A stretch of DNA of 63,747 nt, counting the filler, from Klebsormidium nitens (Eukaryota > Plantae > Klebsormidiophyceae), in the NCBI GenBank assembly GCA_000708835.1. It is 6 parts of 6 records of this genome, joined end to end, with 100 filler letters (N's around TTAATTAATTAA, not from the genome) between each part and the next. Parts side by side here need not be neighbours in the genome. Positions count along the whole stretch, not along the records: positions 59,451 to 61,990 come from DF238672.1; 5 more parts are not named here. The stretch is one strand, 5' to 3'. The notes beneath the pieces were generated by a model. It saw nothing but the letters and a program-made list of their open reading frames with translations, made no database searches and was not told the origin of the DNA. Of this stretch, positions 1 to 63,747 are shown piece by piece (positions within the stretch are counted from its first letter, which is position 1; every line of letters starts with the position of its first letter). The position numbers were made by a program, and so were the translations under genes.

Positions 1-1
1 C

Positions 2-829
2 TCGGACTTCGGGTTCGGGGGATCCCTCCACCTCGCCGGTAGCCCCCCCTTCCACGTGGCAGGATCATTAACCGAGGCGGAAGCTACCCAGTCCAGCACA
101 GCGCGAGAGATGATTGGATTCCTAAGAATCCTTCAACAAGCCGTGCTTCTCCACCGCCCCCTCCTCTCCGGGGCAGCAGTTTTGTTGGTTGGCGATAACC
201 AGGGCGCGGTGGCCGCCGTTAACAGTATGCGCAGCGCGGCGCCGGACGTCCACGCCGTCCTCCAGGAAATCTTTACGCTCTGCTCAGAGGTAGATTTCGA
301 CGTACTCGCCCAATGGAAACCGCGGGCGGAGCTGGCTGTACAAGATGCGCTCAGCCGAGTTCCGGACGCTTCGGACTGGGGCCTTGCCCCGGCAGTCTTG
401 CAAGCTGCCTTCTCACTCTTCGGGCGGCCTGACGTGGACCTTTTTGCGTCCGACACGTGGCACGTGGCAGAGAGGTTCGTGACCCCTCGCTATATGCCAG
501 GCTGCTTTGCAGTCGACGCCCTCCGCATAGACTGGAGGACCCTTGTAGACAGAAACGAAACGGCGTGGATCTTCCCACCGGTTAGGGCATTGCCCAGTGT
601 AATTCAGTCCCTGCGTAACTTCAGGACTGACGTGATTCTGGTGGTACCAGAGGCGAACACCACCAATTGGTGGCTAGAGCTGATGCACCTAGGCAGCGAG
701 GCGACTGTGGCAGGTCCGTTAGAGATTGAGCGGTCTACAAACGCATGCATCCCAAGCAGGCGGGTGCCTGCCGGGACCGTGAACCCCGCTCTGTACAAGC
801 TTAGAGTATTCAAGATTAACTGGAAATAG
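2..829 (+). CDS. DIRS-type pol C-terminus: RNase H plus DAM-like methyltransferase (MT) domain; 5' end outside the window
   Basis: Frame is open from base 2 (SDFGFGG, RNase H first-Asp context). SSTARE, DNQGAVAAVN and QWKPRAELAVQDALSR match DIRS RNase H; DWGL..VDLFAS..AWIFPP..VILVVP..NWW matches the DIRS MT domain. Confidence 0.9.
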   Translation, partial: SDFGFGGSLHLAGSPPFHVAGSLTEAEATQSSTAREMIGFLRILQQAVLLHRPLLSGAAVLLVGDNQGAVAAVNSMRSAAPDVHAVLQEIFTLCSEVDFDVLAQWKPRAELAVQDALSRVPDASDWGLAPAVLQAAFSLFGRPDVDLFASDTWHVAERFVTPRYMPGCFAVDALRIDWRTLVDRNETAWIFPPVRALPSVIQSLRNFRTDVILVVPEANTTNWWLELMHLGSEATVAGPLEIERSTNACIPSRRVPAGTVNPALYKLRVFKINWK

Positions 830-1079
830 GAGGCGTAGGTAACAGCAAGGTACGCAGAAAGATGATGCAGGCGGCAGTCAAAGTTAGCCCTGTAAAGTGA
901 AAGTTGTCTTTAAGCTCTCATTGAGCGCTACGCACATGAAACATTCAGAGTGAACGCAAGTCGCAATTCGTCACGTTATTCAGCCAATGGCATATGCGTC
1001 AGGACATATCATTTGTTGTATTGAATCTTTGACGGCTGTGCATCGAATCGCTGCAACAAATTTGGAGTCGAATCAGTCT

Positions 1080-2219
1080 TTATTTGCGCCACACTTCCTC
1101 TACGTATAGTCGGAAGGCGGAATAAGATTTCCAACGGCCTAACTCCATCAACTCCTTAATGTTGTAGTTCAGGTTTACCGCGGCGTGCTGAACAGCGGAC
1201 CGACGGAAACTGTGCACGGTTTCACCTTCGAACAACCCCGCTTCTTTAAGCCGCCTCTGCAGCCTTTTCCTAAGTGTATCACTGCTCATCGGCTCATTAA
1301 CGAAGCCGGTCCGGCTTCTGTTCATGGCCCGGAACAGGAACCCTTCTTCGCCAACCGCATGCCCAGCTTCTACCATTCCGAGGAGCAGCGCCTCAGCAGC
1401 CTCCACGAAGGTCAGCCGATCCTGCGAGTCCGGCGCCGCAAGCGGAATCCGCGCACTCGGCTCCTGCCGGACTGTCTTACTCCAACCCGGGTAGGCCGCC
1501 TGCTCCTCTAACTCCACTTGCCGTCGTTGCAGCTGCCCACACTCCTTCCCGCGCGCAAGTGTCTCCCAGAGGTACAAGACAGCCGCTTGGTCGGACAGCA
1601 GCACGCACCGTTCCAGGCCCGGTGAACTTTCTCGGAGAAGCCGCGCTAGATGCGCTAGCAAAGCGTCCAGCTTCACCTCGGTGAAGACTTTCGCCCGCTG
1701 AACTCTCACCCCCTGCTCGTGCAACAATTTTTCGTAACCCACACGAAAGGATTTCACCACCTCCGCTTTCGCAGGATTGTTCCGCCCTTCGTAGCCGAGG
1801 AGAGAGTAGGACTTCGACAGGTCCTTGACCACGTGGGTTACCGCGGAAGCTGACGGAACGGTTTTTCCTGTCCCTGGCAGCTTGGTCCGGCACCCGGCAC
1901 TATGGCTGGGGATCCAGTCCCCCATAACAAACGCTCCCACATCCGCAGAAGTAGCGGTCTCGACCGTGACGCCGAAGGCATTACGAGCGAGGAACTCCTG
2001 GTACTGCTGAAAAGTCCGTTTCCGACTACTGTTGCTCGCTTCGTTAACACTCTTCTCCGCGATCTTTCCGAAGCTATTGAGAGCCCCCTCATAAAACCGC
2101 TGCGTCTCCCCCGCACTCATTCTCTCACTTGCTGTGCAGCTCCCACCCAAGCCCACCCCACGGATGGCGCGCAACTGCGCCTCGCACTTCCGCTGGAACT
2201 CCTCCCTGCAAAACACCAC
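1080..2219 (-). CDS. Tyrosine recombinase of the DIRS-like element, convergent with pol
   Basis: 379-aa intronless ORF with LARGKE (catalytic R), WSKT (K), HSFRR (HxxR) and GRWKSYSAFRLY (W, Y). Confidence 0.9.
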   Translation of the reverse strand: MVFCREEFQRKCEAQLRAIRGVGLGGSCTASERMSAGETQRFYEGALNSFGKIAEKSVNEASNSSRKRTFQQYQEFLARNAFGVTVETATSADVGAFVMGDWIPSHSAGCRTKLPGTGKTVPSASAVTHVVKDLSKSYSLLGYEGRNNPAKAEVVKSFRVGYEKLLHEQGVRVQRAKVFTEVKLDALLAHLARLLRESSPGLERCVLLSDQAAVLYLWETLARGKECGQLQRRQVELEEQAAYPGWSKTVRQEPSARIPLAAPDSQDRLTFVEAAEALLLGMVEAGHAVGEEGFLFRAMNRSRTGFVNEPMSSDTLRKRLQRRLKEAGLFEGETVHSFRRSAVQHAAVNLNYNIKELMELGRWKSYSAFRLYVEEVWRK

Positions 2220-2274
2220 TGAACACTGTTATTTCCAATAATTGTCGTTTGGGCAAACGATTGTCTTTTTGGGG

Positions 2275-3256
2275 CGGCGTCTTCGGCACTTCGGAGGCGC
2301 TTTGCAGCCGTCCGGGCGCCCCCCAACACCCCTATCGGAAGGTTGACATTGAATGGGACTGACATCTCTAACCTTATGATTGGTCAGAAAAGTGTTCTTA
2401 TGATTTTAGTCATCGGAATGCTCGCGCGTCGAGCGATGAACAGCCAGCGGCCGCAGTTCCGTTGGATTACGCAGGAAATTTAAGCGCGGAATGCGTCACC
2501 CCGCATCATAGCTGTGCGCATGACCGGGGTTTAGACCACCGCGGCCGCCTGACCGCACGCACCGCGCGCGGCCGCAAGAAGACGCGCTGGCGACCGCGGG
2601 CAGCCCTCACCGACAGGGAGACGTCTTGTTCAAGTAAAGAAGACGTCCTCCTTGCTTTCGAACATTACAGAGAGAGCGCCAGTGGCGCCTCCTAGCTAAC
2701 TCTACGCTTCTTTCGAGAAGCTTCGCTTCGACCCTTCCCACCCACCCTGGAAAACAATTTAAAAGCTTAATCACTTACCTCTCCTCTGCTTCCTCTGCCA
2801 GCCGGCCCAGCTCTGCTAATGCAGCCTCCATGAGTCAACCGCCACTGCGCCTGCTGTACTCCACGTTCCTGAGCGTTACCAAGGCAGTGACGTCTAACTT
2901 ATTTGATTCTCCTTATCGCCTGCGGCGGCCCATCGACGCGCGCGCCCATCCCCCCAAACCCCGACGCCTCCCGACCGTCGATTTCGACACCGCGAATGTC
3001 AACACCACTAAATGTCAACCTTCGGTCCGCGGCGACCCCCGGCGCCCAATTCCACGCACCCGGTCGCCGTACTGTCCCGGACGCTCATACGCTGTCCTCT
3101 GGTGCCCCTATGCCTTACCCGGCGTCTTCGGCACTTCAGAGGCGCTTTGCAGCCGTCCGGGCGCCCCCCAACACCCCTATCGGAAGGTTGACATTGAATG
3201 GGACTGACATCTCTAACCTTATGATTGGTCAGAAAAGTGTTCTTATGATTTTAGTC
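2275..3256 (+). repeat. 137-bp direct repeat pair at 2275-2411 and 3120-3256 (1 mismatch), candidate split-direct-repeat B1/B2
   Basis: Direct alignment CGGCGTCTTCGGCACTTC...TGATTTTAGTC, offset 845 bp. Confidence 0.95.
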
Positions 3257-4834
3257 TTCATGTCCGATAGACTCCCGTCTTCTCCAGAGCCACCAGGGGA
3301 TAGGCCAGGCCCAAGCTGCAACCCTGTACTGACTTGCAGGTTCGTGCCCCTTCTTCAACATTGCCAGTTAATTTAAACTCCAGAGTTTCGACGGAAGCTT
3401 AGGTTGAGGGCGGTTTTTGTGAACCAAGTCTGCAGGTTCAAGCTCAGCTGCAAAAGCGTTCTTTACAAACGCCAATCAAAATTGACTTGTCATGTTGAGT
3501 GGCGCCTTACGCATTGTAGCCTAGCTGCAATGGCGCGCTGCGTCAGCCTGCTAACGCCTTGCGCTAAGTGCGCCAGCTGTTGGTGGCTTGAACGAATCAC
3601 TGGGTGGTTGCACCACATTGCACGGCGCAGCTGGCAGCTGCAAGAAGTGGTGCTGCTTGGCGTTTTTCAGCTGCTGTTTGAGCTGGTAGTGCAAGTTGGC
3701 GCTGGCAAGAGCTGGCGCCGGCCGGCAGCAGGTGACTTTGTTTCAGGGGTAGATGCTGAGCTGGCGGCGGCAGGAGCTGGCGCGGTGGTGGCATGGCATG
3801 GCCGCCTCAAGTCACCATGTTTGCCATGTGGCTAATATCCACCTCAGCTTGGAAGCTCCAAGAACCATCTTCAGAAACAGAGAGGTGCTTAGTCCTGCAT
3901 AGAAGCATCTTCAAGGGGCAGAGCATGCAAGAAGAGCAGCAAGGAAAAAACGTCTAGTTGTCTTGACACGGGGGGCAGAGACGCACAAGCACAATAAGAG
4001 CGGCACGCTCCTGTCAGCGATTGGTAAGTACCAATTTTCTCTCCAATGCCTGTGCTGTCACCATGTCAATCGTTTTTGATATGCTCTGCATGCTCTGCTT
4101 TTCTGGTCAAGAGAAGGATCACGGCACATGCAAGACAAGTGCCGGGGTCTGGCGCCAGTGGCGTTGCTCTATTGTGCGCTTGCTTTTGGACTGATTGGGA
4201 TCTTGCTGGGGCTGAGGCCCGCTGTCTCATTGAGATGGTGCTCTATGTTAGAGCTGCTTTGCAGCCGATTGTCGGGCTGACGCCACTGCTGTTGTTGATT
4301 GTGCGCATGCTTTGGGGCTGATTGGGGCTTGCCAAGGAGCCGTTTTTGGACCTTGCTAGGGCTGAGGCCCCCTGTCTCGTACAAGGTTGTGCTCTCTGTT
4401 GGAGTTGCTTCGCAACCTTGCTTGCTATGGGCCTATTAATAGGTGCTTGCCATGGGCTTAATTTGTCGCGCGCTGTTGGGTGGACTTGGGGCCCGCTGTG
4501 GAGCTGCTTTCAGACCCTCTGTCAAGCTGGCGTTTTGCTCAGTCTGGGGCTGAATTGGCAAGTGCTATGAGGCTGATTTGTCGTGCTGTTTCGAGCTGAC
4601 TTGGGGTTCGCTGTGGGGCTTCTTTCGGGCTCGGCGCTGTCGGACTGACGTGTTGCTTGCAGTGGGGCTGATCTGTTGCTTTGTTGGGCTGATTGGTGCC
4701 TCCTGTGGGCTGCTTTCAGGCCGCTGATCCAGGGCCTACTGAAAACAAGCCAAAATCTTTTTCCATGTTTCAAGGTCCATGCTCACAGTGCCACGTGAGC
4801 ACTGACTCGATCTCCGCGCCTTGAATTGCAGACG

Positions 4835-7800
4835 ATGGAACAGTATGAGCCTTCAAGCCCGGCCTACTCTTGCCAAGGAGCATCCAAGGAAGGGACGACC
4901 AAGCGACCGGCAAACAAGAAGCGTCGGCGCAACAACGTGAGGGATCCACAGCTCCACGACACAGCTACCTCCAACGGCGGGCCCAGTCTTGAAGAGATGC
5001 AGGTGAGTACAGCTCTAGCCTCGCCCGGTTGCTCAGATATGCTTTCGATATCTCATGATTGTAGACAATTTTGTGCATGCTTTGAAATGGAGATGTGACA
5101 ATCTGCTGTGCGCCAAGTGGTGTGGCATGGTAGCTTGGTTCTTGCGCACTTGGATGTGTCCAAAACTGGCAGCTTTCTCGCACTTGATCAGCCGTCAAGA
5201 TTGTTTTAAAAAGTCACCCCATGTTGCTGAAGCTTTGATACCTCGGACGCTCAGCAGCAAACAACCGATGCATGTACATCTCTCATCTCTTCCAGGTCAA
5301 TGAAACCCAAGCTAGGGAAGTGCTCAAAGCACGGCCCGAACTCTTGGAAGCGATGCCACAGGATGACCAGGGTGGAGGGGAGATTGACAGCGCCCCTGAT
5401 GCGGTAAGACTGGATGCATTGAAGCCATTTTTCCAAACCTGATTGGCAAACAGGGCACCAACTCGAGCGCCTTGTCTGTCGTCAGCTGCGTCTCTTGCTT
5501 GGCTTAAGGTGGACAAAAACCAACAGCAAATTGGTTCTATTCCCTTCTCATTAAGCCCCCTTCCCAGCAGACAAGGCGAACAGCAAAGACTAGTGGAACT
5601 TCTACTGTAGCTGGCCGGCTACTGCTGCCCTCCTCTGGTAGACACTTTAGACAGAGATACGCGTCTCTTCTGTTGTCATTCCTCATTTTATGCTCTCCCT
5701 CTCCAGGCAAAAAGTGCCTCTGTAGAAGAAGGACCCTGCTCGCTTAAGCTTTGGCCTGATGCAAGCGCGCACACTGCATATCATCATATGGACGAGGCAG
5801 AGGGCAGCGCTGCCGATGGTGTGCAGCCGATGCTGACCCCCGTGAGGATCAAAGTGAGAACAACATCTTGAAAGCCCGATTCTCCCTTAGTAACAGCAGA
5901 CAGGATGAACGGCAGAGACACGTGGTTTGCTATCGCCGCCCCAAGCCTCACGCACTCTGCTGTCTGTGCTCGGGCTAACGGGAAGGACAGGAAAGACAGG
6001 TCTTTCTCATGTCGAGATTCACAATTTCGTGCTCTCTCTTTGCAGGTGACAGGCAGTTCTAAGGAGAAAGGGGGTGGGTCGCCTGGTGCAAGCGCGCACA
6101 TGGAAGGTCGCGTGCACGCTGTGGAAGGTGGCGCCGCCGATGGTGCACAAACAAGCGGGGTAAGTCTTGACGAAACACCGGTCAAACGACCCAACTCTTA
6201 TGCACCCCTTGCGCTTGGGACTCTTCCTGAAGGAGCAACAAACAGGACGGACAGCAGAGACACGTGTGTCTTCTATCGTTGCCCATGTTCTCAAGCATGT
6301 CGCCGTCTGTGCTTTGATGGACAGGACGGACAGCAAAGACACTTTTCCTTCCTGTCGCCGTTCATACTTGTGTGCACTTGGCCGTCTGTGCTCTGGCAGG
6401 CAGGTAGAAGAGACAGCAAGGACCGCAAAGCAACGTGATCCTCCTGTCCTTGTTCATGACTCGCTCCTTTCCCCCTGCAGGTGGCATGCGTTTCTGCAAA
6501 AGAAGGGGGTGATTTGCCTGGTGCAAATGCGTGCATGGAAGAGAATGCCGGAGCTAGCGATGCGGAGTCGCAAGCGGACTCGTCCTGCAACCCGGGGGCC
6601 GGGGGGAGCTCCGAGCCGGCGTCTCCTTTCGAGGAACCGGACCTGGCGGACCCCGAGCTTCGGTCGGAGGTGGTGCGCGAGCTCGAGAAGCTGCTGTCGA
6701 CCTGGGGCGACAACACCTCGATCTTCTGCGCCGCCAAGCCGTCCTCCACGGGCCCTGGGGCCGTCTACGAATTCTGGATCGCGCCTGGCGGCCGCGTGAC
6801 GTGCCCCTACTTTCCGGCATCTCGCGCGAGGGTGCACGACAGCACCAACTTCGGGCTTCTGCGGCGGGGGTTCGAGGTGACGTACATCTGCCACGGAGAG
6901 AGCTGCAAGGCCACCCCGCGGTCGGGCAACTTTCGCCTGGGCGTCCTCATTCTGCCAATTGCCGCGGCCTTTGGCGACAGCCAGCCCTTGAACAGTGAGA
7001 GGGACCACCTGTACTCCGACCGGCAGCTGCTGCCGCTGCCCTTCCTTCGAGAGAATCTGAACGTCAAGAAAGGTGAGTCGAATGGTTATCAATCAGTGCT
7101 CACTGTTTCTCGTGAAGGCGTGACTGGAAGTCACGCCTATGAAGCTCTTAAGTTACAGCTTGCAATACTACCCCTTTCTTTGAGAATGCTGTGGTAGGCC
7201 AGGCCTACGGTTGCTACCTACAATCGCATTCTAGGTTTCTACTCTTTGCTCGCTTAACTCGAGCATACTTGCAGATGTCATTTTGCCCTTTGATAACGTG
7301 ATAACTTCTAGGAAGCACTTCTTGTTTGTATTTGTGCACATGAGATTTCTGTATCTCTCTGGACTTGGATAGCAATAGTTGCTGCCAAGCTACAACTGGT
7401 CACTCCCTAAGGCTCCTTTTCAGTGATTCTCGCACGTTTCTGTTCTTCAGTCTGACAGCAATAGTAGCTCTCGAGCTATGATTGGTCCCTACAACTGCTT
7501 TTTAGCTACAAATCTCGCACTTTGTGCGTGCCCTTTACTTCTGCAAAGCTGTTGGCGAGGGTATGTAGTGCTTCTTCCTCAAACAGAGAGTTCTTTGTAC
7601 CTGCAGGAGACGTTGGTGGCGCCATCATCCTGGAGCGCCTCTACGTGCGGACGGGCCTGAAGTTTGCCTTCACCTCCTCGGGCTCGTTCTATTGGTCCGG
7701 TCGCTGCTGGGCCAAGGACGAGAGCGGCGGCCGGATCCTGCGGGTGCTCCGCGAGGAGCTCTCCAAGATCGAGGCCGCGTACATGCAAGAAGCAGAACAG

Positions 7801-10313
7801 GGGGAGGGAGAAGGGCGTTCGATCGTCATGGCCGACGGACCGGCAGGCGATGAAGACAGCGGGTTGGGCGCGAAGGGAGGCCCTCCAATCAGGTCGAAGC
7901 CGGCGGGTGGCGGGAAGCAGTCCAAGCCGGAGAAGGAGGAGAGGCTGATCAACATCAATTTCAATGCAAAGATGTCCAATATCCTGGGCACGTGCAAGGA
8001 ATACTTCTATCAGCCCGGCTTCCAGTCCCTCCTGGACGTGCAGAAGGACTTTCTGGCTGTGGCGAACGGCGTCATCGACTTGCGGACTGGCGAGCTGCTC
8101 CCGCATTACCCCCGAGTGAGTGATGATTTCGTGCTCGCGCAAAGATGCAGATCAGGCTAGGGACTTCATCGAGAAGTTTGGATCATGGAGGCATTGGCCA
8201 GATCCACCGGCCAGCCGGTAGACCTCCTTATTCAATCGACTAGCACTAGGCCGAACCCTTTCAAAGGCTCTGGCGACTCTCCTAGCCCTTGCTCCCCAAG
8301 GGTTGCTTTTGTTGTGAAGCCCTCGGCAGATGAGATTGCCGTTTGTGCCGTCTTTGCTGTCCGACATTCTCATGGGTCTGCAATTTGCACTGCAGTTCAT
8401 GAACAGCCGGGTGATCGACTGGCCGTACCCTTGCGCTGGGTTGTCATTTCCGAGGGGCGACATGGTACGGTTCTTGGAGGACATCATGCACGCCTCCGGA
8501 GAGGATGGGCCGGCCGCTCTGGAGCACCTCCAGGTACTGCTGGGGTACGGGCTGACTGGTCATACAAGCAATCAGGTAGGTGCTCCTTTCAAGTGCTTCA
8601 TGGACTTGATGTATTCACGGGCTCCTTGAAACTTCAACAGCCCAACAATCGCATGAGGTCTTTGGCCATTAGCACGGGATCCTCATTGACCAATTGCTAT
8701 AAGACCAAATGCTGTGAGACTACGTTGTGAAGGATTGCGAATCTTTGGCCCATCGACTGCCACCCATTTATGCGAAGGTCTCGGCGCTTCCCCCGTTTTG
8801 TGGTGAAGGTCACAACAGAGGACTCTCGTGGAAGGTGGCCCTCCACATCTGCAGCCCTGTGAAGTCTTTTCCTCAAAATACTTCTCAGGTACTGCCGATC
8901 TTTGTTGGCGAGGGGAGTGCAGGCAAGAGCGTTTTCCTCGCCCTGCTGCGCAAGCTCCTCGGCGCCGCCTTCAAGAATGTCGGCAAGGAGATTCTGGTGA
9001 ACTCAAAGGGGCAGCGAGCCGCCCACAAGGGGGCCGCTTCGCCGCTCGAAGCGGGTGAGACTCCACCAGAACGTCCTCTTTCTCCAAAAGTCAAATATGA
9101 TGCTGCATCTCATTCGGTTAGGGATGCATGACAGTTTGTCTGATGGCAAATTATCGTGTTGGTCTTGTCGATCCTGTCTGATCGTCCTGCAAACTACAAT
9201 GTCCTGACTCAGCATTTTACCTCATCGAATATTGTCGGAAATGCAATGATCAGTCCGCCAGCAGATTCTCGTGTCCGTCCTTTCGATCCTGTCTTCTGGG
9301 CTATCCAATCTGTGTGTTTTTATCGGAACATCTTTGCTTTTTGTGCAGGGCTTGCTGGAGCGCTACTAGCGGTGGTCGAAGAGACCGACAGATCCGATAC
9401 GCTTAACGAGGCCGCTATGAAAAAGCTCACCGGCAGCGATGTCATCACCGCTCGGCCTTTGTTTCGGGACTATGTTACCTTCACCGCAACCGTTCTGGTG
9501 AGGCCAATGTATGTTCGTCCGCAATCTATTGCACAGCATGGATTGCGATCGAACTCTTGCACTTGAATGAAGATCAGCAGCAGTAGGACTTGATCTCTTG
9601 TCAGCGGCAAGAGGGCTTGATCTCTTGTGGCATGCTCGAAGTTGCTGAAGTGAGCCAACCAAATTCTGATTGCGCCTTCTTCGCCCCATTTGCAGCTCAT
9701 CATCTGCACGAACTACCTCCCGAGGACGGACAAGACCTGGTCCGTTGCCCTCCGGCGCCGCCTCCAGCTGGTTTGCTTCGTGCGGCGCTACTTCTCGCCC
9801 CACGAGAAGGGGTACGATCCGGCCAACCCGTTGCACGGGCTGGTGGACACGCGACTCCTCACCAAGCTGAGCACCTTGCAGAACATGCAGGAGTTGCTCG
9901 CATGGCTGGTTGCAGGAGCGGTGAAGTGGTACCAGAACGGACAGCAGCTGTACCCCATGCCGAAGCGGAGCATGGACGCCCTGCAGGACTACGAAGAGGC
10001 GGCGGACGATTTCGACAACTTCGTCCTCAACAGCTGCGTCAAGGGCGATGACCTCTTCATCTCGACGAGCGATGCCCTCAAGGTGTACAACGACCCGCAG
10101 AGGATGGTGGGCGGCAAGTGCGTCGGCCATATTCCCTCGCTTGACACCAAGTCGCTGAAGTCGGCAATGAACAACCACGGCTTCTCGGGTCCGGACAAGC
10201 CCAGCAAACTTGGCCTTGGTGTAAAGTATTGCGGCGTAACGGAGCGAGGATATAAGGGTCTTGCGCTGAAAGCCCTAGAGGTTAAGACGGAACAGGAGGA
10301 GAGGAACCATTGA
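4835..10313 (+). CDS. Spliced D5-like SF3 helicase, about 912 aa: low-complexity N-terminus, UL52/PrimPol-type Zn finger, D5_N, SF3 helicase
   Basis: Exons 4835-5002, 5296-5403, 5707-5841, 6046-6159, 6481-7072, 7607-8115, 8396-8575, 8889-9054, 9349-9497, 9696-10313 (2739 nt, GT-AG, phases consistent). Motifs: LAVANGVIDLRTGELLPH (D5_N), LQVLLGYGLTG, Walker A GEGSAGKS, Walker B AVVEE, KKLTGSDVITARPLF, motif C IICTNYLP, Arg finger ALRRRL. The first four exons are less certain. Confidence 0.85.
5890..6430 (+). repeat. Degenerate ~80-bp intronic repeats containing GTCTGTGCT...GGACAGGACGGACAGCA(A/G)AGACAC
   Basis: Copies near 5960-6000, 6240-6270, 6303-6345 and 6381-6430, in introns 3 and 4 of the D5 gene. 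Confidence 0.7.
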
Positions 10314-10399
10314 ATACTCGTGGTTTGGAAGATCGGCCAGGATTGATTGTATTAAGTGAAACTTAAGTACTTTAGGCTGTTGTTTAGTGTGAATGTCGT

Positions 10400-10690
10400 A
10401 TCTTTCCCGGTATGGCCTTACATACATACATATTGGCAATTGGATCCCACAAGGAAAACCTCGTACTACTAATCTGTCATATTCTCTTCTCCAAAAAGTC
10501 CATTACAACATTGCATCTTTTCCGGTATAGCCTTACATACATACATATCATCAATCCAGAACCAAAGGGAAAAGTTTGTACTACTAATCTGTTATAATTC
10601 CTTCCCTGGAGAAGAAAGAAATTATAACGGATTATAGTATAAACTTTTCGGATCTCGGCCGAGGTTGCTAATATGTATGTATCTAAGGTT
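10400..10690. repeat. AT-rich ~80-bp unit: two direct copies (10400-10480, 10515-10598) plus one inverted copy (10621-10688) forming a hairpin
   Basis: CCTTACATACATACATAT...GTACTACTAATCTG repeats at an offset of 115 bp. 10621-10688 (ATTATAACGGATTATAGTATAAACTTTTC...ATATGTATGTATCTAAGG) is the imperfect reverse complement of 10531-10598, with a 22-nt loop. Confidence 0.85.
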
Positions 10691-10769
10691 GGGCCGCCAC
10701 TCTCACATGTCGGCCGGCTTGGTTGTAGCGTACGAGGAATCGTACGACTAAAGCATAAAACGGCTGGAC

Positions 10770-11285
10770 ACGTGTATCTTCTGTCCATCCTGTCCTCCTT
10801 TCAATTCGTTTAATAAAGATTCACAATGTTCAAACAATCTCGGTGGTCCAGTCAAGTGCAAGCCGGACTTGGACACGAGCATTTCCTGTCCGTCCTGTCC
10901 TCCTGTCGACTCGCTCCATGAATTACAATATTCCACTCAGATTAGGTGGTATGGTCAAGTGGGACCCGGACTTAATTGGACACGAGCATCTCATGTCCGT
11001 CCTGTCCTCCTGTCGACTCGCTCCGTGAGTCACAATATTCAACTCATATTAGGTGGTATGGTCAAGTGGGAGCCGAACCTGGACCCGAGCATTTCCCGTT
11101 CGACCTGTCATCCTATTGACTCGCTCCATCAATTACAATTTTTGCAACATATCAGGTGGCATGGACGGTCAAGTGAAAGTCGGCCCCGGACTCGGGCACA
11201 AAGATCACCCGGTCCGTCCCGTCCTCTTGTCGACTCGCTTCATCAATTACAATGTTCGCAACATATGAGGTGGTATGGTTAAGTA
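10770..11285. repeat. Tandem repeat, ~103-114-bp unit, about 5 copies
   Basis: (A/C)GGTGG(T/C) anchor at 10841, 10944, 11051, 11154 and 11268; units carry GTCCGTCCTGTCCTCCTGTCGACTCGCTCC or variants. Confidence 0.9.
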
Positions 11286-11296
11286 TAAGGTGACCT

Positions 11297-11905
11297 TTGG
11301 CCACACCATGGAAACGGTGTATTCCTTTTTTCTTGGTGCACCGTAGAAACCTTGACTTGAATGGACGCAATTTTGGGCTATCGTCCTCCAACCACTTTTG
11401 CAATCGAGCTGTTTTGGAGAGTGGAAAGACCGCAATAGTGAGATCTTACAGAGAGTTTGGGATGCTTGAAACCATTCTTGATCCAGCAGCCCTTGCAGGA
11501 ATCCGCGCTCTTGCAGAACCATTCAACTTGCGTCATATTACCAGAGCGCTCGTGCGATCTCTGAATGCTGAAGGATTTCACTCATATTGGGATCGAAGCG
11601 GCATCCACGGCCCATTTGCTGTCAAGGTCAGTTGGCGGGTTGCTCTCAAGAACGCATCTCGCGCTCAACGTCAAGCAAAGAAGCTACACTCAAAGGAATC
11701 CCGATTAAAAAACATGTCGCATGAACGAGAGTCAATCCTTCCAACCGCTTGCACAGACATCCGTGCCCGTTCTCCATTGAGTGCCCAATATGCCCCTAGC
11801 ATGGTGTGGAGTGATGCGCCAATCTTGGAATTAGAGGCGCTTGCAAACCCCAACAAGGTTTGCCATGCCACCGAATCTTCACGGGATGCCTCTCCTAGAT
11901 ACTGA
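11297..11905 (+). CDS. Hypothetical protein (first ATG at 11462)
   Basis: Only a 202-codon open frame between the repeats and the recombinase; no recognisable motif. Confidence 0.3.
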   Translation: MATPWKRCIPFFLVHRRNLDLNGRNFGLSSSNHFCNRAVLESGKTAIVRSYREFGMLETILDPAALAGIRALAEPFNLRHITRALVRSLNAEGFHSYWDRSGIHGPFAVKVSWRVALKNASRAQRQAKKLHSKESRLKNMSHERESILPTACTDIRARSPLSAQYAPSMVWSDAPILELEALANPNKVCHATESSRDASPRY

Positions 11906-12164
11906 ATTGCTAAGAGGCTCCGTTTTGGAGATTGTGTACACCTATATTCGTGTATCTGGCAAAAGTCGGACATCGGCCGATAGTGGAGTGGCGTAAAAGC
12001 CCCTATGTCGGGTTTTAGAAGCTTTTGCGTGTGAGATAACCATGAAAAGCTCCTAGGCGCACCAAAACGGTGAAAACAAAGATGAACACGGATATTCGGT
12101 ATCTGAGCACTTTGTGGCCAGATGCCGTTCATCTTTAATTTCTTGGTATCCTGATATCAGGAGC

Positions 12165-13217
12165 ATGGCAGCTTCAGATGCAAACACAAAGGTTATAGCA
12201 ACTTTGTCGTTAGCAGAACGGCTGCTTCACGAAATCTTTGATGACTCGACACGAAAGCCGCACACGGTCGAGCAGTACTGTGCACGAGTGATGCGCCTCT
12301 TCAAGAGGATGCATGCTCCAAGAGAGGACTTCGAGTCACTTGAGTGGGTCCGAGATACGACCCGTATCATTGAGTTCCTTGATAGCGTATATTCCAATAA
12401 ACTACCGACCCAAGCAACGAGCATCAGCCCTCTCCTTGTTATTGCTCGGAAACTATGGCCCAGTGATCAACAGACCTACGAGGCACTTTTCAAGAGATTC
12501 ACTTCGGTGAGAAAGGCCATGGAAGAAGCTCGACCACCCCAGCACATGTCGGAACGAGAAGCCAAGAATTGGAGATCGCTAGATGATATTAATCAACGGC
12601 GCGTCGAGCTTCAACGGAGGGTCAATCGATCTATTGCGCCAAAGAAACCAGAAGAGGTCACGGTTGGGGACAAAGTGACGCTCTGCCGCTACCTCGTGCT
12701 CTGTTTGTACACACAAATGCCGGCGATCCGTAATGATTGGAGCAATCTTCCCATTGTGCGCTTCGAAGAGGTTGGGAGCACTGCCGCGCGTGAGCTCATG
12801 GCGGGATCTCGCAACTACCTCCTGGAGTATGCAAAGGGCAGCTATAGGCTCCACCTGAAGTCCTACAAAACCGACAAGAAGCACGGACCGCAAATTCTCG
12901 ACATACCGGTCCGGCTTTGCAACGTGATTGCGGAAAGTCTTGATATTTTTCCGCGAAAGTACCTGCTCAGCCGAATGAGGACACCGGACGCTCCAATGGG
13001 GTCCGGCTACTTGACCAAGTTTCTGGCGGCAATTTACCCCGATTCAAATTTGGGATCGTGCCTCCTGCGAAAGATCACTGTCAGCAACGCGATGAAGGAT
13101 GCGCCATCCCTTCAGGACAGAGACCAGCTTGCCAGGTCAATGTTGCACACGGCTCCAGTAGCAATGCGCCATTACGAACTCAAGTACAGACCCGATGGAA
13201 CTCGGATCCAATTCTAG
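12165..13217 (+). CDS. Tyrosine recombinase/integrase of the PLV/virophage (OLV11-like) type
   Basis: Intronless 350-aa ORF: LCLYTQMPAIRND (R), NYL..YRLHLKSYKTDKKHG (K), SCLLRKITVS (R), LARSMLHT (H), MRHYELK (Y). Confidence 0.85.
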   Translation: MAASDANTKVIATLSLAERLLHEIFDDSTRKPHTVEQYCARVMRLFKRMHAPREDFESLEWVRDTTRIIEFLDSVYSNKLPTQATSISPLLVIARKLWPSDQQTYEALFKRFTSVRKAMEEARPPQHMSEREAKNWRSLDDINQRRVELQRRVNRSIAPKKPEEVTVGDKVTLCRYLVLCLYTQMPAIRNDWSNLPIVRFEEVGSTAARELMAGSRNYLLEYAKGSYRLHLKSYKTDKKHGPQILDIPVRLCNVIAESLDIFPRKYLLSRMRTPDAPMGSGYLTKFLAAIYPDSNLGSCLLRKITVSNAMKDAPSLQDRDQLARSMLHTAPVAMRHYELKYRPDGTRIQF

Positions 13218-13257
13218 ACGCTCAGGCTCTTCAACCAACTCGCCACTTACCCCTCAT

Positions 13258-13593
13258 TCAGGAGACTTCGATACTTGTGAACGCACCTAAAGGGACGGTG
13301 GGGGCTTTGAATTCGCCTCCCATGTCCGAGGGGACAGCCGTCCGGGGCACATCATACCCGGCGTCTATCAAGCGTCGAATTGTGGCTTTGTGGAGCTTTC
13401 TTGTGGTTCCAGTAAGCAAGCGTTTGTATGCTTTTTGCATGAGGATGTTCTCCCGATGTCGGCCATAGTATCTTCGAACGGTCTGCGCGTGTTCCACATG
13501 GTGTTCTTTTTGGTAAGCGCGACTCGTCTCACAAACGCGGCAATGACATGGATAAGTGTCGGTGTCGATCAAAGGACTTGTGATTTGGACCAT
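13258..13593 (-). CDS. Small basic hypothetical protein with CxCxxC motif
   Basis: ATG-initiated 111-aa ORF that fills the space between the recombinase and Prim-Pol genes; CHCRVC, then VRRYYGRHRENILMQKAYKRL. Confidence 0.55.
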   Translation of the reverse strand: MVQITSPLIDTDTYPCHCRVCETSRAYQKEHHVEHAQTVRRYYGRHRENILMQKAYKRLLTGTTRKLHKATIRRLIDAGYDVPRTAVPSDMGGEFKAPTVPLGAFTSIEVS

Positions 13594-13699
13594 GACGCCC
13601 TACAATGAAGCTTCGAAAAAAAGTGGTACGAGAACGCAGATGTCAAGGGAGCGCGTTCCAACCGTCTCATATTCTTTCCTCACTGGAGTATAGAAAGGA

Positions 13700-15384
13700 A
13701 TGGCTACGTCGGATGTTGAACGGGCAAACGCCTCTCGATCCCAGGGGAAGGCTCAGACAGCCAGAGACCCCAAGGCCCTAGGACCCGTCAGCATCAGGAA
13801 CGAGATCCAACGACTCTGTAACAACGGCTTATACGCACTACCAGTGTCCGTCTCTTGGGATCGGAATAAAGGGTCGAAGCATGCTGACTTTCCTGACAAG
13901 TATGCACATATCAAAGAGACAGAGGCATGGGGGCGGTCCATCAATCAAGCGATGAAGGAAAAGCGGGATGCAAACGGGCTTGCAATACTCGCGGGAGTCA
14001 GTGGAGTGTATGTGCTAGATATTGATGTGGCTGCAAAAGGGGGAAAGCGACCAGGGACAGAGCTCTGGCAGCAACTTGTTGAGATCCACGGGGACTCACC
14101 GGAGACACTGAAAGCAAGGACCGGCTCTGGTGGGTTGTATATGTACTTCAAGCTCGACTCTCCAGGTCTCACGTGGAGACGGAATATTCAAGGTCTCAAG
14201 GTCGACGACAAAACTTTTGGCGTTGATGGAAGAGGAATTGGTGGTGTTGTGTTCGCTTCACCAACAAGCTACTTGAATGCTGACGGCGAGCTTGCAACAT
14301 ATGAGTGGCTCAGTGATGGGCCTCCTAGCACCGACGCGTGCCAAGATATGCCCATTTGGCTTGCAGAAATGATCAACAATCGTGCCGGTCATACTAGTGC
14401 GGCGACAAGCGGAGAGGAGCAGGGTGGCAAGGTTTTGGGAGCAAGCATTGATGCGTCCATGCCAGGACGTGTGGAAAGTCCAAGCTTCGAGCAAGATCGC
14501 TCGAGCCCAAGTTTGGAACCGCCACACTGCAGGGAGCTCTTGCTGGCAGAACTCTCAAAATTGCTATTAGAGAAGGCCGGCGATTCAACAAGCACGTACG
14601 CATGGTCGTTACCACACGGCCTGTACGGGACATACTATTGCTACCGGACGCATGGGCCTCGAAGGTGCTTCTTTGGCCATACGCACTCGGGGAGCAACAA
14701 CTTCAATCTGCTCAAGAGGGGACGGCATGTATACTACCGCTGCCATGGAGACGAGTGCTCGCACAAGCCCGCCAAAAAGTTAGGGGTCTTGGAGAACTTG
14801 AAGGCCGCCTTGCAAGATGCTACCGCAGATCCCGTGGATCCTCACGACGACATGCGAGTTGTCACTCAGTACACAAGGGAGACGCGAGATGTGCAGGATT
14901 TGCTGCTCAAGATCGTGATTGAGCACGCCGCTCCTCAAGCGTACGCCAATCTCGGGCGCCTCTTTGCATATATGTACATGATCGAGGGTCGAATTTTGGT
15001 GACCACGAACGAAGCAGAAAGGAGTCGAGATCAGCTCTTTTTTGTCTGGGACGGGACTTCGTGGGTACAAGACACCTCGAATCTGGTTTCGAGCGTCTTT
15101 ACATGTCAAATGGGTTGTCTCTTAACATGGTATGAGAGGCAGAGAGAGAGGTGCTTGGGCACTTTGTACGCCAGCCGCCCCGAATTAGAAGGATTTGTGG
15201 TTGACGGTGTTCTCAAGCCTCTCGACTCCGAACAAGTCAATCCCAAGCAGATGAGGAAGATCAAGATGGCTATGGAGACGTGCGCAAAGGAGCTTGATAA
15301 GATCATGCCAAGTTTTGGAAGGATCAACGTCCAAGATGTTGCTGATGTACGCAAGTGCTTGCACTCTGCTGTTAGAGAGCTGCA
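13700..15384 (+). CDS. Bifunctional primase-polymerase (Prim-Pol) plus UL52-type Zn finger plus start of a D5_N-like domain; truncated by a gap
   Basis: Intronless, more than 560 aa. GLAILAGVSGVYVLDIDV (DxD), TGSGGLYMYF, GVDGRGIGGVVFASPTSY; Zn finger RCFFGHTHSGSNNF..VYYRCHGDEC; FFVWDGTSWVQD. Confidence 0.85.
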
Positions 15385-15484
15385 NNNNNNNNNNNNNNNN
15401 NNNNNNNNNNNNNNNNNNNNNNNNNNNNTTAATTAATTAANNNNNNNNNNNNNNNNNNNNNNNNNNNNNNNNNNNNNNNNNNNN
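15385..15484. other. Artificial assembly gap with TTAATTAATTAA linker
   Basis: 44 N + linker + 44 N; identical gaps at 26276-26375, 47226-47325, 59351-59450 and 61991-62090. Confidence 0.98.
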
Positions 15485-16297
15485 GAACGTTTCAATAGCT
15501 AGCTTTAGATTTTCTTATATATTCTTGATCCAAAGCAACAGGGACAGTGACGTTGCTAAGAAGCTGTGCTTGATGAGTGGCTATTTCTAAACAAAGGATC
15601 GTACGGATTGGAAGCAGGATTTATTTTCATTTCGGATCACGTCGACTTAAAGTATCGAGAGATACTACAAAATGATTGCACAAGTACGTGTACAATAAAG
15701 GCGTACTCAAGATGAAACGAAGTTAAACACGTTGGATCTGGGCATCATATCGGAGTGATAATACATCCCGATCCCCCACCGCGGTAGAAGGGCACTAGAC
15801 ATTTATGAAAAATACCATCTGCAAAGGTATGAGTTCGGTAATTTAATAGACCAAAAAGAATCAGCGAACATTCACTTGACGAGGTAAAAAGACTCGCGCT
15901 CAGTTGACGACAAAAAGAATCGCTCTCAAAAGAATCGAGTTTTTGAACCAAGTAGTTGACTAGTTTACCAGAATATGCGAGGCCATCAGGTTTGTGTGCA
16001 CACGGCCTCTCTAGATTACACGAAGATGAAAGTCGACGAAAGGGCGCAAGTGCACCATCCACGCGATAAGTTCAATTTAAGTCACTACTCGCCTCTTAAT
16101 CCGGACCTTTCACTTATTGACCGTGCCCAATTCTTGGCCACGTGCCAGGATTCTCGTTGTACCACAAAATTGCAACCCCACAACAACAGTGTCACTACAG
16201 TAGGTCGTCAGACTCAGTACTCTACACTAGACAGAACCAAAGAACGAGACCCCTACACAAATTTCAGCACTTTCTACCCGCCCTAGTTTTTCTAGCG

Positions 16298-19200
16298 TTA
16301 TCCCCCCGCCACGGAATGCACGGAGCTACATAGCCGGAACTTGGCGAACATGTAGGGGTACTGCTTTTGGTAGTAGTTCCGGAACGAGTCGCGTTTCATG
16401 GCCGGGTGCGTAACGCTTGACGAGCCGCGCAACACAAAGTGACAGTCATCGAAGAAGTCGGTCGAGTATTCGGGGTACTCCGGCATCGGTTTGAACCCGG
16501 GGAAGGGCGCAAAGCGGCTGCAGGGGGGAAGCCGGAGCTGACGTCAGGCAGGTTTCCCATTACTGCAAATGCAAAGGGATGCAACGCAACGGACAGCAGG
16601 ACTTTTTGACGACTGACATTTGGTCCCATTGAACTTGGATATCTTGAGAAGAAAGGAGGTGTCGGACGGACAAAAATCTGCGACGCAAAAGAAGAGTGAT
16701 ACGTTCAAACTATCAGGTCAGCGTTCAGGTCTCCTCGAGTTCGAACGCACGCTCGGCAAAACCCCACTGAAGCGCTGTTTGGTAACGGCCAACGCCGATC
16801 GGGACTCGCTTGAAGATCACACGATAAGATCACACGATAAGACCAGTGCAAGCGCACAGCCCGGACAACAAACCCCGACTCCATTTTCCAGGGCGGCGTT
16901 CCCGTTAATAAGGTGCAATGCAGCTCATTCTCCCCCGACACGAAAAGCTTCTCACCCTCTTTTAAAGAACCGAGACAGAAGCCTTCTTGACGTGCGCTGA
17001 CGACTAGACTCCTCTTCGGTCCGAAAGACGAGTGTGTTTTAAAAGCAGATAGCAGCGCAAAAGAACTAGATCGGGGATCTTTACCTGGAGGTCCATTCCC
17101 AGCCGGCCTCCTTCAAGCAGCGCACGCGATTTTGGACGTCCGTGTCGGCGACGCGCTGGTACTCGGCCTCGGACATGATCCGGTAACCCAGCGACTTGCA
17201 GAATGCCAGCGCCTCGCTTAGGCTTACCAGCACCGGCTCGTGGGCGACCTGGAAAGTACGAAAGGGACTTTTCCATCGGGTATCTCTTTGCAAAGAGGGA
17301 TTGTTTCTGACATCAAGTGGCGGCTGTTGACCTTGTCGGTTCTCGAGGGGCTCGTTCCGCAAGGTGGGACTTTCGAGGGAATAACCGTCGACGTTCGAGA
17401 AGCTGCTGTGCACGAGAACCTGACTCTCTCCAGGAATGTGTTCGATGATCTGCTCATACAGTCTTCATGGTGTTGTCAGGCTTTATCATCGTTGATCAGA
17501 ATCTTCCTGTTCATAAGCTCAAAGTAGGTCTCAAGATGCAGCTAACCACCACTGTGAGCAACGAGTCGGGTCGAACATTAGCAACCGCGTAAGGGACTTA
17601 CGAATGTCGAGGAAATAGGAACCCAAAGAGCATACCTGGACTAGAATCAGATATGGCGTTCACAGAACGACAGGGCCACTCGGCATTTCTTACCTGCGTC
17701 CAGTGGAAGACCCCATCTGGGCGGTGGACGTAAAAGTCGCCTTTGACGTGCGACCACGTGGCAGGCTGGGATAGGCCGTTAGCCCGGAAGAAGGCGAGGT
17801 CGGTGGCGTCCCACCTGAGAGGCGGGCACTTCACATTAGATTCAAAATGTTGGTGAAGAGAGGTCGTGGATGGTAAGGTATCTGCGGGGCCGCCCGAAGA
17901 ATCTGTTAAAGCTCCAGATAAGTGTAGATTAGCTTACCCTGGCTGAGACAAAGCCCCGTTTGCGTTGACCTCCAAGATGAGCTAGGACATCAAAAGCGTA
18001 GCAGTTGCAGAGGCTGAAAGATTATGCTGTTGCTTCCCGTAGACGCCAGATGAAAACCCCTATTCGGCATCTCACATTCTTGCTCGCAACAAGAAAAGCG
18101 ATAAGGCATGCACGGACGCAGTCCTCCGTGTAGACATCCCAGATGTTGCTTCAATCCTTCAAATCAAACAAACTTTCGCCATCTAAACCCCACGACAGTT
18201 CGCCGTCTGAGTCCAAGTAATGAGGTCAGTCGTCACAAAGCTTTGTTTGACAGTTGTAGATCAATCCTTTGATTTTTTCAAGTCATACCAGCGCTGCGGC
18301 AGCTTACCACTGGTCCATCTCGTAGCCTTTCCGCTCGACGATGAAGTTCCGCCACTGGCCGACGGTCACCGGATCGGAAGCGACCATGAAGTCGAGCGGA
18401 ACGCTCGTTTCTAGGGGCGGGCCCTCGTTGTCCCACACGAACGCCCCGGCATCGTCCTCAGACACGCCCAATGTCTGCAAATATAGACGACATCCATTAG
18501 ATCTCGTAATGCCACGTGTCGATGAACCTATCGAGTTGCGGAGGCTAGCGACCCGCTGCTCAACTTCGTGCCTTAGTTTTAAGGGTAACCTTCGCATCAT
18601 CCACAAAGGGTTTTGACGAACATATTCCACCATTCTTAGAAAGAAAGGGACGGACCTGCGGTCGGATTCTCCTCGAGCTACTAATGTCGATTCGAAAATT
18701 TGCGGTAAATATTATCGCCCAGCTTGCTGCTCAACATACCTCCAACATTCTGCTTCACTCAAATTTCTCAGTTTTTAGATTTCCACATTCCTTCAGCACG
18801 CCACTAACCCCCAAGTCCATTTTCTGAAAAAGAAAGCCTGCCATCTCATGAGCCCATCACAACTGGGCGGAGACAGTCCCAATTCTCTAGAAAGCCGTTT
18901 CGATTTGAAAGGTACCACAAAGAAAAGGCTCTGTGCTTACCACTCTCCCAGCCAGCACCCGCACATCAGGTCGCACCCACTTCTTGGCCCAGTCCCGCGC
19001 GAGCGCCACCGCGCGCGGCAGCTCGGCGGGGGGATCCCTCTCCCACTCCAGCCTCTTCGCTTGCGTCAGCATGTACATCAGCGTTTCCTGGTGCATCCGC
19101 TCGTGCTCCAGGCCCATCTGGAGCATACGGGGGGAGCACTTATGCGCCTCGACCGCCTCCATAACCGCTTCGCGCGTATGGGCGACGTAGCGCATAACCT

Positions 19201-22200
19201 CTTCTCGGGAGGGCCACTGGGGGGGGACCTCCGGATGGGAGTGGCACTTTGACGGGTCCAAAACGACCGGGTCGATTCCCCGGGAGAAGGTGACGTCATC
19301 GGGGGAGGGGGTGACGTGAGGAAGGGCCTTGATCTTGGTGAACGAGTTGACGTGGCCGTAGTAGAACAGGAACGGGTGGCGCATGCTGATTGGCTGCACG
19401 GACCAGTCCTTCACCTGGGCGAGGAGCGCAGAACAGGGCTTGTGAGGAGATTGGCAAAGGTTGGTCAATGTTCTGAGCAACCTAAAGCCAGGGGTACCAA
19501 ACCCCACTCGAACTGCCGGAACCATGTTTCGCGCCATCCGATGATGAAAAACTTTGAATTCAACGGTTTAGATTGCTTTGGGGAGTGTCCCGAGCGCTGT
19601 GTGGACCCCGGTTGGCTTGTAAATTGGGTTTAGCGGTTAGCTATCAAGTAGTTATAGCAATTTTACCTGGTTAACCCTCCTTAATCAGCACAGAATAGCT
19701 CCTAAACCTCTTGTTGCCCCAACGCAAAATTCAAGGGTTACAAACAAGACCCTTGGAAGGTTTGATTCCACCAATTTCCGGGTTGGGGCAATTAGAGGTT
19801 TGGCTGCTAGCACAGGGTTCAGAGTGCAAACCTAATTATCTGGGGTGTTTGGTCCCCCTGCCTAAAGCACCAAGAATTTGTGCAACAACTCATAATTCCC
19901 TGGCTCCTACGGACCGGAAACCCTCACAGAATTCAAGGACAACTGTGCTGCAACCACGAAAATGGAGAAAGCATGCGAAGTTTGAAGAGCAGGGCCTGCG
20001 ATAGCTGGCCAATGCTTCGGGACCCCAAAACGGGGATCCCTAGACGACACCACAAAAGATAGTTTGCGGGATCCCGCATATGACGTGCGGTAAAGTACGA
20101 TGAATACAAACGGCTCAAACCGACGGCCATCCTCTGTTGAGCAAAGCGGCGAAGTAGACATGTGTCGCAAGGAGTGCCCCAACCCCATCATACCTCACAA
20201 ACCCAGTCCCATTACGTCAACTTCAAAGCGCGCTCAGCTCGCAAAGACGCGACTGGCAAAGCGCCCAGAATTGGAAATCAAGCGCTTAACCCTCACCTGC
20301 TTCAGGAAGAAGTCGTCCGTGTCTTGCCAGCACCGCCGCAGCGCCTCTTGCATGGGCAGCAGCATTTGCACGCCGTATTGGCGCGTGCGCCACGCTGCTT
20401 GGACGTAGTAGCCCGACACGCTGGCCAGCCGGTTGATGTCCCCGACAGTGAACTTGCGGGACAGCTCCATCAGGAGCCGTTCCCCGGGGGCGATCCGGAT
20501 CGCTTCGCCATTCTTGCCGGGGAAAACCTCCAGCCTGAAGTAAGGACGGGGCGAATACTGCTTAAGTACGATTCGAAACAGGTGTTCTAGATAAGGATGC
20601 ATTGGGGTGTTTGACACATTTAGCAGTTGACAGTAGGACGGATCTGAACACGATAAAGTCCCATGAGTTTTGGCTGAAGAGCGGATGTTCCGTGTTCCGG
20701 TACGGCAAAGTAACGTTCTTGCAAAGCGGGTAATGGACGGAGTAGAACCTGTAACCGTTGTGCCAGAGTGTCCGCCGCATGGTAGCAACGTTCATACAAA
20801 ATTCCGACTGGGCTCGTGCATAACTCCGTCGCGCCCGTTTTGCCACAGTTTCAACAAGGTAAGAGGCCGTTAGCCCACACAGCCTGTCTCTGGCAGAGAA
20901 ACAAGAGAGCACAATGTAAACTGGGTCCGAAATGGCGCCTCACCCTTCTTTGAACTGCACCCACATCTCGACGCGCCGCATCTTGGCCGAGACGACGACC
21001 TCGTAGACCCAGTTCTTCATTGCGGCGTCCAGGCGCTCGGGGGCGAGCCCCAGGCTGAGCAGGGCGTTGCGAAGGCCGTTTAGAATGAACTCCTCGGTCA
21101 CGCCGCGGCTGTCGTGGTACGCTGCGTGGAGGACCTTCTTGTCCTTCCACAGGTCCGTGCAGAGAAACACCTGCAAATAGTAGTCGGCGTAGGGGTTCGA
21201 CCGCCATCAATGACGAAGCAGACAGTGTCATAGATGTAAAATTCGTGTGGACAGAGGCGTCCGAAGTGTCCGACAGCAACTATGAATGCCTTCAGGAAGG
21301 ATGTGCGTCTCTAAGAACCCCCTTTTCACAACGAAAGCCCACTTCGGAACGGGAAATTGTAGGTCTCAATCATTTTGAAGAAATAAAGCGTTGTTTTTTA
21401 CCACTTGGGACACCACGGTAATCTGCTGAGCTCCCTCGATAACAATCGACAAACACTTCTCAGAGAAATGATTCGTATGCAAGCTGCAATGAGCTAACTA
21501 GTGCTGCAGAGAACGTCAGGCATTGACCTGCATTCAAAAATCTTAGAAAGTTCACGAAAGATTGGTTTGTCAGAGGCTCACAGGTCGACTTGAAATATGT
21601 GAGAGGCTTAGAAGTGAAGGCAACACCTTGGCAGAAAGGGCTGTGGATCAGTGGCAATGGGCGCAAAAGACGTAACCTCTAGCAGCATGGACCCAAGCAG
21701 TAAAACAGCCTGTTTGGCAAAAGATCGATGCAAAGAAGATCAGGGACAGACTTGAGAACAGTATGAAGCATTCCTGCTACTTAGACGAGTCGTAACGTTC
21801 AAACCGTGGCGTCTGTCCATCCCTGCAACTCCATCTTACAGTAGAGGTTTTTTAGGTGGTAAACCACGCACCCACGATCTTCTTTCCATTGTCTTTGGTC
21901 CTTCGCTCCTCCCTCTACCCATGAACTCCTTCCGCGTCTCCAGAAGACAAGACCAGTTCTCTTGAAATTCTTAACGCCTCACTCCCCTAGTATGTCTTAC
22001 GACGTTACGTAACGACCCACTCGTCCCGGACCACTCTTACCACCAAAGCTCTGAGCCAGAATATGCGTAAGTATGCCAGACTGCTTGCTAAAACGTGGCG
22101 TGCAAAATCTACCAGACTTTCCATGAACAAGAGACTGTCAGAATGCTGCCTAGACCCGCGCAGGTTACGAAACCACATTCTTCGAGGATAGGACACCCAC

Positions 22201-24517
22201 AATCTACAAGAATAAGCAAAAATTCGCACCTGGCTCTTCTGGCCCGCTGCCACGAGCATGTCCTTGAAGAACTGCGCGGCGCCGTCGTTGGTCAAATTGC
22301 CCACGGACGAGCCCAGCCACATGATACACAGGTTCTCCGTTGGGTGGAGTTGTCGAACTTTCTGGAGCCCAGTTATGTACTCCGCTTCCACCAAGTCGAT
22401 GTCTTCGGCCTTCAGTCCAGTCACCAAGCTCATCAGGTTCGTTTTGGCCTCTTCCAGGAAGGAGGCGGAGACGTCGATGCCCGCAAATTTGCTGGCACCG
22501 TCTCTGCAAAGGGTAAAAAGCATTGGGGGCTTTTTCTTACTTGGTGGAGTAAAACTGAGGCGATCAAATTGGGCCTGTATGCTGACAGGATTGAAGGTGG
22601 TACGTCAGGACATGGTTATACTTTGTTCCAAGGTGCAAAGTTGGATTATCTGGGGGCATTGTTGTGATCAACTTGTCAGCAGAGCTAAGACTTGGGAGGG
22701 CTTGTATACTAGGGTAAGAAGCCCAAGTGACTAACATAAATAAGAGAGTGTCACGACAGAAGACAATTGTGGGTTGTCGTGAACCAGTGCTAGATGGAAA
22801 TGATACCAGGAACAAGGAGACTGCATGGAAAGCCTTTGTAATGCGACCAGCTCACCAAGACCCGAGAAGCTGACCCTAGAAGGCTCGGGCTGAAGCAAAA
22901 AGCCGTTCATGAGGAGAAAACGAGACTTGGGACAACTTGAAATTTTGGGTAGGCACATCAAGTAGCCTCCTCTGCCTACCTATTGCAACATTTCACAAGA
23001 TGGGCGGAGGCTTTTGAGACTTCAGGCCACAGATTGCATCCCAGTGCCTAGGAGCCCAGTGCCATTTTCAGTACAGTGGAAGGAAGGTAAAGCCAGTGCA
23101 GTAGGAGAGATGGGACATATCTGTCCCGCTTAGGCCACAAATTTTATTCACCTACAAGCTGGGCGAAGGTGCGCTGAATTAACCCCATTGCTGGCAAAGT
23201 TGCCTTTTAACAACATTGACCAAGGCTGGTTCCAAACTACCATTTCCCAAATACCCAGATACCACCAGTGCATCATTGCGCCCTTATACTCAGGCGCCCA
23301 CATCAGAGATGCGTAAGGAGACCCCAAACTGACCGTGGGTGCTGTCTCACATCAGCACATTTCAGGGTAAGATGTGTCGCATGCATGGGAGGGAGCTTTC
23401 TGACGCTCCCCCACGTTCCAAAGACCTCAAACAAGCAGTATGCATGCAGACCTTGACTCCAGCTACTCTGACACATGAGCGTGAATCTTTCACCAGTCAG
23501 CAAAATTTTGGGAGTGCCCAAAGGCCTTGAAGTTTAAACGCTTCCACTTCAGGAAGTTACCAGACATCTAAACGTGCTTAAGCACTCCCCTTCACCTCAA
23601 GCACTCCCCTGACGGACCTAGAAGTAGCAGTCGGTCCAGCGGCACTTGGCAAAGATGAACAAACCCTCAAAACAAGGGTGTGTTGAAAAGTCCACAATTT
23701 AAGGTCCCCATTAGCTGAGCTCTCCCTCATCTCAAAGCGCAAGAAACAGGAAGGATAAACATTAAGATTGCATAGTGCGCTCAACAAAACCTCCAAAGGC
23801 GCCACCTCACCTCTTGATCAGAGCTGACAGCAGCAGTCCCGTCTTCCTCGCGGTACCGCAGCCCAGTTCGACGATGACCGACCCCTTCGGGACGTGACTC
23901 ACGATGTCATCTGCATTCTTTTCCAGTATCGCTTGCTCAGCCCTAAATGGATAGTACTCCTCGAGCTCCGTTATCTGCTCATAGAGCTCGCTGCCCTTCT
24001 TGTCGTACAAATAGCTACAGGGAACGGTCTTTGGGCTGCCCCTCAGACCGGCCAACAGGCCCTGCGGACAGATGGTCGGCATTGTGGGCGTGTGGAGGTG
24101 ACAAGACAAGCAATGCTGGGGTTTAGAGGAGGCTGGGTTTCCGTACAGCAGAAAAGCTGGACTCGGCGCTGGAGACTAGACGTGATGGCAAAAAGTTGTG
24201 TCTCTTTGTGGGCTAGAGGAAGATGTGCCAAATGGTGGCAAAAGCAGAGGAAAATGCACTCTCCAGAGCAGGAGAGGGAACACCACGTCGTAGCGCAAGA
24301 GGCGTTGGAATGAACACCCAATGTGGCGGGATGGGCAGCAGAAAACAGGCGGTCGCACGCGGTACGTGGTGGCACTTCCAGCTGAAACGCAGCTGGCACT
24401 GCGAAACTGGGAAGTGAAGCCTACCCTGTTGAGGTCCCTCGTTGCACCTTTTCGAAAAGGTCCAAAGTAGGTGACAAAAGCTGGCTTTATGGTGCCTCTG
24501 TGAGGCTCCTTCCGCAT
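16298..24517 (-). CDS. egt1: Egt1-type ergothioneine biosynthesis fusion (EgtD histidine methyltransferase + EgtB-like sulfoxide synthase), about 742 aa
   Basis: Exons 24517-24425, 24061-23811, 22503-22230, 21170-20944, 20534-20297, 19414-18941, 18474-18308, 17814-17694, 17248-17085, 16517-16298 (2229 nt, phases consistent). EgtD motifs PKTVPCSYLYDKKGSELYEQITELEEYY, VELGCG, WLGSSVGN, ELSRKF. DinB_2 motifs RHPFLFYYGH, RGIDP and metal-binding EHERMHQETL. FGE domain WDNEGP, WEWT, YPEYSTDFFD, RDSFRNYYQ..YPY. The true start may lie further upstream. Confidence 0.92.
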
Positions 24518-25349
24518 TCTTCTGATCAGCCGGGTCAGTAGATAGATAAGCTATAGCCTTCATAGGTAACCATAGCCTTAGGCTTAGGTAAGATTTCGTA
24601 GTGGGCAATCCACTCAGTATAGTCACATGGTCATGCAGCTTCGTCCACGTGTGCGAGTCTCCTTCCTCAGCTGCTTCCTGCCGACGCCGGCCGCATGCAG
24701 GCGCGACGAAGCAGCATGCCTCCGAAGGGTTCACCATCAGCTCAACGGCATTATTTTTACGGCCCAGATTGCGCGCGCGTGCCAAACGGCATATCAACGG
24801 CATTGATAGCAACCGGCACGGCTCTCCGGAGGCAAGAACCGTCAATGTGCCGGTAAGTTGGACCATGTACCGCAGAGGAATTCTGGACCGAGACCCCCTG
24901 CTGGACGTGCAGCGCGGAAGTGGATCGGTCCGGGTGCCGATAGTGTCGATATAGGGCCCGGGGCCGTCGAGGGGGTTAGCAGTCTGACCCGTCTCACGGA
25001 AAAAACCACCGGACCGCCGGCCGAATATGTACTATCGAGTGGACCGTTCTGGAAGCCTGCCAACAGAGCACCCGACCACGTAAGCAGGCTACCGGCCGTC
25101 CGAAAAAGTCTGCCAACACAGCAACCAGGCCAAGTAAGCAGGCTGTTGGGCGTCCGAAACTGTTCCGAGCTGCGGCCCGGAAATCAGGGTATAAGAGGTC
25201 GGATATTGTCTCATTTCTCTCATTTCCAACCGGCCCTCTTCCGCATCTGAGTCTTTTCCGACCTGTCTAGCACTCCATCAGAGACAACCATCGCTAACCA
25301 GCAAGCAGTCCGGCCACCCCTCTTGACATCTTGAGAAAGCTCGGGGAAC

Positions 25350-26275
25350 ATGCAGTCAACCCCGGGTTCCAGTCCGGCCCGACTGCACACCTCGAGTCAG
25401 AGGGAGGTTAGCTGTGGCAACATCATTGTAGATCCACAAGCCTACGGAACCATCCCCGCCAATGCACTAGCTACCAAGTGCCCACTTTGCAAACAAACAG
25501 TTGTGACAAAGGACTACCAACTCACATTCCGGAAAAACCATGCATTGAAGGGCTTTGTAATCAGCTCACCCGAATCGGTCGCCAGGGGTCAGAAAAAGCG
25601 CTGGCCTCTTTGTCTTGAGTGCGTAAAGCGGCATTTCGGTCCCGTCACCCAGTGTGCTGACAAGCTCACAATCAGCGTAGCAAGAACCAACCGGAGCTCG
25701 GTGGGTTCAGCTGAAGTCTGGTTCCAGCGCGAAAAACTAGGGGAGCCATGGAGCCAAGTGAAAGAGGTGTCTGGGGCCGAGATTGGCGGACTGCAAGAGA
25801 AGGCAGAGGAGGAACGACCAGGCGGGCGCCGCAAGACTACTGCAGCGCAAGCAGCGGTGAACAGGGGCCGAAAAGTGGGGGAGACAACAAGATCCAGCGC
25901 GCAAGCAGTGGAGGTAAGCGGGAATGCATCGGATCTTCCATTCCTAGAAGTCTCTGCATCTATTTGTGAATGTTTGATTGAGCACTATCCGTATGCTTTT
26001 TTAAAGCCTAGAAAATGCTGCGTAACTGATCCAAATGTGCACAACAAGAAAAACCATACAAGAATACAGAAAAAGTCAAAGATCTCAGGCTGATAAATCA
26101 CACCGCGGCTAGGAGCCTTGTGGAGCATTTACAAGTCTTCCACCATTTGCGGCATGTCTAACCAGATGTTTTTGTTGTGGATGCAGGGGCAACTTCACTC
26201 GGAGAACGGCGAAGCGTCCGACGCGGAGGGTTGCCGGACCATCGTCGACCAAGCTGTGATGTATCTCGATGGCCT
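25350..26275 (+). CDS. Hypothetical protein with a CxxC...CxxC Zn-finger-like N-terminus; spliced, runs into a gap
   Basis: ATG at 25350; CPLC and CLEC motifs; donor GTAAGC near 25913; acceptor ATGCAG near 26186 followed by an open frame to the gap. Confidence 0.45.
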
Positions 26276-26529
26276 NNNNNNNNNNNNNNNNNNNNNNNNN
26301 NNNNNNNNNNNNNNNNNNNTTAATTAATTAANNNNNNNNNNNNNNNNNNNNNNNNNNNNNNNNNNNNNNNNNNNNATGACGGCTATCCGTCAGCAGAATG
26401 AGCAAATGCGCGAGCTGGCCGTCGCTGAAGTGCAGGCACATGCGGACGCTAAAGCGATCCGGTCTCTGACTGTCGGAGCGCCTCGCAGAGGCTCGGGGCG
26501 GCAACTAGGGTACTGAACGTGAGCAATGT

Positions 26530-26905
26530 TTTTGAGAAAAAACAATGTTTATTCAACAATTTGTGATGAATTGGATATATTCGCTATTGTTTTTGATACG
26601 AGCTCAGTTAGAGCTCTCCAAAAACATACTTGGTTTTGAGATTGACCCCCCCTGGAAATAAATAAACATGAATAAACATGTTTAAAACTTCAAAACGTGT
26701 TTGTACATATGATCGGGCAAAGCCACGTTTTTTTGAGCCCGATAAACATAATACCTAAACAAACATGTTTTTGGTTTAAAACACGGTTTAAACACGTTTT
26801 TTTGGTATAAAACATGTTCTTCTTGTTTAAATGGCATTGTTTATAAACTAGTAAAAGCCACGATATATTCAGACTCTCAGCCGATCATATGTACGTTTAA
26901 AACAT
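26530..26905. repeat. AT-rich cluster of AAACA(T/C)GTTT-like palindromic motifs
   Basis: Many copies, for example TAAACATGTTTAAAAC, AAACGTGTTT, AAACATGTTTTT, AAACACGTTTT, AAAACATGTT, in a local AT peak. Confidence 0.75.
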
Positions 26906-29900
26906 GAGTTGCCGCCCCGGGCGCAGAGACAGAGAGCAAGATCGTCGAGCTGTCAGCTGGGGTAGCTTCCTGTGCGTCCTGACTTGCTGCACCGTCCTCT
27001 GTGGGTGGTGCCTGTGCGGCCGGGACCTGTTCTTTCTCTGTGGCTGGAGCCATGATTAGTTGCTCAGTCTTGGCCCTTGCTGATGCACAAATGGGACCAG
27101 GCCACCGCAAGCATTCTCTCTAGTCTCAGCGTCACTTCTGACTAGCTTCGCTTTTTACCCGGGCCATAGAATACTTTGACACTGCCGGCCTAATCTGCCA
27201 GGGTGGAACCGGGCTACGAGCAATTTGAGCTGGTCAGGTGGTGGAGGGCAGCTCCACAGATGGGCATCAGCAACTGTGCGCAGCCTGCTTGATCTGGGGT
27301 CACCAGCATTGAACCGCAGGTTGAGCTGCCAAAACTGAGCTCCGGTACACTCAGCTCCAAGCCGTCGGCATAATAGGAGCAGCGCCATCAAAATAGCTGG
27401 CAGAGAGCACCACCATTGAAGCTGCATTACGAGCTGCGGGCAATGGCTTCCAATTTGCATTTCCACTGGGAAAGGTACTTGCGCTGTTACAAGCAAGGAG
27501 GAAGGGCTGTTCGGGACCCTTCCCCCTTGTTCGTTGTAGACGAAGCAACAATTCCGGGCCAGCCCCTGGCTCACGACCTCTGCATCGCTTCTATGCAGGC
27601 AGCTCTGTATGGAGAGACGTCAGCTCTAGTGTGGCATCTGTGAGGAAAGTCAGCAAGATTTACTTAGCGTAGTCAGGCAGCGGGGTGCGTCGCCCATCCT
27701 GCTAGTGGAGATGGGGGGCTTTAAGCTGAAGGCTCAACTGGCTACTGGCTGGTAGCGCTGCCAGCTCGATTACAAGGCACAGATTGATAAGCTGCACGAA
27801 AAGTTGACATCAAAATGCCATCCGCCGTTCATGTTAACAGTCAGCTGATGTGCGATCGTTTTTCACTTCTCCAGCGGCTCATCAGCATCTGAAGAATCCC
27901 AAGGCGAGGACATTCAAGGTGTTGAGTACGCTGCTCGATCTGTTGATGGGTCCAAGTCCGGACGTTCTCTAGAGAGTTTCTTGAATGATGAAGACTCCGC
28001 AAGCATCCAAGGCCCGAACTTCTACCGGGCACTCACGAATGAAAACAGTCTCAGCCCAGCTCAACTACCGAAAGATCTTGAGAAGAGCAAGAAGAGCCGG
28101 GCTCCGGTGAGTCACTCGCACATTGCTTCAACGTGGTTGGCAGGCCTTGCTCTATCCCAAGTCCATATACATGGGGTCAGACTATCAGGGACTTCACAAT
28201 CTGGTTCTTTCTAGCCGCGCGCTTCAGTCTGCTTCTAGTATCCTTGCTGAGTGCAGTCTAGTGTGACCTTGCATTCATAAAATGGGTCTCTAGACCAGTT
28301 GATGCGGTGCTCATGATTATGTATACTTGTCCAGGGGTTCTCGCCTACCTCTCCGTTCCCTTGGACCTCCGGCAGCGCTTTCAAGAAGGGATTCAGCACA
28401 CCACCACCATGCATACGCAAGGTAAGAACGGAAGCCTAAAGGCGGCTATTCGTGCAAGCTTGACGGTGACTTGTTGCAGCTGGTTGTCATGGGTGTGCCA
28501 ACTTGATTGAAGCATGAACATCAAGTTTCGAGGCTCATGCTACATGGCCTGTGGCTGTATGCGGCGCAGCACCCTTTGCTAATAGAAGCTCACTGGGGTT
28601 TGCTTGCAGCCAGATTTGACATCCGGCAATTGTCGTATTTCACAGGTGGCTCCGTCTTGCCGCCCCTTAGTTGAGCAGCAGCACGGCAGTGTGGGCAAGA
28701 GGTTGTCAGGCGAAGCTTCACTCGAAGAGGACCTCGGCCCCATGATATTGACAGGGCAAGCGCTTGACAGGAAGCGTCGCCGCATCATCTTCTCGCAAGA
28801 TTCTGAGGAAAGGCATCTGCTGCTGTCCCCACGACTGCACTTCCAGAGGTGAATATGCGGTCGTACTTGCAGCATAGGAGCTTGCAGTTAGTGACTTCAC
28901 CGAGATGCAGATACAGTACGTACTAGTTGAAGGCCCAGATGTGCGCGTTCGCATTGCTCGTCTTTCTGTGTGTGTATCACATGGCGACGTGGTCCCCAGC
29001 CTTGACGATGACTGATCTGATATTTGCAGGAAGTGGGCCCTCGAGTCGGATTCGCAGCGCGTGCTCTTGGATGCAACCAGGAGCAGACAGTTGTCGACGA
29101 GCAAGCCCAGGTATATCGATTGCTCGACTGTGCATAGTACTTAGCAGGTCTTTAGTAGGGGCCTGAAATTTTAGGGTAATGCCTTCGGTTGTTCAAGCGT
29201 CCGATGCTTGTTCCTGAAAAATGATAGACACACTAATGGACCTGAGGCAATCAAACCTTTTCCATCAACTTTCAGCTTCTAAGTAGCCTCCTATGCAGGA
29301 TTCTCGAGTTCCGAGCAATATTCAGATCTTTGTCGGATGCACTCAGATTAGGAAGCAATAATACCTCACATCGTGACTGAGAGTGTGTCCTAAGCTCCGA
29401 ATCAATGAATCGTGATGACTAGTACGAAGCCTTATGCGAGCGGGCCGAGGCCGGCCATGCCTTATACAAGCGGCGAATTATTGTTGGATTCTGCAATGGT
29501 ATGTTGGAGATGCTGCTACAAGCTTGGTTGTCTCGTGACTGCATCTCGGCACATATCAAGCGCATCAAGATTGACTCGGATGCACATGACCTATTAGTAC
29601 TGGGTGCAGCCATTGGCACGGGAACAAATCGTATCCTAGATATTAAGACATCTGTAGAAATGGAATCAATATTTGTTCCCAGCCAATCTCAGATCAGCAA
29701 ACAACCCGCTATGGCTCTCTTCGCCGCGACTGCTGAAATTCAGATCCGTTCGGCCGAAGTTGCACCCCAGAAGATTCTCTCGGCGCTCTCCTCTACTTCC
29801 CTCACTTCGTTGCAATTGGTTCTTAGCTAGGTGTTGTTATTTTGGGGCGAGGATGTACCGGCTGGTTTCGCCTGCTCGTCATCGTCAGGCGGCACACACT

Positions 29901-30199
29901 GCTTATCCCGTGTAGCCTGCAACGAGTGGATGTCCATTAGTCAGTAAAGTACGCGACAATAGCAAAGCTGACACGCTAGGCAATTTGATGGCGCTGCAAA
30001 CCAGGCTGAGCCTGACCTTCTTGATTAAACACGAGCTACTGAAGAGGCACCGGCGCATTGAACTTATACTTTTGGAAACTAGGCTTGGAGCGGCGATGAA
30101 AGAATGAGGACAAACCAGGGTACGTGTGAGACAAGGTTCAGAATAGACAAGTGGGCCACTATTACGTGTGCCGTTCCAGCCTTTAACATGCTAAGGCTT

Positions 30200-33100
30200 C
30201 TCTGTTCCTGTCCACGTAGAGGGGGTGCGCATCAGGGGGCTCACCAAGAGGTCGTCCGGGAGGTAGTTCCGGATGGAGTCCCTCTCTAGCCTCAGCCGCC
30301 GGAACAACCACAGCACATCCTCCCACTTCCGCAGCTCGAAGCCGTCCGGCAGTGCCCAGGGCCAGCTCCTCAGGTCGTACGGCAGCCTCCGGTAGTTGTC
30401 CTCATCGTCCTTCTCGGTGAACAGCTCCGCGAACTCAGCAATCACGACCCGCAGTCGGGTCTGCGCTGCCATGCGCCTCCAGTCCTGCAAGATGGCAATA
30501 ACGCAGAGAGATTCGACAGGGGACATTTTTTTGTATGACATAAACGCTTGCACAGCCACTCCGCATGTGGAAAATCACGATCGAAGCATAAACCACTCAA
30601 CATCTCGCTCATCAATCTGCATGCTCGCTGATTCCGCAAGTCCACCTCAAACGTACGCTTAATGAAGATATAGAAAACGTTCCGTTTATGAGGCCTCACC
30701 ACAACGTCCCTGCCCAGATATGCCGCTATCTGTTCGCTCAGCTTGCCCCGCACAAGCGCCTTGAAGTCTTCCTGCCAACAAGATAAACAAAGACCAAATC
30801 AGCACCACAAGGAACCAAACGCACGCTTGACAAGAGCCTGCCCCACCTGATAATTATATGATGCAAGTCGGTGCAAAGGTCCAGCCTTGGCAGAGTTCCT
30901 TGCAGATGTTTCTTTCTGACTTGTAAACCTCACTATGGTCCAGACACAAACAGGGACGTAACCATGCAGGCTTTCGTGCTGCAAGTGCAGTCCACCCAGG
31001 TGCTGACTTCACCAAAGTTGATTTGATCAGCAGCAGCAATTTCTAATGGGTCGAAAGAGAGTTGGCAGCTTCTGAAAGCATGCCAAGTGCGAGAAGCAAA
31101 GACGCACAACAAAGGACGATCTCAAGGATACGGCTCCCGGCTCCCATAAATAAAGTGGATGGAGCACAAAGCCCACAGGCTCTGTAAGCCTTTTGTAAAA
31201 GCCTTCGTAAATTTTCGAAGGCCCACAGAGCGAAAGCAGCAACAACATCGACAGTACATCGTAGACTCCCGAAGTGACCCCTTGCAAAAACTGAGATACC
31301 AACACCCACAGAGGTACTTGTTTTCTCCTCAGAAGAGACTAAACAGCGGGCAACCTGACTCTCTCAGATAAACTGTACAGCGGGCAACCTGGATGGGGGC
31401 AACTGGCTGGAACAGAAGAGAACAGAAGTACATGAGCAGCGCACTGCATCCCGCTGCTGATTTTGAGAACGACCAGCACAACCAATCGCTCCCGAAGGAG
31501 GGACCTTAGAGACACTGTTCCATACCGGGTGTCTGACGGAAGGGCTCACCCGATCAGGGCTGCTGGGGTCCGCTTGGTTGTCGTCCAGCATTTGGAGTTG
31601 GGGGGGCACGTGTCGATCGCGTACGACGAGCTCCAACCACTTCTTCCAGTTAGGGCCGAGATCCTTCAGGTGCACGAGGACTGGGAGATGGTATTGCTGC
31701 GGCAAAGGGAAAGGAAACGCTTAAGGGAAGGTTTGGATTGGACAAGCATTTCCAATGCAATGAAAGAATATATGAGTTCCAATATCTTACAAGCCCCTTC
31801 CATAAGTAGTGGTTGGCCAACAGTCTCATATCTCTGTTTGATGGCAGGCTCCTGAGAAGCATTGGACAGCTTCAATGAAGGATGAGTCTGAAAATGTGCT
31901 CCCACTTAAGAGAGACAAAGCACCAGAACTCACGACGAGACGGCGGAATGACGGCAAGGCTGACGTAGCCCACGGGAACTTCGGGTGCGTCCAGAATGCC
32001 CCAGAGGGGTTGAGCACTCGGATCAGGTGAGCAACAACCGTCACAGCAAAGCGGGGGCTATGCGACGGGATGGCGACGTTGTAGGGGGGCGGGATCACTC
32101 TCTGCGTCGTGGCATCGTACCCAAACCGTTCGCGCTCCATGTCAGCCCACTCGACGTACTTCCGGACGTAGTGCTGCAAGAATGGATACACCCCCTGAGC
32201 GAGACATCACCTGCATCGTATGGGCCTGTTCCACGACTTTACATCGTCACCGCAGTGTGACAGTTTAGATCAAGGTTTGAGAAACAACTAGGTTCATCTT
32301 GGGGTGCCAGAGTGGTGAAATCTCTCAAGTACTATTGCAAAATCAGCGAAGGGTTCGCTGAAAGGGAGGGCAAGTGACCATGACAAAGCAGTCTCATAAC
32401 AGCTTCCGCCATGAAGCTAGCGGGCACAATCAGAAGCGAGTATCTCACCAGTTCAGCTGGCCCGCAGTGCACGTACTGGAACGTGCCAAGAGGTGCATAG
32501 GGGTCTGTCTGCATAGGAGCAAACATCAATGACAGAGTCTAACCAGCAAAGAGCTCGACATCTCCTGATACTGTCTTGGCACTAGAACATGTTTACACTG
32601 CCTTAGGCATTAAAACTTGATCGAAAATGAGCATTGGAACAGCGAACATCTTGCAGTCAAGCACAAGGCCAGAGAAAAGGCATACTTGGAGAAAAGAGAC
32701 GAGAACCTACTCCCTTGGCGCCTGAGAAGCCAGCGTTGGTCAGCCCACTGTGGCCCACATACGTGTCGTTCAGCACGAGTTTCTTCTTGTGCAAAGCCAC
32801 AACAGCAACTGAGAAGGCGACCCCATGGACGTGGCTGAATGCTGCCTGAGCCGACTGCTTCAGCAGCACTGCAGCTTCCTGGGGAGACTTCATACTGCAG
32901 AGCAGAAGATTTCAATCAGCTGGTTCTATCACTCCGACCACTTTGAATTCAAGGCTGGACTTTTGCGACATTTCCATCAACTTCTGTACGCTAAAAAACC
33001 AACCCCCCGGTGACGCTCGCAGAACTTCTGGTTTCTGCACCTTGACTTTCAAGAAGCAAAAGCCAACAAGCACTCACTATTTCTCTTGTGAAATCTTGAG

Positions 33101-35980
33101 ATACTCCGGGCAGAAATCCTCCGGTGTTTCGCTCGCACGCAACAGGCTTGTTCCTGCAAAGATACTTTGCCAAAATCACACTCAAACTCCATCAACCAGG
33201 CCCAGACTCCAACTCGAGCGCCAAGCTTCAGTCAATGGCATTTTTGGAAGCAAGAAGCTGGTCAGCGATGATTGGCCTGGTCAGTGCTTGACAATATGGG
33301 CATGTTCAAACGATGGACTAACAATCCACCACATGCGCCCACCATTCTCACCAGGCGAGCCAGCAAACACGATGGGAAGGGCAGGTTTCGCGCTGAGGGA
33401 GTAGCCGCGCCGTGCCATCAGCTCAGGATCAAAGAGAAGACTTGGCAGCATGAAAGGCGAGTTTTTCGGTGTGGGGTCCAATCTCGTCACAGTCACGAGC
33501 CGCGCGCCCAGAGGGACCTGCGGAAAATTCCCAGTGTGTCAATCTTGGCCCAATGCACGAACTATGGCTTGGCCACAGCAAGATTAAGAGCTGGAAACTC
33601 GACGGCCCAGACACAGTTAAAGTCAAACACAACTCAACAGTGAAGCTTGGGTGGATCAACCAATGGCCCCAACATGAAAGCTTTGCCCCTCCAAGGGCAC
33701 ATTCGCCAGAAGGAATCACTGATACTTCAGGAGAACGCTTACCTTGGCAGGTCCGGTCGTGGAGTGCGTGAGAAGCGCTAGATCAGGATCCATGACGTTC
33801 AAGTTGGTGTAGTACTCGCCGGTGACGGGGTCGTGTGTGTGGGGCAGAGCGAGTCCAGCAGTCCCGTAGTGAGTACGGGCATCATCGGCAGCTTGGAGGA
33901 GGGCATCTGCGGAGGCCTCCTTGGAGACCTTGGCCTTGGCGTACTTGACTTGGTCCACCTGTTTCAGCTCCTCCGATGCCTCGAGCACGCGCCTGGAGGG
34001 ACAAACCACAACTATCTAATCACACTGTTGGAAACTAAAACCTGGGGTTAGTTTGCGAAATGCCACATAAGGTGCCATTTGTGGCAGTTATGGTTGACCA
34101 TATACGTGCGCCGCACAACCAGTGATTTGCGACAGGCCAGCAGGCTCTGGTTGCGCCCCTGTCTGGCGGTTGCAATGAAACCCAAAAATCAAAGCCTCGA
34201 CCTCTCCTTGAACCTGATTCACCTTGTCCCACGAAGTCAACAAAAGGAGGTTCAAAGAGAGTTGGAGCAGCAGGATTTCTTTGAGCAGCAGGTTTTTTGA
34301 CACCATCCAGATTTGGATTTTGAAGTAACTCCGACTACAATGCATCTTTGCTGATTAAGCCTTTCCAGCATTCTTTTGAGTTAAAAACCGCAAACCTCCA
34401 GGAACAATGGCGACTCTTCAGCAGAAAGAATAACCTTACCGAGCCTGTGCAGACGCAAAGAATCCTGGGCGGGCCTTTGTCCCCGAGACCCCCTGTATGT
34501 AGCATGCAATTTGGAGAGCAGAAACAGTTTCGCTATGCTTGGTACAGTCCCCCCGGTCCAGCACAGCGTGGCTGTTGGTCAGGACACCCCAGGGGGACAC
34601 AAGGCCCCCAGACGCAGAGGCTGTCTTGTACTTGACATCATCGGCCACGGGATCTGCATACCACGCAGCCTCAATCCGCACACTGCTATCCGCCTGCAGG
34701 AACAACAGTACAAGACATGTGAACGTCCAATGCAAAATATGCTTTGTCTAATCTTAGAAAATGCGCGTGTGAGGATCACCCACAATAACTTTCAAAACTG
34801 CAGATTTGTTTGGAACTTGAAGAGCTATAGTAGTCATCCTGCTAGCCCTCTGCTCTGCTTGCTTCAATGGAGCAGCATGTGAATTGTTACCTCAGAAGTG
34901 ATTGCAAATTTGCCTGGAAGTAACTTTAAGGGTTCTTTTGATCAGCTCTCTGGATCATGGCTTCTGCTGACAGATAATAGAGTTCACATCCTCAGCAGAA
35001 GGAAGCAACACAACAGCAGTGCAAAGCACATTGCATCAAAGTTGAGCTTCACCACTGCCAAGTCTGACAAGGCCGGAGGCTGAAAGACTATGCAATACAC
35101 GACTTACTTCTGTCTCACACAGAAGTTCAATCAAAAGTAGACCCAAACATAAGACCAACACAAACAGCATCTTACTAGGAGGACCTGCTGGGCCATGTCC
35201 ATCCTACTGAAGGCCACAACCGGGTTCCAGCCATGGGAGGCATCCTTGCCAGCCATGATCTCCGTCACTGTTGGGCGCGTGCTAACATATTGCTCCCCTT
35301 CATTGCTGTCCACCTCAACCGCCAACAGGGGTAGGAACTCCAAGTTCTTCGGGTCTCCAAAAAGGACCCCTCTCTCCCTGGGGAAATCGGATGGGGAGGC
35401 CTCCTCCCTGTACAGAGAGAAGAACTCCATTTAAAGGACTAAAGATCGCCAACCCACAGTAGGATGGTTCTGAGTGACTGAAGAAGCACCAGGGATACCT
35501 ATACAAAACATCTGCAGACCATGAGGTTGCTCCCGCTGCATCTGCCAAGCAATCTAGGACTGGTGGTCATCCTGATACCCTATAAAACTGGCCTCATCAA
35601 GGACAGGTAGAGAACAGCAAACAACCCACGTCTCAGAAGAAGGCTCCAGGAGCGGCGCAGTCTCTGGCGGGGCAGCGAAAGTAAAGCCCAGGTCCTCGAG
35701 CGTTTCTGTATCATCATCCCCCTCCAGCTTGAAGCTCTCTACTGCCTCTTCAAACGTTTTATCGGCCGCTGTCGGATCCATGCCAGATCCAATGAGATTG
35801 CTGACTGCTTGGGCCCTGCGCTTCAAAACTCTCCTCAGTGCAACACAGGCTGCAACTTTACATTCCGGATCCACACTCAGCAAGAAGCTTGCCACTTGAT
35901 CGAACTTGAAGCAGTGAAAATCTTCAACACGAAGCTTGCCAGCGGGTAGACACACACACCGGGTAGATGCGATGGAGGAC
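30200..35980 (-). CDS. Uncharacterised multi-exon gene or genes; exon chain not fully resolved
   Basis: Splice-bounded, coding-like segments near 35.6-35.9 kb, 35.2-35.4 kb, 34.6 kb, 33.74-33.99 kb, 33.3-33.5 kb, 32.45-32.5 kb, 31.97-32.18 kb, 31.55-31.68 kb and 30.2-30.5 kb; no family recognised. Confidence 0.45.
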
Positions 35981-36219
35981 AAGGAGAACGCTCCCTTTCC
36001 AAGGAGAACGCTCGGTGGATCAGCTTTGGAGCATCACCATTACCGTGCAGGTCGGATCATGATGACCAACTAACCATCTGAAATCCGGAATAAAACCGCC
36101 CACTCCCGTGCCGCCACGTGTCCCCCCGACCGTCCCGGCCGGTGGCTCGATTGATCGCTAAGGGTTCCGTCCCGACCCGCTCTTCTCCCGCTCTGGACGG
36201 TTTAATATCGAAAAAGCCA

Positions 36220-36500
36220 TATACGCACGCCGTCTGGACAGTTCTGGACATATTCGTGGACGCAAATTACGGTCTTCATAGACAGCAGGGCTGTCTATGA
36301 AGAGCAGGGTCCATCTACAAAAATCCGCTGGATGGACGGCTCGGACGGCTCGGACAGCAGTCCCAGAGTTCTCAATAATTCCGAATTTCCGAATATCTCA
36401 CCCACAAATTACGCTCTTCATAGACAGCATGCTGTCCATCAGGTGCGGAGTTCGTCTACAAATTCCCCTGGATAGACAGTAAGGGCGGGTCGGACGGAAG
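36220..36500. repeat. Cluster of short hairpins and duplicated GGAC(A/G)G motifs
   Basis: Perfect 14-bp arms at 36273-36286 and 36290-36303 (TCTTCATAGACAGC-AGG-GCTGTCTATGAAGA); degenerate copy near 36407-36438; GGACGGCTCGGACGGCTCGGACAGC near 36333. Confidence 0.75.
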
Positions 36501-37599
36501 TATTCTGAGTCCCAAAGTTTCAAGTTTCCGCCTTCAGCCTCAGGCTTCGAATTGTTGCGGCTGCCTACGGTGCACAGCTCGCAACACTGAAGTGTCATCA
36601 GTCTCTCCCGCCTTTTTTTTGCTGACTAGCTAGGCGATTGTTCTTCGAGAAGGTACGAGTCCTGCTGCAGCTGCTCAACTTGAAGTTGCTGCCACAGTAC
36701 TGAGTACAGGTAGGGCTGGGTCTGAGAGCAACCTTTTGCATAGTCACTTGTCAGAATCAAGGAGGCTGTGACTTAAACGACGCAGAGAGGAGACTTTGAC
36801 CTGACCAATAGCCTATACTAGGAGGCGACACTCGTGATCTGCTAAGAAACAGAAGGAGCAATACCAGGGGTGTAGAGTGGGAAGCTACATGAGAGCACAC
36901 GCCATACTTAGAAGTGGCAGCGAAGGGTTTGCTGGCAAATCTTCTGCTTGGGAGTCTTTTTGCGAACCGGGCAGCAGCTGGGCCTGAGGCAGCCGTCCAA
37001 AGACGCAAACTTCCGTGTTGAGCTGAGTGGAAAGTTCAGCAACGCGCTGTAGGAGACACTGAGCACTTCACATTGAATGGGCCCGGTGGGTCACCATCAG
37101 GTATTCGCTTCTTACTCCGCTTTCTAACGCTCTCAGTCAGCAGTAAGTGCCCCTGCAGACTTCCATCGATTGTTCAGCTGATGAGAGTGGATCAAAATGC
37201 AAAGTCCTGCTGTTTAAAGAAGGAGAGCTTGCAAAGCAGCTGCATGAACGGCCGCAGAAGTGGCCCTGATGGCAGAAGGGTTGCAGAAAATATCATATAT
37301 GTGAGACAAAAAAAAAAATTCCCGGCAAATTCTGATTTCGTGCAGATATAATATCAAGGCATAGTTCTAGGTGTTCTTCTGTTTACTGAGGATATGATGT
37401 ATGACAAGCAGGGAGTAGGAAATGGCAACTTTGGTGGCTGCATGATCAGCAGCAGCGACGTGCGCTGATGGCAGTAGGGTTGAAGAAGAGATTAGAGCTG
37501 TGAGACAAGAGTTTGTTTCTTGTTGAGTTGGGCATGGCGCTCGTGACCAGAGACCAAGTACTGTTTTTAATTGCAGAAAATGAACTCCTGTTTCGAATT

Positions 37600-39308
37600 G
37601 CAGAAACGAACACGCAGAGTGGCCAGCTGTGTTAACTGTCGCGGCAGTGGCGCTGGGGTTGTCGAAGAAAATACACCTCAATACTCTGGAACGCTGCAGG
37701 TTATCGTTGCCGCTCGGACACTCCACAACCTGTTTCCTATGGTACTGACTCCAGTCTTTTCCTCAAATTCTGCAGGCATAATCAAGGCCCTCAACGGCTT
37801 CTTCAACAAGGTCACTGAGGCACTCCGGCTGAACGAGGTCCGGGTTTACTTGTCTCAAGCAGAGGAGAAGGCGCGCCAGAGGCGGAAGAAGAGGACGAAC
37901 AGACAGGTGTCTGATTTTGCCCCTGCTTTGCCCTCTTCTCCAGCTTGACTTCGGAATCATAGCTGGCGCGACTGAGCTGCATGCTTCCAGGCTCTTTAAC
38001 AAACCTCTCGATAGATCTTGCATATGCTGGGAACTCGTCTTTTACATCACATGGCCAGCAAAACACGGGTTGCTTGACCTTAGCTCAACCTTGCGAGGGT
38101 TGAGCTGGGGTGCAAGGGTCTCAGCTGATTGACAACATAGCCGGCATTGACCGCTTGCAGTAAGGTACTCAACTTTCCTTTCTGATCCTGTGGTTACTGA
38201 GTTGAACCCTCAACTCTAGAGCAGGACTTGTGTGCTGGAAGATTTTCGCTCAAGTAACTCCAGTGTCAACTTAACTGCAGTTCTTGTTTTTCTTTAGCAC
38301 TGCCAAAGGGTCGTGAACCGCACCGAGACATGGGCTGCATGGAGTGGAGCGGCGTCGCATCTTTGTGACGAAGCCAAGAAGAGTGAGCCTGCTCCCTTTA
38401 CTCGCTCAGGCTGCTGTTCATGGTGAAAGCTATATAGGTAGCTTGCTTGAAGCTCTTTATCTGGTTCTCCTCGTGGACCTTGTTCTATCCGATCATTTTG
38501 GAGATTGTGGGAAGGTTGAAGTAGAGATACTCCTCTGCTATTGGTGGCACTTTGTCGCAGGAGACAAGTCGAGGAGTAGTGTTTCATGTGTGAGAAGGTG
38601 GCGGACATGGCTTGCAAAGTACTCTGCAGCGTCGAGCTTGGCACTCTACCCCAAGTACGGGGGCATTTTGAGAGAGACGAGGGAAGAACAATTACAGATC
38701 AGTTCGCTTCAGTATTGCTCACCATTCCAAAGCTGCCAAGGCGGCTCCAAGTGCCAAGTGTTGACATCTTGGATGCTTTATGGGAAGCTAGTGTGTTCCA
38801 GGTAGTACAACAGTAACACGCACTGTAGTTGGAGTACAGATTTGTTGCTTTGACGACGTCTCGCATACCTGCAGCTCATCTGCATTAGGTTTGACACAAC
38901 AGAGGAAAGTTCAACCCTTTTTTGATTCTGACGTCATCTCTCTGCATGTCTTCAGCCCATGAGAGAAGGACGTGCGCTTACACCGGTGTACTAAAACGAA
39001 CAGTGCAGACCCGTCATCATTCGGCCCTCCTTGACTCGTTTCTTTAGGCCGTATTCGGTTGATCGCTTCTCAATGAGTCGTCATTGCCCCTTTACCCTGT
39101 TAGTCCACGTCACTGTCTGCTGGAGCAGCAGTCGTAACCTTTCTTCTTCCGAGATTTACAGTGATGGAATTGTTAACCTTCAAAGCACTCCCAGTCTCTT
39201 CATTGATTCGTATTTCTTCTCTGCAGCACCAGCGCCGAGTCTTTGACCGAGGCCGTGGAGCTGCTAACCAAGGTTGCTGACCACGCTGAGAAGCAGCCTG
39301 GGCACGAG
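37600..39308 (+). CDS. Uncharacterised spliced gene, interrupted by the TIR element
   Basis: AG/GT-bounded open segments near 37604-37700, 37776-37905, 38297-38380, 38560-38655 and 39227-39308. Confidence 0.35.
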
Positions 39309-39859
39309 GTGCGTACACATTGATAGCGGCACAAAGAGACAGTGGGGATACCGTCCTTGCGAAAAGCGTCCCGGTGAGCCGTTGCTTTTGCAAGACTCTT
39401 TTTTTTTCCGTTGGAGCTTGTGTTGCTGCTTTCTGTGCAAAGATGTCAACCACTCAGCTAAGCGGAATTGGACTTCAAGTTCAACGCGTAATTAGCATTG
39501 AAGACATCTGATTGCCGAACAGGAGCCGTATACTTCCCTGATTGATTTTGGCTGTTCCGCTTTTTGCAAGCAATCCCGAAAGCGGCCAGGGCCCGCAGGG
39601 CTTGAAGGGCCCGTTGCAAGGTCCTTTTTGTGTCACATTTTTCCGGGGGCTGTCACGCAGACTCGAAAGGCTTCCGGCTCTAAGAAACCACTACACTATA
39701 ACGGCAGCTTGATAACAAGCTCTAATTTTAGTGATTTAACTGATGAAAGGAAAGACCTGTGAGGACGAGAAGATTCATCACTGTGTGAAGTTCCAAAGTC
39801 CCCGGTGTTTTTTACCGAGTACTGAGAGTTTTCCAAACCTTCTCTTTCTGGTTCTGCAG

Positions 39860-42286
39860 GATGCTCGTCAACCTAGATGACTTCAAGGATTTTCAAGAGA
39901 AGCTGAGGGAAGAAATGCACAGAGCTGGCATGACTTCCATGAGCAACAAAGATTTGCAGGTAGGCATCTCTTGTAATCTTCGTAGTTGAAAGTTTGTCCC
40001 GATAGGAAGCACGGTTGTCGAAAAATCTGTCTTTTTGGAGCCTTTTGTGAGATGAACTCATAGTGTGTACAGTTGTGTCCGGTTCCTTCTAAATATATAA
40101 GCTTTGCGTCTATTGGAGCAGTTCTGTCTGTGTAAGAGGACTTGGGGCTTGTCCAAATTATTGAAACTCCCAGGCTTTGTGAGACTGCTGTCCAAGCCGT
40201 TTGTGCCGTCCATGGAGACAACTTTGTGATAGAAAGTGTGTCTTGATAGACAGCACGGCTGTCATCAAGCACATTCTCATTTGTGAAATCTCGTGAGAGG
40301 GCTTGGGGCTCGTTCTAAATCTAAAAGCCCACAGTTGTTGGGATTGCTATCAAAGCTCTCTCCTTTTTCAATTGAAAGAGAGTTGTAGGAAGTATGTCTC
40401 AAAGCATGGCCATCCTGAATGCCGTGCTTTGCCTTGTAGGGGACCAGAGGTGATGACCAAAATGCCGTTGAAGGCATCTCAGCTGAGCCCGCATTGGGGC
40501 TAGCTGGCGAAGGGGATGCTGCGGAAGAGGGTGCACGTGTCACGAATGCGGAGGGGGCAGAGCGCTCCGACTTCCGCCAAAATGTGAGTACTCTGTACAC
40601 TTTCGCTGCTCGTCAAAAATCCATCACCGATTGGGAGGCTTCAATGCGCAGCTTAGAGAGCACAGCAATGCCACTTTGATGTCGCTGTGGTTACTTAGCA
40701 GGTCCAATATTGGCTTGATCCACTTTTCGGGACTTTCCCGATTGCAGCCTGGAGGTCTGGAAAAGATCGTCCTAAATACGTACATGCACTTTGCAGTCCT
40801 ATGTGCCAACGTCCCCCGTCTACAACAAGCGCAACTTCCAAGCGACACATGATGCTGACTTGAACGCCCCGCTGGTGAGTACCGTCTCACCTCTTTTGCT
40901 GTTATGGTGTGCGGAAAGCCCGTGCTTGTTGGTAAGAGTGCCGTCCATGGAGACGAAACTTGTACTACGGATTCGTCTCCATGGTCAGCATGGACGGCAC
41001 TGACGGCACTTTTGGGGAAGCTCCTCTATTCATTTTTCTCTGAGCTCTCAAAAATCATTGCGTGCTTGATGACAGTGGTGCTGTCCATGGAGACAAAACT
41101 TCTACTACGGAATTGTCTTCGTGGACAGCACGGACAGCACTGATGGCTCTTTTGAAAAGCTCTCTTTTTTCTTTACTTTTTGACCAGGTTCCGTGCTTGA
41201 TAAGAGGAGTGCTGTCCATGCTTCTCCGTGGACTGCACAGAGTGCAGTGACGCTCTTCCAAGAAGCTCCTTGATGTACTTTGATGAGGTTCCGAAACTAT
41301 GTCTTTGATGACAAAAGTGCTTTGCTTTCTTAGCTTCAATTAAAAAGCTCTGCTATGTCTGTTTGTTGTGCAGTGTCACGACCCTAAAGCTAACACTTCT
41401 CTGTCTACCACACACAGGAAAGGGGCAAAAAGCGCAAACATGACGAAGCAAGGGGCAAAGCTGGTGCGGCGAGCGAGCCATGTGGAGAAGGTCGCGAGCA
41501 GGTGGTCGAGAGTGAGACGGCGGGTGCAAGGGAGGAGTCGGTAAGAGCATGCAAAGCTTCTCATTATCTACTTCATGTCTCGTTCCACTTGGTAGACTGT
41601 GACTTTTTGTGAGGTTTGCAAAGTATTGTCTGCGCCGTCCGTGCAGTCCATGGAGACACTTTTCTAAATGAACGGTTGTCTCCATGGACGGCAGTATTGT
41701 CTAGCTCCGCAGTCCTCACTTGAGACATTTTTGACTGTTGATAACGTTTGAGATTCTCTGACATCTCGGACGTACTGTCTTTGCTGTCCGTGCTGTCTAT
41801 GGAGACAAAAACCGTAGTAGATAGCGCCTCTCCATGGACAGCACTGCTGTCAGCGCTTGTGAGCCTTCGACTTTCTGTGCAGACAGTTCGTTTTTCACCA
41901 GCATACAGGCCACACCGTTTACATTTTTCAAGCTATATTTGAGTCAAATCGAACAGCTCGATGTAACGAGCAGGTGCTTTGCAGTGGTGAAGCCACTTAG
42001 GCTGGCAAGTCTGCCGACTTTTATTGCAAGCCAACTTTTGGAAAGCAAGAAGTGAAAAAAAAAACTTTCATGCACTCCTTTCATGCAGGACTCAGAAGCC
42101 TCGTCGCAACGAGCAGCGTCTTCTGGTGGGGACGACTGCGAAGAGGCTGACGACGAGACCTCTGAAGAGGACGAGGAAGAGACCATGTCGGACCGGGAGA
42201 TGTTGGACAACCGCCTCCAGCAGGTTGACTCTGCCCATGATCATCGTCGTGCGGACCAAGAAAGAGAGATTGGTGCAGATCGGATG
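39860..42286 (+). CDS. Spliced acidic/low-complexity gene fragments inside the TIR element
   Basis: Exon-like blocks near 39860-39960, 40439-40583, 40798-40875, 41419-41541 and 42089-42286, each with an AG acceptor and GT donor. Confidence 0.45.
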
Positions 42287-42680
42287 GTGGGTAACTTGTT
42301 TTACAATCTGTTCAGCATTGTTGGATTTGAGCTTGACTGATTTTAGCAAAGTGGTGGGATCTTAGGAACCGATATCCTTTGAAGGTTTGAAGATTGTCCG
42401 CCTCACTTCGGTTTTCGTTTTGAAAGCAGCGCATCTATGCCACCAAGCGCTGACAGCAACGCTGTCTATGTAGAGGCGCCATCTACTACAGTTTTGTCTC
42501 CATGGACAGCGCAGCCAGCGCGGACAGTGCTTTCAGGATCTTCTGAATTTTTTGCTTTCTTTTCGCTGACAGCCCACCGAGCACGGACAGCAGCGCTGTC
42601 TATGTAGAGGCGCCATCTACTACAGTTTTGTCTCCATAGACAGCGCGGACGGCGCGGACAGTGCTTTCAAGATCTTCTGA
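40186..42680. repeat. Dispersed hairpin repeat family GCTGTCCATGGAGAC-N(~20-25)-GTCTCCATGGACAGC, at least 7 copies in both orientations
   Basis: Copies near 40203-40256, 40938-41010, 41078-41147, 41631-41700, 41782-41858, 42444-42548 and 42585-42680. Confidence 0.85.
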
Positions 42681-42949
42681 AAGCTCCAACGGAAAAAAAA
42701 GAGTCTTGCAAAAGCAACGGCTCACCGGGACGCTTTTCGCAAGGACGGTATCCCCACTGTCTCTTTGTGCCGCTATCAATGTGTATGGCGGACTTGAGTC
42801 CAGAACGCGCCAGAACAAAGCGCATTGAGCTTTGTTGAATTCCAGGGAGCCCCGCAGCTGGGCGGGTCTTAGCCCAGAACGCATCAAAGGAGGGCGGATT
42901 GAGCCCAGGCTAGTCCGGAAAGCCCTTGTGCGAAGTGGGCGGGACCTCA

Positions 42950-44110
42950 CGCGACTCCGGAGGACCCCAGCGCATGCGGACTCAGATCCAGGGCGGATTC
43001 CGGAGCAGTGATTCCGGAGCAGGGCGGGCTGGTTCCGGAATGCTCCAGGGCAAGGAGGAGTGGATCCGAAGCAGCCCGCAGGCAGCCCGTGCTTGCCCGC
43101 AGGCGGCCCGCGGGTCACCTTAGGGGAGCCTGGTCTGGAACCCAGGCAGACCCAGGGCGCCCCGGAGTCGAGTAGGCTGAGCCCCGAGCACTTTGGAGCC
43201 TCCGGGGGCAAAGCCGGGATTTCCGGATGGAGGTGGAGCGTCTCGGAGCAGCGAGGAGCCCGGGCGTCCCAGGTCCGTAGCTCGGAGCTTGAGCAAAGCA
43301 ACCCGGACTTCGGGGGAACAAGCTGGTCGTGGGTTGAAGTTAGGGGGAGACTTTGGGTGCGAGCGCGCGGCGCGCGGACACAGGGCGTGCGCGCGCTCGG
43401 GTAGTGCTTCTTTTCTAGAGCCGCAGCTGGCCGCCCGAGCTGCGGGCTACTCCGTGGAGCTGCGGGACTACTTTCCGGAGCGTTCCGCTCAGTAGACTTT
43501 GCGGGCAGGCCTCTCCGCAGTAGTTGCGTGCCTGGCCGCACGATTGCATAGGGACAGGTTGCGTTCTGCCACTAGATTCGCTGTTCGATTCTCGGCGTCA
43601 CAGATTTTATTCCGCGCGGGCCAATAGGGTCCAAATCCTACACGTGTGTTCCGGAGCCTGACTTTAGGTCACGGACTGACTCCGGGCTAGCTTAGCATAC
43701 AGACGCACTTTCGTTGCATCGTTTTCGCTCAGTGCCCTGACTTTGGATCGACCTAGTAGGTTCAGGAGTGTGACTTGATACCTAGACTTAGGAGTTGTTT
43801 GGAGGGACGCCGCTTGGAGAGGCGCTCTTTGGGGCCAGGGGAGCTGCGTTATGGCTCCCTCCGCGGTGGCCTGGTTACACGCAACTTTAGGAGGGCTTGA
43901 AAGTGTGATTTGTTAAAAACACATTCTTCTAGGAGTTGCGGAGAGACGAGTTGCTAGGAGAGGCGCTTGTGCTGAGGTCTTGAGCAGCTGTTTATGGCTC
44001 CCGCAGTTGTGTTTTGCTTCCGCTCAATTCCAGCGTGCTTAGTGTGATAGGATTTCATGCGGGGATGTCATGCTGTGAGCGGGGAACTGATGTGTGGCTC
44101 CGGGGAGCCA
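42950..44110. repeat. GC-rich region dense in (T/C)CCGGAGC-like motifs, plus a ~70-bp degenerate direct repeat (43789-43862 and 43929-44002)
   Basis: More than 15 degenerate CCGGAG/CTCCGG/GGAGC motifs seen by eye. Confidence 0.55.
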
Positions 44111-44869
44111 GCGTTTATAGCTGCATAGTGTGCGGGCTGCCAGGGCCAGCCCCTGGTTGCACTTAAGTGGTATGGGACACTTAAGAGCATGTGTGCAGCA
44201 GATTTGTGCCGAGTACAAAGGGGCTCGCCACGTTATGCTTCCGCTGCGTAGATAGCCTGCGGAGCCGTGCGGAGATGACGTCATACGTGTGACTTGTGCG
44301 CGCGCATGAGCATGGCTGCCAGGTGTATCGTTGCTCTCCACCCTAGTTGCTGATTTCCGCCATGGTGGGGGTTGGCAGGTAGGTGTGGCTTCCTAGAGAG
44401 TACAACCCTCACGCTAATCGGAAGGCTCTGCATGAATGATGCGGCACTGTAATTCACCGGGTGGTATAGCCAATGACGTCACTGTCCGCCCGCGGTACCC
44501 TTCCGACTAAAGGTACTGTATCTGTGGTACCGCGCGGTCCGCGATTCACTATGCAATGGCATCTCCGCCGTCCGGCCTGTATCGAGGTCACCAGATCATC
44601 GTGACTCGGCTCGATTGATATACAGCCGTCCGATCGAAAAAGGACGTGCACGCCCCACGCACCCTTCAAGGTGCGCCTTATGCAAGGCACTCTAGTCTAG
44701 TTACTGAACAGTATGGAGGTTCTGAGCAGGTCGGATCGAGGAGCTGGCGGCCTCCTTGCACTCCTGCCTCCTGCCTGCATGAGGAGCTGAGGCTGCGCCA
44801 GCTGGTTCAGAAGTCTACAGTTTCTATTGACTTGCATCGTTTCTTGACCTTCGCGTTGGCGGTCAGCAA

Positions 44870-46900
44870 GTGATAGCTTCAAATGGCGGAAAAGGGGCCG
44901 AACCAGTGCTGGTGAAGAGGTTCGGAAGCCAGGTTGGAGGAATCCTGACGGAAAATTTGCCAGACAGAAAGCTCATTGCGGAGTCGCTTGATAAGGCGTA
45001 CTCTCCGGAAGAAGCCAAGAAGGAGGCTGAGACATTGGTTGCGGAGGCGAAGGTGGCGGATAAACGTTTCTGGACCAAATCCAGACGTGAAGTGCAACAT
45101 CACGTCAACACCCTGAGCTCCCTTGTCGAAAATCTTGAGGAGGATGTCAAGGACCTTGCGAAGGATTGCAAATTTGCGGACGGGCAGGTAAGTTGACACG
45201 TCTTTCTTCCTATGTGAAAATCGTGGGGTGACTTTTACAGCACAGGATGTAAAGGGGTGCTACAGGACTGCTGAATCGGGACTGCCTGGATCACACCCAG
45301 CGAAGCAGCCTCGCTTCCTGGAACACGCTGATAAGAATTTCTTCAGCATTTTGCCCTTCGCTATGAGCTATAACAAGTGATGTGACGTGATGTTAAGGAC
45401 CTGCTCATGGGAATACCTCGTCAAAAAGCTTGCAGGGTCTGCGAGGATTGGTGACCATTTGTTCAAAAAAGCGGCCCCATTGAGAAGCTTTGACATTTTT
45501 GTAAGGGTTTGATCATCAGAACAGAGTAACCAGGTTTTTGTATCTTTGACATGAGTCAAGTCAGTTTGCCACCAGTCTCCTTATGGAAGCCAAGCAACTC
45601 AATTTTGGCCTTCTGAGATCCCAGCCCTTAAGATCGGCCCTGTAAGATCCGACATGCGTGGCAATGTTTGTGCTGTTGGTTGGCCCTTTTGTTTGCATGG
45701 GTGGGAACGGCGGAGCTGCCGGCGAACAGTTATTAAACCTCGTGGACGATTGTTCATGTGGTGCAAGAGGCGCCTTCAAAGGTCTCGTCCGTGGGTATTG
45801 AAGGATGACGGAGATAATCAGCTCTCTGTTGTGACTGCAGGCGGACCAGTTGCCTGCTGAGTGTATTCAGGGGTGCTTGAACGGTCGCCAAACGTATCTG
45901 GAGCATCTGCAGAATTGTCTGAAGCAACTGAAGGAGCTGCAGGTGAGTATTGTTCAATCAACCAAGTATAGCTGTTTCCCTTGCAGTGCTTCTGAGTTCC
46001 TTAATAAAGTTCCTTACAGTCTCTTTTCTGAGATGGTCCGCAGGAATGAAATCAAGGTACACGGCGGCCCTTGTCACTATCTCATGGTGTGGCTTACACA
46101 GGTTGAACATCCTTAAGTAGTCCTTCTAAAATGAGCCATCGATATGTTCCGAGTATACAAGGGCTCCTTGGTTAAGCGGGTTCCTTGAATGAGGTTTGAT
46201 TTTGGTTGTATCAGCATCACACAGTTTTGAACATTGTCTTTGTCCTAGCCTTATCCACTGTACTTAAGGAGCCCAGTTTGTTTAGAGAAGATGGTTTCTC
46301 GTTGTCCCTACTCTTAACAGACGGAATAGAGGTAGCAGATGTTGGAGCTTTCCTTTCCTTTGACTGCTGTGCCCTCAGCAGCCTGCCTCTTGGCACTTAT
46401 AGCATCTTACAACAGGATGATGGGAAGCGGGAGATTTTGGGTTACTCCCCAAGCAAGGAGCGGGTTACCTGGGAGAACATGGAGGCTAAAATGGCAGAGC
46501 TCGAAAAGCGGCTTGGACGATCGTCAACGAAATCTGAGGATCCTCCTCCGCCATCTCTCCCCGCTTCTCTGCCATCCCCTCCTGCCAGGTGTGCGGGCTC
46601 ACCTTGAATTCTTTGTTGCTGTCTGGTCAAGCAGCATGTGTATACTCTTCAGTGCAGCTCTGGTTGCACATGTCAAGCTTAGTTGGAGTTATCGCAGACA
46701 TTGCCTTTATTCTGATGGCTGTGTTTGCATTGGTTCATCAACCAGGAGTTATATGGATATTGCTCTCGCATGCGCTCTTGTATGAGCAGGTCTGTCGAAA
46801 TCGAGCCCTGAGAACAGGATTCTCTTTATGTGCAGCGGCTCTCCAGTGTTTGTACGACAAGAGTCCCCGGGTGGGTGGAAATCTGCACATGGACCGTGAG
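44870..46900 (+). CDS. Uncharacterised spliced gene, coiled-coil-like
   Basis: Exon-like blocks near 44870-45187, 45840-45942 and 46416-46589 with GTAAG/GTGAG/GTGTGC donors. Confidence 0.35.
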
Positions 46901-47928
46901 TGCACTTGCAACATTTGCCACAAGTCTTCTATGCTGAATTGTTTGACAATCAGGGTTTCTATTGGTGACAGTGTTCAGAGCAAGAGGCGGGATAGAAGTC
47001 ATGAATAATAATCCACAGGCCCTGTGGAGCATTTCTTTCTGATGAGACCCCCATTATCCCAGCATCTACGTACATTTGTGTTGGTGATTGGGAAGTGATT
47101 TTTATTAATTGCATGGCGGTAAAATGGTTGTAGCAGCTTTGACTGATTGCGAGTCAACAGAAGAACCCAGCCAAATTGTAACGATTACGACTGGTTAAGC
47201 CTAACCTCGTTCTCGACAGGATTTCNNNNNNNNNNNNNNNNNNNNNNNNNNNNNNNNNNNNNNNNNNNNTTAATTAATTAANNNNNNNNNNNNNNNNNNN
47301 NNNNNNNNNNNNNNNNNNNNNNNNNGCTTCTGCCACTGGTCAGCTGTACATGTAACATAGCTTCTTGAATGTCAAAATCTGAAGTAAAATCTGCAGAAAC
47401 AGACCGGTTTTGTACACAGCCGGCACTACGACCGTTCTTTGCGCCGCAGATGAGAAATTACCCCTCGGTTTTGGAGCTTCGCATGACTGGCAGAAACAAC
47501 GGCGAAGTCCCGGCAGGTCTTCCAGGAGGAATTCTTAGAAAACTTTCATGGCCTAATAGTAATTCCTAGAGATCAGACTGTGGAGCAAAAGTGAGAGACC
47601 AGCTCGCACGAAGTCATCACCTTGGTCCTTGAAGGGGCGCGCATTGGCACTAGACGGCCATCAAAAGATCCTCTGTAGACGTTTCTAAGTGACCAGCTCA
47701 CTGAGAAGTAGAGGCTGATAGCCGCCACCAAGATGCAGAAATGGCTGGTACTAGACGGGCGGTTCCATGAAGAACAGCGAAGGCGCTGGCTGGTCACAGG
47801 GTTTTCTGGTAAGATGCTGCAAGCTGCTGGCGTGTCTTCGTGCTTAAAGGTCAGGGGATGAGTTTTGACAGCTAGACCAACGCAAACAAACCAGCAGCAT
47901 GAGAATTAACTCAATCGACTCGGACATC

Positions 47929-50900
47929 ATGAAGAAAGGACCGTATGCCGGCGATGTCTCCGCTCTGGCCCTTTTGTCCTGGCCGGAGGAAGGTCCACAC
48001 AACCGATCGGACAATGGCGGGTTGAATGAGGCGGAGGCCTCTGCATTCGAGTGCGACAAGAGGACACGGCCTACGCTGCTCGTTGGTAAGTGCTCGTTCA
48101 GCCATCACTCAATATGCTGATCACAGTCGCCATTCCTGTTTGACATCTTTATGGAATCTCCAGTCCTTTCTTGCGCTCTGTTTCAGCCCTTGCTTTCTCC
48201 TAACGCACTAGCTTTCATTCATTAAACGCTGGACATTGAGCTCATTTCCTTCGTGTGCAAAGCATCAGGCTCTTCACCTCCTTACTACCTTCATTGGACA
48301 ACCTTCTCGTCCTTCTTGCTGCACTCTGCTTGCATTAAATACCTTCTTTATTCCACACGCAAGATGGACTCTGTGTCTATCTTACTGCAGGGATGGGGTC
48401 CCAGCTGCTGTGGTACGACCTCCTGTCAAGCCAGCTCCTTCTGAACCAGTCAGTCCTGGACGGAGTAAGAGTGCACGGCATTCACACCGGCAGCAGTCAC
48501 ACCACCTCACCATCGGCTCCGCCCCTCTCCCTTCCCATTCAGTCAGCCACCAGAAGTCCCTCCACAGATTTCCTTCACATTCAAACAGCTGGCTCTGCCA
48601 TACCACCCCTTTCAGAACTTCGAACAGAGACACTCAGCCCCCCATTGTCCATCCAGCAACGAAAAGATGCAGCCAGGGCTCTTTTGGCCGTGTTTGGCGA
48701 GAAGCGCGTGAAAGTCCTGGAGGTTTGGGGGAGTGCTTTCACCCAGGATTGTGGGGGAGTAGCTGGTGTAGACGTCCTCAGGGTGCTGCCGCGGTTCTCA
48801 AGCTGGGTGTTTGACGCTAAGCTGCTCCCGCTCGAGGTGAAGTGCTGACTCGTTGGACGGTTTGCTGAAATTGAGCTGGTTGTTCCCTCTGCTTTGGAGG
48901 ACCAGGAGGAGCACAGAAAAGCGATTGTCACTCCCATGCATCTATCGCTTCATGAACTGGATCCTGTCTGTTGTCTTACTTCATTCACAAAGCTTTGATC
49001 TTTTGGAGGCTGTTACGGCTTTGTCCTGCCGATTGGTCCATGAGATATCCATTTTCTGCTTGCCATGCAACCCTGCCCGAACTGCCGTAAGCGTCCGTTC
49101 AGTTGCGGAGCTGGCGCGCTTATCCAGATTGCAACTTTCTCAAGTTCGAATGCACACCTCAACATTGGCCCTCGTTGTCTCTATTCAACACTAAAAATCT
49201 CTTGTCCCTTTGCAGTCCAGCCCAACCGGCCTGCTTGCCGTGGGCCTTGGCAACAACTCCGTCCGGCTGTGGGACTGGCGAACATCCATTGAGCTGCGGA
49301 CCGTTGCTTGCACATCGGAGTGCCTGCTCTACTCCATGGCGCTACATGGGGACTCGCTCGCTGACCTGGCGGTTGTGGCTGGGACGATCTACAACGAGGT
49401 GAGGGCCCCCGTTTTCCCCTCGAAAACATCTGCAAAACTGGTAACAGAGAGGTGCAGGCAGGCAAGTGCTGATCTCATCGAAAACGGGCTAAGGAGTTCG
49501 GCTAATGGATACATGGTCCCCCCTGGAGCGAGGTCTGTACGCCCTTTGCCCAGGTATCTTCTCCGAACCTTGTGATTCGGGATAGACCTTCAGATGTGCA
49601 GAGTGGCTCTCGTTGTTAAATGCCTCCCAGCGGCTGATCATCCGCTCTTCTGATGCTCTTGTGAAAGTCCAGTTTCAATTGCTACGAGGCGGGGACCTGA
49701 AAAGCACACCAGCTTCGTTTTTTCCTTGTCAGCAAGCAACGGAAAGAGGCAAGGGAAATTGACCGTCCCACCAATCTACGAAATTCTCGAAAAGGGAGTG
49801 AGAAAACGCGGCTCTTTGTCAGCCTACAATCAGAACAGGATCATTGAATGAGCACGGAGCTAACCACAAACTACATTGCATGTCAGGTCCTGGTCTGGAA
49901 AGTTGACTCGCCCAACACCCAGGGGTGTGAAAAAGCGTTGTCAACTTCATCCCCGCCCCCTTCTACCTCACGAGCCGAGCCGATTCACACTCTGCGGGGC
50001 CACGAAGGCTCCATCCACCGGGTTTGCTGGTCGCCCGATGGTTCCAAAGTGATGTCCGTTTCGGACGACCGTAGCGCCCGGGTTTGGAACCTGGCCCCCG
50101 GTCAGCCTGGAGCGGAAGCCACTGCTGGACCGGTTCTCTATGGGCACACTGCACGGATCTGGGACTGTCTCGTCCACGATCGGGTACGGCCCTTGCAAAG
50201 AATTTCTGTTTCCTTTTTTATGGAGAACTTCCGCCGTTTGTGATCGCCCACCGAGCAGCGTCCAACATGGATCATCCTCTGGACAGGACTCGCGTCTTCT
50301 GAATCCATTATTTTTGCTTGTTTGAATCTTGAACCCTTATGAAAATACAACAGTCTCGTATCATGCCATCTCATCCAGTCGTCAGGTCTGGCTCGACTTG
50401 CTTCACCGTTCTTTGTAATTAGCCCGCAAGTCGCGGGTTGAGTGAAACCCCACAAGGGTCCTTACGATGTCGGTGGACCCTTTGAGCCATTTAGATTGCT
50501 TAGAGCCCCAATCTTTCCTGGTCAGTGTTGGAAATAAAGTACCCCAGCGCCTCGCGTTACTTCAACATGCAGCGGATTTGACACGTGGCCTGTGGTCTGT
50601 GTGGGGCTTGGCTAGAGAACCAGTAGGATCCCGCTCGAGGTTCGTTGCCACTTTATGCTACACTATAGGCTTCGCCCCGACTACGAATGGTCGACCTGGG
50701 GCACTTTATTATCAGCACCCAGCGAGGACCATACCAGCTGCATCTGAACGCCTTTTTGCGTGAGTTCCCCTCGACACAAACTTTAAGGTTGCTCAAGAGT
50801 CCGCTGCTCCCTCACCTAAAAGTATTCCGTTCTGTGACAGTTCATTGTGACCGCCAGCGAGGACTGCACATGCCGCATCTGGACCCCCGACGGCGCGCTC

Positions 50901-53900
50901 GCGTCCGTCGTCCGCGGCCACACGGGCCGCGGGATTTGGAGGGTTGTCTTCGAGCCGCGGCTCTGCGCGCTCGTGACGGGGGGGGCTGATTCCGCGGTCA
51001 AGCTACACCCCCTGAGCGACACTTTGGGCGGATTAGGGAATACGGAGAATGGGAGTGCGGCAGAGGAAAGTTTCGTGCTTCGGAATGGGCCGGAAAGTTT
51101 GGTGAAGACTGGGGGAGGCAAGAAAGAGATCACGAGGTGGGTTTGACTTACTGCGCCGCGTTGAGATGCGAAAACTTGTTGTTCAAGGCCAAATCAGCGA
51201 AGAATGGATTGTTCTGGCGCGAGTGCTGTCCGGAGCGGGAGGTATGTGATAGGCCGATGGAAGCGGCTTGTACTCCCAAGCGCCCTTCTACTTTGCTTTT
51301 GATTAGGCACTGCTTTTTGATATGTGCTTTTCAAGGCATGTCAGCGGCCTTTTCGACTTTTTATGTATCTTAGCAGAGAAAAAGAAGGTATCATTACTCT
51401 GCACAGCTGTGCGAAAAGTCGAACGGTTGACAAATTTGAGGAAGGTTTCTCCGAGAGTGTTAGTCCAATCAAAGCCGTGCAGAAGTCGGCTACAAAAGAC
51501 CCAGACGGCATATTCTACTTCGCTTCACCTGTGCAGCAAGAGCGAGTTCGTACGGTGTCTAGCCGTCGTCGGCCCCAACTGCGTCTACGTGGCGACGAAC
51601 CGGGGCTACCTGTACAGAGTCGACCTGGACGGGGATCGCGACACGTGGCATCCGCTGATCGATCCAGAGAAGGAGCCGGGGGGCCCGATCGTCTCCCTTG
51701 CCGTTCGCGTGCAGCGGCACAACGCCGAAGCGACGGTCGGGGCGACCAGCGAAGGGGAGGTTGGCGGGGCCGAGTCGCTCTCGACTTCGGACAGTGTCAA
51801 CGGTTTGGAGTGCGCGCAGACGGGGTCCTGTAGGGCGACGAACAGCGCAGGCTTTGTAGGAGAAGGGTCGCCCTTTGTTAGTAAGAGAGGGAAACGGGAA
51901 GCAAGCGGAGGAGAGGTGCACAACATTCTCTGGGGGGACTACCGGGGCAGGGCAACTGCTGCCTACTATTCGTTTTCGGACGGGTTCGAAGCTCGGTCTA
52001 GTTCTCAGCGTGACGGTGGGAGCCTCCACTCAGCCTTGAATAGAGGGCACGACGCTTCGGACATTCGGACGGGACAGCAGATTCGGTCAGAGGCTGGCAG
52101 CGCGTCAGGTGCTGCTGACGAGAAACAAGAGACGGCAGAATTGGGAAGCGTATCTCAGAAGTCGGAGAGCGTTGGAGCATCGCAGCCGTCGACCGCCGAA
52201 ACGGACTCAGCGCGGAGGGAAGTGCAAGAGGTTCTGCGGATCGAGTGGCAGGCCCACGAGCTGCGGAACCTTTTAGGGGTCTTCTGGGCGGACTCGCTCG
52301 GGTACGAGTGCGCATTCACAACGAACGCGACCGGGGGGATCTCTTGGTGGCGGGTGGCAAGTGTGAATACGGGGGCGGGCGTGGGCGGGGCGGTGCTACT
52401 AGGCCGGTGCCAGTCGCCATTTTGGATCCGGGTGGTGTGCCTGATGGTGGATGAAGAACGAGAGGTGGGCGGATTTTACAATCCTTTTCTTCTTGCGCTT
52501 GCCTTCAGCGCAGGGAGGGCTTAGGAAGTTCCAGTATCTCAAAGCCTCTTGTTGTGAAACGTTTCAGAGGAGTGTTCTGAAACGTTGAGTGCCTGTCGCC
52601 TGCGCTCAATAAGCTCTGTGGTACGATTCGACAGGCAGCCTGGGCGTGCAACCCTTCTTTGAGGGGCAGTAGTCGTTTGGCCACCTGTGTTGTCTTTCCT
52701 GAAGTGTCCACTCACATCCTTCAACAGGCTGCTTCTCCGCGAGGACGTTGCAGACATCCTGCAAATGCATATTTGTATTTTGAGAGCTGACCTCGCGCTC
52801 TGTGCTGCCTCGTCCCATTGAGAACGCCACAATAGGCCGACCTGGCTCCCTCGAAGTTGATGCCTTGACAGCAGCCTCCAGGAAGAAACAGAAATGGACT
52901 GCAGTCTGACTATCCCGGTCGCTTTGTCAATACAGAACCTGCTGTGCGGAGACCAGAAGGGGAATCTCGCCGCCTTCGCCCTTCCGCCGCCCCTCGAGGG
53001 CGACCACGAAGCCTTAGACTTGCAGCTGACGGGCGCCCTGAAAGCCGCTCACGGCATTTCCGCCATTCCGCTGGTAACTTTTCCATCCGGAACGACGTCC
53101 GGAAGCAGAGACCGGACGGTCACGACCGTCGGACGCGACGGCTGCATCTGTACACACCTGCTGCAGCCGCCGCCGGAACTAGAGACGGGGAGAAAAGTGC
53201 ACGGCGGACCGCTCGCACCAGGGACAACGGCGGTGACCCATGGGGTGTTAGAGACTCAGAAGCTGAAAGAGGCATCCCTCGAAACGGGGGAGGCAGCGAC
53301 GGGGCGAGGCGAAATGTCTGTAGAGAACGAGAAAGTTGAGACCTTGGAAAGCACGAAGCTTTTGGGCGAACCCCTTAGCGACGGCGTCGAGATGAAGAGA
53401 GCCGGAGGCTTCGTTTCGGGGTCGATTCGGGAGCCTAAGCACAGCTCTGACGATGTAAAGATTAGTGCCCCGTTAACCCCGAACCGTAACGGGGTTAACG
53501 AGGCGACTACAGTCGAATCCACGGTTTGGCTGACCTGCACGCGAGTTGAGCGCGTCAGTGCAATCCCCTCCATAGAATGGACCGGCTTCTTCGGAACTGA
53601 CCCACCACTAACCCGCACGCTTCATCGATTGTCCCCGCTAGAAACAGCTCCAACCCAATATAGTCAGACTGTAACCCCTCAGATCAGCCAGCCCCTTCCT
53701 GAGCGCAGAAGGGGGTCTTCAGAGACGGTCATCAACCCGAGACGGTTAGCGGCCGGGTTTTCTGCAACCGAGTTCATTGTCTGGGACCTAGAGCAGCAGT
53801 CAGAGGTGATTAAGGTAACCTGCGGCGGCTGGCACCGCCCGCACAGCTTCTGGATCGGACGGCCGGGAGGGCGCCACGTCAGCACGTACTTTGCGTACGT

Positions 53901-56900
53901 AAAGGATGACGTCATCCACGTGTTTCGGAAGGGCTGCGTGGGGCCTTCAGAGTCGGCTTCCATTTCGCGGCAGGCAATTCCGGCCGAGGGTGCTGAGTCT
54001 GGATTGCTGAACCTGGCAGCAAATGTTGAGAGGGGCTCTGAGCTTTTGGCGAGCCCGAAGGGGCTGCAGTCCGCGTTTCACGGAAGGGAGCTTCACACAG
54101 CGAAGTTTCTACCCGGTCCAAGGGGCCCGGGCCGCTGCGTGGTGACCGGGGGAGAAGATGGGACGGTCCGAATCACCAGGTACGTTGACCTTTGCTGTTT
54201 GCGGGAGTTTGAGTTGGTTGTGTCTGTTTAGGAATTCTCCATTTGTCCTCTTACTGTTCTTTATGCCGCAACAATGTAGGAAAAGGGTCTCTGCCTTATC
54301 ATTCCTGAGTATTGGCCCATTGACGAATCAGACGGAGGTTGAAGGATTTCAAACGACACTTTGGGCTTCAGCATCGGTTCCGCTAACCCTCCAAAGATCA
54401 ACAAAAGCGAACGCTAAAATCACTGCCCAGCAGCTCCCATCCTGCAGATTCAACTTACAGCAGCAAGCCCACGAACATATAAAGGCTCAACTCAGGTGCA
54501 CACAGCTTTAAAACCCTATTCTTCGGGGAGGCGTCTTGAGCATCGCATAACAAAAGGTCTTAACTTTTCAGCATACTCGATCCAACATCGAACCGCTTTC
54601 TCTTGCCGCCCAGGTTCTTGGACACCAACGGGCGTCGGAGCCTCTCGTCAGCTGTCCTCGGCGAACACGTCCGAGGCGCAGCCATCCGGACCTGCGCCGT
54701 CGTCGCCCCTAGAAACAAAACCCTTCAGACCCCGAAAGCCAATCGTCGTTCACCGCCCACAAGCAGCGGCGCATCTAGGCTGGGCGGAGAAGAGTCAGGC
54801 GACCAGGGGGATCCCCCGGGGCCCTGTGTGGTGTTTACCGCTGGCGCGAAGGAAGTGCTGACAGCTTGGCTGCATGCATGGGAGCCGGAAACAGGGCCTT
54901 CTGCAAAAGGCCCTGTTTCGGGCGGACTCGCTGGGAACGGTTTATGCGAGGGGTCGGACGTGGGAGGCCCTGTAAGAGACCGCGGCGAAAGAGGTGTGAA
55001 ATTGGGGACGGCGGACAATGACAAAACAGGGCCTTCAGAGAGCCAAGGGGATGATGCCGGGGGCATTAACCGGAGTGGTGAAAGGTGGGCGCACTCTTGG
55101 CGGTGGCTGAGTACCCACGACGAGAGCCGAGAAGCGGTCGAAAACCGGGTTCGGACGGCGAACACTTCCAACACCCGAGCGCTGGAAGCGTCCGAAACCG
55201 GAGTGCAAGTGCGGGGCGTTTCTTCTGGTCCGGAGACCGAACCGCCGTCGTCTACGCCCTCCTCTTCGCCCGAGAACACAGTGCCTTCTGCGGACGCGTC
55301 GCCTGTGTCCGTACCCGCAGTGCCGTCATCGGACGGCCTCCTTGCACTCAGGACCGCATCGCCGTCATCGGACAGCTCCCGTGCGTCCAAAACCGGACTC
55401 CCTTCTCCGGACGCCTCCCAAGGGTCCGTAGAAGTGAACTCGTTACCAGACCGGAACGGTTCCGCCAACCCTCCCTCGACACCGAAAGCTTCGAACTCGA
55501 AAGCGGGGCCGCGGAGAAAGTGGGCGGAGAAGGACGACCAGCGGTACTTAGCAGTGACCGCGTTCTCCACCGGGAGCTTCGCTGACGGCAGCATGACGTG
55601 TTTCGTGGTGACGGCCAGCGCGGACTCCCGGCTCGTGCTCCGGGCGTTTCACCCGGCCTCCAGAACCTGGCACTTGCTCGCCCGGTTGGAACATCACAAG
55701 TGCCCGGTTCTCAGCCTGGACTGGGTTTCTCACCCCACGTCAACCCTCCTCCAGAGCACTGCCGACAAGTACCCGGCGCAGTCGACAGTTTTGAACTCCT
55801 CAAAAGACGCGCTAGGCTTCCCCTCAGACCCTTTATCGAACGGTCCTCAGAGCGGAAATGATAGGAAGACGAAAATCTGGAAGCTCTTCACACGGTCCGA
55901 GGAAGCTATCCTCGTCGTCAGCGGAGCAACGGACGGCAGCCTCGCGTTTTGGGACGTTTCCGAGCCCGTCCAGTCGTTCTGCTCCACGTGGCAGGAGCGT
56001 GTCGCGGCGGTTTCGGTTCGGGGGGGTAATTCCAGGCCGCCCACGGGGAGGGGCAGCGCGGGGGGCGGTGGCGTGCGGCGCTTGACGGGGCCGCGGATGT
56101 CGAAACGCCGGAAGACTAAGATGGCGAAAGCGGCGGCATCTGCTTTGGGGGGAAGAACAGATGGTACAATTGACGGCTTGGAGTTGGGCTTGGGTGAGAG
56201 CGAGACGGGAGGAGAGTTTGACACTGTTGATGGTGAGGAGGCTGTAAATGGGCTAGCCGAGGAGTCGCTGTGTCAAGAGGGAGGGGAGCGGAAAATTACA
56301 GACGGGTTCGGCGAGGATTCCGGCGAGCTGCCGGAAAGGTTAGAAGACGCAGAAGGGGGTTGTGTTGGGGGCAACGAAGCAGGCCACCGGACCCCCGGAA
56401 ACGGGGAGAGTGCGCTAGAGTTGGCCCCGACACCTGAAGCCCCAGTTACGAGTTCCAGCAGAGAGGCCCGTGAGGGTTTGAAGAGTCCCTCTCTTCCGGG
56501 GGGGTTGAGAAACGGTGCGGACAAGGGGGGTGCTGACGGTCCAGAAGTCCAGAGTTCGGCGCCCATTCACACAGTCGCGAGCTTGGCACCCGTGCTGATC
56601 GTAGATGGGGCGCACCAGTCCGGTGTGAACGGGCTTAGCGTGGCGGCTGTCAGTGCTGACGTGAGCGACGCCCCTGCTGACGTCAGAGGTTCTGGGCGGT
56701 ACGTTGCTGTGAGCGGAGGCGACGACCAAGCAATCCACACCGTTTATTTTTGGGTCGGTGTGAATGCGCACGGGGCGGTTGAGGTGCGGCTTGATGGCAA
56801 ACGGTCGCTGCCACTGGCGCACTCGTCCGCGGTAAAAGGTGGGTGCATTTTCTTCGTTGTTCTGAGACGCTCCGCGGGTAAAGGCTCTTCAGCTTACCTA

Positions 56901-58246
56901 TTCAAACGTCCCCTTTGATGTCAACCGTTCTTCACGACCCAAAGTCAAGTGGATTTTCATGATCTCGGGTTGTCAGGCCGTTTGCAAGTAGGCCAGACCG
57001 GCAACTGATGCAAATGAAGCTTGGTCTCACGCGGCGTCCGAGCGCCCACTCAGGGGCATCTATTGCGATACTCTGCTGATGTAATGTTCCCGGCGACCGC
57101 CAGATTGCGTTCGTGCGCCTTCGGGTCGCTCTCTCCTGTGATTGCAGACACCCACGCCCCCTTCTCTAGCCTTCCACCCCTTTGATGCGTAACCACAGTT
57201 CAATATTGAAAAGCTGGTCTTTCCGGGCGTAGCACTTGGTATCAAGGCCTTCGCGAAGCACCAGCGGATTGTTATTACGCCCTTAACTGCCCTCAAGCAA
57301 GACCACGCTCTTGGTCGTGCAGATATCTGGACCGACGGCTCGTACGCCTTCTCGACCGGGCTCGACCAGCGTCTGCGCTGCTGGCGGCTCGAGGCAGCAC
57401 GTTCCTCCCCCCAAAAGCGCCCTGCCACGTACCCCCCGGGAGCAGCGCCCGGGATTTCCCCGTCACCTTCATTGTCAAACGGCCATGGTCCGCACGGCTC
57501 TTCTGTGGACGGCAATCCTACTGACGGCTATTCGGACGGTCAACTTGTAGAGGTGTCTGCGTGCGTGACGGACGTGCCGGAAGCGGCCGCGCTTACAGTT
57601 GAACGAACTGCCAGGTGAGGAGCCATAGAGGAAGCAACAAAATTGTAGATTCTCCTGGATGCATACGCTACGTCTCAGAGTTGAGTGGAATCCGTCGCAG
57701 TGTCCGGTTGAACCGTGTGTGAAGCGGCAGTCCGGTCGGAGCAACGTTTACCGAAGCATGCGTTTGCTTGCTAGAACGATGGTATCGCTCGGTCCCCCCC
57801 TCAACATACTTGAAAGCAAAGCTCGCGCGTTCAATGCCTGATGCTTCTAGATTCCCCACGTATTGGGGCAGGCCAAAGTCTGCTACCTTTCATGTTGCGG
57901 TTGGACGGGGTAAAGGGGGAATGCGTGAGGAAACGTACGAGGGTAACATCAGAAAAAAAGAATCGACTTGATCAAGATCAAAAAAATAAGAGCAGAGAAA
58001 TGTAGGTGCAGTCACAGCCACAAACTCGGCACTCAAGGCTCCAGTACCATCGCTTCCCATCTGCACTCTGTACGCAAGGGCTTGCATCCCGCTTTTTCGT
58101 GTCCCTTGTAGATCAAGCGAAAGCCCCTTGAAGCTGTCAAATCTTTGTGCAGGGGGTCCTACGCTGTTGCCGTCGGTGGTCGGGGGTTACAATTCTTGGA
58201 GGTACATCTGCCACATCAAGAGAAAAGTCCAGCTCTGAGGACGTAG
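47929..58246 (+). CDS. WDR6: WDR6/Trm734-like WD40 protein (tRNA 2'-O-methyltransferase partner), about 2053 aa
   Basis: Exons 47929-48085, 48391-48836, 49216-49398, 49887-50183, 50841-51136, 51537-52464, 52936-54179, 54614-56838, 57323-57614, 58153-58246 (6162 nt, in frame). Motifs GVRVHGI, CLLYSM, GTIYNE, GHEGSIHRV, GHTARIWD, TASEDCTCRIW, GHTGRGIWR, CGGWHRPHSF, FHGRELH, HQSGVNGL, AHSSAVK, TGLDQRLRCW, VAVGGRGLQ. An alternative in-frame ATG lies at 47899. Confidence 0.9.
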
Positions 58247-59450
58247 CATATGACGCCATACGGAAGCCGGACCAGGGCCTGCATTTGCCACGTTTCAAAG
58301 TGCTGGATTATCAGCGACGCGGTCCAACGAGGCAACTGAACGCCCTTTTGAACAGTTGAGAAATTGCGTCGTCGCCCCCAGTCTGAGTGACTGCACTGCT
58401 TATTTTGTTGCCTAATGTGTCTGCCAACCGGTCTGTTTCATGCTCGTACTTCCAATCAATGTTGCGTCCAGAAGCACCGATAAGCCTCGCCGTGCCGTGA
58501 CCCCTGAGAACCCGCACATTGACAGGCTATGCATTAGGATAAGATGCCGGTCAACTGAAGTTGCGCCGACCTAGGAGGGCCCGAGATTGGGCCGATCAGC
58601 AGCACATGCATTGCGGCTCATCAACGTTTGAGCAACCATCTGTCCACATCGACATGACGACGTGACTCTGAATGAGCTTTGTAAGCTATTAGTCCGGTCG
58701 CGCCAGGCGCTGTGCAACTCTACTGACCATATAAACTCAGTGGTTATAAGTTTACGAAGAAACAACGGTCAGAGATCGGCAAAGCCTTAAAGACGAAGAT
58801 GGCAAAGAAGACCGTGTATGGTTGTCACCATGAGCGCTATATAACAGGATTTTGTGCAAGGTAGCCTCTGAGATCACTTACAGACGGTGCGAGAATCACG
58901 GTACAATCTCTATACACGACTCATATCGCCGGGCTGGAATGCAGTCGATCTGGCATGTGTAAATTACCGAGACAGTCTACAGCCGCCGAGCCGCGGAGTC
59001 AGCACAGCTTGATACGACCTGGCGGCCGCCACAGCTAGGCGGCCGGCCCGCGGGTCTCAGCGCCGGGTTTCGACGAGTCCGAGTCGACGACGTACAGGCA
59101 CCACAGCCGTCGGACACGTGTCCGTGCTGGGTTGGATCACTTCGATCAAGCCCTCTCCCGCCAAATCCTGCAAAGTGGATGATCCCCTCACTGTCAGTGT
59201 CAGGGCCCGAGCTGGCCGCTCTTCCGCTCTGCCGATTCTCGGTCTTGACTATGTTGACTAGACCGGTATTGGCTCCGAATCCTAGCCTCTTACTACTAGC
59301 ATGGAAAGAAGAGAAGAGGTGCATTGCTGAGTCTAGCTGGCGTTGCGGTTNNNNNNNNNNNNNNNNNNNNNNNNNNNNNNNNNNNNNNNNNNNNTTAATT
59401 AATTAANNNNNNNNNNNNNNNNNNNNNNNNNNNNNNNNNNNNNNNNNNNN

Positions 59451-61990
59451 GAGGGCTCGCGCGACATCCTCGTCATCGCCGATCCCAAGCGTAACGCGGT
59501 CTTTGCAAAGTGCGACAGCACGCGTCTGGACTCAGTGACGGGCGTGTGCTGCAAGGGGCTGCCCGCGCGGTACCTGGGCCCGTTCTACGTGGACGTCGAG
59601 ACCTGGAAGGACGGGGCGGTGGAGGTGAACATGCGGTACCTGGAGCGGAAGCCGCTGGCCGCGGCGCCCATGGACCTGCAGCTGATTCGCGGCGGGTTCC
59701 AGGAGCTGACGGACATGGTCGTTCTCAACGACGTTCTCAACAAGTGAGTGTCAGAGCTCGTTAGGCCCTACTAAAAGACCCAACTCTTTGCTTGAGAGCG
59801 TCTTTCGCGAGATGTGGTCCGACCCGTTGGTGAACCAGGCCGAACTTTTCCTCCATTCAGAGGCATATGGCAAGCAGTCTGGCCATTTTTGTTGGACCGC
59901 ATCCTGCCAATGACTCTTATGAACTGTTCGAGATAGTCTTGCGCAAGGTGTGGTCCAGTCCTTTCGCCAGTCAGGCCGTCCATCCTCCCCTTTCTTGTTC
60001 AAACGGCTCAAGCACTTTTGCCCTTTGTCGGACCACGCCGTGTCAGTGATTCTTAACCGTTGGGGAGAGCCTTGTGCAAGGTGTGTCTACTTGCGCAGAT
60101 CAGATTGGTCGTTGAAAGGCTTATGACAATCAGTTTCTAGTCGACAGTCAGTTCTTCGTTAACTGGACCGCACCTTCTCAATGTTTTAAAGAAACTGTTG
60201 GAGAGAATCAGACCCAAGGTGTGGTCCAGCCCGTCCGTAGATCAGGTCGGCCATTCAGGCCATTGAAGAACATGCGGCAATCATTTCTGGTTCCTGGACC
60301 ACACTCTGTCAATGTTTATAAGGACTCCCCCTCTTCTCTGAGCCGAGCCTAGCGCAAGGTGTGGTTCACTCGTGCAAATCAGATTGGCCATGAGGGCCGT
60401 TCAAAGGGTTCTGACAATTGGGTTTTAGTTGACAATCAGTTTTTAGTTGACTGGACCGCACTCTGTCAATGTGGTCCAGTCGTGCAGATCAGATCGGCCG
60501 TCGTTCAGGCCGTTCAAAAGGCTTCTGGCAATCAGTTAGATTTAGTTGACAATCAATGTTTATTAAAGAAACCATTGAGAGAGAATCTGGCCCAAGGTGT
60601 GGTCCAGCCCGTCCGTAGAACGGACCGGCCATTCAGGCCATTGAAGAACATGCGGCAATCAGATTTGGTTCACTGGACCACACCCTGACAATGTTTATAA
60701 AGGACCCCCCTCTTTTCTGAGCCGAGCTTTGTGCAAGGTGTGGTCCAGTCTTGTGTGATGCTTCTGAACTGGCTTCTTTCTTGGTGGTTGTGTGAGCGGC
60801 TTTTCAAGGCAGATCGACGCTTATGAAGGACGTTGCAGGTCAATGCTTTCACAAATGGGACAACACAGTCGCCTTGGCTGAGCACTTGAACCCGCAGGTT
60901 TACTTTCAGCTGGCTCATGCAAAAGCGACTCCTCTTTGCAGGTGGCAGACTGGCCGCTACAAGGCGGCGCTGATCAGGAGCCCATGGACACTGCAAAATC
61001 GACGACCACCCGGGCCATCCTCCAGGAGCCCCCCCGACCAGAGACGGCCCTCGCGATCACCTACCGACAGACACAAGCCAGCGATGCAGCTGGAAAGAAC
61101 CCTGATTTTGCGCACTACGGCGAATTAAAAACGAAACGGGGGCGCGAGGTCGGGGAGCGCTTCATTGAGCCTCTCGCCGACAGGGAGCTCTATCCGCACG
61201 TCATCTGCCAGGTCGACAGCCTGCGTGGGCTCGTGGGCAACGACGCGCCCGTTCCGGCCTTTGACCTGGTCATTCTCGACGAGAGCGAGTCCATTCTCGC
61301 GCACCTCTCGGCCGACACCCTGTCGGTGAGAACCGTCATCATCCGGCTGATTGCCGAGCTGCTTCGCCGCGCGCGCAGGGTCATCTGCCTGGACGGACAT
61401 CTGGGGCAGCGGACCTTCGACTTCCTGACGCTGCACGGGATCCGCTGTTCCCCCGTGATCATCAACAAGCACGTGCCGAAGCGGCCTCTCCAGTTCGAGT
61501 TTCTTGAGGGGCGGGCTGGGCTCCAGCTGTGGGAGAGCGCGATCTTTGAGGCGCTCGAGGCCGGTCAAAACGTGTTTGTGGCCAGCATGTCGTCGGACAG
61601 GGCGCGGAGTCTGGGAAGTGCGGTGGCAGAGCGGGGGCTTGTGGACGAGGGACAGATTCTCGTCATCACGCGGCACTCTGATGGGGAGGTGAAGCGGGGC
61701 CTTGGGAATGTGAACGAGAGCTGGGCAAAGCGGCTCGTCATCATCAGTCCCACGGTGGAGGCAGGGGTGGACTTCAATCGGTCATGGTTCCACAAGATGT
61801 TCATTTACATCTGCAAGAAGAGCACGCACCCGCGCGGGCTTGACCAGATGAAGGGGCGGGTCCGGCAGCTGGTCGACCCCGTGGTCCTGTGCTTTGTCAG
61901 GAAGGGCATCAAGCTGCCGACGACGGGGCCAGAGGGAAGCGGGTACAGGACTGTGATGGGGAAGAATGCGGGACGGGTCCCGAGGCTTGG
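59451..61990 (+). CDS. Spliced UL9-like origin-binding SF2 helicase; partial (gaps at both ends) with a 1-nt frameshift near 60982
   Basis: Exon 59451-59743, intron 59744-60941, exon 60942-61990. Motifs IRS/PMDTAKST (I), LAITYR (Ia), ICQVDSL, DLVILDESESIL (II), VICLDGHL (III), ISPTVEAGVDF (V), QMKGRVRQL (VI). Confidence 0.8.
59945..60750. repeat. Array of ~135-140-bp palindromic units AAGGTGTGGTCCAG...CTGGACCACACYCT inside the UL9-like intron
   Basis: Left arms at 59945, 60078, 60216, 60356, (60470), 60594, 60735; right arms at about 60028, 60163, 60294, 60451, 60673; 60185-60345 is duplicated at 60563-60725. Confidence 0.9.
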
Positions 61991-62266
61991 NNNNNNNNNN
62001 NNNNNNNNNNNNNNNNNNNNNNNNNNNNNNNNNNTTAATTAATTAANNNNNNNNNNNNNNNNNNNNNNNNNNNNNNNNNNNNNNNNNNNNGAAGGATGTC
62101 CTGAGGGACTCGTCCAACAAGAGGACAGAAGTTGTCTTGAGCAGAAAGACGACAATTTTTCTGAGCTGCGCCATCGCTTGAGAACGCCTGCTTTCATGGT
62201 TTCCGCACATGTTAGCTGATCGTGTGTAGTTATCCTGCCAGCTCCCTGCATATAGCTGGCCAACCA

Positions 62267-63040
62267 TCACACAGAAACCTTTAGCCTTGACCGGAAACCA
62301 GACCGTCCCGGTTCCACAGTGACTCCAAACTTTCGAGACACGGAAACAACATTCTCATCAGACACCGGATTGACAGGCAACGAGGCGGATTCTGGCCCAC
62401 CACCCTCATTCTGACAAGATACTTTCTCCTCCACAGCCGACTTACCCTGTATTGAATCAAAGCACCTCTCTGCGTACACACGTTCATCTTCACCCATGCA
62501 CACTCCGTCAGGAAAATTGAGCGCTCGTCGGCGCGCGCCAGCTGCTACAAGCTTCCGCACAACGTAATCATATGCCCGCGCAGCACGCTCCTCACTAGCA
62601 AACTGCCCAACTCTGTATCGCTTCCCAGAAACCTGACAGCTTATCCCGAATGTGCCCTTATAACGGCAGATTCCTTTGTACCTCAAACTTGCCTGACGAG
62701 ATTTAGAGGAGGCCTGCTTTGCCGTAGAATGGACATCAGCGCTTGTTACAGATCCACCCACGCTGCCAGACGTTGTGACAGTCTCAGCTACCACGAAAGC
62801 GCCCGCAAGATCTGCATGCCTAAAGTTGGAAGACATATATATCATCTCCCCAGCGTGCACGCCCACGCTTACGCGTCTAGTCAGCAAGTCTTTCACCGCA
62901 TAGCCTTCCTCCTCTCCAAGCCAACTGACCACTTCTCCTGAGACGCTATCAAACCGCCCATCAAAACTAGTTGCAATGACCCAGCGCTCCAAGATTACAG
63001 CTGGACCATAACGGTCAACATCATCGCTAGGAGACGCCAT
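62267..63040 (-). CDS. Intronless AP2-domain protein
   Basis: AP2 domain at about 62510-62689: RYKGICRYKGTFGISCQVSGKRYRVGQFASEERAARAYD...LNFP. ATG at 63040 (frame open from GTG at 63100). Confidence 0.75.
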   Translation of the reverse strand: MASPSDDVDRYGPAVILERWVIATSFDGRFDSVSGEVVSWLGEEEGYAVKDLLTRRVSVGVHAGEMIYMSSNFRHADLAGAFVVAETVTTSGSVGGSVTSADVHSTAKQASSKSRQASLRYKGICRYKGTFGISCQVSGKRYRVGQFASEERAARAYDYVVRKLVAAGARRRALNFPDGVCMGEDERVYAERCFDSIQGKSAVEEKVSCQNEGGGPESASLPVNPVSDENVVSVSRKFGVTVEPGRSGFRSRLKVSV

Positions 63041-63747
63041 ACTGCGCACCACGGCAAGCAGCACATCTGCAAAAACCGCGCTGTCACAAGCGCCCCTCAC
63101 GATTGATCTCCCAACCTAGTACGGCAAGCTTTTCGGCGCGCCGAGAGTACAGCAGCGCGCATGCACGAGCCAATACAAACAAAAGACACATCGCCGATCA
63201 CCCGCATCGCCAGGAAGCAGAACATCGAACGTCATATATCAGTTTCGAAGGACCACGTGACAAATGCATGCTACGATAACCCTCGATTTCTCGCTAGAAA
63301 GCGGCGACAATGCAAACAAGCAGACCAACGCTTTCCCTGCCCGAAGTACTGTCAATCGGGCCCGCGTCCGCCGATCGTCGGGTGCCCAGGCCACATTAGC
63401 GGCTCGACAGGAGCCTCCGTGTGACATTTAATGCGCATTTAAAATTAACTTCAGTTCAGTCGCCCGACACAAGTCTGACCTCAGCTTTCTGAGGCGACGC
63501 AGCCTACTAGGCGGACCGACAATGGTCGCCGTCAGAGTTGCGAAAGTTCGATGCGAAATCCAGCAACCGCGCCGCTCAGCGCGCCAGTCTCATACAAATG
63601 TAATACGTTTGATGGGGGCCTTTCTCTTTTTTCCTGTACATTTTATCGTCGGACGCCCGCCAATTAAGCTAGGTCAAAGCGCCTTGATCGTCAGGCCCGC
63701 GCCGCGGCGTCGTACAGTGCCCGGGATTGTACCGAACCCTATGTCTC

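What the first reader, a model, noticed from the sequence alone, without database searches (positions are those of the whole stretch)
4835..10313. Intact viral-type D5 helicase gene carrying nine spliceosomal introns and lacking a primase domain
Ten GT-AG exons join in frame to about 912 aa with Walker A, Walker B, motif C and the Arg finger all intact, and the conserved exons look strongly GC3-rich like the host genes. D5 genes of viruses and PLVs are normally intronless and fused to a primase; here the N-terminus is low-complexity sequence. This suggests long nuclear residence under selection, either domestication or a nuclear-adapted mobile element.
Basis: partly seen in the sequence, partly recalled or inferred. 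Interest (0 to 1): 0.8.

Follow-up and report, generated by a model that had tools for sequence, protein, structure and literature searches.

The report
Spliced, primase-less viral-type helicase gene family
A green alga (Klebsormidium nitens) transcribes and splices a virus-type DNA helicase gene that has ten introns and no primase; it is one of several copies, likely from a virus-derived element long settled in the nucleus.

Summary
Window 4835-10313 (+) carries ten coding exons with nine GT-AG introns, giving 916 codons. There is also a non-coding 5' exon (at least 3353-4023) and a tenth intron. Spliced contigs from six public runs of six studies show every junction. The product is a P4/D5-family helicase (D5_N plus SF3, catalytic residues at family consensus). 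Before it lie about 226 residues predicted disordered and a conserved Cys/His domain. There is no primase core.

It is not a lone domesticated gene. The organism is Klebsormidium nitens, and the gene is already deposited as hypothetical protein KFL_010680030. At least six close paralogs lie on small scaffolds. One paralog and five metagenome ORFs carry a Pfam Prim-Pol domain directly before the Cys/His domain, so this sublineage likely lost the primase core by an in-frame deletion. An intron position is conserved in primase-bearing relatives. Of 31 listed transcript variants, 25 are synonymous.

The same 15.4-kb scaffold holds a tyrosine recombinase, a Dam-like ORF, a virophage/PLV-type ORF and a second, intronless Prim-Pol gene.

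Best reading (0.55): the replication helicase of a long-resident, nuclear-adapted, virus-derived element family. Main rival (0.27): a domesticated gene family. This is a new variant of a known kind, of moderate interest.

The parts
3353..4023 (+). Non-coding 5' exon of the helicase transcript. The 5' limit is only the end of the contigs.
   Evidence: Contigs cover 3353-3632 and 3689-4022 and are joined to 4832 in 6 of 6 runs. There is an in-frame stop before the ATG at 4835.
4024..4831 (+). 5'-UTR intron (GT..AG, 808 nt) with internal repeats.
   Evidence: Joint 4022/4831 (cut +1) in 6 of 6 runs. Internal repeats found.
4835..6159 (+). Coding exons 1-4 (4835-5002, 5296-5403, 5707-5853, 6046-6159) and introns 1-3. 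They encode residues 1-179, predicted disordered, with a basic KKRRR stretch and Gly/Ala/Ser-rich repeat units.
   Evidence: Joints. pLDDT below 50. Introns 3 and 4 are 72% alike over 106 nt, consistent with tandem duplication of an exon-plus-intron unit. The number of units varies between paralogs.
6481..7072 (+). Coding exon 5. Its first 44 codons are low complexity. Positions 6613-7072 encode the conserved Cys/His (C-x10-H-x17-C-x4-C) domain. The Prim-Pol core of relatives would lie just before that domain.
   Evidence: Three Cys are invariant in 16 of 16 sequences and the motif recurs in distant relatives. pLDDT is about 90 in the full-length model. The only VIA match of Z 5 or more among 48,161 chains is the C-terminal part of a chain of the herpes simplex helicase-primase complex (Z 5.9). 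Prim-Pol lies directly N-terminal in P0285 and five JGI ORFs.
7607..8575 (+). Coding exons 6 and 7 (7607-8115, 8396-8575) with intron 8116-8395. They encode the D5_N (collar) domain, which includes a disordered acidic/Gly insert.
   Evidence: Pfam D5_N: 1.9e-9 for exon 6 and 7.2e-12 for the whole protein. Joints.
8889..10313 (+). Coding exons 8-10 (8889-9054, 9349-9497, 9696-10313 including the stop). They encode the SF3 helicase core (Walker A in exon 8, Walker B in exon 9, motif C and RR in exon 10) and the C-terminal domain.
   Evidence: NCBIfam TIGR01613, 131.1 bits against a cut-off of 108.7. PHROG primase families match collinearly. Conserved columns. VIA Z 27-28 to ASFV C962R and poxvirus D5/E5.
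1083..2228 (-). Neighbour: tyrosine recombinase ORF. The deposited model P0156 adds a short upstream exon at 2778-2831.
   Evidence: Pfam Phage_integrase 1.6e-6 and phrog_1 1.6e-9. 177 homologs found. Linkage to the helicase family is not shown.
2..826 (+). Neighbour: Dam-like N6-adenine methyltransferase ORF, open at the scaffold start.
   Evidence: Pfam Dam 1.6e-4, below its cut-off. phrog_111 3.9e-7. TIGR01712 0.019.
10765..11295 (.). Array of four to five copies of a unit of about 107 nt, just 3' of the gene. Its CTGTCCGTCCTGTCC core recurs, reverse-complemented, in intron 4.
12057..13214 (+). Neighbour: intronless 386-codon ORF of virophage/PLV type, a possible OLV11-like recombinase.
   Evidence: Atlas score 0.97-0.98 to viral clusters, commonest Preplasmiviricota; one cluster has Phage_integrase in 16% of members. 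BLASTP 1e-6 to an ORF of virophage-like contig L002, which carries Sputnik-type capsid genes. hhalign against the other recombinase family gives probability 0.5%.
13703..15384 (+). Neighbour: second primase-helicase gene. It is intronless over 560 codons (Prim-Pol, then a Cys/His domain, then the start of D5_N) and is cut by the scaffold end.
   Evidence: tblastn with P0285 gives 26% identity over 471 columns, E 1.7e-19. Pfam Prim-Pol 8e-14, 52.8 bits against a cut-off of 22.8. phrog_1156 3.6e-10. GC3 0.575.

Best explanation
This is a transcribed and correctly spliced 916-codon gene for a P4/D5-family helicase (Cys/His domain, D5_N collar, SF3 ATPase, C-terminal domain) without a primase core. 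It is one copy of a multi-copy, intron-bearing primase-helicase gene family of Klebsormidium nitens. That family is likely the replication gene of a virus-derived (polinton-like-virus or virophage type) element long resident in, and adapted to, the nucleus.

Shown here: the exon structure, the splicing, the domain content, the paralogs, the primase-bearing relatives, and the excess of synonymous variants.

Inferred:
(a) This sublineage lost the Prim-Pol core by an in-frame deletion inside exon 5. Primase-less copies keep the short stretches that flank Prim-Pol in P0285.
(b) The protein would form a ring helicase as D5, E5 and C962R do, with the Cys/His domain and collar holding DNA.
(c) Priming would come in trans, from primase-bearing family members or from host Pol alpha-primase, as with the primase-less SF3 helicases of papilloma- and polyomaviruses.
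(d) The basic KKRRR stretch in the disordered N-terminus would serve nuclear import.
(e) The copies arose by DNA-level spread of a unit of at least 7 kb that already carried its introns.
For: Gene model and splicing. Contigs with no mismatch over exons 1-3, the part that differs most between paralogs, show that this copy or an identical one is expressed.

Family membership: TIGR01613 at 131.1 bits against a cut-off of 108.7; D5_N and DUF5906; consensus catalytic residues; VIA Z 27-28 and Foldseek 3.3e-23 to ASFV C962R and poxvirus D5/E5.

Multi-copy: P0001, P0003, P0277, P0002 with P0004, and P0284 are 74-93% identical in the Cys/His domain. All but P0284 lie on contigs of 10.8-18 kb. The more distant P0006 and P0010 also belong to the family.

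Primase-bearing relatives: P0285 (Prim-Pol 1.6e-12 at residues 351-548, directly before the Cys/His domain) and JGI ORFs P0286, P0288, P0289, P0290, P0292.

Old introns: P0286, P0288 and P0292 hold Prim-Pol and the Cys/His domain in one ORF that leaves the family sequence right after the codon where exon 5 ends here. P0005 begins at the start of exon 10.

Selection: 25 synonymous to 6 non-synonymous of 31 listed variants, pN/pS about 0.08. Identity between paralogs rises from 61-65% in exons 1-4 to 89-99% in the SF3 part.

Viral neighbourhood: a virophage/PLV-type ORF and an intronless Prim-Pol gene on the same scaffold.

Published parallels, passages read: integrated PLVs of Guillardia carry AEP-S3H plus a recombinase, and other PLV S3H proteins lack a detectable primase (PMC4642659). 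Intron-rich mirusviruses lack replication genes and are predicted to be nuclear (PMC12768974).
Against: No capsid, packaging ATPase or terminal repeat was found on the 15.4-kb scaffold, so no element boundary or virion module is shown.

The recombinase is not seen with other family members. Among the K. nitens helicase-family and recombinase proteins seen, only the window's own pair shares a contig length. This is a weak test, because most contigs are short.

Expression in all six runs laid, together with a long 5' UTR that has its own intron, looks like a host gene rather than a silenced element.

Strong purifying selection fits domestication equally well.

The 31 variants are only those the tool listed (34 more were not shown) and may mix paralogs, alleles and strains.

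No genome was held, so copy number, flanks and insertion polymorphism could not be tested.

The deletion relic rests on a few short matching stretches.
Confidence: 0.55

Rival explanations
1. A domesticated host gene family. An ancient viral primase-helicase was captured, gained introns and a host-type promoter and UTR, lost its primase, and now serves the alga. One possible role is interference with replication of polinton-like viruses, virophages or giant viruses that use related helicases; another is a role in host DNA metabolism. The copies would be ordinary gene duplicates.
For: Spliced transcripts in all six runs of six studies. pN/pS about 0.08. Highest conservation in the ATPase and C-terminal domains. 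High GC3 of 0.61-0.83. Ten introns and a long spliced 5' UTR. A more distant member, P0006, lies on a 108-kb contig. K. nitens is known to hold giant-virus insertions (PMC5294986, passages read).
Against: At least six close paralogs exist, nearly all on short contigs of 10-18 kb, as expected for repeats that break assemblies. Primase-bearing and primase-less versions coexist. The N-terminus is variable, with different numbers of repeat units. The neighbours are mobile or viral genes. No test of function or synteny was possible.
Confidence: 0.27
2. Part of an endogenous giant-virus (Nucleocytoviricota) insertion: the D5 core gene of an integrated phycodnavirus-like genome, later invaded by introns during decay.
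For: K. flaccidum/nitens carries NCLDV-like polymerase, capsid, ATPase and VLTF3 genes (PMC5294986, passages and its Table 1 as printed). The best solved-structure matches are NCLDV helicases. Introns are reported in decaying endogenous giant-virus elements (PMC12768974, passage).
Against: Relatives carry Pfam Prim-Pol (PF09250). Only 1 of the 22 proteins scanned carries the C962R-type AEP. The D5 cell for K. flaccidum is empty in that survey's table. The neighbouring ORF points to Preplasmiviricota and a virophage-like contig. The gene is not decaying, given its intact frame and the selection on it. No other NCLDV marker lies on the scaffold.
Confidence: 0.08
3. A decaying, non-functional remnant that is transcribed by chance.
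For: The primase core is missing. The N-terminus is disordered and repeat-ridden. Low-depth unspliced contigs also exist.
Against: The frame stays open for 916 codons across ten exons. All catalytic residues are at consensus. 25 of 31 listed variants are synonymous. The folded part of the model is confident, with 457 of 975 residues at pLDDT 90 or more.
Confidence: 0.05

Closest known systems
Primase-helicases of the P4/D5 family: Prim-Pol or AEP, zinc-binding or PriCT domain, D5_N, SF3. Examples are vaccinia D5, mpox E5, ASFV C962R and the SaPI5 primase-helicase.
   Same: Same order of domains from the Cys/His domain onward. TIGR01613 is above its cut-off. VIA Z 27-28 over 350-490 residues. 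Catalytic residues are conserved. In E5 the domain order is primase 1-237, zinc-binding 238-322, collar 323-403, helicase, then C-terminal domain (PMC11338233, passage). In C962R it is AEP 1-272, PriCT2 285-386, D5_N, SF3, then Tail (PMC10516667, passage).
   Different: There is no primase core. About 226 disordered residues stand in its place. The gene has ten spliceosomal introns, is nuclear and is multi-copy. Identity to the solved proteins is only 14-21%.
Superfamily-3 helicases of polinton-like viruses and virophages, including integrated copies with a tyrosine recombinase.
   Same: PLV S3H proteins occur with an AEP primase or without any detectable primase. Integrated PLVs carry recombinases near their ends (PMC4642659, passages). 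A virophage/PLV-type ORF and a Prim-Pol gene lie 1.7-3.4 kb downstream. The helicase of virophage-like contig L002 matches at 4e-9 and also shows no primase by Pfam.
   Different: No capsid or packaging genes and no terminal repeats are seen here. PLV and virophage genes are not described as intron-rich in the passages I read. This gene is expressed in ordinary cultures.
Intron-rich, nucleus-adapted viruses (mirusviruses) and intron-invaded endogenous viral elements.
   Same: Gain of spliceosomal introns goes together with loss of replication functions in viruses predicted to replicate in the nucleus (PMC12768974, passages).
   Different: A different virus realm; no primase or helicase is mentioned in that paper (0 occurrences of 'primase'). 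Introns there peak near 80 bp, against 192-808 bp here. No introner-like repeat family was found among these introns.
UL52/PrimPol-type Cys-His-Cys-Cys zinc finger of AEP primases. The name and the ligand pattern are recalled, not taken from a call.
   Same: The C-x10-H-x17-C-x4-C pattern has its three Cys invariant in 16 of 16 sequences. The top VIA match is residues 907-1043 of a chain of the herpes simplex helicase-primase complex (Z 5.9, rmsd 4.7, 108 aligned). The atlas gives a weak lead (0.88) to a cluster in which 19% of members carry Herpes_UL52.
   Different: All three signals are weak. Pfam finds nothing and Foldseek finds nothing at E 0.001 or better. Here the finger stands without its catalytic partner.

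Membership tests
P4/D5-family primase-helicase, C-terminal part (TIGR01613; D5_N plus SF3) | D5_N (collar) domain | tested here: met
   Pfam PF08706: 1.9e-9 for exon 6; 7.2e-12, 46.2 bits against a cut-off of 22.4, for P0278.
P4/D5-family primase-helicase, C-terminal part (TIGR01613; D5_N plus SF3) | SF3 ATPase with Walker A, Walker B, motif C and arginine finger | tested here: met
   TIGR01613 at 131.1 bits against a cut-off of 108.7. K678, E732, N776, R791 and R792 of P0278 lie in columns where 33-36 of 41 sequences agree.
P4/D5-family primase-helicase, C-terminal part (TIGR01613; D5_N plus SF3) | Fold of the solved ring helicases | tested here: met
   VIA Z 28.0 (rmsd 3.3, 464 aligned) to 9ivf_B and Z 27.4 to vaccinia D5 8apl_A. 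Foldseek 3.3e-23. The model is a prediction.
P4/D5-family primase-helicase, C-terminal part (TIGR01613; D5_N plus SF3) | Hexamer formation, ATPase and unwinding activity | not testable with these tools
   Needs purified protein.
Full primase-helicase fusion (AEP or Prim-Pol N-terminal domain) | Catalytic AEP/Prim-Pol domain in the same protein | tested here: not met
   No Pfam or PHROG primase-domain match in exons 1-5. Residues 1-226 are predicted disordered. There is no upstream coding exon. The feature is met in paralog P0285 and five JGI ORFs.
Nucleocytoviricota core gene D5 | Placement among giant-virus D5 genes and a giant-virus gene neighbourhood | tested here: inconclusive
   No tree was made. 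Relatives carry Prim-Pol; 1 of 22 carries AEP_C962R. No NCLDV marker lies on the scaffold. The D5 cell is empty for K. flaccidum in PMC5294986.
Integrated polinton-like virus or virophage | Capsid proteins and packaging ATPase | tested here: inconclusive
   None among the ORFs of 100 aa or more on 1-15384 that were sent to Pfam (10 of the 160 ORFs listed outside the gene were left out). The scaffold ends at 15384, inside a gene.
Integrated polinton-like virus or virophage | Integrase or recombinase and primase-S3H replication gene | tested here: met
   Met for the neighbourhood, not proven as one unit. Recombinase at 1083-2228. Virophage/PLV-type ORF at 12057-13214. Prim-Pol gene at 13703-15384.
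Integrated polinton-like virus or virophage | Terminal inverted repeats or attachment sites bounding the element | tested here: inconclusive
   Only one inverted pair, of 30 nt, was found, and no bounding repeats. The element ends may lie off the scaffold.
Domesticated (exapted) viral gene | Purifying selection and expression | tested here: met
   25 synonymous to 6 non-synonymous variants. Spliced contigs in six runs.
Domesticated (exapted) viral gene | Fixed orthologous locus, low copy number | tested here: not met
   At least six close paralogs. Synteny across species could not be tested, as no genome was held.
UL52/PrimPol-type zinc finger | Conserved Cys-His-Cys-Cys ligands | tested here: met
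   Three Cys are invariant in 16 of 16 sequences; the His is present in most rows. A like motif occurs in distant relatives.
UL52/PrimPol-type zinc finger | Shared fold, and zinc bound | tested here: inconclusive
   VIA Z 5.9 to 9ut1_B residues 907-1043, the only Z of 5 or more among 48,161 chains. Foldseek found nothing. Zinc binding is not testable here.

The most novel reading that the evidence does not exclude
Klebsormidium carries an undescribed class of nuclear mobile elements descended from polinton-like viruses or virophages. Their primase-helicase gene has become a fully host-style, ten-intron gene. One active sublineage has shed its own primase and replicates, or blocks the replication of related viruses, as a helicase-only initiator that borrows a primase. 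This would be a virus caught midway to becoming a nuclear gene family in a close relative of land plants.
Probability: 0.25. Interest if true: 0.75.

Novelty: new variant of a known kind. Interest (0 to 1): 0.55.

Why it matters
Genes of endogenous giant viruses are mostly intron-poor and silent in culture (PMC11244446, passages). A viral-type replication helicase with ten introns, steady expression, strong constraint and several copies is therefore an unusual end state.

Primase-bearing and primase-less members coexist in one genome, so the loss of a viral enzyme after a move into the nucleus can be studied directly. The nearby intronless Prim-Pol gene offers a built-in comparison.

If the family is mobile, it adds a new kind of large DNA element to streptophyte algae. 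If it is domesticated, it is a candidate antiviral or replication factor in a lineage close to land plants.

The gene itself is already deposited as a hypothetical protein. The new part is the reading, not the sequence.

Tried and rejected
- Own genome: none is held, so there are no copy-number, flank or synteny tests.
- Earlier notes of this scan: nothing by place or by sequence.
- RNA holders: the tool listed no holder on record as RNA; all are 'RNA?' guesses.
- Cover outside the gene: in the four runs no contig lies on 1-3078 or 10261-15384. I draw no conclusion on silence of the recombinase, the Dam-like ORF, ORF 12057-13214 or the second primase gene.
- DNA of relatives of the recombinase: the metagenome scan with the single protein found none. 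With alignment A1 it found one distant locus, L001 (26% identity), which I did not study. The viral-contig scan with A1 found none.
- Viral-contig scans with the second primase gene and with P0071 found none.
- Exon-5 domain: Pfam and PHROGs found nothing. Foldseek against PDB found nothing at E 0.001 or better. The stand-alone model is mediocre (pLDDT 69).
- ORF 12057-13214 as a relative of the upstream recombinase: hhalign probability 0.5%. Pfam gave only Phage_int_SAM_1 at 0.031. PHROGs and NCBIfam gave nothing.
- Introner idea: the introns share no repeat family. Only introns 3 and 4 are alike, and nothing matches elsewhere in the window.
- Recombinase-helicase linkage: rejected as unproven, since contig lengths of the other family members do not coincide.
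- Deposited N-terminal extension of 59 residues (P0278): not supported by the contigs, which run unspliced through 3689-4022 with an in-frame stop.
- Literature: five full-text searches gave no paper describing this Klebsormidium gene family. I did not open the supplements of PMC5294986 (its D5 tree and contig maps), which may bear on this.

Full report
**What is there.** On the + strand between 4835 and 10313 ten open segments join through nine GT..AG introns into one frame of 916 codons plus a stop. The exons are 4835-5002, 5296-5403, 5707-5853, 6046-6159, 6481-7072, 7607-8115, 8396-8575, 8889-9054, 9349-9497 and 9696-10313. I laid the assembled contigs of six public runs from six studies on the region: X1, X4, X5 and X7, and X1, X4, X10 and X11. 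Every one of the nine junctions is bridged by spliced contigs, in 3 to 6 of the 6 runs each. One junction was printed as 8114/8395 'AG..CA'. It is the GT..AG intron 8116-8395 read from a copy that has G instead of A at 8115, a synonymous change.

The contigs also show a further, non-coding 5' exon (at least 3353-4023) spliced to 4832 in 6 of 6 runs. The joined sequence has an in-frame stop before the ATG at 4835, so no coding exon lies upstream through this junction.

The tool labels the runs only as 'RNA?'. I treat them as RNA because their contigs join exons, and because in the four runs they cover nothing of 1-3078 or 10261-15384. Contigs with no mismatch over exons 1-3, the part that differs most among paralogs, show that this copy or an identical one is expressed.

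**What it encodes.** Exon 6 matches Pfam D5_N (1.9e-9). The exons match phage primase-helicase profiles collinearly: exon 6 at profile positions 372-502 of phrog_1156, exon 8 at 559-600, exon 9 at 610-656 and exon 10 at 660-828.

The deposited full-length protein (P0278) equals my model apart from a 59-residue N-terminal extension that the contigs do not support. It scores 131.1 bits on NCBIfam TIGR01613, the P4-family primase C-terminal model, against a cut-off of 108.7.

In a 41-sequence alignment the Walker A lysine, the Walker B glutamate, the motif C asparagine and the RR pair all stand in columns where 33-36 of 41 sequences agree.

An AlphaFold2 model of P0278 has residues 286-975 mostly confident, with 457 residues at pLDDT 90 or more. 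Residues 1-285 are below 50 with no secondary structure. The model matches ASFV C962R and poxvirus D5/E5 ring helicases at Foldseek 3.3e-23 and VIA Z 27-28.

No primase domain is detected anywhere in the protein.

**The N-terminal half is two things.** Residues 1-226 are disordered. They hold a basic KKRRR stretch and Gly/Ala/Ser-rich units whose number differs between paralogs. Introns 3 and 4 are 72% alike over 106 nt, so these units grew by tandem duplication of an exon together with its intron.

The rest of exon 5 (6613-7072) encodes a folded domain, with pLDDT about 90 in the full-length model. It carries a C-x10-H-x17-C-x4-C pattern. The three cysteines are invariant in 16 of 16 sequences, and a like motif recurs in distant relatives of about 800 residues.

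The domain lies where mpox E5 has its zinc-binding domain (residues 238-322, between primase and collar; PMC11338233, passages) and where ASFV C962R has PriCT2 (285-386; PMC10516667, passages). VIA alignments to C962R start at model residue 294 and chain residue 320.

On its own the domain gave no Foldseek match. Against 48,161 representative chains its only match of Z 5 or more is the C-terminal part (907-1043) of a chain of the herpes simplex helicase-primase complex: Z 5.9, rmsd 4.7, 108 residues aligned. A protein-language-model search gave a weak lead (0.88) to a cluster partly annotated Herpes_UL52.

I read it as a primase-type zinc finger that has stayed behind without its catalytic partner. 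That reading is inferred. The name of the finger type is recalled, not taken from a call.

**Organism and family.** Protein searches name the organism as Klebsormidium nitens. The gene is deposited as hypothetical protein KFL_010680030.

The window is not one locus. It is a string of small scaffolds joined by spacers of 44 N, TTAATTAATTAA and 44 N. The gene's true context is only 1-15384, which is the contig length recorded for its protein.

Close paralogs are P0001, P0003, P0277, P0002 with P0004, and P0284 (74-93% identical in the Cys/His domain). All but P0284 are on contigs of 10.8-18 kb. P0006 and P0010 are more distant members on contigs of about 109 kb. The deposited models of the paralogs show the same exon joins.

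**The missing primase is a derived loss.** A search with the Cys/His domain found K. nitens protein P0285 (71% identical) and five metagenome ORFs (58-65% identical). In all of these a Pfam Prim-Pol domain lies directly before that domain. P0285 also has the same kind of N-terminus, with a PSSP-type start and a KRRR stretch.

Several primase-less copies keep short stretches that flank Prim-Pol in P0285 and pass straight from one to the other. This suggests an in-frame deletion inside exon 5. The inference rests on short matches.

The metagenome ORFs P0286, P0288 and P0292 run through Prim-Pol and the Cys/His domain in one ORF. They leave the family sequence right after the codon at which exon 5 ends here. 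The intron after exon 5 is therefore older than the split between primase-bearing and primase-less members. P0005, at 38% identity, begins at the start of exon 10.

**Selection.** The contigs include near-identical variants (95-99%). Of the 31 exonic differences that the tool listed or that a joint showed, 25 are synonymous and 6 are not, two of the six falling in one codon. That gives pN/pS of about 0.08 over exons 5-10. The tool did not show 34 further differences, and the variants may mix paralogs, alleles and strains.

Identity between paralogs rises from 61-65% in exons 1-4 to 89-99% in the ATPase part and 94-97% in the C-terminal domain.

**Neighbourhood.** The scaffold also holds:
- A Dam-like methyltransferase ORF at 2-826, a weak match.
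- A tyrosine recombinase at 1083-2228 on the other strand, with 177 homologs in the protein collection. Ten of the 120 listed are K. nitens proteins, the window's own among them.
- A repeat array with a unit of about 107 nt just after the gene.
- An intronless 386-codon ORF at 12057-13214.
- An intronless ORF from 13703 to the scaffold end. It encodes Prim-Pol (8e-14, above cut-off), a similar Cys/His domain and the start of D5_N. It is 26% identical to P0285.

The 386-codon ORF scores 0.97-0.98 against viral clusters, commonest Preplasmiviricota. It also matches (1e-6) an ORF of an IMG/VR contig that carries Sputnik-type major and minor capsid genes and a D5_N helicase. The right end of the scaffold therefore looks like the edge of an integrated virophage or polinton-like virus.

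I could not show that the recombinase, or any other neighbour, travels with the helicase family. Contig lengths of the other members do not coincide. No capsid gene or bounding repeat is on the scaffold.

**Reading.** It is also one member of a proliferated, intron-bearing primase-helicase family with viral relatives next door.

I favour, at 0.55, a long-resident, nucleus-adapted, virus-derived element family of the polinton-like-virus or virophage kind. One sublineage of it dropped the primase core. The protein would act as a ring helicase and would draw priming from primase-bearing members or from host Pol alpha-primase, as the primase-less SF3 helicases of small nuclear DNA viruses do. That last comparison rests on established knowledge and was not tested here.

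Domestication as a host gene family (0.27) fits the expression and the constraint equally well, but fits the copy number and the short repeat-like scaffolds less well. A giant-virus origin (0.08) and a dead remnant (0.05) are disfavoured.

**Known or new.** Published passages show three relevant things. PLV helicases occur with or without a recognisable primase, and with recombinases (PMC4642659). Endogenous giant-virus genes mostly lack introns and are silent in culture (PMC11244446). Intron-rich mirusviruses that lack replication genes are predicted to be nuclear (PMC12768974).

A survey of giant-virus markers lists polymerase, capsid, ATPase and VLTF3 for K. flaccidum but leaves the D5 cell empty (PMC5294986, passages and its table as printed). 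I did not open its supplements.

Five full-text searches found no description of this family. I rate it a new variant of a known kind, of moderate interest.

Noticed in passing
window 15385-15484, 26276-26375, 47226-47325, 59351-59450, 61991-62090: The window is a chain of at least six separate small scaffolds joined by spacers of 44 N, TTAATTAATTAA and 44 N. Genes on different pieces are therefore not neighbours in the genome.
   Followed up: yes
window 13703-15384 (+): An intronless ORF of 560 codons encodes Prim-Pol, a Cys/His domain and the start of D5_N. It is cut by the scaffold end and is a second, divergent primase-helicase gene 3.4 kb after the first.
   Followed up: yes
window 12057-13214 (+); L002 9965-10954: A 386-codon ORF is related to an ORF of a virophage-like IMG/VR contig that has Sputnik-type capsid genes. 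It may be an OLV11-like recombinase, but no recombinase profile matched it clearly.
   Followed up: partly
window 1083-2228 (-): This tyrosine recombinase belongs to a very large family: 177 homologs, of which 10 of the 120 listed are K. nitens proteins (the window's own among them), and many are metagenome proteins on contigs of up to 306 kb. What element it belongs to is unknown.
   Followed up: partly
window 2275-2414 and 3120-3259: Two direct copies of 140 nt, 99% identical and 845 nt apart, lie between the recombinase and the helicase's first exon. The deposited helicase model takes its first 43 codons from the second copy.
   Followed up: no
window 10400-11295: Two 90-nt repeats are followed by an array with a unit of about 107 nt. 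The core of that unit recurs in reverse complement in intron 4 (6319-6348), and a related short motif occurs in introns 2-4 and in intron 8 (9055-9348).
   Followed up: partly
window 17084-24175 (-), second piece: Exons match the histidine-specific methyltransferase (Methyltransf_33) and FGE-sulfatase domains. This looks like an ergothioneine-synthesis type host gene with introns.
   Followed up: no
window 49848-51143 (+) and 51307-56915 (+), fourth piece: WD40-repeat exons are followed by three long G+C-rich open frames (405, 456 and 784 codons) with no Pfam match. The longest is rich in Ser, Gly, Pro and Ala.
   Followed up: no

Follow-up and report, generated by a model that had tools for sequence, protein, structure and literature searches.

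A two-box repeat array with an inverted last pair between a spliced D5-like helicase gene and a virus-type recombinase gene in Klebsormidium nitens: a candidate replication origin

Introduction

Virus-derived inserts are already known from Klebsormidium (PMC5294986 and PMC11244446, both available in part), and for most polinton-like elements the replication strategy is unknown according to the excerpted text of bioRxiv 10.64898/2026.07.28.741278. In the window analysed here, by which we mean the whole stretch of 63,747 nt of K. nitens DNA, a long inverted repeat lies directly downstream of the stop codon of a D5-like helicase gene. A first-pass annotation took it for an origin-like, AT-rich dyad, with a recombination site or terminus of the neighbouring tyrosine recombinase (YR) as the alternative. 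This raises the question of whether the dyad serves as a replication origin and to which element it would belong. In SaPIs, iterons follow directly after rep, face each other across an AT-rich centre and serve as binding sites for the winged helix of the helicase; origins of the SaPI/P4 type consist of six to twelve short penta- or hexanucleotide iterons (PMC9371898, available part).

The inverted repeat and its units

The inverted repeat is real. Its arms (10531-10603 and 10616-10688) are identical at 57 of 74 aligned columns and enclose a 12-nt loop (10604-10615). The first-pass annotation had ended the arms at 10598 and 10621 (10531-10598/10621-10688, 53 of 69 aligned columns identical) with a loop of 22 nt, but pairing continues to 10603/10616. 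The dyad gave an E value of 7.7e-19 in a self-blastn comparison, and the single-stranded fold of 10515-10700 has -33.3 kcal/mol with DNA parameters (z -6.48), a value equalled by none of 200 shuffles. The direct copy noted 115 bp upstream could be confirmed (10400-10489 versus 10515-10604, 78% identity at a spacing of 115 bp), as could a start within 90 bp of the helicase stop at 10313, unit A beginning 87 bp 3' of it. Units of 115 bp, each with two boxes, form an array whose last pair is inverted, and this pair makes up the dyad (Table 1); self-blastn detected no further copies of the unit elsewhere in the window.

Table 1. Features around the dyad, with positions along the window
Feature	Position	Strand	Evidence or remark
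D5-like (SF3) helicase, last six exons: Zn-finger-like motif, D5_N, ATPase, predicted RFX/P4-type winged helix	6481..10313	+	Splice joints, Pfam, fold search
Unit A of 115-bp repeat: outer CATA-repeat box, variable middle, inner AT box, tail	10400..10514	+	Repeat comparison
Unit B	10515..10605	+	Contains left dyad arm
AT-rich inner dyad	10569..10649		31/35 columns symmetric; surrounds the 12-nt loop
Unit C, inverted	10606..10700	-	Contains right dyad arm; centre colinear in P0056 and P0057
Five tandem units of ~105 bp, second repeat type	10765..11295	+	Repeat comparison; adjoins the dyad in the contig of P0056 too
ORF of unknown family	11297..11905	+	Paralogous contig in run X5 covers 11502-11877
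Tyrosine recombinase (YR), virus type, intronless, multi-copy	12165..13217	+	27 homologs; fold and Atlas neighbours
Small ORF	13258..13593	-	Weak endonuclease-family match phrog_2340, E 0.004 (lead only)
Prim-Pol primase-polymerase/D5 helicase gene, intronless, cut by assembly gap	13700..15384	+	Pfam Prim-Pol

The description as AT-rich holds for the inner dyad (81 bp), with 72% AT compared to 47% in the whole window, where windows of 100 nt with at least 69% AT make up 0.19%. It does not hold for the loop, with 42% AT (55% in the 22-nt version). The AT-richness sits in the arms, not in the centre, and the dyad is no AT-centred palindrome. Palindromes of the herpes oriS type have an AT-rich centre between binding boxes, so that the likeness to oriS that had been drawn fails. 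A 12-mer at 10422 and 10537 occurs inverted at 10671, and opposed copies thus flank the AT-rich central part. A separate set of short iterons was absent among the 8-12-mers scanned; the three long boxes hold internal CATA repeats. A scan for promoters and terminators remained empty.

In pairwise comparisons of units A, B and C, the outer box is identical at 21-22 of 24 and the inner box at 26-31 of 35 positions, whereas the 15-column middle between them retains only 4-7 of 15 identities, near chance, in all three pairs. Both boxes are kept in unit A too, although this unit has no pairing partner of its own. Clustering of the variable sites in a permutation scan gave p values of 0.003 for 15, 0.006 for 20 and 0.08 for 10 columns; for the longest invariant run, p was also 0.08. 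Since translations of other loci retain the B-type and the C-type middle each, the boxes appear to have outlasted an old divergence. From the conservation of both boxes at a constant distance, whether the copy is direct or inverted, we infer a pattern like that of protein-binding sites.

The five tandem units of the second repeat type had been overlooked in the first-pass annotation. Overall, a descent of the 115- and 105-bp units from one ancestor is unsupported, as 347 of 1000 shuffles scored equally well; the two share a short tail block only.

Flanking genes

Five GT..AG introns, whose splice joints were observed in contigs, connect the exons of the upstream helicase to an open frame of 737 aa; K. 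nitens GAQ92605 ends in the identical 737 aa. Further exons lie upstream of 6481, where contig cover begins at 3389. The frame includes Walker A/B, motif C and the arginine finger. A primase domain is absent from it (Pfam: D5_N and DUF5906 only; PHROG: none). The C-terminus is predicted to fold into a winged helix like that of the P4 origin-binding domain (OBD): of 48161 chains, a fold search placed RFX5, RFX-DBD and P4 OBD on top, with Z values (6.5, 6.4 and 5.3) below 8 and a structure model of mean pLDDT 61, and Foldseek returned no match at E<=0.001. At 10292-10313, the helicase of the window is six codons longer than its close paralogs, whose reading frames end with EVKME or EVKTE.

Downstream of the dyad, a YR and a primase-helicase gene are present as a set. 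The YR fold is similar to Cre/XerA (E 2e-4), its closest viral folds being giant-virus and virophage proteins, and its Atlas neighbours are viral as well; features and folds taken together, it is nearest to proteins of Preplasmiviricota, giant viruses and virophages. In the alignment, the YR of the window shows the residues expected of the family, Arg, Lys, Arg, His and Tyr, but the first His of the HxxR motif is replaced. To four full-length proteins with Prim-Pol + D5_N, the Prim-Pol ORF has an identity of 42-60%. As the spliced helicase reaches only 25-27% identity to the same four proteins, it and the Prim-Pol/D5 protein are, judged by sequence, members of two different helicase families. 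The ORF between array and YR had no Pfam, PHROG or Atlas match.

Among the 57 ORFs scanned we saw no gene for a capsid protein or a packaging ATPase, the element being cut by the gap at 15385. Related loci were found neither by a scan of metagenome, viral and prokaryote contigs with the YR alignment, nor of viral and prokaryote contigs with the Prim-Pol alignment, nor of metagenome and viral contigs with patterns of the 115-bp unit.

Other copies of the dyad and its neighbours

Other copies of the dyad were judged via translations, contig depth and contig pairing rather than by DNA alignment. An antisense ORF (10477-10788) spans the dyad and matched three proteins among 1.84 billion representatives. 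Two of these are real, while the third (P0058) shows a chance similarity to a Cys-rich repeat protein and was dropped. P0056 aligns gap-free over spacer, arm C, loop and inner B, with 53 of 64 aa identical (83%), and its start reads as a 105-type unit. P0057 aligns gap-free over inner C, loop and arm B (25/34 aa, 74%) and continues into what reads as the tail of B. The dyad centre together with both flanks thus likely recurs on two other contigs, of 8000 and 11126 nt. In length, neither of the two coincides with any contig known to carry a YR, a helicase or Prim-Pol (0/2).

Contigs of equal size, taken as one contig, place a paralog of the spliced helicase and a YR together in 3 of 11 cases. 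One of these is a diverged pair from ENA, at 72% and 81% identity. For Prim-Pol/D5, a YR was placed alongside in one of four cases. The set of 11 helicases excludes the protein of the window itself, four fragments of 50-53 aa and the P0039 cluster, which is distant. Three of those included are on NCBI scaffolds with only one YR listed, and P0042 and P0045 may represent one locus.

In run X1, contig depth, which is not a copy number, was ~106 for the helicase, ~583 for the YR, ~320 for Prim-Pol, 3156 for the bin of the array and 2125 at position 10564, compared to ~15-18 for identical single-copy contigs. The YR thus has about five times the depth of the helicase, the step from helicase to YR level is located in the bin of the array, and the peak is on the array. 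In X3, which together with X1 represents one sample, perhaps the source of the window, the array bin was at 2.2 and position 10564 at 1.5 times the YR depth. Altogether, the depth of the unit amounts to 1.5-5.4 times that of the YR and 11-30 times that of the helicase. Since it exceeds both, many units may lie outside elements.

Had the dyad been confined to this copy of the D5 gene, the proposal of an origin would have lost its basis. However, contigs in X5 (RNA-like) and X3 (DNA) contain a joint 10291->10409 that links the helicase end of a paralog to the unit. Ahead of 10409, 11 contigs in each of X1 and X3 depart from the window with letters resembling the tail of a preceding unit. One joint leads from a 105-type to a 115-type unit. 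At the dyad centre there was no loose end among the 24 of 397 listed and no joint among the 15 of 104 listed; the biggest pile was at 10409. X5 is an RNA run by guess, and X16 is listed as DNA yet shows spliced joints. Both are without cover of 10670-11099, the YR and Prim-Pol, which we did not use as evidence.

From translations, contig pairing and contig depth, a link of helicase and YR and a recurrence of the dyad at other loci are inferred. On the same grounds, the array likely marks the left end region of an element carrying YR and Prim-Pol/D5, to which the spliced helicase is likely attached in a minority of copies. The dyad is quite probably part of this element and not an independent insertion.

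Discussion

We tentatively propose that the dyad is the replication origin of a multi-copy, virus-derived YR + Prim-Pol/D5 element, a proposal built on analogy to which we give somewhat less than even chances, yet better ones than to any other reading. By analogy to SaPI and P4, the outer CATA-repeat boxes would be recognised by the winged helix at the C-terminus of a D5/SF3 helicase; either the spliced helicase upstream or the downstream Prim-Pol fusion could play this part. With the outer boxes pointing inward from both sides, two hexamers might load around the inner dyad and then melt it. After excision of a circle by the YR, Prim-Pol would prime synthesis on it, and the additional direct units would supply more binding sites. 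Against an origin speak the low AT content of the loop and the units themselves, which are ~75-bp two-box repeats and not iterons of 5-6 bp. The depth of the unit above that of the YR, the similar arrays in introns of the window, the lack of a length match for the contigs of the two other dyad copies and the low Z values of the winged helix count against it as well.

The comparison with SaPIs, already made in the first-pass annotation, stands in part. As in SaPI/P4 origins (PMC9371898, available part), the repeats lie just 3' of a helicase ORF with opposed boxes around an AT-rich centre, the Klebsormidium helicase has a predicted C-terminal winged helix (Z 5.3 to P4 OBD), and a primase and a YR are close by. 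In contrast to the systems treated there, the locus is eukaryotic nuclear DNA, its ~75-bp two-box units recur with a period of 115 bp instead of forming iterons of 5-6 nt, the adjacent helicase is spliced and primase-less with a second primase-helicase gene downstream, and the origin role is putative. Moreover, the depth of the unit is far above that of the helicase; it is nearer to that of YR and Prim-Pol but still above.

Alternatively, the array could be a neutral minisatellite with an old fold-back inversion, which was copied along with the element and has no role of its own. We regard this as rather unlikely, although several observations fit: the depth of the unit is well over that of the YR; the arrays vary, as indicated by the loose ends at 10409 in X1 and X3 and the joint of 105-type to 115-type units; arrays of similar size are found in introns, including that of a UL9-like gene, and the 105-type motif occurs in helicase introns; and the absence of indels at 74-83% translated identity is explicable by simple descent. 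What a neutral repeat does not lead one to expect is the conservation of the boxes around a middle that is near chance identity in all three comparisons, or that B-type and C-type middles are kept at other loci while the boxes outlasted an old divergence. If the repeat is neutral, the locus is a repeat array and nothing more.

It is doubtful that the dyad is a recombination site or terminus for the neighbouring YR, with the centre as the crossover core and the direct units as accessory sites. In a variant of this idea, two elements would abut here with their right and left ends, or the dyad might be the junction of a circle. Cre-type sites have a 13-8-13 layout, and core sites of YRs such as lox and dif consist of inverted arms of 11-13 bp around a spacer of 6-8 bp. 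The centre fits such a geometry, with 13-bp arms (11/13 symmetric) around an asymmetric spacer of 8 nt (10606-10613), but any palindrome with a short loop would satisfy this test. A YR that folds like Cre/XerA is only 1.5 kb from the dyad, the depth step falls at the array, and recombinase genes of polinton-like viruses (PLVs) tend to lie near attachment sites according to the available part of PMC4642659. On the other hand, the centre is intact in two other contigs with the same flanks, and no loose end was found at it among the 24 of 397 listed, the top pile being at 10409. A hairpin-telomere site is unlikely because the centre is an imperfect palindrome.

There is only a slight chance that the structure is a hairpin of the helicase mRNA, located in its 3' UTR and acting in termination or stability or as a source of small RNAs. 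Such a stem would be stable, as far as the fold with DNA parameters tells, and in the RNA-like X5 a paralog contig joins the helicase end to unit A; yet Rfam gave only sub-threshold miRNA-hairpin matches (30.7 bits versus a gathering threshold of 117), the unit greatly outnumbers the helicase gene, and the box conservation of the unpaired unit A is left unexplained. An independent MITE inserted between the helicase and YR genes, for which high unit depth and long inverted arms could be cited, is largely refuted and scarcely credible: no target-site duplication of at least 4 bases exists at the dyad arms or the A-C block, where the same script was positive at a control MITE (26491-26922), and the outer flanks are common to other loci (right in P0056, left in P0057), so that the flanks travel with the dyad and the free MITE considered at the outset does not account for it.

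Returning to the element whose origin the dyad may be, its YR + Prim-Pol/D5 gene pair resembles integrated PLVs and virophages (PMC3671162 for primase-helicases, available part); we do not claim membership, the right end being lost in the gap. PLVs and virophages are marked by a major capsid protein and a packaging ATPase, by a YR or rve integrase along with a primase-helicase or pPolB, and by terminal inverted repeats at a size of 15-30 kb. As in PLVs and virophages with an OLV11-like YR and a primase-SF3 helicase (available parts of PMC4642659 and PMC10120064), YR and primase-helicase occur together, integrated and in multiple copies, and the Klebsormidium YR is near an apparent element end. 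Unlike the elements described there, no capsid or packaging ATPase gene is seen in the 5 kb before the gap, and a spliced second helicase is attached in some Klebsormidium copies. The layout also recalls EBV oriP with its family of repeats and dyad symmetry (excerpts of PMC2654434), where a tandem array likewise stands beside a dyad of related units; with an unrelated unit and no EBNA1-like protein, this is an analogy of layout only. With the giant-virus inserts of Klebsormidium (PMC5294986, available part), the locus shares the genome and the multiple diverged and rearranged virus-derived copies including D5 genes. However, section 3.3 of that paper deals with core-gene contigs and not with the YR/Prim-Pol module or its repeats. 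In the literature covered, we found no account of the element or the dyad, so the element is apparently undescribed so far; such contigs could be among those in Figure S5 of PMC5294986 or in the datasets of PMC10120064.

More speculatively, and with a low probability in our own estimate, Klebsormidium might harbour DNA elements that lack a capsid and replicate themselves, a family that would be the eukaryotic counterpart of the SaPI/P4 satellites. In these, a virus-type YR would excise the element, Prim-Pol/D5 would replicate it from a box-and-dyad origin, and the spliced, primase-less D5 protein would be the initiator or a host-expressed controller binding the same boxes. Apart from this, the locus shows a virus-derived helicase that acquired introns and yet seems to have remained linked to the element. 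With a bounded candidate site of 300 bp, conserved boxes, two cognate helicases and a recombinase adjacent, and a culturable alga, origin recognition by a eukaryotic D5/Prim-Pol element becomes directly testable.

Other repeats and genes of the window

Short copies of the 105-bp motif occur within introns of the spliced helicase (5889-6437 and 9146-9294). Diverged arrays of 105-140-bp units were also found within introns of the window at 59780-60750 and 40180-42690, so that such arrays are common here. The first of these belongs to a likely spliced gene for a UL9-like helicase (59452-61990; Herpes_ori_bp, E 1e-13), a second virus-type replication gene with an intron. Its apparent intron (about 59746-60940) carries a diverged tandem array of ~135 bp; the array at 59700-60940 contains no inverted repeat and has no meaningful similarity to the dyad array. 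The second region, likely introns, is a cluster of 60-130-bp hairpin repeats in both orientations, whose loops bear a short motif resembling the inner box of the 115-bp unit. A perfect inverted repeat of 93 bp (39314-39406/42693-42785) has its copies 3.3 kb apart. The control MITE is a classic AT-rich one, with terminal inverted repeats of ~30 bp and a 6-bp target-site duplication.

At the left end of the window (1-3260) there is a piece of a DIRS-like retroelement. It comprises an ORF for a Dam-type methyltransferase and, on the opposite strand, a tyrosine recombinase (1080-2219); direct repeats of 140 bp are located at 2275 and 3120. Three long ORFs at 51322-56918 (400, 445 and 771 aa) had no Pfam or PHROG match, and an ORF on the minus strand (62267-63100) showed a weak match to the AP2 domain (E 0.003). 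Also on the minus strand, 20234-22523 contains exons of a histidine-specific SAM methyltransferase (Methyltransf_33), which is presumably EgtD-like.

Follow-up and report, generated by a model that had tools for sequence, protein, structure and literature searches.

How did a replication gene of viral type come to sit, interrupted by an intron, in the genome of the alga Klebsormidium nitens, and what keeps it there? The locus occupies positions 59451 to 61990 of the window, by which we mean the whole 63,747-nt stretch of K. nitens DNA that was analysed, and is one whole contig of 2,540 nt with an N-gap on each side. The replicase gene, on the plus strand, extends past both contig ends. Exon A (59451–59743), cut by the gap at its 5′ end, encodes the second half of a zinc-binding domain, then the linker that leads to the helicase. 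It is followed by a phase 2 GT-AG intron of 1,198 nt (59744–60941), with the donor GT at 59744 (GTGAGT) and an acceptor AG that ends at 60941, as read from the sequence and from the RNA joint. Exon B (60942–61990), whose 3′ end is cut by the second gap, encodes a UL9-type SF2 helicase with both RecA-like lobes. From the AEP profile and an RNA contig that extends 46 nt into it, the gap at 59351–59450 is expected to hide the PrimPol domain and the 5′ exons. Likewise, the C-terminal profile and a 736-nt RNA contig that aligned over just the last 77 nt of exon B lead us to expect the C-terminal domain and the 3′ end in the gap at 61991–62090.

Contigs from four of 24 sequencing runs were aligned to the locus, three of the runs being putative RNA (X1, X7 and X13) and one DNA (X2); six soil or rhizosphere RNA runs with small shares were left out of the alignment. 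The 1,198-bp intron claimed by the sequence-only reading is borne out, as the joint from 59743 to 60942 (GT..AG) is present in contigs of all three putative RNA runs, which come from studies P1, P3 and P4, at depths of 1935 (X1), 1675 (X7) and 32.5 (X13), and in no contig of the single DNA run. The RNA label of these runs is a guess, and the skipping of the intron itself argues for RNA. Depth in intron bins was 0–7 in the RNA runs, whereas single contigs of the exons reached ~1,600–2,100 in X1 and X7. Exon A is covered by RNA contigs, and junction depth in the RNA runs is about equal to exon depth, as for a fully spliced transcript, although contig depth cannot rank expression of the replicase gene against that of host genes. 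The locus is a spliced, transcribed gene segment. Its codons are GC-rich, as had been claimed, but not host-like, since GC3 is 0.91 and 0.80 in the two exons and 0.66–0.74 in three host-type exons.

After splicing, the assembled reading frame breaks by one base at a run of C (60981–60983, plus strand), just before Walker A. This break had gone unremarked in the sequence-only reading, as had the variant Walker A motif described below and the extension of the gene past both contig ends. Our first guess was a pseudogene, a locus with a broken frame and a decayed Walker A whose apparent RNA derives from paralogs, and the DNA run agrees with it to the extent that no contig with an extra base is listed there (0 of depth 72). 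In each RNA run, however, three contigs carry an extra C at 60981–60983, and two of these three are otherwise identical to the window over 390 and 607 nt and keep the frame. The DNA-run contig identical to the locus breaks off exactly at the C-run, leaving four letters there that the form in the window does not match. Because otherwise identical RNA contigs are in frame and the DNA contig stops at the run, the break is likely a homopolymer error of the assembly. The deviation in Walker A also speaks less for decay than it seems to, as five paralogs share the same motif and A-K-T is found in four unrelated family rows as well. With in-frame RNA contigs in hand, we rejected the pseudogene as a working explanation and consider it very improbable.

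Exon B has PF02399 as its sole Pfam match (E 9.6e-14; 50.9 bits, the cut-off being 20). When the structure predicted for it (pLDDT 91) was compared with 48,161 solved chains, the best match was HSV-1 UL9 (Z 21.6, rmsd 3.6, 300 residues, 21% identity), followed by the best cellular chain at Z 18.5. Among predicted viral structures the closest were giant-virus helicases, from Indivirus (30%) and Samba virus (28%), and identity to named viral proteins does not exceed 30%. A cellular helicase was rejected on the sole Pfam match together with the higher UL9 score. The Pfam search, the family profile and the viral and solved structure matches thus uphold the proposal of a UL9-family SF2 helicase with affinity to DNA viruses, and we regard the family assignment as near certain. 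The proposed likeness to the herpes protein itself holds only at the level of the UL9 family, the nearest class being that of the primase-fused proteins mimivirus R8 and ASFV pF1055L.

All SF2 motifs had been called recognisable, and the conserved columns of the family do hold motifs I, Ia (TYRQ), II (DESES), III (LDG), IV (SMSS), V (SPTVEAGVDF) and VI (QMKGRVR), numbered by what we take to be the SF2 convention; Walker A is nonetheless altered at this locus. In Walker B (DESES, 61278–61292, plus strand), D101 and E102 are invariant in 80 aligned sequences, and in motif VI (61845–61865, plus strand) Q290, R294 and R296 are nearly invariant. The Walker A variant MDTAKST (60984–61004, plus strand), which marks one six-member subclade, retains the lysine and serine, just as Walker B retains its DE pair, and has an alanine in place of the glycine. 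The residue before the lysine is A in nine of 214 family rows and G in 193, and an aspartate stands three places before the lysine in 32 of the 214. Judged by these rows, the MDTAKS variant is rare but not unique, and helicase activity of the subclade that carries it is not assured.

What the remainder of the protein would look like is seen in its K. nitens paralogs, which start with a low-complexity N-terminus, continue through PrimPol and zinc domains and end, after the helicase, in a helical C-terminal part. Exon A matches the zinc-region profile of the family (E 4.7e-10) and is 89–90% identical to paralogs P0002, P0006 and P0013. Neither an AEP-profile match (best E 0.07) nor a match to the C-terminal profile occurs anywhere in the window. 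The primase motifs KPYLDLE, KFSLHL and DQSVYTRNRG are retained in the five paralogs that span the region, and the same five retain the zinc ligands C-H-C-C, except that P0005 has one Cys replaced. A family profile built from 23 relatives matches HSV-1 UL9 at 3e-33, with the similarity confined to the helicase, human PrimPol at 1.8e-12, and poxvirus D5 primase weakly. The model of paralog P0006 aligns with PrimPol (Z 20.7, rmsd 2.5, 209 residues) and with UL9 (Z 16.9, UL9 residues 29–821, 346 aligned, rmsd 4.3), loosely reaching into the UL9 C-terminal part, and it matches proteins of Bodo saltans virus, Dasosvirus and Indivirus over its whole length. The paralogs make the locus the central part, zinc finger plus helicase, of what is in all likelihood a PrimPol–UL9-type fusion in the class of mimivirus R8 and ASFV pF1055L. 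The paralogs also have long acidic and basic N-terminal extensions. In P0002 and P0013 the N-termini contain GGVESNPGW and GGIEPNPGW, which lack a final proline and which we take to be 2A-like motifs; such a motif is absent from the window and was found in these two paralog N-termini. A ubiquitin-like domain lies upstream in P0005, perhaps from merged gene models.

AEP-SF2 fusions of this general kind also occur in polinton-like viruses. The AEP-UL9 class, in the available text of the two sources, comprises mimivirus R8, ASFV pF1055L and mriyavirus SF2_hel (10.1101/2024.02.29.582850; 10.64898/2026.08.29.747986), and the AEP-UL9 primase-helicases of Nucleocytoviricota that come closest to the algal family also include those of SmDNAV and ostreid herpesvirus 1. 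The algal family shares with this class a PrimPol domain, a zinc domain, a UL9-type SF2 helicase and a helical C-terminal part, with motifs intact in the paralogs, and its best viral structure matches are the Indivirus, Samba virus and Bodo saltans virus proteins. It differs from the class in being nuclear, spliced and multi-copy, in having no virion gene in view, in its Walker A variant, in the long low-complexity N-terminus of the paralogs, and in its identity of at most 30% to named viral proteins. HSV-1 UL9, although it provides the best solved match to the helicase, lacks an active primase according to the portion available of one of these sources (10.64898/2026.08.29.747986).

The gene is one of many. 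Eight of the 32 longer protein matches are from K. nitens, on contigs of eight different lengths; these eight annotated paralogs are 59–96% identical, the closest K. nitens proteins being at 90–96%, and RNA contigs of other family copies are present too. Databases label the proteins 'replication origin binding protein' or hypothetical by automatic annotation. A maximum-likelihood tree of 49 rows, hand-chosen from ~200, unites the locus, the eight paralogs and 14 JGI/ENA metagenomic proteins in a 23-row clade (99/96). Within it, the K. nitens copies make up three deep lineages among which metagenomic copies are interspersed, and the locus belongs to a young six-copy subclade (95/88), marked by MDTAKS, three tips of which are 95–98% identical. 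Phylogeny, which the sequence-only reading had proposed as a check, therefore places the locus inside a multi-copy clade, not as a one-off capture.

Ten of the 14 metagenomic clade proteins start at the Walker A methionine, three read through an intron-like end into the tryptophan that also ends the intron read-through of the window, and one is uninformative; none of the 14 has a primase in the same frame. Sister proteins outside the clade mostly consist of one frame of 1,050–1,175 aa; one of them is an annotated protein of Tetrabaena socialis. Since clade proteins start at or read into exon B and the sisters are single-frame, these sequences suggest that the intron likely predates the spread of the 23-row clade and is common to it. 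Among exonic differences between copies, 14 of 25 are synonymous compared with 25% expected (p 9e-4; p 0.015 at 33%), a count taken site by site from the 25 exonic rows among 40 listed of 135, with 15 intronic rows set aside and with sites included where all reads differ from the window. The annotations of P0005, P0013 and P0014 appear truncated or shifted at their ends, which may reflect assembly errors like the break at the C-run. P0041, P0047, P0065, P0194 and P0195, on contigs of up to 2.03 Mb, form a separate replicase clade in which an intron seems to follow the helicase. This clade likely marks a second nuclear settlement, independent of the first, in another eukaryote. In P0077 and P0193, from EukProt, the helicase is joined to fibre-like repeats, which suggests that annotation merged a neighbouring virion gene and hence that an endogenous small DNA virus resides in the host.

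Repeat analysis of the intron revealed about eight diverged units of ~135 bp (59763–60755). Most units hold an inverted box pair, TGGACCRCAC ... GTGTGGTCCA, with the boxes 45–55 nt apart around a partly AT-rich spacer, and ten of the 13 matches to the box in the window fall within the array. HSV-1 oriS, in the available description, consists of two boxes around an A+T-rich spacer, and origin recognition by UL9 depends on its C-terminal SAP subdomain (PMC13483431). The layout of the intron units, paired boxes around an AT-rich spacer, is alike, and by this analogy the boxed repeats are a candidate binding site of the replicase. Short inverted pairs number seven in the array compared with a mean of 2.15 and a maximum of five in 40 shuffles; however, four other tiles of the 53 in the window reach 7–11 such pairs, which makes it less likely that the intron stands alone as an origin-like site. 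Elsewhere in the window, a profile of the intron units gives no significant match, and DNA contigs of another copy hold a related intron with a shorter array. Dispersed units of 134–142 bp with inverted GCTGTC/GACAGC arms lie at 36263–36501, 40203–41220, 41763–41859 and 42440–42681. In size and layout they resemble the intron array, they are unrelated to it by profile, and they are possibly non-autonomous elements.

As assembled, the locus has on its left a WD40-type gene with a weak Pfam match, which we take to be 'WDR6-like', and on its right a frame with a weak AP2 match. A Pfam scan of the flanking frames recognised no capsid, packaging ATPase, polymerase or other hallmark gene, and Rfam gave no match on 57600–63747. 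No convincing terminal inverted repeat lies between the visible flanks, which also revealed no end of an element, no duplicated target and no empty site; the true ends probably lie in the gaps. No integrase or recombinase is seen beside the locus, recombinase-type genes being >46 kb away in the window.

The first 15.4 kb of the window (from position 1) contain a reverse-transcriptase/recombinase element, a D5 gene, a recombinase-like frame and a second primase gene, and the sequence-only reading had looked to a link between the locus and this D5/YR region. The link finds no support here: the two share no DNA by self-BLAST, the intron-unit profile has no significant match there, and ~44 kb of the window with host-type genes lies between them. 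All that the two have in common is homology of the zinc domain, which recurs in the 13694–15384 frame (profile E 7e-9), and direct pairwise comparison found nothing.

The region has features of its own. A DIRS-like retroelement end with a weak Dam match (E 1.6e-4) occupies 1–3260, along with an opposite-strand gene of the phage-integrase family (E 1.6e-6) and a 140-bp direct repeat at 2275 and 3120. The D5-type primase-helicase gene at 4800–11300 has several exon-like frames (D5_N E 1.9e-9; PHROG primase matches) and is followed by five 107-bp repeats at 10765–11297, of whose motif weak inverted copies (E 0.2–1.1) lie upstream at 5898–6346. At 12057–15384 a 386-aa frame (Pfam E 0.03 only), which presumably carries tyrosine-recombinase-like motifs, adjoins a gap-cut bifunctional Prim-Pol gene (E 8e-14), possibly as a replication-integration module. 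Exon-like frames at 18890–22604 on the minus strand form a histidine-specific methyltransferase gene (PF10017, E 1.7e-10), likely for ergothioneine synthesis and an ordinary host gene between two viral-type regions.

The 56 loci that a scan of metagenomes recovered reach no more than 38% identity in their best segment. Only one of them (L002, 3.1 kb) falls in the wider clade, and none of the contigs of the close relatives is among them. Giant-virus-like loci in this set are 22–35% identical and lie outside the 23-row clade. In seven of nine long loci the distant relatives adjoin genes for ribonucleotide reductase, RNA polymerase or poly(A) polymerase, with no match to these in the other two (L021 and L025). 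One 12-kb metagenome contig (L015) has two UL9-type helicase genes in opposite orientation. Scans of viral contigs yielded no close relative, only two distant loci and two chance matches, and phage records gave 140 weak matches, with at most 26% identity among the 15 matches listed.

We propose, with about an even chance of being right, that the locus belongs to a long-resident, intron-bearing, virus-derived replicase family that duplicates as DNA and persists as a selfish element. In-frame spliced transcripts, paralogs of different ages, intact primase motifs, a retained intron and the synonymous excess all support this reading. The dispersed copies range from 59 to 96% identity among the eight paralogs, and three deep lineages with a young six-copy subclade make the birth-and-death pattern of a mobile family. 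At least one other copy keeps a related intron, which shows that the template for copying was DNA and not mRNA. We speculate that the replicase protein would enter the nucleus, that its C-terminal domain would bind short boxes on its own element as UL9 does at its origin, that the helicase would unwind its own locus for the PrimPol domain to prime and extend, and that either the break repair of the host or a recombinase acting in trans would insert the new copy. The scheme is modelled on a proposal for viral AEP-helicase genes (10.64898/2026.10.13.758929), in which, in the part available, self-mobility is a hypothesis, 12 AEP-SF3 copies are given for Bodo saltans virus and AEP-SF2 replicases for polinton-like viruses. 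The algal family resembles those genes in its dispersed, related primase-helicase copies without obvious integrase; they differ in belonging to viral genomes and being mostly SF3, with introns going unmentioned in that part of the text, whereas the algal family is SF2/UL9, nuclear and spliced. The lack of any element end, target duplication, integrase, empty site or terminal inverted repeat weakens the selfish reading, as do the loss of the Walker A glycine in the youngest subclade, the similar-sized boxed arrays elsewhere in the window away from any replicase, and a number of copies, nine, that is small for a transposon family. Steady spliced RNA is also unlike a silenced parasite, given that the viral fraction of K. 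nitens is described as methylation-enriched in the accessible part of one study (PMC12344493) and as methylated in that of another (PMC11244446).

Purifying selection and expression would fit a domesticated gene equally well. Here a gene captured once from a DNA virus would have gained introns and host control and spread by ordinary duplication, serving the alga in, for example, restart of stalled forks or repair of UV and desiccation damage. A transcript fully spliced in three studies, with junction depth equal to exon depth, agrees with such a role, as do an intron likely older than the family radiation, the excess of synonymous changes, the N-terminal extensions and a position that has a host-type gene on either side and, as far as the flanks are visible, no viral neighbour. 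Continuous turnover of copies with very young duplicates, a Walker A change across a whole subclade and a repeat-filled intron with a variable number of units do not, nor do the ends of P0005, P0013 and P0014, unless these are assembly errors, and we regard domestication as doubtful. Alternatively, each copy could be the replicase of a DNA virus that became endogenous, of giant, mriya- or polinton-like type and whole or decayed, with the rest hidden in the gaps. The class of the protein is viral, a relative is annotated in T. socialis, distant relatives stand beside the nucleotide-reductase and polymerase genes named above in most of the long loci, and K. flaccidum/nitens carries several giant-virus inserts, as far as the available text goes (PMC5294986). 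We nevertheless judge this unlikely, as no capsid, packaging or polymerase gene is seen near the locus, the shared spliceosomal intron and GC3 of 0.8–0.9 point to long nuclear residence, the giant-virus-like loci are too distant to enter the clade, and the viral contigs scanned hold no close relative. Algal giant-virus inserts are, in the accessible portions of three reports, clusters of viral genes, intron-poor and methylated (PMC5294986, PMC11244446, PMC12344493); the replicase locus is like them a viral-type replication gene in an algal genome, but it is spliced, gives RNA and has no visible viral neighbour. There is perhaps a slim prospect of an undescribed class of capsid-free, self-synthesizing nuclear elements in Klebsormidium, each with a single spliced PrimPol–UL9 replicase and with intron boxes as origin. 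On this improbable view the D5 gene, intron-rich, with a different helicase and a separate repeat array at 5–11 kb, would be a sister element, and the 135-bp arrays with boxes that recur across the window would travel with such elements as non-autonomous passengers.

Automatic database annotations of the proteins and, from the available part of one report, giant-virus inserts in K. nitens (PMC5294986) were known already. In the literature searched, we found no paper describing the replicase family. Virus-derived algal genes are usually described as intron-poor, methylated and silent. This viral-type replicase family, by contrast, is spliced and transcribed, is under constraint and continues to duplicate, all in a model streptophyte that can be cultured. 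To the R8/pF1055L class, on which little work has been done, it adds a member that is expressed, does not come from a pathogen and has a candidate binding site. If selfish, the family would offer a practicable case of self-mobile primase-helicase elements, which were proposed only recently; if domesticated, it would be a primase-helicase taken over in the lineage leading to land plants.

Follow-up and report, generated by a model that had tools for sequence, protein, structure and literature searches.

An array of inverted boxes within a spliceosomal intron of a predicted virus-like primase-helicase gene in Klebsormidium nitens

In this study we analysed a 63.7-kb window of DNA of Klebsormidium nitens, i.e. 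the whole stretch examined, in which fixed linkers of N and TTAATTAATTAA connect six pieces. One of these pieces (2,540 bp; 59451-61990) carries a spliceosomal intron containing an array of seven units of 110-141 bp, followed by a final forward box that constitutes a half unit (59808..60748). The intron interrupts a gene which, judging from its homologs, encodes a fusion of a virus-like AEP primase with a UL9-like SF2 helicase. We tentatively favour the view that the array is an intronic palindromic minisatellite, inherited together with this multi-copy gene.

The primase-helicase gene and its intron

The open reading frame downstream of the array (60942..61990, plus strand) matches the Pfam family Herpes_ori_bp (PF02399; E 1.3e-13, above the curated cut-off). 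This exon encodes a UL9-like SF2 helicase domain and ends at the contig edge, before the C-terminal domain. The upstream exon (59451..59743, plus strand), whose 5' end is cut at the contig edge, corresponds to the end of the primase-side region: it gave no Pfam match on its own, and it is 82-90% identical in four homologs, and 61% in a fifth, to the residues directly upstream of the helicase. No stretch of the gene was found on the neighbouring pieces of the window. Nine of the 14 longer homologs are named K. nitens proteins and six of these nine are 80-96% identical to the helicase exon; the gene thus belongs to a multi-copy family of this streptophyte alga.

The full-length homologs are composed of a low-complexity N-terminus, AEP primase motifs (present in P0003, P0006, P0007, P0012 and P0013), the helicase and a C-terminal domain. 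The AEP region was read in these homologs, and the corresponding part of the gene described here lies beyond the contig edge. The initial annotation referred to an origin-binding protein gene; the upstream AEP primase of the homologs indicates that the gene is probably a primase-helicase fusion rather than a plain origin-binding protein gene. A pseudogene reading was rejected: what looks like a frameshift near 60980 results from an assembly slip, since contigs without any other difference from this copy have one more base there.

The Walker A loop of this copy (60975-61010), as well as those of P0003, P0004, P0005, P0007 and P0012, contains D and A at the positions occupied by G and G in P0006 and P0013; by sequence comparison, the expanded subfamily appears to have spread with an altered loop. 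The N-terminal regions of P0003, P0012 and P0014 contain a motif which we take to resemble 2A ribosome-skipping peptides, with G replacing the usual D, and W replacing the final P. Eight K. nitens homologs have locus tags, seven of which are numbered first to third on their scaffold (one scaffold is of 474 kb). These locus-tag numbers, which are the sole basis of the estimate, suggest that the copies are located at scaffold ends, like repeats or subtelomeric elements.

The intron (59744..60941, plus strand; 1,198 nt, GT..AG, phase 2) is placed approximately 13 codons before the helicase Walker A motif. Donor 59744 and acceptor 60941 restore the reading frame and the residues of the homologs, a result that none of the other six tested start positions gives, and the open reading frames flanking the intron (the upstream one at 59451-59744) match adjoining residues of the homologs. 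The corresponding joint (59743>60942) is present in all three RNA-type runs compared (X1, X7 and X13, from three studies), whose RNA status was guessed by the software; it is absent from DNA run X2, and from four DNA runs of one sample compared over 59700-60990. A single letter separates one of the X7 contigs across the joint from this copy, which means that splicing takes place in this copy or in one almost identical to it. The RNA-type runs of the three studies contain contigs that deviate very little from this copy, and in one such run a low-depth contig, which may be DNA or pre-mRNA, covers most of the intron. The location of the array in an intron of a UL9-like gene, proposed earlier from the sequence, is thus borne out by the PF02399 exon, by the homolog-matched exons and by the joint in the three RNA-type runs.

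The position of the intron at the primase/helicase border is old, since five homolog gene calls that are only 55-69% identical stop at the same K or R; these calls, obtained in a representative search, were chosen because their match ended at the intron position. The 3' part of the intron, with the acceptor (60749..60941, plus strand), is non-repetitive and ~80-92% alike in paralogous introns. The intron gave no Rfam matches at E up to 1. Phage records contained no match.

Structure and distribution of the palindromic units

The array contains 14 inverted boxes of 15 bp in alternating orientation, eight of them forward (59808, 59944, 60077, 60215, 60355, 60465, 60593 and 60734) and six reverse (59892, 60028, 60163, 60294, 60451 and 60673). 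The units, bounded by inverted arms of 11-15 bp, are 136, 133, 138, 140, 110, 128 and 141 bp long, in this order. The forward box of unit 3, at 60077, is damaged and was placed by hand, while unit 6 has no reverse box. The 11-mer GTGTGGTCCAG occurs nine times in the intron (at most one mismatch, both strands); in 60 dinucleotide shuffles of the intron the best 11-mer count had a mean of 2.45 and a maximum of 4, which confirms the array with inverted arms noticed at the outset. Nine of the 11 matches to the 15-bp box found in the whole window at up to three mismatches fall inside the array.

Some dimensions given in the initial annotation needed revision. The array is present, but it starts at 59808, one unit earlier than the proposed 59945, and the six to seven units of about 124-141 bp are in fact seven units of 110-141 bp plus the half unit. 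As for the higher-order duplication, the offset of about 378 bp is real (375-379), though only ~200 bp, and not a block of 378 bp, have been copied. The two copies comprise unit 4 (60178..60374) and unit 7 (60553..60753) with their flanks and are 87% identical over 202 columns, representing a recent internal duplication, with the rest of the diagonal near chance (7-55% in 40-bp bins). The second copy shows the clearest overlap with the paralogous introns.

Overall, the units are ~60% alike, compared with 48% for shuffled sequences. Identity between pairs of units 1-7 ranges from 46 to 66% (shuffled null 48 +/- 4%), with the exception of units 4 and 7, at 89%. Tandem Repeats Finder does not report the array, because its units are only ~60% alike. 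Conservation is higher in the forward boxes (82%) and reverse boxes (75%) than in the long linkers and short spacers (~55%; nulls 46-49%, pair 4-7 excluded), a contrast inflated by the choice of the boxes as the best-kept part. Pairs of boxes fold as hairpins in both registers: as DNA, five of the 11 box-to-box segments have z-scores below -2.5, and three fold worse than shuffled sequences. Two changes within the boxes of unit 1 have matching counterparts on the opposite arm. The possibility that the array is an assembly artefact was rejected, as overlapping DNA contigs with 0-3 differences were found in all four runs, with a gap of ~100 bp in one of them.

The unit also occurs outside this copy of the gene. 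A contig of 946-965 nt, present in three of the four DNA runs, leads from the donor across 475 unlike letters into unit 7 and the last box, then across the 3' tail to the acceptor, and represents a paralogous intron of ~836 nt with ~80% identity. A second contig, of 749-761 nt, contains the donor, a reverse box and unit 7, and together with a matching tail contig implies an intron of ~890 nt. Thus, as read from these contigs, at least one and probably two paralogous introns have the array unit at lengths other than 1,198 nt, with the donor, the last unit and the 3' tail common to them. Loose ends in the DNA runs indicate another intron, of which both the start and the tail are unlike; one 561-nt array contig has no assigned place, and several loose ends lie at box starts. 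The array unit accompanies at least one, probably two, close paralogous copies, and the box is absent from all seven loci confirmed in viral contigs, which are only 27-30% identical.

In each DNA run, 21-27 of the 108,000-187,000 contigs match the stretch at 80% likeness, exon edges included. The unit accordingly seems to be tied to close paralogs and not to form a high-copy dispersed element at this level of likeness, a limit at which diverged copies (60%) would escape. No differences are listed inside the boxes of the paralogs, but this absence was left out of account, since a 30% share filter conceals differences wherever other units pile up. Contig depth was likewise not taken as a measure of copy number or expression, and soil metatranscriptome entries with small shares were excluded from the evidence.

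A baseline scan of 105 windows, each of 1,200 bp, in which we looked for 11-mers with multiple copies in either orientation, revealed five windows with at least four copies each way, two of which owe this to a self-palindromic AT-rich word, one to the intron array and two (at 40200-42700) to a second palindromic family. The box of this family, TGCTGTCCATGGAGAC, has 17 matches at up to three mismatches, all within 36272-42630. Its units, both single and in tandem, have a period of 134-142 bp, long arms and a short loop, and most of them separate exon-like stretches of another gene, a plus-strand one with multiple exons. The contig piece with the second family contains no UL9-like match; the UL9-like gene is thus not alone in having palindromic intron units of ~135-bp period, and such an architecture needs no UL9-like neighbour. 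Two inverted 106-bp sequences (39314-39419 and 42681-42785), 99% identical and 3.3 kb apart, bracket most of the family; they could be the ends of an element or two copies of a small repeat.

Possible origin and role of the array

Intronic minisatellites and VNTRs are composed of head-to-tail units, differ in length between copies and may contain higher-order copies. The array described here has the same features, including length differences between paralogs and the internal higher-order copy, and departs from this pattern in that its units are only ~60% alike and are conserved chiefly in two inverted boxes. We suggest that the intron acquired the unit, by entry or by origin in place, before the primase-helicase subfamily underwent its recent spread, and that units were then gained and lost via slippage or unequal exchange. 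The latest event would be the copying of unit 4 to unit 7, and unit 5/6 would mark a deletion. Box hairpins, possible in either register, might help this gain and loss of units, and arm-to-arm pairing with conversion could preserve the likeness of the boxes as the linkers diverge. The array is excised from the mRNA, and no binding by the encoded helicase would be needed.

The head-to-tail arrangement, the truncations, the recent internal copy and the paralogous introns of other lengths are consistent with a minisatellite, as are the second family with a different box, the hairpins, the paired changes in unit 1 and the absence of an exact HSV box and of spacers that are AT-rich as a whole. On the other hand, the likeness of the boxes (75-82%) relative to that of the linkers (55%) would also follow from selection on binding sites, and the match of a forward box to the reverse box of its own unit is no closer than to those of the remaining units (0.77 vs 0.76), giving no overall sign of within-unit conversion. 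Moreover, the unit tracks the primase-helicase family and was not observed at high copy elsewhere, the predicted recognition helix of the family is conserved within the clade, and the second family differs in shape (short loop, long arms), with its gene possibly being element-borne.

It is possible, though doubtful, that the boxes are candidate binding sites of the gene's own product and that the array serves a primase-helicase mobile element as its replication origin or as an autoregulatory site. In this scheme, dimers arranged head to tail would occupy the inverted pairs of boxes, with the helicase opening the spacer and the fused AEP supplying the primers. The contig ends before the C-terminal domain, so we folded the homolog P0004 (89% identical over the common part; 44-sequence alignment, pLDDT 88, pTM 0.87). 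The best PDB match of the model is HSV-1 OBP, with residues 39-718 placed onto 64-817 (39-715 onto 67-817 in one comparison; Z 16.6-16.9, rmsd 13.8-14.4), and with 498 residues aligned at Z 16.9 and rmsd 13.8 in a whole-chain alignment; the other PDB matches listed end by residue 557. According to passages of PMC12543377, the OBP DNA-binding domain comprises residues 536-851, in which RVKNL reads boxes inverted around an AT-rich spacer, as in HSV oriS. The modelled match thus extends into this domain, and the C-terminal part is predicted to have an OBP-type fold. Its predicted recognition helix (626-646) and two-strand wing are 71% invariant among six close homologs, compared with 50% for the helicase, and differ in other clades, so the model makes a clade-specific DNA-reading surface plausible. 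Homologs of 55-70% protein identity (P0008-P0011, P0013, P0017, P0018, P0022, P0048, P0061 and P0113) have this predicted helix as well, wherever their sequences extend over it.

In agreement with an origin, the array consists of inverted boxes at regular spacing that have been preserved better than the linkers, and the unit recurs in paralogous introns. Neither RVKN nor R[VI]KxL, and hence no RVKNL, was found in the close homologs (there was one unrelated N-terminal match among the 44 sequences), and the three oriS boxes (Table 1 of PMC12543377) have no exact matches in the intron, and 0, 1 and 1 at one mismatch. Of the five short spacers (34-46 bp), four include a run of 15 bp with 73-87% AT, but the short spacers are 48-65% AT overall against 50% for the intron, and equally AT-rich stretches occur in the long linkers. 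The period and inverted-box design are also found without a UL9-like gene, the Walker A loop of the subfamily is altered in comparison with P0006, and element ends, an integrase or a capsid gene could not be linked to it, as the contig is of only 2.5 kb. The system therefore differs from HSV-1 UL9/OBP and oriS in several respects: an AEP primase is predicted at the N-terminus and RVKNL is absent, there are 14 boxes of another sequence in a tandem array instead of three, the spacers are not AT-rich overall, and the array, whose origin role is that of a candidate only, is located inside the gene's own spliceosomal intron.

Giant-virus primase-helicases match the P0004 model more closely than HSV-1 OBP, and in the viral-library folds giant-virus SF2 and origin-binding proteins scored best (TM 0.64-0.66). 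AEP-SF2 primase-helicases are described for mimivirus (R8), ASFV (pF1055L), Ostreid herpesvirus 1 and Yaraviridae in portions of bioRxiv 2024.02.29.582850, which name no cognate DNA site for this group. The algal protein resembles them in having AEP motifs followed by a UL9-like helicase, while its gene is nuclear, multi-copy and intron-split, and its homologs have long low-complexity N-termini. Scanning of viral contigs with the homolog alignment confirmed seven of 157 loci, all at 27-30% identity; they come from IMG/VR, and one carries a virophage-type capsid gene. That the box is missing from all seven of these virophage-like relatives also speaks against an origin, though at such identity they are distant. 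A scan of the viral contigs with the P0003 protein found no loci, and the homolog-alignment scan of metagenome contigs gave 141 candidate stretches, none of them confirmed.

CyRepA1 is a cyanobacterial plasmid initiator with a DEXDc-type Rep (parts of PMC10899382). In an atlas structure search with the C-terminal half, CyRepA1-type clusters are among the matches listed, at TM 0.55-0.56, which is under the atlas bar for naming a family; unlike the algal protein, CyRepA1 is a bacterial plasmid protein with a different primase domain, and the likeness is a lead only.

Klebsormidium contains giant-virus sequences, as stated in passages of PMC5294986 and PMC11244446. According to the portion consulted of bioRxiv 10.64898/2026.10.09.758095, endogenous giant-virus genes of Chlamydomonas have spliceosomal introns averaging 176 bp. 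Both cases would involve virus-type green-algal genes that gained host-type GT-AG introns and are expressed; that portion mentions no palindromic arrays, and no giant-virus context was seen at the Klebsormidium gene. In the openly accessible literature we found no published description of the primase-helicase family or of the intron array.

A bolder proposal, which we consider rather unlikely, is that the family represents an active capsid-less or virus-derived Klebsormidium replicon, with an iteron-like candidate origin in its own intron at the primase/helicase border. If so, origin-binding helicases of the giant-virus/virophage branch would have a natural site of recognition in the 15-bp box, and protein loading or hairpins at the array could couple replication to the transcription and splicing of the gene. 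Primase-helicases of the UL9-like type occur widely among giant viruses and virophage-like elements, as well as in some plasmids, and in the sections of the sources cited here DNA sites are named only for herpesviruses. The algal gene, spliced, multi-copy and with an intron that holds an array of boxes, offers a concrete candidate DNA site for the UL9-like family. If the array is only a minisatellite, there remain multi-copy, intron-bearing and apparently transcribed virus-like primase-helicase genes in a streptophyte alga, and recurring palindromic intron units of ~135-bp period.

We think it unlikely that the boxes act at the RNA level, pairing in the pre-mRNA and thereby compacting the 1.2-kb intron or tuning its removal, with a retained intron stopping the protein after exon 1 to give a primase-only product. 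The five inward pairs have nine G-U against five A-C on the transcript strand, and RNA z-scores are better on this strand in eight of the 11 segments and in both array halves; this strand bias is small, however, the units are not independent, and the second family has a similar bias (plus strand better in eight of 10 segments), which may be a compositional trait of introns. The low-depth intron contig and the old intron position at the primase/helicase border would fit such a role, but the contig may be DNA as well as pre-mRNA, and any phase-2 intron beginning with GTGA gives an immediate stop.

It is very unlikely that the units are dispersed MITE copies, piled up in the intron and unrelated to the gene, with the boxes as terminal inverted repeats. 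The short units, 11-15-bp inverted ends and variable middles are of this kind, and the 561-nt array contig and several box-start loose ends have no assigned place, but these loose ends resemble the spacers of the intron array itself. None of the six inward units has a target-site duplication and the five outward pairs have only chance-level 2-3-mers, though old copies may have lost it; furthermore, only 21-27 contigs per DNA run match at 80% likeness. The dispersed MITE or satellite named in the initial annotation as the case against a link with UL9-like genes was not found at this likeness. DNA pattern scans gave 38 matches in metagenome contigs and one in viral contigs, with none in a further scan, and all 39 were judged unrelated (no blastn similarity to the intron at E 0.01, no encoded homolog). 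Among the metagenome contigs, L012, L017, L028, L036, L039 and L044 contain an unrelated palindromic repeat of 78-81 bp with long perfect arms, present twice in one contig, which looks like a small dispersed repeat of its own.

Least probable of all, the array would be a cluster of host transcription-factor sites forming an intronic enhancer of the gene: GGACCAC within the box, which we take to be a class II TCP-type motif, occurs nine times in the intron (7.5 per kb) and six times in the rest of the window (0.10 per kb), and near-identical contigs are present in RNA-type runs of three studies, but the enrichment merely restates the repeat, we found no literature on GGACCAC in Klebsormidium, and an enhancer would not need strict alternation of orientation.

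Other elements in the window

Another piece of the window (1080-15384) contains genes for a tyrosine recombinase (1080-2228), a D5-type primase-helicase interrupted by stops (~7468-9566) and a Prim-Pol protein (13694-15384), the last of which has multi-copy relatives in K. nitens. Its gene content indicates that primase-helicase elements are probably represented here by a second family. The Prim-Pol gene is separated from the D5-type gene by a tandem array of ~4-5 units of 107 bp (10765-11284), which is another candidate element origin; a link between it and the intron array was rejected (best match 18 nt, E 0.72). The tyrosine recombinase gene is adjoined by a 140-bp direct repeat (2275-2414 and 3120-3259), whose copies are 98.6% identical and 845 bp apart.
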